Source of the DNA: Spirochaetota bacterium
Lineage (GTDB): Bacteria > Spirochaetota > UBA4802 > UBA5550
DNA length: 46,383 nt
Assembly (NCBI GenBank): GCA_050298055.1
Contig: JBNKTL010000007.1
Location: 1-46,383 of the forward strand
Direction: 5' to 3'
Of the stretch, positions 1 through 46,383 are shown piece after piece. Position 1 is the stretch's first letter. Each line of letters begins with the position of its first letter. The translations under genes were made by a program, and so were the position numbers. Under the pieces are notes generated by a model. That model was not told the origin of the DNA. It did not search any database and was given only the letters and a program-made list of their open reading frames with translations.

Positions 1-206
1 CCCCCAATCTTGATAATCGAGGTAGATTTATACAATAACTGTTTATTTCAATTTGTAAAAATCGACAGACAAGGGGGTTAGGGGGCTTCCTTCATGAACT
101 TCGTTGTAAAAAATCTTTTTTTAAAACAAACAGTGATTTATATTGATTAATTATCAGTTAAAATTATATTGTATTTTCTTATATTATCCTGATGGACGGA
201 GTTGCT

Positions 207-770
207 ATGTCCCAGAGGCTGAAGCGTCTTTACAGAAATTACAGGTTCCTGTTATTTATTGTTCTTATCCTCTGGTTTATCCTCCTGGTCAGTTACCTGG
301 TACCCATAAACAACCTGGGGATTATACCAAGGAGTATCTACGGACTTCCGGGAATATTGATATCGCCGTTCCTCCACCAGGGATTTTCACACCTGATCAC
401 AAACAGCATGAGTATTCTTCTCCTGGGAATATTTCTCACAGGTCTTGAAGCTGACCGGACTCCCGGGATACTTGTATTCCTGGCTCTTCTTTCGGGAGCG
501 GGTACCTGGCTCATAGGCAGGGGAGATGCAATACATATCGGGGCAAGCGGTGTTATTTATGGTATGCTCGGTTACCTGATCTCTACCGGTTTTTTCAACC
601 GGAACATGAAAACGGTTCTTGTCTCTCTGTTGATATTAATTCTCTACGGCGGGGCTGTCTGGGGAGTTCTCCCAGCGGGAAAATTTATTTCATGGGAAAG
701 CCACCTGTCAGGTTTTATCAGTGGAATTATTGTTGCAGGGATCTACTCAAAGAGAAAGAGGAGACGATAA
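207..770 (+). CDS. Rhomboid-family intramembrane serine protease
   Basis: Hydrophobic protein with PFLH..FSHL..N, catalytic GASG (HIGASGVIYG) and SWESHLSG His motif; GGAG RBS before ATG 207 (ORF track starts 192). Confidence 0.9.
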   Translation: MSQRLKRLYRNYRFLLFIVLILWFILLVSYLVPINNLGIIPRSIYGLPGILISPFLHQGFSHLITNSMSILLLGIFLTGLEADRTPGILVFLALLSGAGTWLIGRGDAIHIGASGVIYGMLGYLISTGFFNRNMKTVLVSLLILILYGGAVWGVLPAGKFISWESHLSGFISGIIVAGIYSKRKRRR

Positions 771-782
771 CGGGCAGTTTTT

Positions 783-980
783 TCACCAGTTATGGCTGTA
801 AAAAGGTATGTAGTAAATCTCATCAGGCTTTGTTCGGCCATTAACCCGGGTAACAGTTTTACCTGCCATGTTATTTGAATCTTCAATTGTCGGCCCGAGA
901 CCATTAACAGTGCCGACCCGGCCGGTTGTCGAACAGGATACAAGCGAAATAAAAATAAACAGGAAAAGCAGCTTTTTCAT
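783..980 (-). CDS. Small putative lipoprotein (65 aa)
   Basis: MKK + hydrophobic stretch + LVSC lipobox-like Cys; upstream sigma70-like promoter. Confidence 0.6.
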   Translation of the reverse strand: MKKLLFLFIFISLVSCSTTGRVGTVNGLGPTIEDSNNMAGKTVTRVNGRTKPDEIYYIPFYSHNW

Positions 981-1000
981 ATTAGTATCTAAATTTATGG

Positions 1001-1105
1001 TTTCTTATCAGCTATATGACTAAATTACGAATATCAACAATATGCCCCCGCCGCCCAAGGCAACGGGGACATATCAGTTTTTTTCTTCAGGATAATGAGT
1101 AATTA
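1001..1105. mobile_element. MITE-like element, copy 1 (degenerate)
   Basis: TCAGCTATATG at 1008-1018, internal hairpin ATATGCCCCCGCCGCC-CAA-GGCAACGGGGACATAT, TGAGTAATTA end; similar to the 8268-8411 copy. Confidence 0.5.
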
Positions 1106-1133
1106 AAATACTAACTCTTACACTATATGTCAA
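1105..1133 (-). promoter_or_regulatory. Candidate sigma70 promoter for the small lipoprotein
   Basis: Minus strand reads TTGACA-17 bp-TATTTT. Confidence 0.45.
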
Positions 1134-1209
1134 GAATATTAGAAATAGTTAATAAAAAATTAACATTTTCGCAACAATTTATTAATATATACCCGGGTAT
1201 TGAGAAATT

Positions 1210-2610
1210 ATGAAAAAGTCTGTATGTTTATTTCCTCTTCTTTTTTTTCTCCTCCAGCAGGGACTTTTTTCTTCGGAAAAGGTTACACAGGTTGAGATTA
1301 TCCTGGACGCTTCAAGGAGTATGAGAAACAGGATCGGGAACGAGAGAAAAATCCAGATGGCAAAGAAGGCGCTTCTCGGAATGATGGAGGATCTCCGGGA
1401 GAGAAAAGATATCCGTAAAGGGCTCAGAATTTTCGGACACAGGAGCAAGCTCTGCAGGAATACGGTTCTTGAGGCGGGAATCAATACAGGGAATGAAAAA
1501 AATATCAGGGATATTGTAAGGAGAGTTAAGGCCGTAGGAAATACACCCATCGCATATTCACTCATAAAGGCATCTGAAGATTTTGACATAAATCAAAAAG
1601 GTGAGAAGATAATCTTACTGATAACAGATGGGAATGAGACCTGCGGTGATAATCCCTGCCTTGTTGCCGAAAAGCTTAAAATGAAGGGGGTTATTTCACG
1701 GATTCATATTGTGGGTCTTGGTCTTTCCAGTGATAATCTTGATAAACTCCAATGTATCGTAAAGCCATTTGGCGGCGTTGTTATCAGTGTTGATGAACCT
1801 GAGAAGCTCAGGGAAAATCTTCTTTCCCTGGTAGGGAAGGAGTCGCAAAGCGGGCATGTGAGGGAGAGAACCGAATCGAAGAACCTGGTTGTCACCGGTA
1901 TGGATAAAAACGGGAAAAAGCTCTTTCTCAATGTTGATGTCAGGCAGGGAGATAAAAAAATCGTTTCACAAAGGGGAGAGATAGTTTCTTTTTCCCTTGA
2001 ACCGGGCAAATACTCCCTCCTTGTAAAATCGGACGAGATTAAAGGGGAATATACACTCGATGAAATAGAAGTCATCAGGGGGAAGTTGACAAGAAAAAAT
2101 CTGGATTTCAGCAAATCTCTTCTCATTATCCGTGTCAGGGATATATTGCAGAACCATGTTGATACGGAGATCGAGATCTCAAGGGAAGATACAGGTGAAA
2201 TCGTAAAAAAGATAGAGAGGGTAGAGGTCACCGTTGATAATATCCGCCTCTCCCCGGGGCTCTACAATATTATTGTCAGGGACATGGAAACCGGTTATAC
2301 TGCCCGACTCAGGAACATCAGGATAAATCCCGGAACAAACATCCGGAAACTGATCTTCAGGAGAGGGAGAGTTGAAGTATCAGGAAAAAGCAAAAGCGGT
2401 ACGGTCAAGTATACTGCCGTCTATATCTATAAAGCCGGGACCGGAAGCTTAATTAAAAAATCCACCGGCACCAGGAACCACATGTTTATCCTCCTCCCGG
2501 GCAGATATGATATCAGGATAAAGGACTGGTACGGCAGGGGCGAACGCCTCTTAAAGAATGTTGAAATTGTTGATGGGAAAACCGTTGTAAAAACCGCTGT
2601 TATTGATTAA
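1210..2610 (+). CDS. Secreted VWA-domain protein with C-terminal repeated beta-rich modules
   Basis: Signal peptide; MIDAS motif DASRS, GNTP, LITDG; three PGxY-containing repeats (PGKY, PGLY, PGRY). Confidence 0.8.
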   Translation: MKKSVCLFPLLFFLLQQGLFSSEKVTQVEIILDASRSMRNRIGNERKIQMAKKALLGMMEDLRERKDIRKGLRIFGHRSKLCRNTVLEAGINTGNEKNIRDIVRRVKAVGNTPIAYSLIKASEDFDINQKGEKIILLITDGNETCGDNPCLVAEKLKMKGVISRIHIVGLGLSSDNLDKLQCIVKPFGGVVISVDEPEKLRENLLSLVGKESQSGHVRERTESKNLVVTGMDKNGKKLFLNVDVRQGDKKIVSQRGEIVSFSLEPGKYSLLVKSDEIKGEYTLDEIEVIRGKLTRKNLDFSKSLLIIRVRDILQNHVDTEIEISREDTGEIVKKIERVEVTVDNIRLSPGLYNIIVRDMETGYTARLRNIRINPGTNIRKLIFRRGRVEVSGKSKSGTVKYTAVYIYKAGTGSLIKKSTGTRNHMFILLPGRYDIRIKDWYGRGERLLKNVEIVDGKTVVKTAVID

Positions 2611-3708
2611 TTACCTTTTACTGTTTTTAATTCTCGGGATGACAACAATATCCACCCTCCGGTTAAGCGCCTTGTTCTTTGCCGAGTCGTTGGGCACAAT
2701 GGGATGAAACTCTCCGTAACCTGCCGCCGAGAATCTCGATTTATCAAGCTTTGGGTTCTTTTTTAATATATAGGCAAGGACAGAGAGCGCCCGTTCAGCG
2801 GAAAGGTGCCAGTTATCACGAAACCTTCTTCCCGATACAATGGGCACATTGTCCGTATGACCTTCTATAACAATCCTGTTTTCGGGATATTTTACGAGTA
2901 TCCCGGAAATCTTTCCAAGGGCCCTGAGAATGCTCTTTTTCAGTTTTGCCGATCCGGAGTTAAAGGATATCTTGTCATCAAGGTTTATAATAAGTTTGTC
3001 ATGGAATTTTTTCAGTCTTATCTGTCCCAGGCGGATCTCCTCTTCCAGCTGTTTTTCCAGCTCATGTGTCTGCTCGGACATTCTTTCAAGCTCTCTTTTC
3101 TGAGAATCTGAGAGCCGCTTGAGTTCCGCAAGCTCACGATTAAGGTTTTCAATCCTCTCTTTCAGCCCGGCGATCTGTTTTTCGTACTCTTTTCTCAGCC
3201 TGTTCAGTTCACGGATATGTTTTTCACGTTCACTTTTCAGTTCTTCCTTCAGGGTGTTCAGAGAATTTTCACAGTTCTCCTGAAGTTTCCTGTTTATTTC
3301 AAGAAGCTCCTGTTCCCTGTTGCCGCTCTTCTTTTTCAGGAGGTTGATTGTAGCCAGAAGCTCCTTAATCCTTCTGTCAGAGAGCCTTTTCTCCTCATCC
3401 TTCTCCTTCCGGAGTTTCTCAAGCTTCTTTTCCAGGTTGCTGATATCAGATTTAAGGCCCCTGATTTCTTTCTCAAGGTTCAGCTTGTCATTATTGTACT
3501 GTTCGTTAAGGCGTTTCAGTTCCTTCTCAAGGTTGACCTTTTTCTTGTAGAGATCATCCAGTTCAAACTTGAGAGCAAGTTTTTCATTTTGGAGCTTGGT
3601 GTACTCTGATTTTGAGTAAAAAAGCTGGGACTCCGCTTTTTTCGGATAAACGGTCAATGCAAGGAGTAGCGTAAAAATAATTATGCCTGCTTGTTTCACT
3701 GAATTCAT
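2611..3708 (-). CDS. OmpA/MotB-family peptidoglycan-binding protein with long coiled coil
   Basis: C-terminal F.SGSA.L, IEGHTDNVP, NWHLSAERA, AAGYGEFHP, NRRVDI motifs; signal peptide and about 200 aa heptad-rich region. Confidence 0.85.
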   Translation of the reverse strand: MNSVKQAGIIIFTLLLALTVYPKKAESQLFYSKSEYTKLQNEKLALKFELDDLYKKKVNLEKELKRLNEQYNNDKLNLEKEIRGLKSDISNLEKKLEKLRKEKDEEKRLSDRRIKELLATINLLKKKSGNREQELLEINRKLQENCENSLNTLKEELKSEREKHIRELNRLRKEYEKQIAGLKERIENLNRELAELKRLSDSQKRELERMSEQTHELEKQLEEEIRLGQIRLKKFHDKLIINLDDKISFNSGSAKLKKSILRALGKISGILVKYPENRIVIEGHTDNVPIVSGRRFRDNWHLSAERALSVLAYILKKNPKLDKSRFSAAGYGEFHPIVPNDSAKNKALNRRVDIVVIPRIKNSKR

Positions 3709-3726
3709 CTCTTCTCCCTTTAGCTA

Positions 3727-4461
3727 TTAGAAATCAAGGCTTCTACCCGATGCCTTTATCTTTTCTTCGGATTTTTTATACTCTTTTTCAACCTTTTGCA
3801 ATTTGCCGGATATATCCTTGAGTTTTTTCTTTCTGTCATTGTAAATTTCGATAATAGAACATACATCAACATTTGCACCCTTACTCAGGACCTTGCATCC
3901 GGTATTTTTATAGAGAAGGTCTTTTCCTTTCTCCTTTTTCCCTTCAGGAGATGATGTTTCTGTAGATTCAGCCGGTTTAAGGATATATGATTTCTCAAGT
4001 TCAAGTTCTGCAGTGAGAACATTCATCTGTGCATGTTTCTCTTCCAGTTGAAGCTCCTGGTAATCCTTTTTCAAATCATGGTATTTTTTATTGGTTGTTT
4101 GAAATGCGTTCTCATCTTTGTTCTTCTTAAGCGCCTCTCTTATGGAAGCCAGCTTTTCATTGTCAGCAAGGATAATATAGAGTTTAATATATTCATCCAG
4201 CATCGGTTTTTCAGCCTCGAGATAGTCTATCTTCCTTTTAATAACTACAAACTTCTGGTCAGTGACCTCGAGTTTCTTCTTCAGGCTTTCTATTTCGTTA
4301 TTTTTTGCAATTATCCGGCTCTTTATCCTGTTAAGATCTTCACTGCTCTTGTTCTGGAGAAATGATTCATTTACCACCGGCATGCTTGTAAAACATCCGG
4401 ATAAGGAAATAAGAAGAATAAGAAGTATAAACCTGTAAAAATTCATTATATTCATCCCCAT
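3727..4461 (-). CDS. Coiled-coil lipoprotein, hypothetical
   Basis: LLISLSGC lipobox; K/E/L-rich helical body; 18 bp upstream of and co-oriented with the MotB-like gene. Confidence 0.7.
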   Translation of the reverse strand: MGMNIMNFYRFILLILLISLSGCFTSMPVVNESFLQNKSSEDLNRIKSRIIAKNNEIESLKKKLEVTDQKFVVIKRKIDYLEAEKPMLDEYIKLYIILADNEKLASIREALKKNKDENAFQTTNKKYHDLKKDYQELQLEEKHAQMNVLTAELELEKSYILKPAESTETSSPEGKKEKGKDLLYKNTGCKVLSKGANVDVCSIIEIYNDRKKKLKDISGKLQKVEKEYKKSEEKIKASGRSLDF

Positions 4462-4614
4462 AATAATTTATATTTTAATGAAAGAAGCAGCATTCCTGCT
4501 GCCATCCCATCTCTTGCAAGAGATTAACGGATAATATATCACTCCATTACCGTTTAAATGTCAAATTATTTTTTGAATAATCTTAATAAAGAGTCTTAGT
4601 AACAGAACAATTTA

Positions 4615-5223
4615 TCATTCGTTCTCCTCTGCTTTCAAAAACTCTTCTCCGAGGCTGATCCCGGCCCTGATGGCCTTTATATTGAGATTAAGATATTTTG
4701 ACCCCTGGTATTCTTCCTTTATGGTATCTATTATTGAATTTTCGGAAACAATTGACAGATACGAAGAGAGAAAACCGAGAGAGATCATGTTGGCTGTTAT
4801 CTCCCTGTTGAACTTATCAAATGAAGTTCCGATAAAAGGGACCTTTAAGGTTTTCGCAGTACCCACCAGTACATCCACCGCTCTTTCATCGGCAATGATC
4901 AGTCCTTCCTGTTTTACCAGGGGAGCGTTCTGTTCATAAGCGGAATAGTTAAATGCCACCAGGAGGTCAAGGAGGTCACAGCTGGGAAAATAGATCTCTC
5001 CATCGCTGACGATAATATCGGAACGGGCAAATCCCCCCCGGGCTTCCGCGCCGTATGCCTGGCTCTGTGATACATTTTTTTTGTCACCGATTGCGATGGC
5101 CCGGCCCAGCAGCATCCCGGTGGAGATAATTCCCTGGCCTCCGGACCCTGCTATCCGGATATTGAGCCGTTCTATTCTCTTTTTCCCGTTATCTTTTTTT
5201 TTGCTACTCATTTTTGCCGTCAA
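4615..5223 (-). CDS. korC: 2-oxoacid:ferredoxin oxidoreductase gamma subunit
   Basis: IRIAGSGGQG, YGAEARGG motifs; last gene of a delta-alpha-beta-gamma operon. Confidence 0.9.
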   Translation of the reverse strand: MTAKMSSKKKDNGKKRIERLNIRIAGSGGQGIISTGMLLGRAIAIGDKKNVSQSQAYGAEARGGFARSDIIVSDGEIYFPSCDLLDLLVAFNYSAYEQNAPLVKQEGLIIADERAVDVLVGTAKTLKVPFIGTSFDKFNREITANMISLGFLSSYLSIVSENSIIDTIKEEYQGSKYLNLNIKAIRAGISLGEEFLKAEENE

Positions 5224-5232
5224 TTTTTTCCT

Positions 5233-6057
5233 CTACTCTTCCATCATCTTTTTCACATAGTCCCTGTATGTTGCCGTATACTCCGGTTTGATCACCTCTC
5301 TGAAAATACCTGTTATTATTTTCCCTTGCAGTTCCTCTTCGGTCATTTTTTCCGCCTTTGCCCGGGGGACACTCTTCTCCTTCTGCATTCTCAAAAGAAC
5401 TTTCGGATCACCCATATCGTTCAGTCTGCCGTACTGGACCGGGCACTGGCTTATGACCTCGTTAACGGAAAAACCGGGATGTTCTATTGCTTTTTTGATA
5501 AAATTCGTTGTCTGCATAATACCATACACGGTACTTCTCGACACAAAGGTGGCGCCGGCAGAAATTGCAAGGTTTACGGTATCGAAGGCGGGATCGTAAT
5601 TTCCCTGAGGCATTGTATGCGTTATGATGCCGGGAGGGGTTGTGGGAGCAACCTGTCCTCCTGTCATCCCGTATATGCCGTTATTTATCAGTATCAGTGT
5701 AATGTCGATGTTTCTCCTGGCCGCGTGGATAAAGTGATTGCCACCGATTGCAAGTGAGTCCCCGTCTCCCGAAACAACAATGACTTTCATGTCATGCCTG
5801 TAGAGCTTTATACCTGTGGCAAAGGCCAGGGCCCTGCCATGCGTGGTGTGCATTGTATTGAAGTCAAGGTAGACGGGCATTCTTCCCGCGCACCCGATTC
5901 CCGAGATAAAAGCAATATCATCTGCGGGTATTCCAAGATCATCAACCGCCCTGATAATGGCACCCATTATTGAACCGGTACCGCAGCCGGGACACCATAC
6001 GGTGGGGAACCTCTTCTTTAACCTCAGATACGAGTAGACTTTTGAGAGGTCATGCAT
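5233..6057 (-). CDS. korB: 2-oxoacid:ferredoxin oxidoreductase beta subunit (TPP-binding)
   Basis: WCPGCG, SGIGC, HGR, GDGD..AIGGNH, NNGIYGMTGGQ; start ATG 6057 overlaps the alpha stop. Confidence 0.92.
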   Translation of the reverse strand: MHDLSKVYSYLRLKKRFPTVWCPGCGTGSIMGAIIRAVDDLGIPADDIAFISGIGCAGRMPVYLDFNTMHTTHGRALAFATGIKLYRHDMKVIVVSGDGDSLAIGGNHFIHAARRNIDITLILINNGIYGMTGGQVAPTTPPGIITHTMPQGNYDPAFDTVNLAISAGATFVSRSTVYGIMQTTNFIKKAIEHPGFSVNEVISQCPVQYGRLNDMGDPKVLLRMQKEKSVPRAKAEKMTEEELQGKIITGIFREVIKPEYTATYRDYVKKMMEE

Positions 6058-7213
6058 AGATATTCTCCTTGATGGCGTCAACAATTTCATAAGGATTCAG
6101 TGGATTTCCGTCATACCTGTTGACTCCATGAACTGCCACACTCCGGGGGACCGTCTCCCTGACAGTATGAACAAGCTGGCCCATATTGTTTTCGGCAACA
6201 AAGACAGCCTTTATTCCCGCTTTTTCCACAATTTTTTCAAGTGGCATATAGGGGAAGGGCCAGATGGTTTTCAGATCGAAAAGCCCTGCCTTGACCCTCC
6301 TGTTCCTCAGTGTCTCCACCGCGCCCCTGGCAGCCCTTGATCCGCTGCCGTACGCGACAACCAGGTATTTTGCATCATCAGTATGATACTCATTGTACTC
6401 CCATATCTCCTGGGAGTGGAGCTCAATTTTATTTCTCAGGCCTTCAAGCCGTGTCTTCACCTCTGTATCAACCGTACTGGGGAAACCTGCCTGGTCATGA
6501 ACAAGACCGGTCATATTGTACCTGAACCCCTTTCCCAGGGGGGCAGGGTGGGAGACCATGTCCAGGCCCCCCTGATAGGGAGCATACCATTCCGGGGGGA
6601 CCTCCGGGAGGCCCCTCTTGACCTGCTCAATATTCCTGTCAATGACGAGTTTCTCCCTCATATGACCTATCATCTTGTCCATAAGAAGAATGACCGGAGT
6701 ACTGAATTTTTCCGCGAGTCTGAATGCCCTTATTGTCTTGTCATAGACCTCCTGAACGGTTGAAGGCGTTATAACAATAGCAGTGTAGTCACCGTGAGTC
6801 CCCCATCGTGTCTGCATGGTATCCGACTGGGAGAGTTTCGTGGGCAGGCCGGTTGAGGGTCCCCCCCTCTGTACATTAACAATAACAATCGGGATCTGTG
6901 TCATATACGCGTACCCGAGGTTTTCCTGCATAAGGGAAAACCCGGGACCAGAGGTGGCGGTCATGGAGACCGCCCCGGCTGCCGATGCGCCAATAATTGC
7001 TCCTATAGAGGAAATCTCATCCTCCATCTGGATAAAGGTCCCTCCCAGGCGGGGAAGATGCAGGGCCATTCCCTCTGCAATTTCCGTTGACGGAGTAATA
7101 GGGTATCCCGCGAAAAAATTACACCCGGCGTTTATTGCGCCATAGACACAGGCTTCATTCCCCTGGACAAAATAGATATCCATGTCAACATGGGGACTAT
7201 TTTTTTTCATCAT
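6050..7213 (-). CDS. korA: 2-oxoacid:ferredoxin oxidoreductase alpha subunit
   Basis: GNEA, AGYPITPSTE, QMEDE, TATSGPG, QRGGPSTGLPT motifs. Confidence 0.92.
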   Translation of the reverse strand: MMKKNSPHVDMDIYFVQGNEACVYGAINAGCNFFAGYPITPSTEIAEGMALHLPRLGGTFIQMEDEISSIGAIIGASAAGAVSMTATSGPGFSLMQENLGYAYMTQIPIVIVNVQRGGPSTGLPTKLSQSDTMQTRWGTHGDYTAIVITPSTVQEVYDKTIRAFRLAEKFSTPVILLMDKMIGHMREKLVIDRNIEQVKRGLPEVPPEWYAPYQGGLDMVSHPAPLGKGFRYNMTGLVHDQAGFPSTVDTEVKTRLEGLRNKIELHSQEIWEYNEYHTDDAKYLVVAYGSGSRAARGAVETLRNRRVKAGLFDLKTIWPFPYMPLEKIVEKAGIKAVFVAENNMGQLVHTVRETVPRSVAVHGVNRYDGNPLNPYEIVDAIKENIYA

Positions 7214-7502
7214 TGTTACTCTCTTTCTCTTTGTTTAATACAATTGCGAAATCGGGACAGATCCTGGTACAGAGGGAACACTGGTTGCACTTCTCCTGGT
7301 CAGGAAGAAAGGTGGTGCCGTCCGCTTTCTGCTCCAGGGCCCCCCGGGGGCAGATAACAGTGCAGAGTCCGCACCTTTTGCACCAGTCATGAAAAAAAAG
7401 AAGCTTTCCCTCCATGTGAGGGGCCGCAAGGGGGGCGCTTGGCTGAGAGACAAGCCCCGATTTTATAATCCTTTCCGCTTTCGGTTTAACAGGTTTTGCC
7501 AT
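7197..7502 (-). CDS. korD: 2x[4Fe-4S] ferredoxin, OFOR delta subunit
   Basis: Two CxxCxxCxxxCP motifs; overlaps the alpha start. Confidence 0.88.
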   Translation of the reverse strand: MAKPVKPKAERIIKSGLVSQPSAPLAAPHMEGKLLFFHDWCKRCGLCTVICPRGALEQKADGTTFLPDQEKCNQCSLCTRICPDFAIVLNKEKESNNDEKK

Positions 7503-7538
7503 ATAATTCCTTATTTAAACTTAAATTCATATGAAAAT

Positions 7539-7675
7539 GTGTAAGAAGGGGGAAAGGGTGATAAAGAGGGGATATGGGGAGTGAGATATTTTCAAACTTT
7601 TTTTCACTATCTCCCTATCTCCTTTTCTTACACTCTTTTTTCTCTTTCTCTGTGCGCTTTGCGCCCTTTGCAAGT
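7539..7675. repeat. Composite short-period repeat (purine arm + inverted pyrimidine arm + 9-mer module)
   Basis: 7617-7638 is the exact reverse complement of 43843-43864; 7539-7592 resembles 43848-43902; followed by CTCTGTGCG-CTTTGCGCC-CTTTGCAAG. Confidence 0.8.
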
Positions 7676-7807
7676 ATTTTAATATATCGGCATCTGTATA
7701 AAAGTCAACCATATATAAAATCATTGCATAATATTTCGGATGATGATATTCTGGTTTAATGAGTGAAAGAGAAAGGAGAATTATTTAAAGTTACAGGGGA
7801 AATATCC

Positions 7808-8260
7808 ATGCCGAGATCAAAGTTTGCAGTATTTATTCTGGCATTAATTTTGCTGGTGCACGTTTTATGTAAAAAAGAGCAGGTCAGGGACAATAAAAAT
7901 GGAAAAGAAAACCCGGTTTCTGAAAACAATAACAAAATTGACAAAAAGTATTTAAATGAGGGTTTCATCTCCGGGAATGTTTTCAGGTCAGTTATTATTG
8001 CCACGAAGGAAGAGTGTGAAGAAGGTACAGCCGATATTGAGGAGAAGTCTAAAAACAGGGCCTTCAGCTCCCTTCAGAAGTATCTTCAATCCACAGGTCA
8101 TTACTCCGGAGGAAATATAAAGGCGAGACTGCTTAACCTCATTAATCAAAACGGGAGATTTATCCCCCTGAAAAAAGAATGCCGCAAAAATAATATATAC
8201 TATTACGATATTGAAAAAGAGGATATAAAGGGACACCTGAAGAGAATTTCAATAAGATGA
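7808..8260 (+). CDS. Hypothetical exported/lipoprotein
   Basis: ATG 7808 after a purine-rich RBS; hydrophobic N-terminus ending in LC-KK. Confidence 0.65.
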   Translation: MPRSKFAVFILALILLVHVLCKKEQVRDNKNGKENPVSENNNKIDKKYLNEGFISGNVFRSVIIATKEECEEGTADIEEKSKNRAFSSLQKYLQSTGHYSGGNIKARLLNLINQNGRFIPLKKECRKNNIYYYDIEKEDIKGHLKRISIR

Positions 8261-8267
8261 ATAATCA

Positions 8268-8411
8268 TAACTACTCAGCTCTTTAGAGGCGCCTGTAAAT
8301 ATATTTACATAAGATACCAGCAATATATCCCCGCCGCCTTCGGCGGCGGGGATATATCGGTTGTCTTTTTTTGATGTATGTATTTATTCTTAAATATAAT
8401 TGAGTAGTTAC
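8268..8411. mobile_element. MITE-like element, copy 2, with a perfect 16-bp hairpin (probable bidirectional terminator)
   Basis: TAACTACTCA...TGAGTAGTTA terminal inverted repeat; ATATATCCCCGCCGCC-TTC-GGCGGCGGGGATATAT at 8323-8357; lies between convergent genes. Confidence 0.7.
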
Positions 8412-8420
8412 AATTAAACA

Positions 8421-9956
8421 TTAATATTTTTCAATCCAGTGAGTGATGATTGAGTCGATAAGTTTCGCCGAAAACTCCGACCACCTGTAAGCACCGGCTT
8501 CCGCTCTTTTTTTTAACGGGATGTTCTCCTCCTGATCCAGAGCGGCACGCTTCCCAAAATCTGAAACAAAGAGTGAAAAAACCAGTTTCCTGCCGGAATG
8601 TGCAAAGAGGTACCCGGCCAGAGAAGATGTATAGTTTATAGCGCCGGTCTTTGCCCATACCCTGAAGGCAGTTACCGGCTTATCCAGTCTTTTCTGCAAT
8701 GAACCTTTCCATCCCGATACGGGAAGCAGTGTCATATAGTCCCGTTCGTCAAACTTCATCCTGTCTGCAAGGAGGAGAACCCCGAGCATCTGCGCGGGGG
8801 ATATTCTGTTGCTGCTGGTCAGTCCCGATCCGTTAATGAGGAGAAATCCTTCCCAGTCAATTCCCCTGATCTTTCCTTTGAGGTATTCTGATATTATCCT
8901 GCCCGATTCCCTGAGTCCCATGGGTTTACCTGCCAGACTTCCCGAGGCTGTCACATTAAGAAGCTCAGCCATCATGTTATTACTGTATGTGAGCACCACC
9001 TCGCAGAGGCTCTGCAGCGACATGCTCTCATGAGTGTAAATTCTCCCGTGACCGGAGGGGATTCTCCCCCTTTCAGGATCCGGAAGCCTTATGTTATAAA
9101 GGCCGCAGAGCTTTTGAAACATGGATGCGGTATAGAGAGACGGGTTCTTTACAGGTATTCTCTTTCTCCCGTCTGGTCTTCTTTCTGTTATATGTAAAGG
9201 CATAAGCCATTTACCCCTGTCCGCTGTTCCTTTGTACCTGAACCGTATATTTTTTTTATCCTTGCTTTCAAAAGTACCCGTTTGATACATGGGAAGTTCC
9301 GGAATCATGTATAGTTTGAGTTTTTCTTTCTCTTTCTCCTTCTCTGTTTCCCACCTGAAGAAGTTAATATTAAACCAGAGGGAGAGAGAGCTGAACCCGG
9401 TGTTATATGAGGCATCTTCATGCATGCCCCTGTCGATCATTTCGGAATGGACCAGGTTCGTATCGTCATAGTAAAATTTCCCGGTAATTTCACTTATGCC
9501 CGATTCGGCCAGTTTCTCGGTCATGGTCATAAGATGGACAACCTTGAGCAACGGATCACCGCCCCCTTTCAGATAAAGGTCTCCTTCAATCCGGTTGTTT
9601 TTTATTTTCCCTGAATAGAGAAGTTCGGTTTTAAAGTGATAATCCGCTCCCAGAATATCCAGTGCGGCCGTTGTTGTAACAACCTTGGTTACAGAAGCGG
9701 GCATGAAAAGCATCTCGCTGTTGCGGCTTGTCAGGACTTTCTTTTTTCCGGGATCATAAAGGATAAACCCGAGGCTGCTCCCTTTTCTCAGTTTTCTGAT
9801 GAATTTATCTGCACCCTTTTCACTTTTGCCGGGTGTGAGATTAACAGTTAAAATTTCGGGCTCACCTTTGCATCCTGTAAAAAAAATGACAGAAACTGAG
9901 AGAATAATAAATAAATAAAGAGAATTATATGAATGTTTTTGTTTCATTATGATCAT
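8421..9956 (-). CDS. dacB: D-alanyl-D-alanine carboxypeptidase/endopeptidase (PBP4, peptidase S13)
   Basis: PASVTK (SxxK), GGGDPLL, SNN (SxN), GSGLT, AKTG motifs; lipoprotein-like N-terminus. Confidence 0.9.
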   Translation of the reverse strand: MIIMKQKHSYNSLYLFIILSVSVIFFTGCKGEPEILTVNLTPGKSEKGADKFIRKLRKGSSLGFILYDPGKKKVLTSRNSEMLFMPASVTKVVTTTAALDILGADYHFKTELLYSGKIKNNRIEGDLYLKGGGDPLLKVVHLMTMTEKLAESGISEITGKFYYDDTNLVHSEMIDRGMHEDASYNTGFSSLSLWFNINFFRWETEKEKEKEKLKLYMIPELPMYQTGTFESKDKKNIRFRYKGTADRGKWLMPLHITERRPDGRKRIPVKNPSLYTASMFQKLCGLYNIRLPDPERGRIPSGHGRIYTHESMSLQSLCEVVLTYSNNMMAELLNVTASGSLAGKPMGLRESGRIISEYLKGKIRGIDWEGFLLINGSGLTSSNRISPAQMLGVLLLADRMKFDERDYMTLLPVSGWKGSLQKRLDKPVTAFRVWAKTGAINYTSSLAGYLFAHSGRKLVFSLFVSDFGKRAALDQEENIPLKKRAEAGAYRWSEFSAKLIDSIITHWIEKY

Positions 9957-10079
9957 AATTACCCGGAAACGATTTTAATACGATAGAGTACCTTTAGTGC
10001 TCCTGAATACTATTTGTCAATGATTTCATTTGGCAATAAATTGAAAAAATGATGTTCTAATGGACAAAAGGAAATTGTC

Positions 10080-10235
10080 TCTCTTGGGCTGGCGTCTGTC
10101 ACAGATCCCCGAATGATTTGCCGCTTCCCTTGCACAGGACTGGACGCTTCTTAAAATGCGGAAAATTGTGTCGAGGGGAACAGATCATTTTCGCAGTACT
10201 CCTCATGATGACAGAGGTCTCAAACCCGAAACCAG
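10080..10235 (+). ncRNA. Candidate rod-like structured RNA, 6S-RNA-like
   Basis: Nested stems 10095-10101/10209-10215, 10112-10120/10181-10189 and 10125-10136/10167-10180 around an internal bubble; GC-richer island in AT-rich spacer; G-U pairs favour + strand. Confidence 0.45.
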
Positions 10236-10247
10236 TAACTTAACTTT

Positions 10248-10409
10248 TCACGCGTAGGTATCAACATAGTTCCCTTTATTCTCCTCCGCAGGGGGCGGCT
10301 GCCGGGAAGTACCCTCTTCCGGGGCCCTTTCCGGCTTCTGTGTTGCCGTGTAACTTGGAGAGAACCCTCCGGGAATTGCATCAGGTCCGGTAATATGCTC
10401 TATATCCAT
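10248..10409 (-). CDS. Small 53-aa protein (below ORF-track cutoff), ends KGNYVDTYA
   Basis: GGGAGGGA RBS, ATG 10409, TGA 10248-10250; MDIEHITGPDAIPGGFSPSYTATQKPERAPEEGTSRQPPPAEENKGNYVDTYA. Confidence 0.65.
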   Translation of the reverse strand: MDIEHITGPDAIPGGFSPSYTATQKPERAPEEGTSRQPPPAEENKGNYVDTYA

Positions 10410-10463
10410 ATTTATTCCCTCCCGTTAAATAATATACTGATCTCAAATACAGATATCAATTTT

Positions 10464-10694
10464 TTATTTTAACCTCAAAACCATCATGGCTTCATCAACT
10501 GTCATTTCTTTCAGATCTTCCGCTTCATCATAGTGTTCATCACAGAACCAGCGGGAATAGGGAGGGTGTCCAACCATTCCTTCTGCCTCCATTCGCCTGT
10601 CCCACTCAATATCTGATCTTCTTTTTTTAAAATAAACAAGTCCCCCGCCTTTAAAAAACCTGGATTCACATATGGCGCAGACTGGGGGTCTCAT
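10464..10694 (-). CDS. Small putative Zn-binding protein (76 aa)
   Basis: MRPPVCAIC (CxxC) ... GHPP..WFCDEH (CxxH); TTGACA upstream at 10750-10755 on the minus strand. Confidence 0.7.
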   Translation of the reverse strand: MRPPVCAICESRFFKGGGLVYFKKRRSDIEWDRRMEAEGMVGHPPYSRWFCDEHYDEAEDLKEMTVDEAMMVLRLK

Positions 10695-10826
10695 TATAAT
10701 TATCTCTTCACACAGACTATAATTAATTATCATATGATTTACCGGGAAATGTCAAATGTTTTCACTGTTTATTCATTAAATTAGAATCAACACGATTCTT
10801 GTTTTACTGCATGAAAAAGATATATC

Positions 10827-10909
10827 AGCCGCAGATGCACGCAGATAAACGCAGAAAAATATGAAAACAAAAAAAATATATCAGTGTTCATCCGCGTTTA
10901 TCTGCGTCT
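10827..10909. repeat. 10-bp-period inverted repeat element (CGCAGATAAA type)
   Basis: AGCCGCAGATGCACGCAGA identical to 36862-36880; inverted arm ATCAGTGTTC-ATCCGCGTTT-ATCTGCG. Confidence 0.8.
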
Positions 10910-11030
10910 CAAAATCTTAATTATTTTCTCAGTTTTTTGTTCTATTAGAGGGAATCATGTTCAGGTATAAATTGTATAAAAAAATATAACTGGACTATTA
11001 TATAAGTGAAGATATCTTAATTTTTAAATA

Positions 11031-11086
11031 ATTGATATCTCCCCGCAACCAAAGGGCCGCGGAGAGATATATAGCTGAGTGGTTAC
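11031..11086. mobile_element. MITE-like element, copy 3 (hairpin + right end)
   Basis: ATATCTCCCCGC...GCGGAGAGATAT hairpin followed by ATAGCTGAGTGGTTAC. Confidence 0.6.
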
Positions 11087-11095
11087 TTTTTTTAC

Positions 11096-14000
11096 TCAGG
11101 AAGCTGTCAGCTGCCTGACCCTCTTTGAGCCGGTAAACCAGAAATAGATAACAGGAACGGCAAACCGTGAAAGCAGTGTTGCGGCAATTTCTCCGAACAT
11201 TAAGCTTATAGCAAGTCCCTGAAAGATAGGATCAAAGAGAATAACAAAACTTCCCACAACAACCGCTGCAGCGGTGAGAAGCATGGGCCTGAACCTGATA
11301 ACACCCGCGCTGATAACAGCTTCATTAAGCGGTTTCCCGGATTTTATCTCCTGCTCGATAAAGTCCACAAGGATAATGGAATTTCTTACAATAATCCCCG
11401 CTCCCGCGATAAAACCGATCATGGATGTTGCCGTAAAATACGACCCCAGAAGAGCATGCCCCGGCATAATACCGATCAGGCTGATGGGAATGGGGGCCAT
11501 GATAACAAGGGGGACAATGTAACTCCTGAACCATCCTACAACCAGGATGTATATGAGCAGCAACACAACTGCGAAAGCTCCTCCGAGATCGCGAAAGACC
11601 TCGTAAGTGATAAACCATTCACCGTCCCATTTAACAACAGGTTTCTGAGTATTCCAGGGAACATCGGCAGTTTGAATGGGGTAGTTTATTCGCGGTCCCA
11701 TTTTTAAGATCCCGTAAACCGGCGCCTCTTCCGCCCCGGTCAGTTCGCTCATAACATACTCAACAGGCTTCAGGTTCTTCCTGTAACGGGTGACGTTTTC
11801 CTTTAGCAGCCCTTTATTAAGGATGTTGTCAAGGTAAACAAACCCGCTTTCAAATGTGGGGATCATCTGGTACTGAAAAGGATTGTACGATGAGCGGAAG
11901 GACTGTTTTACGGAAAAATCAACATCTACTTCCTCAGGCCAGCTTACATCCGACAGGGACATAAGCGTACTGTCGGAAAAAATAAAATGCCCCGACATTA
12001 CACTCTGAGTGGCGTTTGCACCGTAAACTCCCCCCTTAAGCTGATCAAAGCCGTAAAGAATTCTCCGGCGCGCAGGCCTCCACGAATAATCAAGGTCTGT
12101 AACACTCTCCTCGCCGGCAAAAACATTATAAACATCCCTGGCTGCCTTTTCCCGGGATTTTACGTCAGGTCCGTAGATTTCTGCTACCATTGTTGAGAGA
12201 ACCGGCGGACCGGGAGGAATTTCAAGGACTTTTGACAGGGCATTCTTCTCCCTGGCAAAATTTAATATGACCGGACGAAGTTCCTCAATGATTTCATGGC
12301 TCGAAACATCCCTTTCGCTTTTGTTTGAAAGGACCACCTGAAGATCATTCATATAGTCATTTTTTCTTAAAAAGGTGTGCTTTACCATGCCGGAAAATGA
12401 AAAAGGTGCGGGTTCCCCTGCAAACACCTGGACTTTTTTTACGTGTTCATTTTTCGCAAGCTTTTGTGCCAGTTCTTTTGACCATCCCGCACTGACTGCC
12501 AGGGGGGTAGATACCGGGTAATCCATCAGGACCTGGAATTCATTTTTATTGTCAAAGGGAAGCATCTTCACTTTGACTGCTTTAAAGAGAAAAAGACTCA
12601 ATGATGATAAGAGTAAAACAATCGAAATAATCCCAAAAATCAGAGCGTTCTTTTTCTTAGTGATCAGTTTCTGTACAAAAGCTACATACAGCTTATCCAG
12701 CTTGCTCTCTTTTTCCTCCGATTTGTTTTCATGATGATCCTTTTTAAGGATATTCACGCTTGCCCAGGGAGTTACTATAAAGGCGACAAAGAGAGAGAGA
12801 ATCATTGCAAGACTTGCGCCAACCGGGATAGGTTTCATATACGGACCCATGAGTCCCCTGACAAATGCCATAGGCAGAATGGCCGCTATTACGGTAAATG
12901 TGGCAAGAATGGTAGGATTGCCAACCTCAGAAACAGCATTTATCGTAGAGTGCAAAATCCCGGTTTTCGGATAGGTACTCAGGTGCCGTTCTATGTTTTC
13001 AACCACAACGATGGCATCATCAACCAGTATTCCTATGGAAAATATCAGCGCGAAGAGGGTCACCCTGTTCAGTGTATAACCCATGAAGTAATAGACCGCA
13101 AGGGTGAGAGCCAGTGTGACCGGTATTGCTATTGAAACGACCAGTGAAGCCCGCAGCCCCATAAACAGCGCAATGAGCACTGCAACGGAAAAAGTTGCAA
13201 TTAAAAGATGCTCGATAAGTTCCTTTGACTTTTCTCCTGCGGTCTCACCGTAATCACGCACGCTTGTAAAAGTCACATCAGCCGGCAGACCGGATGAAAA
13301 AACCTTTGCCCGTTCAAGGAGCGCTTCCGAGAGGTCGACAACATTTGAACCTTTCTTCTTGGCAAAAACTATTGATACAGCATTCCTGAATTTCAGGTCC
13401 TTCTCCTTGTCAACCAGGTATGAAATCCTGGTCCTCTCTTCGGGGCCTTCTTTTATTTCTGCCACATCCTTAATTCTGACAATTCTTCCACCTCTTAATC
13501 CGATTGCAATATTCCTGATATCGGATACCGATTTTAAGCGCCCGCCCACTTCAACATCATAGACTTTTTTCTCGCTCCAGTTTTTCCCAGAGGGGGCAGT
13601 GGCGTTATTTGCTTTCAGGGCCCGGGCAATATCAAACATTGAAACACCCATTGATGAAGCCAGGGGAGGATTGGCTATAACCCGTATTGTTCTTTTTCTT
13701 CCGCCGAGAAGTTCTACCCTTGAAAGGTCGGGGGTACTGGAAAGCTCCCGGGCAAGGGGCGCAACGAGACTTCTCAGTGAGTAATCGTCTCTTTTCTCCG
13801 AACTGAATGTCAGTATCAGAAAGGGAACGTCATCAATGGTAAATGATTTCACCGAAGGCTGCATTATATCCTTTGGGAGTTGACTGCTTATTTCAAGAAG
13901 CTTATGATGGACCTTTACAAGAGAGGGTTCCATGGGTTCGCCGACCTTAAAACGGACCGTTACAAGACTTCCATTGGGACTGCTGGCCGAATAAACATAT

Positions 14001-14272
14001 TCCACACCGTCAAGTCCCCAAACACCCCGTTCTATTGGTTCGGTGACTTTTCGCTCTACCTCGGCCGCTTCGTATCCCGGAGCACCGGTCAGTATATCTA
14101 TCATGGGGACCGATATTTGTGGTTCCTCTTCCTTGGGTGTGAGGATTACCGCGAATATTCCCAGCAAAATGCTTACCACTGCAATGATTACAGTGAGCTT
14201 TGATCCTATAAATTTTTCCGCAAGTTTACCGGCAAATCCCTTTTTGAATTCAAATTTTTCTTTACCTGTCAT
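11096..14272 (-). CDS. RND-family efflux transporter permease (AcrB/AcrD/AcrF superfamily)
   Basis: 1058 aa; TPKEEEPQI, GILVDDAIVVVEN, RFRPMLLT motifs; 12-TM RND topology. Confidence 0.93.
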   Translation of the reverse strand: MTGKEKFEFKKGFAGKLAEKFIGSKLTVIIAVVSILLGIFAVILTPKEEEPQISVPMIDILTGAPGYEAAEVERKVTEPIERGVWGLDGVEYVYSASSPNGSLVTVRFKVGEPMEPSLVKVHHKLLEISSQLPKDIMQPSVKSFTIDDVPFLILTFSSEKRDDYSLRSLVAPLARELSSTPDLSRVELLGGRKRTIRVIANPPLASSMGVSMFDIARALKANNATAPSGKNWSEKKVYDVEVGGRLKSVSDIRNIAIGLRGGRIVRIKDVAEIKEGPEERTRISYLVDKEKDLKFRNAVSIVFAKKKGSNVVDLSEALLERAKVFSSGLPADVTFTSVRDYGETAGEKSKELIEHLLIATFSVAVLIALFMGLRASLVVSIAIPVTLALTLAVYYFMGYTLNRVTLFALIFSIGILVDDAIVVVENIERHLSTYPKTGILHSTINAVSEVGNPTILATFTVIAAILPMAFVRGLMGPYMKPIPVGASLAMILSLFVAFIVTPWASVNILKKDHHENKSEEKESKLDKLYVAFVQKLITKKKNALIFGIISIVLLLSSLSLFLFKAVKVKMLPFDNKNEFQVLMDYPVSTPLAVSAGWSKELAQKLAKNEHVKKVQVFAGEPAPFSFSGMVKHTFLRKNDYMNDLQVVLSNKSERDVSSHEIIEELRPVILNFAREKNALSKVLEIPPGPPVLSTMVAEIYGPDVKSREKAARDVYNVFAGEESVTDLDYSWRPARRRILYGFDQLKGGVYGANATQSVMSGHFIFSDSTLMSLSDVSWPEEVDVDFSVKQSFRSSYNPFQYQMIPTFESGFVYLDNILNKGLLKENVTRYRKNLKPVEYVMSELTGAEEAPVYGILKMGPRINYPIQTADVPWNTQKPVVKWDGEWFITYEVFRDLGGAFAVVLLLIYILVVGWFRSYIVPLVIMAPIPISLIGIMPGHALLGSYFTATSMIGFIAGAGIIVRNSIILVDFIEQEIKSGKPLNEAVISAGVIRFRPMLLTAAAVVVGSFVILFDPIFQGLAISLMFGEIAATLLSRFAVPVIYFWFTGSKRVRQLTAS

Positions 14273-15632
14273 TTTTCACCTCTCTCACTTCCGTTGCCAG
14301 ATACCTGTATAATCCGGTCATCACGTTTACATACTCCTCTTCTGCTTTTATCATTTCTGTTAGCAGATCGGCTTTACGGGAGAGGATTTCCGCCATCTGA
14401 AAAGACTTTATGGAGCCTCTTGAGTAAAGACGGAGGGAATTCACAACCTGCTTCTCCATCAATGCCCAGCTCTCATTTAAAATTTTTATGTTATTTTTAA
14501 GAGTTGCAGACATACTGCTAAGTCTTTTTAGATCAACAGTCTCTTTGAGGAACGCATCATTAGCCCGTGATTTTGCCGCTTCACTTTTCAGCTTTGCCTG
14601 TTTAACGGAGCCGTAATCGGTGGGTGAAAGCAGGTTCATTCTTATATAAAAACCTGCGCTGTAAGAATCGGCACTGTCACTGCCGCCTCTGTATAAATTT
14701 GCTTCTGAAAACAACCCGATCATGGGAAGGTATACTGCTTTTTGAGCTTCTGCCATGTTTTCGGCGCTTTGCGCCATGGCATCATAGACCCTCGTGTTTA
14801 AGGACCTGTACTCTCCATCCTTTCTCTTTACATTTAAGTAGATTTCTGCGAATTTTACAGCATCCTCATCAAAGGGGGTCCAGTTTTTCGGCATTGGTTT
14901 TCCGGACATCTTTTCCAGGTATGCCCTGAAGGATTCAATTTTGGTTTTACTCTCACCTGCCATTGCCTTGAAACGGTTTTTTAACGCCCTTAAGCCAAGG
15001 ATACCGGAATATTCAACAGGATTTGATCTGAGCCCTCCCTGGTAGTTCCCTAATATCCTGTCTACGCTTTTTTCCAGTTCTATAATTTCCCTGTAGCTTT
15101 TCCGGGAAATTATTATCCTGCCGTAAACTGCGGCGCTCATGCTGTACTCGCTGAGGGAAACAAGTTTCCTTTGCAGTTTTTTTGCTTCGGCCATTTTTTC
15201 AAGGGCCTTTGTGGAGGCGACTCCGGACCCTCCCTGGTAAAGGGGCAAATCAATACCGATTTTTCCCATTTCATATGTATGAAAACCGGGATCATTTAAA
15301 ATTTCCGGATTGAAATCGTTATATTCAACGCTTCCCGTCCCCATTTTTGACATTAAATTCATACCCGGATCATTGGTTCTATATCCCCTCATTTCGGCAT
15401 ATATTCTGGGAAACCAATGCTTTGCCTGTCTGTTTTTGCGGATTTTTGCGGCCATCTCTTCTTTTACGGCCGCTTTCCGCATGGGAGAGTTTACTTTAAT
15501 CATCTCCCATATGCTTTTGAAATTTAGAGTTTTAACATCCAGACTTTTACTCTGGGCTCCCAGCCCATTCCAGGTAAGAATAAATGCCAGGAAAATAATG
15601 AGTTTTTTGTAAAACGGTTTCCTGTTTTCCAT
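14262..15632 (-). CDS. TolC-family outer membrane efflux protein
   Basis: Signal peptide, 456 aa, duplicated P.I/..PLY.G pattern; overlaps the RND start. Confidence 0.8.
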   Translation of the reverse strand: MENRKPFYKKLIIFLAFILTWNGLGAQSKSLDVKTLNFKSIWEMIKVNSPMRKAAVKEEMAAKIRKNRQAKHWFPRIYAEMRGYRTNDPGMNLMSKMGTGSVEYNDFNPEILNDPGFHTYEMGKIGIDLPLYQGGSGVASTKALEKMAEAKKLQRKLVSLSEYSMSAAVYGRIIISRKSYREIIELEKSVDRILGNYQGGLRSNPVEYSGILGLRALKNRFKAMAGESKTKIESFRAYLEKMSGKPMPKNWTPFDEDAVKFAEIYLNVKRKDGEYRSLNTRVYDAMAQSAENMAEAQKAVYLPMIGLFSEANLYRGGSDSADSYSAGFYIRMNLLSPTDYGSVKQAKLKSEAAKSRANDAFLKETVDLKRLSSMSATLKNNIKILNESWALMEKQVVNSLRLYSRGSIKSFQMAEILSRKADLLTEMIKAEEEYVNVMTGLYRYLATEVREVKNDR

Positions 15633-15846
15633 TATTCTTACTCCATAATCATATGTATATTTAATATTTTAGCATATACTAAAAATCTATCTTTTTTTGT
15701 CAACACAATAATTCTTTTGTTTAACATTATTGTTCGGGTGCGCATTATTTTTCGAACAAAATAATTCTCATTAAAATGAATTATCGAAAAAGGAAGTGAT
15801 TCGGCATACCGGGCGATGAGGGCATATTAGTTATGCTTTTTGAAAA

Positions 15847-15982
15847 GTATTGTTATTCAATATGACTGCAAAAATATTTTAATAAAATACCAAGAATGTG
15901 TCTCCGCCGCAGAAGGCGGCGGAGAGATGTCAGTAATGTTTATTGTTAATATGCCAATTTTTATACATAGCTGAATAATTAC
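15847..15982. mobile_element. MITE-like element, copy 4
   Basis: Hairpin TCTCCGCCGC-AGAAG-GCGGCGGAGA at 15901-15925; right end CATAGCTGAATAATTAC; left end degenerate. Confidence 0.55.
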
Positions 15983-16267
15983 AGAGATTATAAATATTTA
16001 ATATATGTAAATATTTACAATAACAAAATTTTAACATAATAGGAGAATGTTTCTTGACATAATCACTCTCATTTGAGATAGAAAATATGAATAAGTAAAA
16101 TAATTAAAAGAATATTCAACTTAATAAAAACTGTTCACTAGCCACAATAAATTTCAAAGTCCCGCATTTTTCTTTGCAGGGATTAACAATGGAAAAATAA
16201 AGTTGATATCAGCGTATCTGTTTATAGTTTGTAACCAGATCTCATTCATTTGACCGGAGGCCCGTTA

Positions 16268-17089
16268 TTGGAACCAGGAAAAGAGAGGGGTGATAGTGAA
16301 ATCCTCCTTAAACTTGAAAACATACATATGTTTTTCGGAAAAGTCTGCGCTCTTTCAGGAGTAGATCTCGAAGTCAGGAAGGGAGAGATCCATTCAGTCA
16401 TTGGTCCCAATGGTGCGGGTAAAACGGTTATGATGAATATCATAAACGGACTTTACAGGCCCCAGAAAGGGGAGGTCTATTATAAAGGTGAAAAGATAAC
16501 AAACCTGAAGCCGCACAAACGTACGAAGCTTGGTCTCTCAAGAACATTTCAGAAGGTTGAGGTCTTCGGCGGGCTCAGTGTACTGGACAATATCCGTCTT
16601 GGGAGGCATATCCACTATAAGTCGGGGATCTTCAGCGGTTCCTTTTATCTTGGCAAAACAAAAAAAGAGGAGATCGTCCACAGGAAGTTTATTGAGGAGG
16701 AGATAATCGACCTTCTTGAGATTGAACATATCAGGGACAAACCCACCGGGATGCTTCCCTACGGTCTTCAAAAGAGGGTGGAGCTGGGAAGAGCACTGGC
16801 CGCTGAGCCTGAACTCCTGATCCTGGATGAGCCCCTCGCCGGCCTTAACCTTGAAGAGGTGGAGGACATGGCAAGATTTATCCTGGATATCAACGAAGAG
16901 GAGAGATGGAAAGTCACCTGCCTTCTGGTTGAGCATGACATGGGGGTTGTCATGGATCTCTCGGAGAAGGTCCTGGTCCTGAATTTCGGGAATACGATTA
17001 TAGACGATACTCCCGCTGTTGTTCAGACGAACCAGGAAGTGATAAACGCGTATCTTGGTGAAGAAGACCTCTATTCAACAAGAAGATAA
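16268..17089 (+). CDS. Branched-chain amino acid-type ABC transporter ATP-binding protein (LivG-like)
   Basis: GPNGAGKT Walker A, LPYGLQKRVE signature, ILDEP; GGAGG RBS before TTG 16268. Confidence 0.92.
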   Translation: MEPGKERGDSEILLKLENIHMFFGKVCALSGVDLEVRKGEIHSVIGPNGAGKTVMMNIINGLYRPQKGEVYYKGEKITNLKPHKRTKLGLSRTFQKVEVFGGLSVLDNIRLGRHIHYKSGIFSGSFYLGKTKKEEIVHRKFIEEEIIDLLEIEHIRDKPTGMLPYGLQKRVELGRALAAEPELLILDEPLAGLNLEEVEDMARFILDINEEERWKVTCLLVEHDMGVVMDLSEKVLVLNFGNTIIDDTPAVVQTNQEVINAYLGEEDLYSTRR

Positions 17090-17106
17090 ACCGGGAATAA
17101 TAATAT

Positions 17107-19029
17107 ATGGAAATTACAAAAGAGCTCACAATACCAAAGCTTTTCCTGCGGCAGGTTGAAAAATTCGGCGTGGACAAGGTCGCCATGCGCGAAAAGGAAT
17201 TCGGCATCTGGCGCCCCATAACCTGGAATGATTACTATGAAAATGTAAAATACCTTGCACTGGGACTTATGAGCCTGGGTCTCGAGAAGGGCGATAAAGT
17301 GGCCATGATCGGTACAAACAGGCCCGAAGGTTTGTGGGCGGAGATGGCCGCTCTCTGCGCAGGGGGCGTGGGGGTCTGGCTTTTTCAGGAGAGCCTTAAC
17401 GAAGAAGTAAAATACATCCTTGAACACTCCGATACGAAGTTCATTTTCGGAGAGGGGCAGGAAGAGGTGGACAAGGCCCTGGCGGTAAGCGGGGAACTCA
17501 CGCAATTGAAAAAGATCATCTGGGACGACCCCAAAGGGATGAGGAACTATAAACAGGAAAACCTCATGAACATGGAACAGCTCAAGGAGCTGGGGAAAGA
17601 ATATGAGAATGCCAACCCCGGTGACTTTGAGGAGAGGATAAGCCAGGGTCATGGTGATGACGTGGTCCTCCTCTTTTATACCTCGGGAACAACATCCCTT
17701 CCCAAAGGGGCCCTTCTTTCCCACAACAACATGCTCACCATGGGCAGTCACCTCATGGCTGTGGACCCCTGCTATGAAGGTGATGATTATGTTTCATTTC
17801 TCCCCTTTGCATGGATCGGGGAACAGATGATGTCCATTTCATGCGGGCTCCAGATCGGCTTTGTCCTGAACTTTCCGGAGGACCAGAGTACCGTCCTTGA
17901 GAATATACGGGAGATCGGTCCCCACGTCATGTTCTCCGCTCCGAGGATGTATGAGCAGATGACCCGTACGGTGCAGGTGAAGTACCTGGATGCCACAAGG
18001 ATCAAGAGAAAGATGTACGAGCTGTCACAGAAGATCGGGTACAGAGTTGCCAACATGAAATTCGAGAAAAAGCCCGTTCCCTTTCTCTGGAAACTCCTTG
18101 AATTTATTGTCTACTCCACCGTACAGAAAAAACTCAAGGACCACCTTGGACTTTCCAATATCCGGAGCGCCTATACGGGAGGAGCGGCAATGGGACCGGA
18201 CCACTTCAGGTTCTTCCATGCCATGGGAGTCAACCTCAAGCAGATTTACGGCCAGACCGAGGTTGCGGGAATATCCGTAGTACACAGGAACGGTGACATC
18301 AAGTTCGATACGGTTGGTCATCCCATTCCCGATACGGAAATCAGGATAACCGAGGACGGTGAGATCCTCACGAAAAGCCCGTCGGTCTTTCTGGGATATT
18401 ATAAAAATCCCGAAGCCACCGCCGAGACCCTGAAGGACGGGTGGCTCCATTCCGGTGACAAGGGTTTCATAGACGAGGACAACCACCTGGTGGTCTTTGA
18501 CCGCTCTAAGGATGTTTTCACCCTGAATGACGGCAAGCCCTTCTCACCCCAGTATCTTGAAACCCGGCTCAAGTTCAGCCCCTACATCCAGGAATCATGG
18601 GTGATCGGTGACGGCTTGGAGTATATAACCGCCGTGATCTGTATCGATTATTCGGTGGTGGGGAAATGGGCCGATGAGATGAAACTCAACTATACCAGCT
18701 ACCAGGAGCTTTCCCAGAAGCCCGAGGTCCTGGACCTCATACAGGAGCAGATCGTAACGGCAAACAGTGACCTTCCCGATGCCGCAAAGGTAAGACGTTT
18801 CACAAACCTCTATAAAACATTCGAGGCTGATGATGACGAACTGACGCGGACCAACAAACTCCGGAGGTCCTTTGTTGAGGAAAGATACAGGGAGATTATC
18901 GACACTCTCTATTCCGGTCAGAATGAGGTGAATATCGATACCACCATTAAGTATGAGGACGGCAGGGAACAGCTGATCAAAGCTGTCCTCTCTATCCGTA
19001 CACTTGAAAATGTTGCATCAGAGAGCTGA
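17107..19029 (+). CDS. Long-chain acyl-CoA synthetase (AMP-forming)
   Basis: YTSGTTSLPKG, YGQTE, GWLHSGDKG motifs. Confidence 0.92.
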   Translation: MEITKELTIPKLFLRQVEKFGVDKVAMREKEFGIWRPITWNDYYENVKYLALGLMSLGLEKGDKVAMIGTNRPEGLWAEMAALCAGGVGVWLFQESLNEEVKYILEHSDTKFIFGEGQEEVDKALAVSGELTQLKKIIWDDPKGMRNYKQENLMNMEQLKELGKEYENANPGDFEERISQGHGDDVVLLFYTSGTTSLPKGALLSHNNMLTMGSHLMAVDPCYEGDDYVSFLPFAWIGEQMMSISCGLQIGFVLNFPEDQSTVLENIREIGPHVMFSAPRMYEQMTRTVQVKYLDATRIKRKMYELSQKIGYRVANMKFEKKPVPFLWKLLEFIVYSTVQKKLKDHLGLSNIRSAYTGGAAMGPDHFRFFHAMGVNLKQIYGQTEVAGISVVHRNGDIKFDTVGHPIPDTEIRITEDGEILTKSPSVFLGYYKNPEATAETLKDGWLHSGDKGFIDEDNHLVVFDRSKDVFTLNDGKPFSPQYLETRLKFSPYIQESWVIGDGLEYITAVICIDYSVVGKWADEMKLNYTSYQELSQKPEVLDLIQEQIVTANSDLPDAAKVRRFTNLYKTFEADDDELTRTNKLRRSFVEERYREIIDTLYSGQNEVNIDTTIKYEDGREQLIKAVLSIRTLENVASES

Positions 19030-19064
19030 TAACGAGAGACGGGATTTTCATCAGGAGACAGTGA

Positions 19065-19967
19065 ATGGAGAATTTTTTAAATGTTATTGTAAGCGGGATA
19101 ATGACCGGTGGCATCTATGCCCTTGTTGCCATTGGATGGGTGCTCATCTATAAATGTTCCGGGGTCCTGAACCTCGCCATGGGAGAACTTACACTGGTGG
19201 GGGCCTTTATTACCATCAGCTTCTACTCCATAGGTATCCCTTTTCTTGCGGCCATATTCATCTCCCTGGTTATCGGCTTTATCCTCGGGCTTATCACCGA
19301 GAGGGTGTTCCTGGACAAACTCATCGGGGAATCCATACTCTCAACGATTATGCTTACCGTGGGTCTCTCTTTTTTCTTTAAGGGGATCATACAGCTCATA
19401 TGGGGAGTGGATAACTATATTTTCAAACCCCCGGTTTTTTCAATCGACTCAATCAGTGTGGGGCCCATACTCTTCAAGGAAGTCTTTCTCTGGAGTTTTG
19501 TGGCGGCGATCATCCTTCTCATTATCTTTGTCTCCTTTTTCAAGTATACCCGGTGGGGCCTGGCAATGCAGGCAACTGCGGATGACGAAATGGCCGCACT
19601 CTCCCTGGGTATCAGCGCGCGTTTTGTCTATTCCATAGCCTGGGCTATTGCCTTTATGGCTGCAGGTGTGGGAGGGACCCTTCTGGGCAATTTAAGCGGT
19701 GTAAATATTTCAATTGCGCACATGGGGCTTACGGTTCTTCCCGCGGTTGTTCTGGGGGGGCTTAACTCCGTTGCAGGCGCCATTGTGGGTGGTATTGCAA
19801 TCGGCATTATGGAAAGCTTTGTGGGCACCTATGTTGACAGCTGGCTTATCAATACCATGGGTGTCCCTCTCTCGGTCAAGGAGATAGCGCCCTTTCTGTT
19901 TATGACAATCTTCCTCCTCTTCAAACCCTATGGTTTATGGGGCTGGGAACGGATCGAAAGAGTGTAA
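19065..19967 (+). CDS. ABC transporter permease (LivH-like)
   Basis: G..YALVA.G..LI.....LNLA.GE; TRWGLAMQA; VVLGGL.S..GA. Confidence 0.92.
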   Translation: MENFLNVIVSGIMTGGIYALVAIGWVLIYKCSGVLNLAMGELTLVGAFITISFYSIGIPFLAAIFISLVIGFILGLITERVFLDKLIGESILSTIMLTVGLSFFFKGIIQLIWGVDNYIFKPPVFSIDSISVGPILFKEVFLWSFVAAIILLIIFVSFFKYTRWGLAMQATADDEMAALSLGISARFVYSIAWAIAFMAAGVGGTLLGNLSGVNISIAHMGLTVLPAVVLGGLNSVAGAIVGGIAIGIMESFVGTYVDSWLINTMGVPLSVKEIAPFLFMTIFLLFKPYGLWGWERIERV

Positions 19968-20000
19968 TGAGTACCAGAATATCAGTATCGGAGTAATAAT

Positions 20001-21149
20001 ATGTCGTCAACTTTTCTTCCCTGCGGAAAATATCATGAAAGCTATAGAGAGGACCATGCCTGGTGGCAGACCAGGTTTATCAAGGGAAAGATGCTTCTTC
20101 TCGCAGCATCTGTTTTTATCATTATCCCCCTTATTTCAAACGACTACTGGTTGAGTCTTTTTAATATTCTCGGTTATACAATTCTCGGCGCACTGGGTGT
20201 GCAGCTTCTTATCGGTTACTGCGGCCAGCTGACCCTGGGACACGGCGCATTTATCGCCATGGGCGCGTATATCAGCTCGATTATGCTTGTTGTTTTTCCC
20301 TGGCCCCAGTGGATGAATGATGCGGGGATCGCGTACCCGGCGAGCATACTCATAGCCTGCGTTTCATCGGGGATATGGAGTGTTCTCTTCGGTCTTCCTT
20401 CCGCGCGGGTAAAAGGGTTTTACCTTATCCTGACAACAATGGCCGCTCATTTTATTACTTATAAGTTTATCCTTGAACAGGTTGCCGTGAGTTTTACCCG
20501 GAAAGGAAACAACTTTTCTCTCTCCTATGAGAAGACAAAGATCGGGCCCTGGATCATTGACAGTGTAAAGGATGTCTATTTTCTCATGGCCGTTTTTGTG
20601 ATAATATCTACGATCATCGTGGCAAACCTCATCCGTTCTCGGGTGGGCCGGGCCTGGATTGCCATTCGTGATAATGACATATCCGCCGAGGTAATGGGGA
20701 TAAATATTGTTAAGTATAAATTGCTTGCTTTTTTCGTAGCAGGGTTTATTGCTGGGCTGGCAGGAGTGCTGGTTGTTGTCAACGCACACATGTTCAATAT
20801 CGAATATTTTGAATGGTTCCTCTCCCTCTGGCTTGTGGGGATAATCCTCATCGGGGGTGTGGGATCAATTCACGGTGTAATATTCGGTTCACTCTTTATG
20901 GTCATTGGAATGGAGTTTCTGCAGATGGGAGTTGACTTTCTCTCTTACGATCTGCCTTCAATGCTTCAGCAGATCGGATGGGACGCAATCGCGGTAAAAT
21001 TCCAGGGGCTCTCCAATGCATTTAACTATATAAGGGACGCGTTTTTTGGTCTCCTGATCTGCCTGTTTCTGATTTTTGAACCTCATGGGATGGCTTACAG
21101 GTGGTGGCAAATTAAGAACTATTTTAACCTCTGGCCATTCTCATACTGA
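20001..21149 (+). CDS. ABC transporter permease (LivM-like)
   Basis: GYCGQLTLGHGAF, SRVGRAWIAIRDN, IGGVGSIHG. Confidence 0.92.
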   Translation: MSSTFLPCGKYHESYREDHAWWQTRFIKGKMLLLAASVFIIIPLISNDYWLSLFNILGYTILGALGVQLLIGYCGQLTLGHGAFIAMGAYISSIMLVVFPWPQWMNDAGIAYPASILIACVSSGIWSVLFGLPSARVKGFYLILTTMAAHFITYKFILEQVAVSFTRKGNNFSLSYEKTKIGPWIIDSVKDVYFLMAVFVIISTIIVANLIRSRVGRAWIAIRDNDISAEVMGINIVKYKLLAFFVAGFIAGLAGVLVVVNAHMFNIEYFEWFLSLWLVGIILIGGVGSIHGVIFGSLFMVIGMEFLQMGVDFLSYDLPSMLQQIGWDAIAVKFQGLSNAFNYIRDAFFGLLICLFLIFEPHGMAYRWWQIKNYFNLWPFSY

Positions 21150-21165
21150 TTTTTGTAATGAATGA

Positions 21166-21215
21166 GTAACTACTCAGCTATACTATAATGGATAAAAATA
21201 TAGTTGAGTCATTAT
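21166..21215. mobile_element. MITE-like element, copy 5 (minimal, ends only)
   Basis: GTAACTACTCAGCTATA...TATAGTTGAGTCATTAT inside the ABC operon, no internal hairpin. Confidence 0.6.
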
Positions 21216-21242
21216 ATTTGTTAAATTTTAACGGAGGAGATT

Positions 21243-22478
21243 ATGAAAGTAAAAACCTATTTAGTGCTTTTTGCCGCTGTACTCATATCAGGTATACTGG
21301 TAAGTTCATGCGGGAAAAAGCAGGATGCAGGTAATGTCTTAAAGCTCTGCTCGCTGAATGACCTTACCGGTGCCACATCAACTGTTGGTGCGGATTACGC
21401 AAGAGGAGTTAAGGAAGCCATTGCCTATGTAAATGACAATGGCGGCATCAACGGGAAAAAGATCGACCTTTTCCTTCAGGACTATGGCTACAAGGCTGAC
21501 AAGGCAAAGCAGATCTATGAAAAGTTCAAGGCCCGGGGATGTATAGCAATTCTCGGCTGGGGTTCCGCGGACACCGAGGCCCTCACAAAAACCGTAGCAA
21601 GGGACAAGATGCCCTATGTATCGGCCTCTTATTCGGCAAAGCTGAACGATCCCAAGGAAGCTCCCTACAACTTCTTTATCGCCCCCGATTACTCAACACA
21701 GGTAAGGGGACTCCTCACATCCTGGTTCAACAAGAACTGGAAGGCCAAAGGGAAAAAGGGAAGCCCGAAAGTTGCATTCGCGTATCACTTCGGACATCCT
21801 TTCTCAAGTGCTTCCATTGACGAAGCCAAAAAGCACGCAAAGTTTCTCGGTTATACAATCGGCCCGGACCAGAATGTAAGCCTCGCGGCAAAAGAAGTCC
21901 AGACACAGGTTGCCGCTCTGAAAAAATTTGGTCCGAATGTGGTTGTCCATACGAATACAGTGAGAACTGTTGCCATAACCCTTGTTGAGGCCCACGCGCA
22001 GAAGCTCAAGGCCGACCACCTGATCAAGAACTGGGGTTTTGACGAGTATCTTTACGACAGGGCAGGGAAAGCAGCAGACGGCGCTTATGGCGTTGCTCCC
22101 TGGGCATTCTACGGAATGGATGTTCCTCTTATGGACAAAGTAAAGGAGTATGCTAAAAAACTCCATCCAAATGAGAAGAAGAGGACCATTCATACAATCC
22201 AGGGCTGGGGATCTGTCCTTGCACTGGCGGAAGCTCTGAAAATAGCTGACAAATCAAAGGACCTCTCGGGAGAAGGTATCCTCAAGGCCTTTGAAACATT
22301 TAAAGACGTAAATTTCGGTCTCGGGATACCTCCGGTAACCTTTACGTCCAAAGACCACAGGTCAATGAGCGGTGTAAGTGTTTACCAGGTTAAAGGCGGA
22401 AAGTTCAGCCTTTATGATACCGTTGACATGGCAAAAGCATTTCCCAAGAAGTGGGCTACAGAGTGGCTGGGAAAATAG
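21243..22478 (+). CDS. ABC transporter substrate-binding lipoprotein (LivJ/K fold)
   Basis: LVSSC lipobox; DLTG, N.NGGINGKKI, DYGY motifs; GGAGG RBS. Confidence 0.9.
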   Translation: MKVKTYLVLFAAVLISGILVSSCGKKQDAGNVLKLCSLNDLTGATSTVGADYARGVKEAIAYVNDNGGINGKKIDLFLQDYGYKADKAKQIYEKFKARGCIAILGWGSADTEALTKTVARDKMPYVSASYSAKLNDPKEAPYNFFIAPDYSTQVRGLLTSWFNKNWKAKGKKGSPKVAFAYHFGHPFSSASIDEAKKHAKFLGYTIGPDQNVSLAAKEVQTQVAALKKFGPNVVVHTNTVRTVAITLVEAHAQKLKADHLIKNWGFDEYLYDRAGKAADGAYGVAPWAFYGMDVPLMDKVKEYAKKLHPNEKKRTIHTIQGWGSVLALAEALKIADKSKDLSGEGILKAFETFKDVNFGLGIPPVTFTSKDHRSMSGVSVYQVKGGKFSLYDTVDMAKAFPKKWATEWLGK

Positions 22479-22494
22479 ATTATTGAAAAGACTC

Positions 22495-22528
22495 TTATTC
22501 CCGCCGGCAGAAATGCCGGTGGGAATAA
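22495..22528 (+). terminator. Intra-operon stem-loop (partial terminator or mRNA stabiliser)
   Basis: TTATTCCCGCCGGCA-GAAA-TGCCGGTGGGAATAA, 15-bp stem after the binding-protein gene. Confidence 0.7.
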
Positions 22529-22550
22529 ATTAAATCAGCGAGGATATATT

Positions 22551-23372
22551 TTGACTGACTCCAACGACGACTTTATTCTGAAGATCAACAATATCGAAGT
22601 AAAATACCACGAAGTTATCCTTGTCCTCAAGGGCGTTTCCATCAAGATCCCCCGGGGAGAAATCGTCGCCCTCCTGGGAGCAAACGGGGCGGGGAAGAGT
22701 ACCACCCTGAAGGCAATATCGGGCCTCCTGAACCATGAAAACGGGAAGGTAACGGACGGTTCCATAGAATATAGGGGAGAACGTATCGATACCATAAGAG
22801 CTGAAAAGATCACCAAAAAAGGGATTGTCCAGGTCATAGAGGGACGCAAGGTCTTTGAACACCTTACCGTTGAGGAGAACCTGAAGGTTGCCGCACACCT
22901 TCGAAGGAAAGGTTCCCGTAAACTGAAGGAAGGCCTTGAGATGGTCTACAACTACTTTCCCCGGCTCAAGGAGAAGAGAAACATCCTTGCCGGTTTCATC
23001 AGCGGCGGGGAACAGCAGATGACCGTTGTAGGGAGGGCAATGATGACAGAACCGAAGCTGATCCTCCTGGATGAACCCTCCATGGGGCTTGCTCCCATGC
23101 TGATACATGAAATTTTTAATATCATTACCAAGCTCAACAAAGAGGAGAAGATATCAATGCTCCTGGTTGAGCAGAACGCCAAACTTGCCCTGAGTGTGGC
23201 TCCCTATGCCTACGTTATGGAGAATGGCCGTATCGTCATGGATGATACCTCGGAAAAACTGATGAACAATGAAGACATCAAGGACTTCTACCTGGGACTC
23301 TCCGACCACGGGGGAAGAAAGAACTTCAGGGACGTGAAGCACTACAAGCGCAAGAAGAGATGGCTTACATAA
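22551..23372 (+). CDS. ABC transporter ATP-binding protein (LivF-like)
   Basis: GANGAGKST, ISGGEQQM, LLDEPSMGLAP, VEQN; TTG start after GAGG. Confidence 0.92.
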   Translation: MTDSNDDFILKINNIEVKYHEVILVLKGVSIKIPRGEIVALLGANGAGKSTTLKAISGLLNHENGKVTDGSIEYRGERIDTIRAEKITKKGIVQVIEGRKVFEHLTVEENLKVAAHLRRKGSRKLKEGLEMVYNYFPRLKEKRNILAGFISGGEQQMTVVGRAMMTEPKLILLDEPSMGLAPMLIHEIFNIITKLNKEEKISMLLVEQNAKLALSVAPYAYVMENGRIVMDDTSEKLMNNEDIKDFYLGLSDHGGRKNFRDVKHYKRKKRWLT

Positions 23373-23381
23373 AGATAAAAG

Positions 23382-23450
23382 AAGTTTCGAGTTCCGGGTT
23401 ACAAGTTCCGGGTTGAAGAAAAGAGTTTTAGAACCGCAGATAACGCAGAG
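23382..23450. repeat. Composite repeat: 7-mer array + AAGAGTTTTAGAACCGC 9-mer module
   Basis: GTTTCGA-GTTCCGG-GTTACAA-GTTCCGG-GTTGAAGA then AAGAGTTTTAGAACCGCAGATAACGCAGAG. Confidence 0.8.
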
Positions 23451-23498
23451 TTTTTTCCTTTATATACTTTTTATTAATGAACATGCAGGAGAGGAAAA

Positions 23499-25037
23499 AT
23501 GGGACTTTATGATTATACCGTTTATGATATGATCAGGGTTAACGCAGAGTCATATGGTAAAAAACCCGCATGGTATGAGGCGGATACGGGCAGGGAAGTG
23601 ACCTTTTTGCAGATCAGGGAAGATGTGGAGAGGCTTGCCCGGGGCCTCAGGGGGCTGGGCATTCTCAAGGGTGACCGGGTTGCCGTTATGGGGATGAACT
23701 CGCTGGAATACTTCCTCGTTTATGGCGCGGCAGCATTACTGGGTGCCATAGTCCTTCCCCTTAACTGGCGGCTCTCTGAAGAAGAGATCATCACGATCCT
23801 TAATGACTGTGAACCGAAAATCATTTTTGCAGACCGGGATTATCATGAACTCGTAGAAAACTCAAAAGAGAAGACCGGTTATATCAAGCACTTCTTCAGT
23901 CTCGACTCCGGTTCAAAAAACTTCCCGGAAATTAACGAACTCCCTGACAATGACCGTGAAAATGAAAAGGGAAAAGTGAGTTCCCATGATGATTTTATCA
24001 TCATTCATACCGCCGCCGTTGAAGGAAAACCCCGGGGTGCCGTTCTCAGCCATGGGAACATGCTCTTTGCCAATATCCAGCTGGCATACGGCCTGAACAC
24101 CCGGTCTCATGACGTCCACCTGAACCTCCTCCCCCTCTTTCATGTGGGAGGGCTCTTCATGGCTTCCAGCGCATTTCACGCAGGGTCATTAAACGTCAAC
24201 ATGAGCAAATTTGACGCGAAAAAAGCCGTTGAGTTGATCGGGGAGAAGAATGTCTCGGTGATGTTCGACTTTTCGCCCATTCTTTCGTCAATAATGGAAG
24301 AGCATGAAAAGAGCAAAAAAGATATTAGTTCCCTGAAAAAGGTCATCGGCCTGGATACACATGAGAACATTGAAAAATACCAGGAGAAAACCGGGGGGAC
24401 CTTCTACTCCCTCTACGGTCAGACCGAGACCTCCTGTGTTGTCTCAATGGGATCTTATAAGGATAAACCGGGATCTGCGGGGAGGGCGATACACCTGGCA
24501 GAGATAAGGCTGGTTGATGATTATGATAATCCCGTTGAAACCGGAAGTACCGGGGAGATCTGCGTCAGGGGACCCATGGTCTTCAAGGGGTACTGGAATC
24601 TTCCCGAAGATACCGGTTACACCTTCAGGGAAGGCTGGCACCATACCGGTGACCTGGGACGCTTTGACCGGGAGGGGTTCCTCTGGTACGCGGGCCGCAA
24701 GGCGGAAAAGGAGCTGATAAAACCGGGAGGGGAGAATGTATATCCCGCCGAGGTTGAAAAGGCCATACTTGAACATCCCGTGGTAGAACAGGCAGTGGTT
24801 TTCGGTGTTCCCGATCCCAAATGGAAGGAGGGGATAAAGGCAGTGGTTGTGCTGAAAGAGGGTGAGTCATTGGAGCCTTCCGAACTCATTGAGTTTGTGG
24901 GTAAGAGGATCGCCCGGTACAAAAAGCCCCACTACGTGGAGTTTGTTAAGGAGCTTCCTGTTATGGATGACGGGAGTTTTGACAGGGCAAAGATAAAGGA
25001 GCTCTATGGGGGGGGAACAGGGATAGTTACGGGTTAA
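23499..25037 (+). CDS. Acyl-CoA synthetase / AMP-binding protein
   Basis: Variant A3 loop HTAAVEGKPRG, PLFHVGG, YGQTE, HTGDLG, GGENVYPAEVE. Confidence 0.88.
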   Translation: MGLYDYTVYDMIRVNAESYGKKPAWYEADTGREVTFLQIREDVERLARGLRGLGILKGDRVAVMGMNSLEYFLVYGAAALLGAIVLPLNWRLSEEEIITILNDCEPKIIFADRDYHELVENSKEKTGYIKHFFSLDSGSKNFPEINELPDNDRENEKGKVSSHDDFIIIHTAAVEGKPRGAVLSHGNMLFANIQLAYGLNTRSHDVHLNLLPLFHVGGLFMASSAFHAGSLNVNMSKFDAKKAVELIGEKNVSVMFDFSPILSSIMEEHEKSKKDISSLKKVIGLDTHENIEKYQEKTGGTFYSLYGQTETSCVVSMGSYKDKPGSAGRAIHLAEIRLVDDYDNPVETGSTGEICVRGPMVFKGYWNLPEDTGYTFREGWHHTGDLGRFDREGFLWYAGRKAEKELIKPGGENVYPAEVEKAILEHPVVEQAVVFGVPDPKWKEGIKAVVVLKEGESLEPSELIEFVGKRIARYKKPHYVEFVKELPVMDDGSFDRAKIKELYGGGTGIVTG

Positions 25038-25040
25038 AAG

Positions 25041-25499
25041 TTAAGAGGAAGATTTACTGATTTTCTTAAGTATTTTTATATCAAGTTTATCCTTTTCTCT
25101 ATCTGTGGCCATTTTATTTTTGATTAACTTATCTAATGATATTACGGGTATCTTCAATCCTTCGGTTTCAACAAAAATTTTATCCTCATCAGCTTCTTCA
25201 TAGGCAACACCGTCAATTTTGGTGATGATATCAATTCTCCGGGGAATCACTCCTATCTGAAAAATAACTCCTTCTTTTGAAAAATCATCGGATTGAATCT
25301 GATCCAGAGGTGCGCCAAATCGCGACAATGCTTCAAATAATTTCTTTGAATTTAAATTATCCGGTTTTACCCAGATATCAATATCCCCGGTCGCCCTTGG
25401 ATATCCATGTGTTCCCAGGGCATAGGCACCGACTAAAATAAAATCAACCTGTTCTTCTAATAATAGTTGCAACATCTCTTTGTAATCTTCGTTCAACAT
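25041..25499 (-). CDS. Minimal nucleotidyltransferase-fold protein
   Basis: VGAYAL..HG.PRATGDIDI (G..A / DxD) and NK.A..REKD..D C-terminus. Confidence 0.8.
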   Translation of the reverse strand: MLNEDYKEMLQLLLEEQVDFILVGAYALGTHGYPRATGDIDIWVKPDNLNSKKLFEALSRFGAPLDQIQSDDFSKEGVIFQIGVIPRRIDIITKIDGVAYEEADEDKIFVETEGLKIPVISLDKLIKNKMATDREKDKLDIKILKKISKSSS

Positions 25500-25635
25500 T
25501 TTGCTCCCTCACAAATGCCCAGTTGTCCTTTGTAATTTCCCAGATCATTGATATTAATTCATTCTTGTCCGCATGGACATATCCATCATCTGTTTCTTCA
25601 CCTGTATTCATTTTTTTCACTAGTTTTCTATCCAA
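25444..25635 (-). CDS. Small 63-aa partner protein upstream of the nucleotidyltransferase
   Basis: TTG start after GAGAG; overlaps the downstream gene start; ends RLQRDVATIIRR. Confidence 0.6.
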   Translation of the reverse strand: MDRKLVKKMNTGEETDDGYVHADKNELISMIWEITKDNWAFVREQNVERRLQRDVATIIRRTG

Positions 25636-25744
25636 GTTTATCTCTCATTTCTCCGGGATCTTAACAGTTCATAATATCCTGTTAAATCAGTTTCAATAAT
25701 CCTGTTATTTATTTAAGATGTCAAGAAGAATCAATTTTGAAGAC

Positions 25745-26081
25745 GTTCCGGGTTGAAGAATAATAAAAAGATGTTTCACACAGAGCTCGTAAAGCTCACA
25801 GAGTTTGATTTTTATTTATCTAATTATTTTTCAAAATCAATATTTACTTTTCCTTTAAATAATCTCGCTCTTCATAAAACAACCGCCACTTGAGCCTTAA
25901 AATCAAACATTGAAGAACTCCCCCTTCGTGAACTCTGTGCCCTCTGTGTGAAACTTCTCCTCCTCCTTTGCGAACTTTGCTTCTTTGCGGTTCCAAAACT
26001 CTCTTCTCCGTGAACCTCCGCACCTCTTAGGCTAATATCTTCCCTCTTCAACCCGGAACACGGAACACGAAACTCGGAACT
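25745..26081. repeat. Nested composite of inverted short-period repeat modules
   Basis: GTTCCGGGTTGAAGA 25745-25759 / TCTTCAACCCGGAAC 26045-26059; GTTTCACACAGAG 25773 / CTCTGTGTGAAAC ending 25954; GCGGTTCCAAAACTCT 25987-26002. Confidence 0.85.
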
Positions 26082-26202
26082 TCACCAAAAAAATACTGGC
26101 AATAACTTCAAACTCATGTTATTTTTATCAGGTAAATTTTGAAGTGTGGTGCCGATCTCACTGTCCGGTTCCATAATCCGCTTACCGGGAAGGTGCGGAA
26201 AA

Positions 26203-29200
26203 ATGACAGAGAAGAGCAAAATCCTCAGTGTAGAACAACATAAGTCTATTACTCCGCTGCTCTCAGTGGCGGCAATAAACCATGAGTGGAATGCCCACTT
26301 CAACAGTGATTTCACTGTTAACCTCTGCGACAGGAAAGGGGCTCTTCTCCCTGAGATAAGAGAGATTCTGGAAAAATATACAAAAATCAAAGAGAGCGAT
26401 CTTAAAATCCAGCTTGTGCTGAATTCGGTTGCTTATCTCGCGGGTATCTTCCCCGGGGAGAAACTCATCCGCCTCTTTACTCCCCGCCTTAACCATGAAC
26501 TTTTTCTCCGGGAGATGCTTGAAATGACCCTTCCGGAAGAGAGTCAATATTTCGAGAGTTACAGGAAATACAGGGAACATGTTGATTCCCTCAGGAACAT
26601 TGATGACGGGAGTATGATCTCTGAAATTGAATGTGCCCTTGAAATGGCCGGATACGGAGGCTTCCTTTCCGACGAACGGTTTTCCGGCATGGACCCGGTC
26701 ACGGAAGAGAAAATATCCCGCATACTCCGTGAGATGAACAGCTACAAACCGGGACTTATGGAGAAGGTCACCGACAGGCTCCTTGCACTGGCGGCGGAAT
26801 ATTCAAGCATCCGGGTCAACCTTCTCAGGTTCCTGGTCATTCTCCCCTCCCTGGACTTCGACAGAAACGGGAAGGTCACCCGAAAGGTCTTCATTGAGTC
26901 GCTGAAACACCTTCTAGAATCAAACAGCTCCGCTGAGAAGAAACTCCCCTCATGGATGACCTTTGCTACCCGGGTCACTCTCCTGAAAGCCAGGGTGCTG
27001 CCTCCGGGTATCCTGAAGTTCTTTATCAGGAAGGGGGTCAGGATCCTTGCCAGGAGGTTTATAGCGGGAGAGAATATGGGTGAAGTTGCGGCTACGGTGA
27101 GAGAACTCCTTGCCCGGGGGAGGGACGTGACACTGGACCAGCTGGGAGAGAAGGTCTTTTCGGAGAGAGAAGCAGACTCCTACAGGGACAGGGTGGTCCG
27201 GATAATAGAAGGTTTTGGCGGGTTTATCAACCGGGGCGAGATGAACGGTGCCGGTATCAACAGGGCCCATATCTCAATAAAGGTATCCGCCCTCTGTCCC
27301 GATTTCAGACCCTGTGACCGGGAATATATCTATGCCCAGGTTGCCCCGAGGCTTCTTGTTATACTCAGGGCTGCTCAAAAAGAGGATGTCTTTGTGAACA
27401 TTGATGCGGAACACTCCTCGTACAGGGACGCGGTGTTCTGGATCTGCAGAAAGCTCCTCCTTGAGAGTGAAGAGTTGAATGGATTTAATCTCATGGGATT
27501 TGTTCTTCAGGCATACATGAGGGACGCATCCCGTCACCTTGATGAAATTATCCGGCTGGCTGAAACACGGGGAGATGTAATGCCCCTGAGGCTCGTTAAG
27601 GGGGCATACTGGGATTTCGAGATGATTGAGGCGGAGGCAGCGGGACAGACTCCCCTCCTGTTCCTGAACAAGGAAGAAACCGACCTGATGTTCAGGGCAA
27701 TGACAGTGAGGATACTGGAGGAGGGTGAGCACCTTCAGCTCTGTGTGGCGTCACATAATTACAGCGACCACTGCTACGCCCAGTCAATGAGGGAGCAGCA
27801 TTTTCCCGGTTCACCGGTGATCGAACACCAGTGCCTCCATATGACCTACGAAACACTCTCACGGGGAATTATAAAGATGGGATGGGTCCTCAGGGAGTAT
27901 ATGCCGGTGGGAAGCCTTATCACGGGTACAGCATACCTTGTGAGGAGGATAATGGAAAACTCTTCCCAGGCAGGGGTCCTCTCCCTCATGAGATCTCACA
28001 GGAAGGGATACAACCCGGCCTCTCCCCTGGACCTGCACAGGGAGAAACTCTCCTCTCAAAGAAAAGTCCGTGATCTGAATACGGTCTCCTTCACGGATGA
28101 TTTTCTCAATACCGTGCCCCTGAGGACCTCTCAGGCGGAAGAGCTTGAAGGGATGATAAGAGCCCTTGAAGCTTTTTCCCGTGAGAAAAGGGACAGGAGC
28201 AATACAAACAGGTATCCCGTATCGGGAAAGGCAGTCTCCATTCACTCACCTTCGGAACCGGAAAAGAGAGTGGGGGTTATAAACTTCGCGGTTAAAGGGG
28301 ATGTGCGGAAGGCGGTGAATCTTTCCGGGAATGCATTTAAAGATAAAGAGTGGTGGAGGAGAAACGAATTTTTCAGGGCGGCAGTCCTTGCCCGGGGAGC
28401 GCTTCTTTTGAGAATGAAACGGAGCAGTTTTGCCACCCTGGTTATGCATGAAGCGGGAAAGACCCTCCGGGAAGCACTTGCGGATGTTGATGAGGCCGTG
28501 GATTTTCTCAACTTTTACGCCAGGGAAGAAATAAAACTGCAGAAGAAAACCGGGGCTTACAGGCCCCGGGGTGTCTTCGCGGTGATTGCCCCCTGGAACT
28601 TTCCCGTTGCAATACCCTGTGGCATGACCGCAGGTGCGCTGGCAGCGGGAAATTCGGTCATCCTGAAATCAGCGGAACAGACACCCCTTGCGGCTGAGGA
28701 ATTCGTACGGCTCATGCATGAGAGCGGCATTCCCGGGGAGATCCTCATTCATCTTCCCGGGTCAGGGGAGGATGTGGGAAGCGCCCTGACGGAAGATCCC
28801 GGTGTGGGGGGGATAGTATTTACCGGTTCCAAAGCGGTGGGTCTGGAAATTCTCCGGATGGGTGGATGCAGGTTTACCCGGAACAGTATAGGTGGAGAGC
28901 CCTTCCCGGTGCGGGTCATCGCGGAGATGGGAGGGAAAAACGGAATAATCGTGAGCGAAACCTCCGATCTCGATGAAGCGGTGAGCGGGATCCTTACCTC
29001 GGCCTTTAACCATGCGGGGCAGAAGTGTTCCGCATGCTCCCGGGTCATCGCGGATTACAGGATAAAGGAACACCTTGTGCAGAGGCTTAAGGACGCCGCG
29101 TCAACCCTCAGGGTCGGATCGTCTCTGGATTTTTCAACATGGATAAATCCCCTGATTTTAAAGGAAGACATGAAGAGAGTTTCGGATACTGCCGCGAAAG

Positions 29201-30285
29201 CGTCTGCGGAATCGGAAAGATTCGGAGGGAAGGTCATCATCAACAGGACCGGTGAATCCCCCGCAGGATATTCCGTGGGCCCGGCAATCTTTGAAATATC
29301 CGCAGAGAGGGCACTCCTCCCGGAAAGCTACGCCTGCAGTGAGCTCTTCGCTCCCATAATCCATGTTATTGAATACAGAACACCGGACCAGGCCCTGGAG
29401 ATCATTAACGCAACAGGTTATGCCCTCACCGCGGGAATATACAGCCAGTCACAGGACGAGATTGATTATCTTCTCCCCGGGATCCAGGCGGGGAATATCT
29501 ATGTGAACAGGGGAATTACCGGGGCACGAGTGGACATTGAGCCCTTCGGAGGCTTCAAGTTTTCCGGAACAGGCCCCAAGGCGGGAGGAAGGAACTATCT
29601 CCCAGCTTTTCATCATTATGCCGTCAAAGGCCGGGTAGAGAAAACCGGATATGCAGACGAAGGGGACAAACCAACCCCGGAAAAAGAAGGGAAAAGCGGA
29701 AACAATATTACCGTTGCGGTTAAGATGATAAAATCGGTCTGCCCGGAACTCTCAGAGCTTATGGATAACTATAACAGATGGCTCGGACAAAACCTCAACT
29801 CTTTTATCAGCACTCCCCATTACAACAGGGAGGTCCCGGGACAGCTGAGTTATAATGACTACAGGATGCATGAGAAACAGGCGGTATTCATCATAAGAAA
29901 TGAAAAAATCAGCACACCCACGGCCCTGAGGCTCTTATCGGCCCTTGCCCTTGGTGTAAAGATATTCATGGAGGACAAAATTTCGGGCATAGAGTGGAAG
30001 GGGGTCTCCGGCATAGAGCTCCTCAACAATAGTGAAAAAAGTCTTCTTTCAGACAGGAGTATAAGAAAGATCGTTTTTGACGCGGAAAGTTCATATATTG
30101 AGAAAAGGATGAAAGAGATCTATGAAAAAGCGCCGGACCCGGAAATCATTAAAATTCCCTGTTCTCCCGGCGATGCTCCCCCTGAAGATGATTTTCCCAC
30201 TTACCTTCTTGAGTTTATCAATGTGAGGTCCTTTGCCATAAATACCATGAAACATGGAGCTGAGTTGAAGTTGAAAAGTCAATAA
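26203..30285 (+). CDS. putA: Bifunctional proline dehydrogenase / P5C dehydrogenase (PutA-like)
   Basis: PRODH motifs RRFIAGE, D.LGE, SIKVS, IDAE, RLVKGAYWD, ASHN, YLVRR; ALDH motifs PWNFP, FTGS, AEMGGKN, GQKCSA, PFGG; start ATG 26203 preferred over GTG 26146. Confidence 0.88.
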   Translation: MTEKSKILSVEQHKSITPLLSVAAINHEWNAHFNSDFTVNLCDRKGALLPEIREILEKYTKIKESDLKIQLVLNSVAYLAGIFPGEKLIRLFTPRLNHELFLREMLEMTLPEESQYFESYRKYREHVDSLRNIDDGSMISEIECALEMAGYGGFLSDERFSGMDPVTEEKISRILREMNSYKPGLMEKVTDRLLALAAEYSSIRVNLLRFLVILPSLDFDRNGKVTRKVFIESLKHLLESNSSAEKKLPSWMTFATRVTLLKARVLPPGILKFFIRKGVRILARRFIAGENMGEVAATVRELLARGRDVTLDQLGEKVFSEREADSYRDRVVRIIEGFGGFINRGEMNGAGINRAHISIKVSALCPDFRPCDREYIYAQVAPRLLVILRAAQKEDVFVNIDAEHSSYRDAVFWICRKLLLESEELNGFNLMGFVLQAYMRDASRHLDEIIRLAETRGDVMPLRLVKGAYWDFEMIEAEAAGQTPLLFLNKEETDLMFRAMTVRILEEGEHLQLCVASHNYSDHCYAQSMREQHFPGSPVIEHQCLHMTYETLSRGIIKMGWVLREYMPVGSLITGTAYLVRRIMENSSQAGVLSLMRSHRKGYNPASPLDLHREKLSSQRKVRDLNTVSFTDDFLNTVPLRTSQAEELEGMIRALEAFSREKRDRSNTNRYPVSGKAVSIHSPSEPEKRVGVINFAVKGDVRKAVNLSGNAFKDKEWWRRNEFFRAAVLARGALLLRMKRSSFATLVMHEAGKTLREALADVDEAVDFLNFYAREEIKLQKKTGAYRPRGVFAVIAPWNFPVAIPCGMTAGALAAGNSVILKSAEQTPLAAEEFVRLMHESGIPGEILIHLPGSGEDVGSALTEDPGVGGIVFTGSKAVGLEILRMGGCRFTRNSIGGEPFPVRVIAEMGGKNGIIVSETSDLDEAVSGILTSAFNHAGQKCSACSRVIADYRIKEHLVQRLKDAASTLRVGSSLDFSTWINPLILKEDMKRVSDTAAKASAESERFGGKVIINRTGESPAGYSVGPAIFEISAERALLPESYACSELFAPIIHVIEYRTPDQALEIINATGYALTAGIYSQSQDEIDYLLPGIQAGNIYVNRGITGARVDIEPFGGFKFSGTGPKAGGRNYLPAFHHYAVKGRVEKTGYADEGDKPTPEKEGKSGNNITVAVKMIKSVCPELSELMDNYNRWLGQNLNSFISTPHYNREVPGQLSYNDYRMHEKQAVFIIRNEKISTPTALRLLSALALGVKIFMEDKISGIEWKGVSGIELLNNSEKSLLSDRSIRKIVFDAESSYIEKRMKEIYEKAPDPEIIKIPCSPGDAPPEDDFPTYLLEFINVRSFAINTMKHGAELKLKSQ

Positions 30286-30310
30286 GTCTTTATTCTAAAA
30301 TTGTTAATCT

Positions 30311-30365
30311 GCCACAGAGGCATTAATCATTATCTTAATCCTCTGTGTCTCCGTGCCTCTGTGGC
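30311..30365. repeat. 8-bp-period inverted repeat element
   Basis: GCCACAGAGGCA ... CTCTGTGT-CTCCGTGC-CTCTGTGGC. Confidence 0.7.
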
Positions 30366-30451
30366 AAATCTTGATATAATATCATTATGAATTAAGTTAT
30401 GGAATAAATAGTTAAAATAAATATATCGGATGTCGTTTTTCTGGAGGTGAT

Positions 30452-31987
30452 ATGATGTATGAATTTTTAAAGGAACTGGGTATAAAGGACGTAAATTCCG
30501 GTGCCACAACAGGTTCAAGCGGAGGCTGGCTCAAAACAGCAGGGACGGAACTTGTATCGGTATCACCTGTAGACGGGAAGCCCATAGGGGCAATAGTCCA
30601 GGCGACGGAAATCGATTACCGGAAGATCGTCTCCGCGGCTTCCGGGGCATTTAAAAGATGGAGAATGACCCCCGCGCCTATAAGGGGAGAAGTGATCCGG
30701 GAGATAGGGGAAGTTCTTCGAAAGTACGGAGATCCCCTGGGGAAACTGGTAACCCTGGAAACGGGGAAGATACTCCCCGAGGGACGGGGAGAGGTCCGGG
30801 AGGCCATTGATACCACAGACTTCGCGGTGGGGCTATCACGGCAGCTTTACGGACTTACCATGCAGAGTGAAAGGCCCCGTCACAGGATGTATGAACAGTG
30901 GCACCCCCTGGGGATCGTGGGTGTGATAACCGCCTTCAACTTCCCGGTTGCCGTCTGGTCGTGGAATTTTCTCATCGGCGCAATCTGCGGCAATGCCGTC
31001 ATGTGGAAACCGAGCAGTAAATCACCTCTCTGCGCAATCGCCCTGCACAATATTATTGCGCCGGTTATTGACAGGCACGGGCTTGACGGACTTTTCAGCC
31101 TGGTCATCGGAAACGGGAATGAGATAGGGGAGCTCATGATAAACGACCGGAACCTTCCCCTCATAAGCTCAACAGGGAGCTGCCGCATGGGACGAAGGGT
31201 GGGGGAAGCGGTAGCGGCCCGGCTGGGGAGGTCTCTCCTTGAACTGGGGGGGAACAATGCCATCATTATAACCGGGGATGCGGATATGGACCTGTCAATA
31301 CGGGCGACCCTTTTCGGCGCCGTGGGTACCGCGGGACAGAGGTGTACCACAACCAGAAGGATCATTCTCCATAAAAGCATCGCGGAAAAATATACCGGCC
31401 TGCTGGTAAAATCCTACCGGCAGATCAGGATCGGGAACCCCCTTGAAGAAGGTGTCCTCATGGGCCCCCTGGCGGACAGGAACGCCGTCGATACCATGAT
31501 GAGGGTCCTGGAGCTTATCAAAGAGCAGGGGGGAGAGATCATCTATGGGGGAGGCAAGGTGAAGGTTCCGGGTCTCGATTCAGGCTGCTACGTGGAACCG
31601 GTCATTGTCAGGGCGAAAAAGGATATGCCTGTCCTCGGGGAGGAGACCTTTGCCCCCATCCTTTACCTGCTGGAATACGAGACCCTGGAGGAGGCCATAG
31701 AGATACAGAACGGCGTACGGCAGGGACTCTCCTCTGCTATCTTTACCAATTCACTGAAATACTCGGAAAGGTTCCTCTCTCATGAAGGATCGGACTGCGG
31801 GATCGCAAACGTCAACATCGGGACAAGCGGCGCGGAGATCGGCGGCGCCTTCGGAGGGGAGAAGGACACGGGAGGGGGCCGTGAGAGTGGTTCCGACGCG
31901 TGGAAAAACTATATGCGGAGACAGACCAATACCATCAACTGGGGTGACGATCTCCCCCTGGCCCAGGGGATTGAATTTGATATCTAG
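30452..31987 (+). CDS. pcd: ALDH7/antiquitin-type aldehyde dehydrogenase (piperideine-6-carboxylate / aminoadipate semialdehyde dehydrogenase)
   Basis: GLSRQLYG, AFNFPVAVWSWN, LELGGNNA, GTAGQRCTT, SDCGIANVNIGTSGAEIGGAFGGEK.TGGGRESGSDAWK. Confidence 0.88.
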   Translation: MMYEFLKELGIKDVNSGATTGSSGGWLKTAGTELVSVSPVDGKPIGAIVQATEIDYRKIVSAASGAFKRWRMTPAPIRGEVIREIGEVLRKYGDPLGKLVTLETGKILPEGRGEVREAIDTTDFAVGLSRQLYGLTMQSERPRHRMYEQWHPLGIVGVITAFNFPVAVWSWNFLIGAICGNAVMWKPSSKSPLCAIALHNIIAPVIDRHGLDGLFSLVIGNGNEIGELMINDRNLPLISSTGSCRMGRRVGEAVAARLGRSLLELGGNNAIIITGDADMDLSIRATLFGAVGTAGQRCTTTRRIILHKSIAEKYTGLLVKSYRQIRIGNPLEEGVLMGPLADRNAVDTMMRVLELIKEQGGEIIYGGGKVKVPGLDSGCYVEPVIVRAKKDMPVLGEETFAPILYLLEYETLEEAIEIQNGVRQGLSSAIFTNSLKYSERFLSHEGSDCGIANVNIGTSGAEIGGAFGGEKDTGGGRESGSDAWKNYMRRQTNTINWGDDLPLAQGIEFDI

Positions 31988-32001
31988 TCCAACAATAAAG
32001 A

Positions 32002-32171
32002 AGAGTTTACCACGAAAGGCACGAAGCACACGAAGGAAGAGTTTTTTTAATGTTGAGTTTTAAATTTTGAATGTTAAATTAAAGAAACTGTTTTGATCTG
32101 ATAATTCAAAATTAAACATTTAACATTTAAAATTATCCAAAACTTTGCGTCTTGGCGGTTCCAAAACTCTT
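32002..32171. repeat. Composite repeat: CACGAA 9-mer module + inverted AT-rich 7-mer arrays + reversed GAACCGC module
   Basis: AGAGTTTACCACGAAAGGCACGAAGCACACGAAGGAAGAG; TGTTGAG-TTTTAAA-TTTTGAA-TGTTAAA and its inverse; GCGGTTCCAAAACTCT 32155-32170 identical to 25987-26002. Confidence 0.85.
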
Positions 32172-32182
32172 CCTGATATAAA

Positions 32183-34369
32183 TTAATTTTCCAGGTCACC
32201 CCGTCCCATTAAAAATCCCCTCATAATATGAAGCTCCTCATAAGGCACCTTGCCATTAAAAGCATGATAAACCGTACTGAGCTTGCCGGTCTTTAGTTCC
32301 CTGAACTTTTCTTCAATCTTCTCCTGTTTTTCCGGGGCAATATGTTTATCAAGGTCTATCTCTTCACCCCGGCTCAGGAGATCGCCTACATGAGAGGCAA
32401 TTGTAGATACCTTAAGCTCTCTCATTTCCGCTATTTCCTCAATGGAGAGATTCCGGGCAAGGAGCTCCCGGGTTGCTTCCAGTGAATCTCCTTTTGCTTT
32501 TTTACCGGATTTCCTTTTCTTTACCATTTCCCTCACCTGGGGCCTGGCTGTCTCTATGCGGGGATTATTTTCCAGAAATTCATTTATGGGCTTAAGAAAA
32601 ACAGCGCCGAATTTTTCCCGTTTTTCCCTGCCCACACCATTGATCAGAAGAAGCTCATCTTCCGTAGTGGGAAAGAAGGTGCTCATCTCACGGAGGGTCC
32701 TGTCTGAAAAGACAATATAAGGGGGCACCTGGAGTTGATCAGCCAGCTCTTTCCTCTCCCTTCGCAATATCTCAAAGAGTTCCCTGTTGTATGCCGGGGA
32801 GTCTTCACTCTCTCTCATCTCTCCCTTCGCGAATTCCTGTTCCTCTTTTTTCAAAATGATAAAATTCTCATTTCCCCTGAGAAGTTCCCTCCCTTTTTCG
32901 CAAAGGAGAAGTACCGGGTATTTACCCGGGGTCTGGCTGATATAATTCCTGTTTAAAAGTTCATCAATAAGATTCCTCCAGAACTGTTTCGGTTTAAAAG
33001 AACCCACACCGTAGGTTTTCAGGCTGTCATGGCCCAGCTGCCTGATCCTTCCGGTATTGGCGCCGGAGACGATATCCGCGATGTGGCCTGCCCCGAAGCG
33101 TTCTTCTGTTCTATAAATTGCTGACAGGACCATCTGCGCCTCCCGGGTTGCGTCCATGGTTTCCGTTTTTTCCGTACAGACATCACAGGCTGCGCAATTT
33201 TCCTTATCAGGGACTTCATCAAAATATTCCAGTATCTGTTTCCTTCTGCATATGTTAAAAGACGCGTATTCGATGATCTTATTCAACTTTTCCAGGGCCA
33301 GGGAATGTTCAGACCGGTCCTCGATCTGATCAATAAAATACCTGATCCGGGGAATGTCCCCTCTTTTAAAGAAAAGAAGACAGTGGGCGTCCTCACCGTC
33401 CCGGCCCGCCCGACCTATCTCCTGGTAATAGGCCTCCATGTTTTTGGGAAGATCTCCGTGGACCACGAACCGAACATTGGATTTATCGATCCCCATGCCA
33501 AAGGCGATTGTGGCAACGATCACCCGGACCTTGTCCCTGTTAAAGGCCTCCTGGTTTTGCTGCCGCTGATAATTCTCCAGGCCCGCGTGATAGGGAAGGG
33601 CAGTGATCCCATGGCCTGCTAGCATCCGGGCGGTACTCTCCACGCTCTCCCGGGTCATCCGGTAGATGATACCCGGATCATTAACCCGGGACTTAATGAA
33701 ACCGAGGACCTGCCGGTTAAAATCCTCCTTGGGTATCACCTGGAGAAAAAGATTTGGCCGGTCAAAGGAAGCCCTTTTGACCAGGGGGCTCTCCAGGTTG
33801 AGTTTTCCGATAATATCATCCTGCACTTTTTTTGTGGCGGTTGCGGTAAATGCCGAAACCGGGATACCGGGAAGCCGCTTTTTTATCTGCGAGAGGACCA
33901 GGTAATCGGGACGGAAGTCATGTCCCCATTCTGAAACACAGTGGGCCTCATCCACGGCAAAAAAACTGATCCGGACATCCTGAAGCAGGGAGAAAAAATC
34001 CGTTACGGCAAAACGCTCGGGGGCAAGATAGAGAAGGTCCAGTTCCCCGTTGCGCAGAGATGAGAGGACCCGGTCCTTTTCACCCCCCGTGAGAGAACTG
34101 TTGAGAAACCCGGCCTTTATTCCGAGACTCCGTGCCCCATCCACCTGGTCCTTCATCAGGGAGATCAGGGGACTGATCACAATGCAGGTCCCGGGAAGAA
34201 CACACGCGGGAAGCTGGTAACAGAGAGACTTTCCGCCCCCTGTGGGCATTACGGCAAAGACATCGTCCCCGGCCAGAAGACTCTCAATGATCTCCTCCTG
34301 GTTGGGCCTGAAAGATGTATAGCCGAATATTGATTTCAGCTGGCTGTGAATGTCAGGAATTCCTTCCAT
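32183..34369 (-). CDS. recQ: ATP-dependent DNA helicase RecQ
   Basis: MPTGGGKSLCYQLP, DEAHC.SEWGHDFRP, AFGMGIDK, QEIGRAGRDG, Zn-binding Cys, RQC, HRDC (PPYIVFSD) and C-terminal HTH. Confidence 0.96.
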   Translation of the reverse strand: MEGIPDIHSQLKSIFGYTSFRPNQEEIIESLLAGDDVFAVMPTGGGKSLCYQLPACVLPGTCIVISPLISLMKDQVDGARSLGIKAGFLNSSLTGGEKDRVLSSLRNGELDLLYLAPERFAVTDFFSLLQDVRISFFAVDEAHCVSEWGHDFRPDYLVLSQIKKRLPGIPVSAFTATATKKVQDDIIGKLNLESPLVKRASFDRPNLFLQVIPKEDFNRQVLGFIKSRVNDPGIIYRMTRESVESTARMLAGHGITALPYHAGLENYQRQQNQEAFNRDKVRVIVATIAFGMGIDKSNVRFVVHGDLPKNMEAYYQEIGRAGRDGEDAHCLLFFKRGDIPRIRYFIDQIEDRSEHSLALEKLNKIIEYASFNICRRKQILEYFDEVPDKENCAACDVCTEKTETMDATREAQMVLSAIYRTEERFGAGHIADIVSGANTGRIRQLGHDSLKTYGVGSFKPKQFWRNLIDELLNRNYISQTPGKYPVLLLCEKGRELLRGNENFIILKKEEQEFAKGEMRESEDSPAYNRELFEILRRERKELADQLQVPPYIVFSDRTLREMSTFFPTTEDELLLINGVGREKREKFGAVFLKPINEFLENNPRIETARPQVREMVKKRKSGKKAKGDSLEATRELLARNLSIEEIAEMRELKVSTIASHVGDLLSRGEEIDLDKHIAPEKQEKIEEKFRELKTGKLSTVYHAFNGKVPYEELHIMRGFLMGRGDLEN

Positions 34370-34494
34370 AGTTTCAGTGTACTCCGGTTTTTCGTTTTGC
34401 AGATGAGTAAAGACTCTTTATGCAGACATATATTTATACGATCGGGGATTGAAAAGTATTAAAAGTTTTTTAAAAAATTTCTTAAGAGCCCCAC

Positions 34495-34522
34495 CTGGCC
34501 ACAGATTAAAACCTGTGGCTAG
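34495..34522 (-). terminator. Palindromic hairpin directly after the cysteine hydrolase stop (terminator or REP-like)
   Basis: CTGGCCACAGA-TTAAAA-CCTGTGGCTAG. Confidence 0.5.
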
Positions 34523-34523
34523 A

Positions 34524-35165
34524 TCAAGCATCCCCCACCAACCTCAAAATATTCTCCACACTCTCAACCAGAACACCAATATTTTCCAGCTCCTTCCGCC
34601 CCCGGTCGTAGAGACCGGATATGGCATCTTCCGCCAGAACAATCCGGTAATCACGCTCACTTGCCTCATAGATTGAAGTCCGGGGGCAGTTGGGGAAATT
34701 ACAGCCGGCGAAGATCAGGGTATTGATCTTCAACTTCTCCAGGTATTTATCAAGGGGGGTGTCATAGAAAGCTCCCCATCTCGGTTTAAAAATGATCACT
34801 TCATTAGTACCGATCTTTTGTATTCCGCCGGACAATAAGAGCCCGGTATTAAAACGGACCGTGTCCTCCGGAAAAAGCTCCCGGGCCAGTTCCGTGCCGG
34901 GGCTGTTCTCAGCTAAAATAAGCGTCCCCTTTTCTATGATCTCTTTTCTGCAGAGGTCCGCGTTGGAACCGTCTCTTTTATATATTCTCACAATATGGAT
35001 GACCGGCAGATGATGCTTCCTGTGGAAATCAAGGAGCTGTCTTATCCCGGGCAAAACGCCGGATGTTCCGGGGATCTCCAGGGGCTGCCCGTCAAGGGTG
35101 TCCCTCTGAACATCAATTGTTATTAACGCGGAATTGTTAAAATCAGGTTCTGTGTATTTGTTCAT
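34524..35165 (-). CDS. Isochorismatase-family cysteine hydrolase
   Basis: ALITIDVQ.D, KPRWGAFY.T.L, AGCNFPNCPRTS..EA.ERD. Confidence 0.88.
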   Translation of the reverse strand: MNKYTEPDFNNSALITIDVQRDTLDGQPLEIPGTSGVLPGIRQLLDFHRKHHLPVIHIVRIYKRDGSNADLCRKEIIEKGTLILAENSPGTELARELFPEDTVRFNTGLLLSGGIQKIGTNEVIIFKPRWGAFYDTPLDKYLEKLKINTLIFAGCNFPNCPRTSIYEASERDYRIVLAEDAISGLYDRGRKELENIGVLVESVENILRLVGDA

Positions 35166-35344
35166 TGATTTATCTCCGGTCGATTCATATGGATTTGAAG
35201 CAGTAAAATTTCACATAAAGTTTATTCGCCTAAAAAACTCGCATATATTCCGGATAAACGCAATAAAAAAAACAAGAGAAGAAGTGAATAGATGATATCA
35301 CAAATCATTACAGAATTTTATTGATTATGGGAAGAAAAGATTTG

Positions 35345-35374
35345 AGCCACAGATTAACGCGGATAAACGCAGAT
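35345..35374. repeat. Single arm of the 10-bp-period repeat
   Basis: AGCCACAGATTAA-CGCGGATAAA-CGCAGAT, related to 10827 and 36862. Confidence 0.7.
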
Positions 35375-35494
35375 GGTTTAATTCATCCCCAAAGAGAGTA
35401 CAGGATGTTATCCCAAAACCTTCTTATGCCCCTTTAGGGGGTTAGGGGGTCTTTCTCCCTGCTTCTGTTTCCCCTCTTCCTCTCCGATCCGGAA

Positions 35495-36805
35495 CTACAC
35501 AAAAGGGTCCGCCCCCTGAATTAACCTCAACCCCACTTCATCAACCCTCCCCGAATCGAGAAGCGTCTTCTCCAGAACATCCCTTCCAATTATCTTCTCC
35601 CTTGTGAAAAAGTGATAGAGGACCGCAAGGACCCTCAACCCGGGATCTATATTCTTATCAAGAATATTCATCTCAAATATCTCGCACTTGATACCCTGCA
35701 AAAAATGAACGAGCTTCTTTTCAGCTATCACCCGTCTGGCGGAAAACTTACCTGCCAGGTATTCACCTGTCCGCCTGATACCTTCTTCTGTAAAAAGTAT
35801 AATCGCATCCGGTTTTTCCATGCCGGGATAATCTATCCGCCCGGGCGATAATTGTAATGTGGATACGGAATAACCGGTCCTCACCGTTACCGGGTAATCA
35901 TCCTGCCGGACCGCGTGAAGTCCCGATGAGACCGCAGCGGAAGCCATCTCTGAAGCTGCTGACTGAACCTTCTGTCCCGCCGATCCCGCAATAACAAAAC
36001 TCATGCTCTCCTTCACCGGGCCGGAGTAGGGATTTCTGATATTATAGACTTTATCTGTTTCATGGGATGCCGGTTCTTCCGGATTTCTTACATACGTACT
36101 GTACTCTCTCTCCCTTTCATTGATCAGGGTGACCCGGGGGAAGGCGCCGGAGTCCATGATCTCTTCCAGTTCGCTCTTCCTGAACTGGTTGAACTCCCCG
36201 TAGTAGGCGGTGCAGAACTCCAGGACCTCAATAAGGGCAAAACCGCTGGCTGCAACCCCGGTGCCGATACAGCCGGTGAGGTCTTTGTCATAAAAGGCCC
36301 TCCGGGCGGAATAGGCGGCACCGTTGATGTTCACTGTCTCGGCTATCCTGAAGGGTGTCTCCCCGTGTCCTCCCGGCGTGGTGACGGTCACCGATCCCTC
36401 CGGCGTGGTGGGCGAGTGCTGTCCCCCGGTCATCCCGAAGTTGAAGTTGTTGAAGACCAGAACGGTGATACCGATATTTCTCCTGGCAGCGGCAATGAGG
36501 TGGTGGGCGCCTATCCCCGCGCCCCCGTCTCCCATGAGGACACACACGGTGAGTTCCGGTGACGCAAGCTTGAGTCCCTCCCCGTAAAGGACGCTTCTTC
36601 CGTGGAGCCCGTGAAAGGTATGGGTGGCAAACCACTGGTCCGAAAGCCCCGCGCAGCCGATGTCCGTGACAATGACGGTTTTCAGGGGATCAAGCTCCTG
36701 TTCCTCCATGGCCGCGGCAATCTTCTCCAGCACACTCCCGTGGGAACACCCGGGACAGAAGGGGAAGGGGAGCCGTGCCTCATTGATAAAAGGAGATTTT
36801 TTCAC
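35495..36805 (-). CDS. 2-oxoacid:ferredoxin oxidoreductase beta-gamma fusion
   Basis: N-terminal FCPGC, DIGC, HGR, GDG, NNFNFGMTGGQ (beta); C-terminal IAGSAGQKVQ...YPVTVRTGYS (gamma-like). Confidence 0.85.
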   Translation of the reverse strand: MKKSPFINEARLPFPFCPGCSHGSVLEKIAAAMEEQELDPLKTVIVTDIGCAGLSDQWFATHTFHGLHGRSVLYGEGLKLASPELTVCVLMGDGGAGIGAHHLIAAARRNIGITVLVFNNFNFGMTGGQHSPTTPEGSVTVTTPGGHGETPFRIAETVNINGAAYSARRAFYDKDLTGCIGTGVAASGFALIEVLEFCTAYYGEFNQFRKSELEEIMDSGAFPRVTLINEREREYSTYVRNPEEPASHETDKVYNIRNPYSGPVKESMSFVIAGSAGQKVQSAASEMASAAVSSGLHAVRQDDYPVTVRTGYSVSTLQLSPGRIDYPGMEKPDAIILFTEEGIRRTGEYLAGKFSARRVIAEKKLVHFLQGIKCEIFEMNILDKNIDPGLRVLAVLYHFFTREKIIGRDVLEKTLLDSGRVDEVGLRLIQGADPFV

Positions 36806-36861
36806 TTTTTTCCCTTAATTAAATTAATAACCTGCAACTTCATAAAAAAATGAAGATTATT

Positions 36862-36936
36862 AGCCGCAGATGCACGCAGAATAAGAAAAAAATAAATAAA
36901 ATAATTATCAGTGTTCATCTGCGTTTATCTGCGGCT
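36862..36936. repeat. 10-bp-period inverted repeat element inside the lat-OFOR operon
   Basis: AGCCGCAGATGCACGCAGA ... ATCAGTGTTCATCTGCGTTTATCTGCGGCT. Confidence 0.8.
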
Positions 36937-36953
36937 CCAAATCTTATCTTCTT

Positions 36954-38078
36954 TCATAACCCGAATCCTTCCCGCACTATCTGCTCCGGAGATATGAGCC
37001 CCCCGTCTGTCCTGTTTACCTTTACCAGTTCCTGCCCGGGACGGATATGCTTTGTGATTATCTCCGCGTAGAGCCCGAAATTCATCTCCGGGACGATGAC
37101 TTTTTTCACACCATTCAGGGATTCCCCGATCCTTTCATCAGGAACCGGGAAGAGGGACTCAATAATAAGAAGTGAACACCGGTTCCCTGTGTTCCTGTAC
37201 CGGGAGACCGCTTCCCGTGACGCCCCGGAACTTATGCCGTAGCAGAGAAGAAGGGTTTCGGCCCCCTCCTGGATATCCCCAGAGACAGATTCTATGATCC
37301 CCCTGTGCGCCCCGATCTTTTCATGAAGGTGTCTCAGCTTTTTTTCAACATTCCCTTTCTCCCTGGTCAGGTAGCCATACTCGTCGTGAATGGAGGTAGT
37401 AAAGCGGACCGGTAACCGGGAACCCATGGGAAGAAAGAGGGGGATATCCGTGGGTTCGAAGACCCGGTAGGGTGCGAAGTCCCCGCTTTCAAGGTGGTAT
37501 TTCCTGTTTATGATCTCCGGGGTTTCAAGGTCCTCCCGGTTAAAGCTCTGCCGTGACATGACCATATCCTTTGAGGTAAGGAGTATCACCGGGGTCCTCA
37601 GGGCCTCGGATATATTGAAGGCATGGATCGTCAGCCTGTAGAGGGACTCAATTGATGAAGGGGAGAGAACGGGGAGGGGCATTCCTCCGGGAGCCGGCTG
37701 TGCGGCAAAGCGGAGATCTCCTTCCGATCCCGTGGTGGCCCCTCCTGTGGCGGGGCCGAGCCTCTGCACGTCCACGATCACAAGGGGGACCTCTCCCATG
37801 ATGGCAAGACCTATGCTTTCGGAGTAGAGGCTCATCCCCGGACCGCTTGTGGAGGTGAGGGCTTTTCTTCCGGCCATGGACGCGGCAATACAGAGGGATA
37901 TCGAGGCGATCTCGTCTTCACCCTGAACGGCGATACCCCCGGAGCCGGGGATCTCCCGCATCATGCTGTTATGAATTCTCACCGAGGGGGATATGGGGTA
38001 GCCCGCGTAGAAATCACAACCCGCTGCCCTTGCCGCCCGGGTGATGATCCGGTAGCCCTCTGTAAATTCACGTTCCAT
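36954..38078 (-). CDS. 2-oxoacid:ferredoxin oxidoreductase alpha subunit (divergent)
   Basis: AGYPISPS, QGEDEI, TSTSGPG, QRLGPATG, PEMN.G motifs. Confidence 0.88.
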   Translation of the reverse strand: MEREFTEGYRIITRAARAAGCDFYAGYPISPSVRIHNSMMREIPGSGGIAVQGEDEIASISLCIAASMAGRKALTSTSGPGMSLYSESIGLAIMGEVPLVIVDVQRLGPATGGATTGSEGDLRFAAQPAPGGMPLPVLSPSSIESLYRLTIHAFNISEALRTPVILLTSKDMVMSRQSFNREDLETPEIINRKYHLESGDFAPYRVFEPTDIPLFLPMGSRLPVRFTTSIHDEYGYLTREKGNVEKKLRHLHEKIGAHRGIIESVSGDIQEGAETLLLCYGISSGASREAVSRYRNTGNRCSLLIIESLFPVPDERIGESLNGVKKVIVPEMNFGLYAEIITKHIRPGQELVKVNRTDGGLISPEQIVREGFGL

Positions 38079-38093
38079 GGGGAATTTCTCCCA

Positions 38094-39419
38094 TCAGATA
38101 ATTTCTTCCTCCAGTGAACGGGCAACAATTTTAATCCCCCGGTCGATCTCCTCCCTGCTCACATTCAGGGGAGGTCTGAACCGTACCGACCGCGGGCCGC
38201 AGGGAAGAACGAGGAGCCGGTACTTATAACATCTCTTTATGAGGGCGTCCCTGGTTTCCCTGTCCGGAAGGTCAAAGGCGCACATGAGCCCTCTTCCCCG
38301 GGGATTGCCGATATGTTCCGGATACTCCTTCTCCATGCCCAGGAGTTTCTCATGAAGGTACTCCCCTGTTTCCGCCGCGTGTTCCACAAGCTTTTCTTTA
38401 TGGATTATCTCCAGGTACCGGGCGCACCTGACCATGTCCGTGAGGTTCCCACCGAAAGTGGAGTTTATCCGGGAGGGTTCCCTGAACACGTGGTCCTTTA
38501 CCTCATCAAGCCTTTTCCCCGCCATGAAACCGCAAACCTGTGTCTTTTTTCCAAAGACGATAATATCCGGCTCTATTCCACAATGTTCACAGGCCCACAT
38601 CTTCCCGGTGATCCCCAGACCTGTCTGCACCTCGTCCACAATGAGAAGAATATCATTTTCCCGGCAGATCTCCCGGAGCTTCCCGAAGAACTCCTTCCTG
38701 AAGTGGTTGTCTCCCCCCTCTCCCTGTATGGGCTCGATAATCAGTGCCGCGATATCATCACCGGAAGATTTGAGGGAGTCCCTGATTTCATCAACGGCGT
38801 CATCCTCCATTTTTTTCACATCCTCAAGGTTTTTATCCGTAAGGGGGAAACGTATGACGGGGGAGGTTATCCGGGGCCAGTTGAATTTCGCGAAGTATTT
38901 TGTCTTTCTTTGATCAAAGGTGTTGGTGAGGGAGAGGGTATACCCGCTTCTCCCATGAAATGCGCCGGTGAAATGTATTATCCGGTGCCCGGTCTCTTTC
39001 TTTATTCCCCGGGCAAAGTTTTTCCTGACCTTCCAGTCCATGGCCGCCTTGAGGCCGTTCTCCACGGCAAGGGTCCCGCCTGATATGAAAAAGAAGTACT
39101 TCATGAAGCAGGGCGCCGCGAGCCTGTGGAATGTGTCCACGAATTCCGCCATCTCCACGGTATAGACATCGGAGTTGGCCGGTTTGGTTGACGCAACTCT
39201 TCCCAGTTTTCTGAGGAATGCGGGTTCCGTCATGGCCGGGTGGTTGTGGCCCAGGGGGAGGGACCCGTAAAAGGTGAAAAAGTCCAGGAAGAGAGACCCG
39301 GTTTTAAAATCGGCAAGGTATGTCCCCTTACTCTTTTCAAGGTCCAGGACAAGGTCGTAGCCGTCAACCAGCATGCGGCGCCCAAGTATCCCGTGTACTT
39401 CTCCCGGACTGATCACCAT
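38094..39419 (-). CDS. lat: L-lysine 6-transaminase (class III PLP aminotransferase)
   Basis: KPANSD.Y, GGTLAVENGLKAAMDWKVRKN, AFHGRSGYTLSLTNT, F.WPRI, EPIQGEGGDNHF, DEVQTG, FGKKTQVCG, SRINSTFGGN. Confidence 0.92.
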   Translation of the reverse strand: MVISPGEVHGILGRRMLVDGYDLVLDLEKSKGTYLADFKTGSLFLDFFTFYGSLPLGHNHPAMTEPAFLRKLGRVASTKPANSDVYTVEMAEFVDTFHRLAAPCFMKYFFFISGGTLAVENGLKAAMDWKVRKNFARGIKKETGHRIIHFTGAFHGRSGYTLSLTNTFDQRKTKYFAKFNWPRITSPVIRFPLTDKNLEDVKKMEDDAVDEIRDSLKSSGDDIAALIIEPIQGEGGDNHFRKEFFGKLREICRENDILLIVDEVQTGLGITGKMWACEHCGIEPDIIVFGKKTQVCGFMAGKRLDEVKDHVFREPSRINSTFGGNLTDMVRCARYLEIIHKEKLVEHAAETGEYLHEKLLGMEKEYPEHIGNPRGRGLMCAFDLPDRETRDALIKRCYKYRLLVLPCGPRSVRFRPPLNVSREEIDRGIKIVARSLEEEII

Positions 39420-39524
39420 ATATCCTTCCTGTCAGTGAGATATAATAACCATATAACACCGGGATTATAAACCGGATAAAGTTTTATGACAAGAATTATT
39501 CGCTATTAATTCCTGAATGTGGAG

Positions 39525-39797
39525 CTAATAGTTATATTTTTCCATATAAACCAATGCGTAATCTTCAGCGAGCCATTCTGTTTTCGATTCTTTGTAGCCC
39601 AGCTTTTTATAGAGGTGAAGATTTCTATCACTTTTATGGCCGGTAAATAATCTGTATTTTTTTACGGTATTCGAGTATAGATTCTCGATATATATAAGCG
39701 CCTGTCCGTAAAACGCTCTGTATTGAAGCTCCAGTATTTGATTTAAGTCCTGTTTTTCTACAATTTTTATCTTCCCCTGGTTTATTTTTTTCAACAC
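39525..39797 (-). pseudogene. GNAT acetyltransferase remnant with in-frame internal deletion
   Basis: N-terminal DLNQILELQY.AF..QALIY joined directly to C-terminal IEN...LFTGHKS.RNL.LYKKLGY; central acetyl-CoA motif A absent. Confidence 0.65.
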
Positions 39798-39894
39798 AAC
39801 ACCTGTTGAACCTTTTTTTTCAAAAATACCGCAAGTGAAAAGGACGGGACGGCAAAAAAAGTCATGTTGAAACATTTGTTTGCTGACTGATATT

Positions 39895-40740
39895 TCATAT
39901 CATCCTCTTGTCAGCGGTATTAATGGTAAATTTCCACTCCGCGGTATAGGGAAACAACCATCCTTCCTGCTGTAAGATCCAAAACAGACCCTCTTCAACT
40001 TTTAACTCCGGTTCCGACAGGAGTGTGACAGAGGAATTTTGCGGATAACGGACCATGACTTTTATGCTCACATCAATAAGCCAGCCGGAAGCCTTTCTTG
40101 ACGCCGCCAATGAAATACGCGACGGATTCAGGGCCAGGGCATACCGGGCTTCTTTTTTTCCCAGGCAGTAATCACGTATGGGCCAATCTATCCTCTTTTG
40201 GACCTGGAATTCTTCTCCACTCTGTCTGTTAAGTAAATCGGCTTTGAACATCGTTATAATATCCTTTATCTTTTCAGAATGCAGGGGGAAATTCGAATGA
40301 AATACGCGAACCCCCCTTTTCGGTGGGGGAAAAATCATCATGAGAGTTTCTCTGGATACTTCGGGATAGACCGGGTATGCCAGTACTCCCATGATTGCAT
40401 TTAATCCGTAAATCCCCATTTTATCCCTGAGAGAAAATACCGGTAAAGAACTTTTCTCTCTGGGTTTTTCTGAAAGTGTTTTTATTCTCCTGTTTACCTC
40501 TCCTATTGAAATGTTTATTGTTGCTATCAGGAGAATAATGCCAATCAATAATATACCTGCCCTCATAAACAAATAGCGTCTGTTGATTATTTTAACGGGA
40601 AGAAAAACCACCAATCCAAGGAAAGAAAGAAACGCTGTATTATAAGCAAAAAAAGTCAAAGCCCAGGCAAAAATGAATAAAAGAGCCAGCCATATGATTG
40701 TAAAAATTACTCCTAGGGGAATTTTTATTTTTTTCATCAT
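39895..40740 (-). CDS. Hypothetical membrane-anchored protein
   Basis: About 280 aa ORF with three N-terminal hydrophobic segments; no recognised motif. Confidence 0.65.
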   Translation of the reverse strand: MMKKIKIPLGVIFTIIWLALLFIFAWALTFFAYNTAFLSFLGLVVFLPVKIINRRYLFMRAGILLIGIILLIATINISIGEVNRRIKTLSEKPREKSSLPVFSLRDKMGIYGLNAIMGVLAYPVYPEVSRETLMMIFPPPKRGVRVFHSNFPLHSEKIKDIITMFKADLLNRQSGEEFQVQKRIDWPIRDYCLGKKEARYALALNPSRISLAASRKASGWLIDVSIKVMVRYPQNSSVTLLSEPELKVEEGLFWILQQEGWLFPYTAEWKFTINTADKRMI

Positions 40741-40793
40741 CAGAACCAATTAACACTGCTGTTCAGGATGGGCCGTATAAAAACAACGTATTT

Positions 40794-41441
40794 TTAACCA
40801 CGATAACCTGATCCGGGAACCCTTCTTTCAAACTCATTGCAAAGGGATGTTTCCTGAACAAACTTTTCATGTCTATCGTGAATTCCCAGGAAATCCTTTT
40901 TCGTTCGTACTTCATCGTATTCAGACTTCAGGTTCCTGAAACACATCATCGCGCCAAATGCACCGTGTCCAAAGGGACTGTAATCAGAATACTGGCAGTT
41001 TATGCACGATTGAATGAACACATCTTCAGCCAGTTTTTTTTGGATTTCCAGAAGTTCTTCTTCAAACCAACCGGAATATCCCGAAGAATCGAATTGCTTC
41101 CCCTGATAACCGAGAGTCATTTTATATTCTTCTTTATCAAGACCACCCCGATCATCGGGTTTACCCAATTTAACGACAACTGACAGTTCAGATTGTATTA
41201 ATTCATTCTTATGGTTGACCAGAACAGGCATCTTAAATTCAAATTCGCAATGGCAAAGTGAATTGTAATGGAGTTTGAATCTACTCGGCAAAGTCTCAGT
41301 CTTTTTAGGCTCAAGGTCATCGAACTCTCTGCCGGAAAATTCCCATCCTTCAAGAATGACTCTTACTTCTTTCCCGTCATTTGACATTGTTCCTGAGATT
41401 TCACCCAGGTGGTCTTTATATACAAATTCAGAATGAATCAT
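40794..41441 (-). CDS. Hypothetical protein, DUF6304-like, Cys-rich C-terminus
   Basis: Y.D..G, NDG, F.G..FDDLEP, C.NC.YSDYSP.G...FG.M.CFRN.K, VQET..C.EF pattern; real start probably ATG 41441 (track extension lies in a repeat). Confidence 0.7.
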   Translation of the reverse strand: MIHSEFVYKDHLGEISGTMSNDGKEVRVILEGWEFSGREFDDLEPKKTETLPSRFKLHYNSLCHCEFEFKMPVLVNHKNELIQSELSVVVKLGKPDDRGGLDKEEYKMTLGYQGKQFDSSGYSGWFEEELLEIQKKLAEDVFIQSCINCQYSDYSPFGHGAFGAMMCFRNLKSEYDEVRTKKDFLGIHDRHEKFVQETSLCNEFERRVPGSGYRG

Positions 41442-41446
41442 TAAAA

Positions 41447-41519
41447 TCTCTTCCTTCGTGATCTTCGTGGTGAATCTCTCCCTCTCCATCTTCAACTCGG
41501 AACTCGAAACTTGGAACTA
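41447..41519. repeat. Composite repeat (7-mer array + CACGAAG 9-mer module), minus orientation
   Basis: Minus strand reads TAGTTCCAAGTTTCGAGTTCCGAGTTGAAGA...AGAGATTCACCACGAAGATCACGAAGGAAGAG. Confidence 0.8.
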
Positions 41520-42743
41520 TCCTTTAAATCCTTCAAAAACCCCAACAACATAATCAATATCATCCTCCGTATGGTCCGCATTCACCTGGAGCCTTATCTC
41601 ATCTTCACCTTCCGGTACTACCGGGTAAGCTATCCCCGTGGCAAGGATCCCGTTTTCAAGGAGGTACTCCACAAGCTTCCCGCACTTCACGGGGTCTCGC
41701 ACCAGGACAGGGACTATAGGGTGGCTGCTTTCGATTACCGGATAGCCGGCATTTTTCAGACCTGTCTCAAGGCGGGCAGTAAGCTTTCTCAGAACTTCAA
41801 GGAGCCCGGTACCGGTTTTACTGTCCAGGAGATCCACTGCGACGAGTGATGCCGCCGCTTCACCCGGGGTTATGGGATTGGAATAGATATAGAAAGGGGC
41901 GGTCTCCCTGAGGTAGCGGATGATCGTTTCCGATGAGACCGCATATCCCCCGTTTACTCCCAGGGCCTTTCCCAGGGTGGAGACCAGTATATCCACGCAG
42001 CCCGAACCGGTAAATTCCTCCGTGCCCCGGCCGGTTTTGCCGAAGGCCCCGATGCCGTGGGAGTCGTCCAGAATGAGTGTAATCCCCTCGGGGAAACCAG
42101 GGGAATATCTTTCCTTTATGACACAGATCTCCCCCAGAGGCACATGGTCCCCTCTCATGCTGAATATCCCGTCTGTAACGATTATGACCCTCTCATATTT
42201 TCCCCTGAGGGATTTCATACAATTTTCCAGTTCATCTGTATTGTTATGTCCGTAGATCTCTTTTGTCCCGGGACGGGAGAGCCTTACGGCATTGATAATG
42301 GAGTTGTGGTTGAGCTCGTCAGTGAGCACCGCCGTGTTCCGGTCAATCAGGGGAGGGAGCACCCCCAGGACTGCGGAATAGGCGGAACTGAAAATCATGC
42401 ACTCCTCCCTGTTGTGGAATTTCGCAAGCCTCTTTTCAAGTTCCACATGGTGAATACCGGTCCCGCTGATAAACCTCACTGCCCCCGGTCCCGTACCAAA
42501 ATACTCCGCAGCGGTCCTCTCCGCCTCAATGATCTCTTGTCTGAGGTGAAATCCCAGGTATGAGTTTGAGTTCATCCTGATAAATTCTCTGTTCCCCTGT
42601 CCCCTGAGGAGGTAACGGGTCCCTTTTGTTTCTGAACCGGAAACAAAACCGGCAATGACCGTTTCAGACCCCTTGGCCCTCCCGGTCTTTTCCAGTTCAT
42701 GAAGTTTTTCCTTCAGCTTTTTCCCCAGTCTCTCATTGCTCAT
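41517..42743 (-). CDS. kbl: 2-amino-3-ketobutyrate CoA ligase (glycine C-acetyltransferase)
   Basis: NSNSYLG, GPGAVRFISGT, DELNHNSII, TDGIFSMRG, DDSHG, TLGKALG; translationally coupled to tdh. Confidence 0.85.
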   Translation of the reverse strand: MSNERLGKKLKEKLHELEKTGRAKGSETVIAGFVSGSETKGTRYLLRGQGNREFIRMNSNSYLGFHLRQEIIEAERTAAEYFGTGPGAVRFISGTGIHHVELEKRLAKFHNREECMIFSSAYSAVLGVLPPLIDRNTAVLTDELNHNSIINAVRLSRPGTKEIYGHNNTDELENCMKSLRGKYERVIIVTDGIFSMRGDHVPLGEICVIKERYSPGFPEGITLILDDSHGIGAFGKTGRGTEEFTGSGCVDILVSTLGKALGVNGGYAVSSETIIRYLRETAPFYIYSNPITPGEAAASLVAVDLLDSKTGTGLLEVLRKLTARLETGLKNAGYPVIESSHPIVPVLVRDPVKCGKLVEYLLENGILATGIAYPVVPEGEDEIRLQVNADHTEDDIDYVVGVFEGFKG

Positions 42744-43705
42744 TTTCGTTCACTCTTTTTTAATTTTTCCGACATTTTCGCGAGCATTTCCCGGGTCATC
42801 TTTTCCAGGTCGTACCCGGGCTTCCATCCCCATTCCCTTACGGCCGCGGAGTCATCCAGACTGTGGGGCCAGGAATCGGCAATCTCCTGCCTTACCGGGT
42901 CTACGATATATTCTATTGTGAAACCGGGGATATGCTTCCTTATCTCCGCCGCTATCTCGCCGGGGGTGACGCTCATGGCGGTGATATTGAATGCGTTCCT
43001 GTGCACAAGTTTTACAGGATCGGCCTCCATGAGGGTAAGCGCCGCCTTGAGGGCATCGGGCATATACATCATGTCGAGCCGCGTGTCCTCCCTGAGGTAA
43101 CAGGTATATCTGCCGTCTCGTACTGCCGATCTGAATATATCAACGGCATAATCTGTTGTCCCCCCTCCCGGTTCTGTTCCGTGTGATATGATCCCCGGGT
43201 AGCGCACACCCCTTACGTCAACCCCGTACTTTCTGTTGTAGTAGTTGCAGAGAAGTTCGCCGGACACCTTTGTGATCCCGTAGATGGTCCCCGGCTGCTG
43301 AAGGGTATCCTGGGGAGTAAAGTCACGCGGGGTGGTGGGACCGAATGCCCCGATGGAACTGGGAACAAAGAGGGAACAGTGATAATTCTTTGAGACCTCC
43401 AGGACATTTAACAGGCCGTTCATATTGATATCCCATGCTCGCTTAGAGTCTTCCTCACCCTTAGCGGAGAGTATGGCTGCAAGATGGTATATTGTGTCTA
43501 TTTTCTCCGAGAAAACTATTTCTTCGGTTTTTTCATAGTCCCTGCAGTCCAGGTACCGGAAGGGACCGGAGTCCAGGAGCTCCGCCGACGGCTCCTTCCT
43601 GTAACCGGTGGCAATGACCGAGTGTCTCCCCAGCTTATCCCTGAGGAGGGGAGTGAGTTCGGACCCGATCTGCCCCGTTGCGCCGATGACCAGTACTCTT
43701 TTCAT
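42740..43705 (-). CDS. tdh: L-threonine 3-dehydrogenase (extended SDR type)
   Basis: GATGQIG, HLAAILSA.GE, PSSIGAFG, YGITK, PGGGTTDYA, RQ.IADSWP. Confidence 0.88.
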   Translation of the reverse strand: MKRVLVIGATGQIGSELTPLLRDKLGRHSVIATGYRKEPSAELLDSGPFRYLDCRDYEKTEEIVFSEKIDTIYHLAAILSAKGEEDSKRAWDINMNGLLNVLEVSKNYHCSLFVPSSIGAFGPTTPRDFTPQDTLQQPGTIYGITKVSGELLCNYYNRKYGVDVRGVRYPGIISHGTEPGGGTTDYAVDIFRSAVRDGRYTCYLREDTRLDMMYMPDALKAALTLMEADPVKLVHRNAFNITAMSVTPGEIAAEIRKHIPGFTIEYIVDPVRQEIADSWPHSLDDSAAVREWGWKPGYDLEKMTREMLAKMSEKLKKSERK

Positions 43706-43774
43706 AAAAAATTTCCTTGATTCAATCTAACACCATATTTTTTTCCTTGTCTATTTATTTATTTTCTTTCGGGG

Positions 43775-43910
43775 AAGAGTTTTTGAACCGTTAGTTCGCA
43801 AAGAAGAAGAGATTTACTACGAAGCTCTCGAAGTTCACGAAGAAAGAGTGTAAGAAAAGGAGATCGGGGAGATAAAGGGGGGATAGGGAGATAAAATATT
43901 TTTGAACTGC
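43775..43910. repeat. Chain of three forward repeat modules
   Basis: AAGAG-TTTTTGAACCG...CGCAAAG, AAGAG-ATTTACTACGAAG.., AAGAG-TGTAAGAAAAGGAGAT..GGGAGATAA. Confidence 0.85.
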
Positions 43911-43984
43911 TTAATTCGGAAAATTTGTTCTTTACCCGGTTTTATATTACGTATATCATGGCTGCGATACAGGAGAGTCACCCG

Positions 43985-44179
43985 ATGAGAGCTATAACCG
44001 GCGAAGAGAAAGAATATCTATCCATTGAATTTGAAAACCTCAAAATGTCTCATGAAATAATTGACTCTGCTTCTTTTGAAGAATGCTCCTTTACGAACTG
44101 TGATTTCAGTGAAGCTGAATTTACCGGCTGTGAATTCACTGACTGTCTGGAAAGCCTGGAAATTGAACTGGTTGATTGA
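43985..44179 (+). pseudogene. Pentapeptide-repeat protein remnant with in-frame internal deletion
   Basis: AGGAG RBS; FEECSFTNCDFSEAEFTGCEFTDC repeats joined abruptly to LESLEIELVD; only 64 aa. Confidence 0.65.
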
Positions 44180-44619
44180 CAAATTCAATGTCAATAAATA
44201 TTCGATACGCAAAACCTTCTGACTTTCCGGAAATTTATCAATTAATCTGCGACCTTGAATATGAAGTTTTTGATATAACTGAATTTCAGCGTATATTCGA
44301 AGAAAACCTGAAAAACCGGAATATTTTTTATAATCTTGCCGAAGTTGACGGGGAAACCGCCGGCTTCATGAGCCTTCACATTCAGAGTCTTCTCTATCAC
44401 TGCGGAGAGGCTGCGGAGATACAGGAAATGATTGTAAAAGAAAAATTTCGGGGCAGGGGTATCGGCAGAATGCTCATTGAAGAAGCAAAGGAAATTGCCG
44501 GAAAAAACAGGTGCGTAAGTCTGATCGTTGCTTCACACATTACACGGAAGGACGCACACAGGTTTTACAAAAGAATGGGTTTTAGAAAGGACCACTTTAA
44601 ATTTGAAATCGTCCTATAA
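44176..44619 (+). CDS. GNAT N-acetyltransferase, PhnO-like
   Basis: SLHIQ.LL.H....EIQE..V....RGRGIG, R.DAHRFY...GF..HFKF; start TTG 44176 or ATG 44188. Confidence 0.8.
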   Translation: MTNSMSINIRYAKPSDFPEIYQLICDLEYEVFDITEFQRIFEENLKNRNIFYNLAEVDGETAGFMSLHIQSLLYHCGEAAEIQEMIVKEKFRGRGIGRMLIEEAKEIAGKNRCVSLIVASHITRKDAHRFYKRMGFRKDHFKFEIVL

Positions 44620-44825
44620 TTTTGGGAAGTTTCTTGTACGATGAAAGTTCTTGTGACTGGAAAGCCATAGATAATAGAAAATGATATAGAACTATTAATT
44701 ATTGTTTTTTATTCTGAATATTAAACCGGTTATAAGCACCCGGATCTCATAAACCACTATATAAAAAAATCCCCCCTTTTCCTCTTGACAAATGCAGATT
44801 GTGTAAAATTCTTTCATTTTTTAAT

Positions 44826-44960
44826 GTCACTACTCAGCTATGTGCAAAAATAAACATGTTTATGAATAAAAAATAACTGATGTGTCTCCACACCGAATGC
44901 AGTGGGGATATTTTTTGATATTTTAGTATATTTATTTTAAACATATAGCTGAGATGTTAC
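44826..44960. mobile_element. MITE-like element, copy 6, upstream of aspS
   Basis: GTCACTACTCAGCTATG ... CATATAGCTGAGATGTTAC ends with a degenerate internal hairpin at 44880-44911. Confidence 0.65.
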
Positions 44961-44992
44961 TTTATTAATTATGATTATTCTGCGAGGAATTG

Positions 44993-46383
44993 ATGTTTAA
45001 AAACAGATCACTTTGCGGCGATCTTTCTCCCGAAGACGTGGGCAAAAAAGTTTCTGTGGCCGGCTGGGTCGACAGGAAAAGAGACCTCGGGGGAATCCTA
45101 TTTCTTGAACTGAGAGATATTACTGGTGTAATGCAGGTTGTCTTCGACTCATCCAAGTCGAAAGAGAACGCGGAAATTGCAGACCAGACCAGAAGCGAGT
45201 ATGTCCTTTATATCGAAGGTAATATCCGGATGAGATCGGATGAGACAATAAATCCAAATATTCCCACAGGGAGAATTGAGATCGATGCAGATACAATAAC
45301 AATCCTCAATAAATCAAAGGTCCCGCCCTTTCCCATTGATACCCGGGACAACCTCAGCGAGGAGGTCAGCCTGAGATACAGGTACCTGGACCTCCGAAGG
45401 GAACCCATGAAGGAATCGATCATCAAAAGACACAGGCTCATGCAGGCGGTGAGAAATTACCTCTCCGGCAACAGGTTTTACGAGATCGAGACCCCCATGC
45501 TCAACAAGTCAACACCGGAAGGGGCCCGGGACTTCATCGTGCCAAGTCGTATCAGCAGGGGCGAGTTTTACGCTCTTCCCCAGTCCCCCCAGCTCTTCAA
45601 ACAGATCCTCATGGTGTCGGGTTTTGACCGCTACTTTCAGATCGTGAAGTGTTTCAGGGACGAGGACCTGAGAAATGACAGGCAGCCGGAATTTACGCAG
45701 ATCGATATGGAACTCTCATTCACCACACCTGATATAGTCATAGAAATCATTGAAGGTCTGCTGAAAGAATCTGTCAAAGTGGTCCTTGAAAGGGAGATAA
45801 AAATTCCCTTCCGGAGGCTCACCTACAAAGAGGCCATGGACAGGTTCGGGACCGATGCACCGGACACGAGGTTCGGACTGGAACTGGTAGAATGCAGCGA
45901 TATTTTTACGAATTCGGAATTCAAGATATTCTCCTCGGCCCTTACCAAAGGGGGAATCATCAAAGGGTTTGCCGTCTGGGACGAGGGAAAGATATCGAGA
46001 AAGATGATCGATGATTATACGGACCATGTGCGGGTCTACGGGGCAGGGGGGTTCCCCATGTTCAGGTATAACGACGGCTCTTTCGAAGGGGGGATAGCAA
46101 AATTCCTCAGCGAGGATGAGAAAGCCGCTCTTACCGAGCGTTTCGGCCTCAAGGGACAGGCAGTTCTCTTCTTCTCGGTAGATAAAAAAAGCGTGGTAAA
46201 TTTTACCCTGGCGAACATGAGGGTGAAAATTGCCGGGGACCTTGGTCTTATTGACGACGATAAACTGAACTTTGTCTGGGTAACGGACTTTCCCCTCTTC
46301 GAATATGATCACGCCGAAAGGGCGGTTGCCGCTGTTCGGGAGGCGGTGGGCAACAGAGCCGATATCTGCATCGGCACCCACGG
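44993..46383 (+). CDS. aspS: Aspartate--tRNA ligase, partial (open to the window end; absent from ORF track)
   Basis: GAGG RBS, MFKNRSLCG..AGWVDRKRDLGG, LRYRYLDLRR, IETPML.KSTPEGARDF, YALPQSPQLFKQ, CFRDEDLR.DRQPEFTQID, WVTDFPLFE; last ~75 bp do not look like AspRS. Confidence 0.95.
   Translation, partial: MFKNRSLCGDLSPEDVGKKVSVAGWVDRKRDLGGILFLELRDITGVMQVVFDSSKSKENAEIADQTRSEYVLYIEGNIRMRSDETINPNIPTGRIEIDADTITILNKSKVPPFPIDTRDNLSEEVSLRYRYLDLRREPMKESIIKRHRLMQAVRNYLSGNRFYEIETPMLNKSTPEGARDFIVPSRISRGEFYALPQSPQLFKQILMVSGFDRYFQIVKCFRDEDLRNDRQPEFTQIDMELSFTTPDIVIEIIEGLLKESVKVVLEREIKIPFRRLTYKEAMDRFGTDAPDTRFGLELVECSDIFTNSEFKIFSSALTKGGIIKGFAVWDEGKISRKMIDDYTDHVRVYGAGGFPMFRYNDGSFEGGIAKFLSEDEKAALTERFGLKGQAVLFFSVDKKSVVNFTLANMRVKIAGDLGLIDDDKLNFVWVTDFPLFEYDHAERAVAAVREAVGNRADICIGTH

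Follow-up and report, generated by a model that had tools for sequence, protein, structure and literature searches.

A two-subunit OFOR encoded beside lat in a Spirochaetota genome is a candidate 2-oxoadipate:ferredoxin oxidoreductase

In a 46,383-nucleotide stretch of a Spirochaetota genome (the window), a lysine transaminase gene, lat, is followed by genes for an oxidoreductase of the OFOR superfamily. Which 2-oxoacid does this enzyme use? Lat, Pcd and the saccharopine enzymes work at the epsilon end of the lysine molecule, and their reactions yield aminoadipate. The step from 2-oxoadipate to glutaryl-CoA is known from a dehydrogenase complex of DHTKD1/E1a with E2 and E3, which uses lipoamide and NAD chemistry. 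Anaerobic lysine use by the KamA fermentation ends at crotonyl-CoA. The original prediction was that the lat-linked OFOR oxidizes 2-oxoadipate with ferredoxin. Judging from sequence comparisons, the alpha and beta-gamma proteins probably form a two-subunit, single-cluster 2-oxoadipate:ferredoxin oxidoreductase, acting as the fourth step of an oxygen-independent lysine route.

The gene order lat, alpha, beta-gamma was confirmed, with all three reading frames on the minus strand and a 15-bp gap between lat and alpha (Table 1). The alpha gene had been described as divergent, which is correct for its sequence (it passes no NCBIfam OFOR cut-off) and incorrect for its orientation, as the genes are co-oriented. 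From the spacing and a single sigma70-like candidate site 45 bp upstream of lat, we infer co-transcription of the three genes; seven such sites were found versus 4.5 ± 2.3 in shuffles, which is not significant by itself. Partial copies of the spacer between alpha and beta-gamma were detected by blastn at six other places in the genome. The pcd gene does lie 3.5 kb away, in the opposite orientation and separated from the lat-OFOR run by recQ and an isochorismatase gene, and the separate four-subunit OFOR is real.

Table 1 Features of the lat-OFOR locus and of related genes in the window.
Feature	Position	Strand	Characteristics
lat, L-lysine 6-transaminase	38094..39419	-	441 aa; TIGR03251 656.7 > 520.8; solved L-lysine epsilon-aminotransferase PDB 2cin, E 4e-142
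OFOR alpha subunit, domains I-II	36954..38078	-	374 aa; Pfam POR_N + PFOR_II; YPISP, Arg106; subfamily residues Tyr85, Arg225, Ser229
OFOR beta-gamma fusion, domains VI-III	35495..36805	-	436 aa; Cys17/20/51/198, GDG..NN TPP motif, DIGCxGL with Leu54; Pfam, model, fold search
Spacer alpha/beta-gamma, 148 bp	36806..36953	-	long hairpin, -43.8 kcal/mol, z -4.85
sigma70-like promoter candidate 5' of lat	39464..39492	-	11/12 consensus match
pcd, piperideine-6-carboxylate (aminoadipate semialdehyde) dehydrogenase, ALDH7 type	30452..31987	+	NF050084 758.6 > 730; separate transcription unit
PutA-like proline dehydrogenase/P5C dehydrogenase	26146..30285	+	Pro_dh + Aldedh; below PRK11904 cut-off; 166 bp before pcd
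Four-subunit Kor-type OFOR (delta, alpha, beta, gamma)	4615..7502	-	alpha passes PRK08659, 525 > 411

Domains I, II, III and VI, the list used as the criterion for OFORs in section 5 of PMC13768988, were all found in alpha plus beta-gamma by Pfam, model and fold search. The third gene carries TPP_enzyme_C (48-194) and POR (277-350) domains (Pfam), and its AlphaFold model (pLDDT 84.5) matched both beta chains (8ys5_C) and free gamma chains (3on3_B). Domain III stands neither in front of alpha nor as a free gamma with delta, being fused to beta. A ferredoxin domain was not found in the fusion protein, nor was a two-cluster ferredoxin ORF in 160 loci of the family (strict pattern, ORFs of 80-139 aa). 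Besides the superfamily motifs of Table 1, Asp93 and Asn120 are present. Conservation was counted over 123 relatives for alpha and 158 for beta-gamma: the Ser variant of the YPITP motif occurs in 11/123, and Arg106, the residue for the 1-carboxylate, in 123/123.

Family models did not place the enzyme in a known class. It failed the canonical OGOR models (PRK09627, 265 < 579; PRK09628, 132 < 364; TIGR02177, 149 < 262; TIGR03710, 289 < 483), the VorB model (PRK07119, 174.5 < 399) and the fused alpha model of IOR (TIGR03336, 55.5 and 34 vs 650.9). Its alpha also fell below the generic alpha model PRK08659 (322 < 411), which five of 15 relatives passed narrowly. In the OFOR phylogeny called for by the original prediction, the lat-linked enzyme falls in a widespread, monophyletic, unnamed subfamily, nearer Kor than VorB by branch length. 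The family is now auto-named "pyruvate/2-oxoglutarate oxidoreductase", with an estimated ~3,700 stored stretches (stretches, not genomes) in the GTDB collection.

The substrate pocket was compared with StOFOR1 of Sulfolobus tokodaii, in which Lys49b and Asp468a are each required for 2-oxoglutarate turnover (PMC5020499, Table 1). Lys49b aligns to Leu54, a position with Lys or Arg in 0/158 members (L, M, I, T or V in 158/158), and Asp468a aligns to Ser229, which is Ser in 122/123 alpha relatives. The Kor-type OFOR of the window keeps Arg where the lat-linked enzyme has Leu54. Two invariant acidic residues, Asp48 and Asp56, lie near the pocket. Across many phyla the subfamily keeps this nearly invariant pocket of its own, which suggests selection for a single substrate. 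Counting against the argument, the 2-oxoglutarate-specific KorAB of Hydrogenobacter also has no Lys49 equivalent, according to the same paper.

Among solved enzymes whose substrate is known, Helicobacter pylori OorDABC (8ys5) and the Magnetococcus marinus OGOR (6n2n) are closest in both sequence and fold, with E values of 6e-57 and 3e-45 for alpha and 1e-31 and 5e-28 for beta. They have the same TPP, [4Fe-4S] and carboxylate-binding motifs, and their substrate is a dicarboxylic 2-oxoacid. Unlike in the lat-linked OFOR, which has its gamma fused behind beta and no delta gene, their gamma is free or placed before alpha. The lat-linked enzyme fails their NCBIfam models and has Ser for Leu in the alpha' loop and, compared with 8ys5, Leu for the beta Arg. 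The Methanothermobacter VOR, if its VorA is a beta-gamma fusion, would share the fusion order, but it has a branched-chain substrate and a delta subunit, and the lat-linked alpha fails the VorB model. Two subunits, one cluster and an external ferredoxin are likewise described for S. tokodaii StOFOR1/2 (5b46-5b48; PMC5020499) and the Aeropyrum pernix OFORs (PMC13768988), and the latter turn over 2-oxoadipate as a side activity (PMC13768988, Table 1). These are broad-range pyruvate enzymes with the domain order III-I-II / VI, and their Lys49b and Asp468a are replaced in the lat-linked OFOR. The sections of PMC5020499 and PMC13768988 used here give no lysine-pathway link for either.

In the proposed route, Lat would convert lysine and 2-oxoglutarate to aminoadipate semialdehyde and glutamate, and Pcd would form 2-aminoadipate, both reactions being assigned by homology. 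An aminotransferase, whose gene is a gap in the chain, would yield 2-oxoadipate. The OFOR, with TPP and one [4Fe-4S] cluster as cofactors, CoA bound to the gamma part of the fusion protein and ferredoxin supplied externally, would then produce glutaryl-CoA, CO2 and reduced ferredoxin; the motifs for this are present. An Acd-type glutaryl-CoA dehydrogenase and a GcdA-like decarboxylase, encoded elsewhere in the genome, would lead to crotonyl-CoA and beta-oxidation. The OFOR may have a side activity on 2-oxoglutarate.

The host genome (98.3% complete) contains genes of a downstream glutaryl-CoA pathway, which the original prediction had asked for. A non-decarboxylating glutaryl-CoA dehydrogenase, Acd, is split over two contig ends (NF045552, 592.7 > 470 on C67; C-terminal piece on C69) and followed by a glutaconyl-CoA decarboxylase-like (GcdA-like) gene, 75% to the one of locus L160. 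This Acd, with a CoA ligase and an ABC transporter alongside, may act on an acid from outside the cell, which counts against the lysine link. KamA (TIGR03820), E1_dh (PF00676), HglS (PF07063) and COX1 were not found in this near-complete genome; the KamA fermentation differs in chemistry from the proposed route, and the DHTKD1 complex performs the same net step. Six other OFORs are encoded, including a Kor-type, two VorB-type and an IOR. Among 11 PF00155 hits, two were Kbl/BioF-like, one was sulfhydrylase-like and four are broad class I aminotransferase candidates (C58, C36, C2, C13); eight hits were scanned with models, and no dedicated aminoadipate aminotransferase model was among their top five matches.

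Conservation of the neighbourhood was assessed in 160 family loci read as DNA. At least 1.5 kb of upstream sequence was available for 91 of the 123 loci with a whole alpha, the Pfam scan covered 199 representative neighbour proteins, and 50 of 80 GTDB loci were mapped to genomes, longer contigs being favoured. Strict family-wide synteny with lat was ruled out: lat was absent from 160/160 loci, and the only class III aminotransferases were ArgD (L121) and an OAT-like protein (L154). Within the lat-linked enzyme's own subclade, record metadata rather than DNA indicate that six beta-gamma records (41-73% identity) apparently share a contig with lat. Five of these are on contigs under 20 kb, three also have pcd, and one has accessions 3 apart. 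Matches in contig size between lat and beta-gamma records numbered eight, versus a shifted mean of 0.77 (maximum 4). Two of the eight (12,824 and 15,436 bp) were dropped for having different sources, and two that were kept (5,177 and 15,819 bp) belong to cluster members that entered the list after the first comparison.

Informative neighbours that converge on the route recur on distinct branches within a single clade (support 0.985 and 0.941). In L014, pcd, an LKR-like gene, saccharopine dehydrogenase and the OFOR share one strand; pcd directly precedes alpha in L133 and is 1.8 kb away in L073. A decarboxylating GCDH lies beside the OFOR in seven closely related loci (L039, L044, L056, L108, L110, L111, L126) and in L158, while L160 combines the OFOR with Acd (752 > 470), a Na-decarboxylase beta and a GcdA-like gene. 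In the full set of 160 loci, each single-copy gene is expected to give 0.19-0.41 hits by chance, and 0/81 KorB-type control genes (55 carrier genomes) were within 8 kb of pathway markers. The informative neighbours cluster on lysine and glutaryl-CoA, not on varied amino-acid routes. Other loci count against the proposed function. Most have unrelated, uninformative neighbours; lat is missing from both the locus and the genome of L001, the enzyme's sister in the alpha+beta tree; L095 abuts citrate synthase; and the Bathyarchaeota locus L028 and its close relatives L093 and L099 adjoin aconitase, two of the three also ATP-citrate lyase (ACL) and NADP-IDH. Ten loci have a (homo)isocitrate dehydrogenase-like gene not assignable as C5 or C6.

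Among the 37 non-Chloroflexota carriers, pcd was present in 31 (2 partial), at least one of pcd, lat or SDH in 35 and GCDH in 30. Counting against the route, pcd and decarboxylating GCDH were missing in 13/13 Chloroflexota carriers, and a random Acidobacteriota draw had pcd in 1/3 carriers versus 23/76 non-carriers. With earlier carriers added, the former became 6/8 (one partial) versus the same 23/76, a weak association given that the kin are not independent; the Acidobacteriota control counts include one non-carrier row flagged as unpublished, G139, on which no conclusion rests. Co-occurrence with GCDH failed as a discriminator (non-carriers 18/25, carriers 31/55). The phylum sample around G066 comprised 7 genomes.

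An unlikely reading is a second 2-oxoglutarate:ferredoxin oxidoreductase, removing 2-oxoglutarate formed from the glutamate that proline and lysine breakdown releases. It agrees with the two solved OGORs being closest, the PutA-like gene beside pcd, the Bathyarchaeota context, the automatic name "2-oxoglutarate synthase" of relative P0087, and the complete genome G072, whose sole PF00180 protein is the dehydrogenase linked to the OFOR. However, the family as a whole has other residues at the positions linked to 2-oxoglutarate use, an Arg-keeping Kor-type enzyme is encoded in the same window, and 48/55 carriers, the Bathyarchaeon included, have another KorB-type beta. The neighbouring GCDH, Acd/Gcd and pcd genes play no part in 2-oxoglutarate use, and an OGOR in the lat operon would compete with Lat, because Lat consumes 2-oxoglutarate. 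Quite unlikely is an OFOR of broad range, recruited for whatever 2-oxoacid the neighbouring enzymes supply, 2-oxoadipate being only one of several substrates. Two A. pernix OFORs accept many substrates, among them 2-oxoadipate, for which their rates are 37% and 52% of those with pyruvate (PMC13768988, Table 1), and one motif set is shared by loci with C5 and loci with C6 contexts; against this stand the near-invariant pocket and the centring of informative neighbours on lysine and glutaryl-CoA.

We consider it improbable that a hydrophobic or amino-bearing 2-oxoacid (VOR-/IOR-like, or 6-amino-2-oxohexanoate) is used, feeding ordinary acyl-CoA oxidation. The hydrophobic Leu54, the two Asp near the pocket, and genes for acyl-CoA dehydrogenase, crotonase and thiolase beside the OFOR in L027, L053, L107 and L139 would fit, but the VorB and IOR models failed, the host already has enzymes of both types, the clade is nearer Kor, and Lat, Pcd and the saccharopine enzymes lead to aminoadipate. 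Least credible, and very improbable, is that lat and OFOR are accidental neighbours in an acquired amino-acid island with no common pathway. The block was probably acquired, since the family occurs in 1/122 genomes of the host order (none of 60 relatives and none of 121 other members of the order carries it) and lat in 0/30 relatives; GC is 50-55% in parts versus 44.4% genome-wide. Yet apparent co-location with lat persists in the metadata at 41-44% protein identity (P0011, P0016, P0033), and on unrelated branches the OFOR is accompanied by further enzymes from the proposed route. The 2-oxoadipate reading was partly supported: the tests of linkage and downstream pathway did not refute it, and the TCA-type Bathyarchaeota context leaves room for 2-oxoglutarate or dual use.

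A 2026 review names OFOR classes for the substrates pyruvate, 2-oxoglutarate, 2-ketoisovalerate, indolepyruvate and oxalate (PMC13768988, in the part cited). A literature search found no 2-oxoadipate:ferredoxin oxidoreductase, and the portions consulted of PMC5264521, PMC9986279 and PMC12307629 contain nothing on this enzyme. If the 2-oxoadipate reading is true, a class is added to this list, the auto-named family needs a new label, and anaerobes without KamA gain a second anaerobic way to burn lysine, one yielding low-potential ferredoxin. Automatic labels of this kind may be part of the basis on which TCA or reverse-TCA capacity is claimed from genomes.

A wider and more speculative reading, which we hold to be rather doubtful, would make the subfamily a dedicated, reversible 2-oxoadipate:ferredoxin oxidoreductase and C6 hub in many phyla. 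It would be oxidative in an anaerobic lysine-to-glutaryl-CoA route (host genome, L014, L160) and, in some lineages, would act as a synthase, making 2-oxoadipate from glutaryl-CoA with fixation of CO2 and supplying either lysine synthesis via aminoadipate or a homocitrate-cleaving module. Genes for the latter (OFOR, HICDH-like, two homoaconitase-like and ACL-like) were found in genomes mostly without GCDH. The lysine-synthesis variant is based on LysX, present in 9/13 Chloroflexota carriers in an uncontrolled count.

The lat gene (L-lysine 6-transaminase), the alpha gene of a 2-oxoacid:ferredoxin oxidoreductase (OFOR) and a third gene formed a run on one strand, placed as in the original prediction. 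The third gene was, as proposed, a beta-gamma fusion, in which the gamma domain comes after the TPP-binding beta domain. VorA of Methanothermobacter is a beta-gamma fusion. The predicted model of the window's fusion protein matched beta chains and free gamma chains of known structure, and all general catalytic OFOR motifs were intact in the pair. No ferredoxin domain was found, hence a one-cluster enzyme needing external ferredoxin is predicted. Two-subunit OFORs are described in this way in section 5 of PMC13768988 and in PMC5020499. The lat and OFOR genes are probably co-transcribed; the alpha/beta-gamma spacer formed a strong hairpin in folding predictions. This spacer (36806-36953) was palindromic, with partial copies elsewhere, one of them at 10879-10919.

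Positions of the lat-OFOR locus, of pcd, and of homocitrate-synthase-like genes at related loci.
Feature	Position	Strand	Remark
lat	39419-38094	-	passes curated L-lysine 6-transaminase model
OFOR alpha	38078-36954	-	15 bp after lat
OFOR beta-gamma	36805-35495	-	436 residues; 148 bp after alpha
pcd	30452-31987	+	passes piperideine-6-carboxylate dehydrogenase model
homocitrate-synthase-like	L108:5661-6788		between GCDH and OFOR alpha
homocitrate-synthase-like	L110:5662-6789		between GCDH and OFOR alpha
homocitrate-synthase-like	L111:5673-6800		between GCDH and OFOR alpha

The locus lay in an amino-acid catabolic island (26146-43705) with GC above the genome mean, together with a PutA-like gene (1379 aa), pcd, and a threonine dehydrogenase-like and Kbl-like pair. 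At 16250-25037, two acyl-CoA ligase genes were interspersed among ABC transporter genes of the branched-chain type.

The lat-OFOR locus is real, and 2-oxoadipate is a well-motivated candidate substrate of its OFOR. We consider it reasonably probable that the lat-linked OFOR converts 2-oxoadipate to glutaryl-CoA, CO2 and reduced ferredoxin. In the proposed route, Lat and Pcd, whose families were established by the models, would convert lysine to 2-aminoadipate, and a putative transaminase step would yield 2-oxoadipate for the OFOR. Acd and Gcd, whose genes are present, could then take glutaryl-CoA to crotonyl-CoA. In the paper library searched, which has few subscription titles, neither a dedicated 2-oxoadipate:ferredoxin oxidoreductase nor a lat-OFOR route was found.

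The OFOR family was sampled as the best 80 GTDB and the best 80 metagenome loci. The beta-gamma gene was present in all 160, and alpha was seen in 145. Record titles named Acidobacteriota, Planctomycetota, Chloroflexota, Actinomycetota, Gemmatimonadota, Fibrobacterota, Neomarinimicrobiota, Bacteroidota, Proteobacteria, Bathyarchaeota and others. With few outgroups, the family formed a single clade that excluded the Kor-type and VorB-type enzymes in the trees (support 0.985 for alpha+beta, 0.941 for beta-gamma). None of the NCBIfam OFOR models was passed by the window's enzyme; one generic model was narrowly passed by the alphas of 5 of 15 relatives. The window's family member was probably acquired, since the family occurred in only 1 of 122 genomes of its order.

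The lat gene was found in none of the 160 family loci read as DNA, which came mostly from other subclades; of 123 loci in which alpha was whole, 91 had at least 1.5 kb of upstream sequence. The nearest relatives were available as proteins only, and contig sizes and sources were compared across the beta-gamma, lat and pcd match lists. Eight contig sizes matched (shifted controls: mean 0.77, maximum 4), two of which were discarded for differing sources. The remaining six were apparent shared contigs of 19,549 bp (P0002, P0122, P0249), 11,741 bp (P0033, P0147, P0284), 11,665 bp (P0016 and P0129, whose accession numbers differ by three), 5,177 bp (P0005, P0245), 15,819 bp (P0004, P0246) and 761,695 bp (P0011, P0136, P0251). 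Their partner proteins reached the lat and pcd cut-offs. Of the two genes whose accessions fall between P0016 and P0129, one would be alpha and the other may be the aminotransferase acting on 2-aminoadipate. All six fell within the window enzyme's subclade (support 0.999), three at only 41-44% identity. Locus L001 belongs to this subclade, and lat was absent from both the locus and its genome. The lat-OFOR synteny of the original prediction was not a family-wide trait; it appears to recur in the window enzyme's own subclade, though not universally there.

Separate branches coupled the OFOR to different enzymes of one lysine/glutaryl-CoA route, in which 2-oxoadipate is the link between aminoadipate and glutaryl-CoA. 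At L014, pcd, a lysine-ketoglutarate reductase-like gene, saccharopine dehydrogenase, alpha and beta-gamma shared one strand. At L133 pcd immediately preceded alpha, and at L073 it was 1.8 kb distant. Seven closely related loci had a decarboxylating glutaryl-CoA dehydrogenase (GCDH) upstream on the opposite strand, in three with a homocitrate-synthase-like gene between; lat and pcd lay side by side elsewhere in three genomes of this group. A decarboxylating GCDH followed the OFOR at L158, and at L160 a non-decarboxylating one (Acd), a sodium-pump beta subunit and a glutaconyl-CoA decarboxylase-like (GcdA-like) gene. By chance, 0.19-0.41 matches per single-copy gene would be expected over all loci. 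The KorB-type genes of 55 carrier genomes served as a control, and none of these 81 lay within 8 kb of pcd, lat, saccharopine dehydrogenase or GCDH. A TrmB-type regulator preceded pcd at L014, and an ornithine-aminotransferase-like class III enzyme (L154:5388-6686) and a TrmB-like regulator immediately preceded a divergent member of the family.

Most family loci had unrelated neighbours (199 representative neighbour proteins scanned), and some contexts would suit a second 2-oxoglutarate enzyme (OGOR), which we regard as unlikely. AcnA was near the OFOR in Bathyarchaeota L028 and in L099 and L093, which are closely related to it, with ATP-citrate lyase (ACL) and NADP-IDH also nearby in L028 and L099; citrate synthase adjoined L095, AceK L130 and malate synthase L210. 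At ten loci the OFOR preceded a dehydrogenase scoring best, yet below cut-off, as homoisocitrate dehydrogenase, and where the contig reached further, two genes of the homoaconitase family came next, then an ACL-like pair; the dehydrogenase may be of the C5 or the C6 kind. In StOFOR1, K49bI and D468aA each abolish 2-oxoglutarate activity (PMC5020499, Table 1). These positions aligned to Leu54 and Ser229 of the window's OFOR. Lys or Arg occurred at the former in 0 of 158 members and Ser at the latter in 122 of 123, and the Kor-type beta of the same window kept Arg at the Leu54 equivalent. Family-specific residues were Tyr85 (121/123), Asp56 (157/158) and Arg225 (116/123, His in the other seven). 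If the pocket is longer and its basic residue has moved, it would fit 2-oxoadipate, which has one carbon more. PMC5020499 also describes an enzyme that is specific for 2-oxoglutarate yet lacks the Lys49 equivalent. The pocket residues speak against a canonical OGOR and do not name the substrate.

A broad-range OFOR is a similarly unlikely reading; for two broad archaeal OFORs, side activity on 2-oxoadipate is recorded in Table 1 of PMC13768988. The window's genome (98.3% complete) had seven OFOR alphas: a one-chain PFOR, a Por/Vor-like, a four-subunit Kor-type, two VorB-type, an IOR and the lat-linked one. The usual OFOR substrates appear covered by the other six, and action on some other 2-oxoacid is quite improbable. 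Chance proximity of lat and OFOR is highly improbable. Lysine 2,3-aminomutase (KamA), the enzyme of classic anaerobic lysine fermentation, HglS, COX1 and any E1 dehydrogenase, the class to which DHTKD1 of the 2-oxoadipate dehydrogenase complex belongs, were not found in this genome. Lysine is made there via the diaminopimelate route and LysX was not found, so 2-oxoadipate would be catabolic. The glutaryl-CoA dehydrogenase expected later in the route was recovered as an Acd above cut-off, split between contigs (residues 1-308 end C67, residues 311-387 begin C69) and followed by a GcdA-like gene. Acd may also serve an imported acid, given the ABC transporter and CoA ligase genes that accompany it. 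A unit resembling 16250-25037 preceded it on C67 (L215). No aminotransferase for 2-aminoadipate was pinpointed in the genome, which had four broad class I candidates.

Genome-level co-occurrence was only suggestive of a lysine route. Carriers were mapped to genomes for 50 of 80 (G061-G110): pcd passed in 29 and was partial in two more, lat was present in 12 and saccharopine dehydrogenase of the L014 type in 15. The latter two shared no carrier, as would be expected if they are alternative ways of reaching aminoadipate semialdehyde. All 13 Chloroflexota carriers lacked pcd and decarboxylating GCDH; nine had LysX, a count with no control set. In a random Acidobacteriota draw, pcd occurred in 1 of 3 carriers versus 23 of 76 non-carriers, and GCDH presence did not separate carriers from Acidobacteriota non-carrier controls.

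A conserved run (L003, L004, L008, L009, L017, L025, L033, L211, L213, L214, L217) comprised the OFOR pair, a (homo)isocitrate dehydrogenase-like gene, an HD protein, two HacA-family genes, HacB and an ACL-like fusion (SCS-beta plus SCS-alpha/citryl-CoA lyase). Among eight tested genomes with this run, seven had saccharopine dehydrogenase and seven lacked decarboxylating GCDH. The run is possibly a reverse homocitrate route. Benzoate degradation also gives glutaryl-CoA, and in G066 a bzd-type benzoyl-CoA reductase subunit N (L218:3-1507) lay ~12 kb downstream of an OFOR-homoisocitrate dehydrogenase-like cluster. A PreA/dihydroorotate-dehydrogenase-like gene directly preceded the OFOR pair at L125, L132, L137 and L138; at three of these loci a YjgF/RidA-like gene followed the pair. 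In an Anaerolineae locus (L053:723-10547), thiolase, ACAD, 3-hydroxyacyl-CoA dehydrogenase, crotonase and succinate-glutarate CoA-transferase-like genes were followed by a motif-deviant OFOR pair and another ACAD. This second ACAD was 41% like GCDH and could represent a kind of glutaryl-CoA dehydrogenase not yet recognised.
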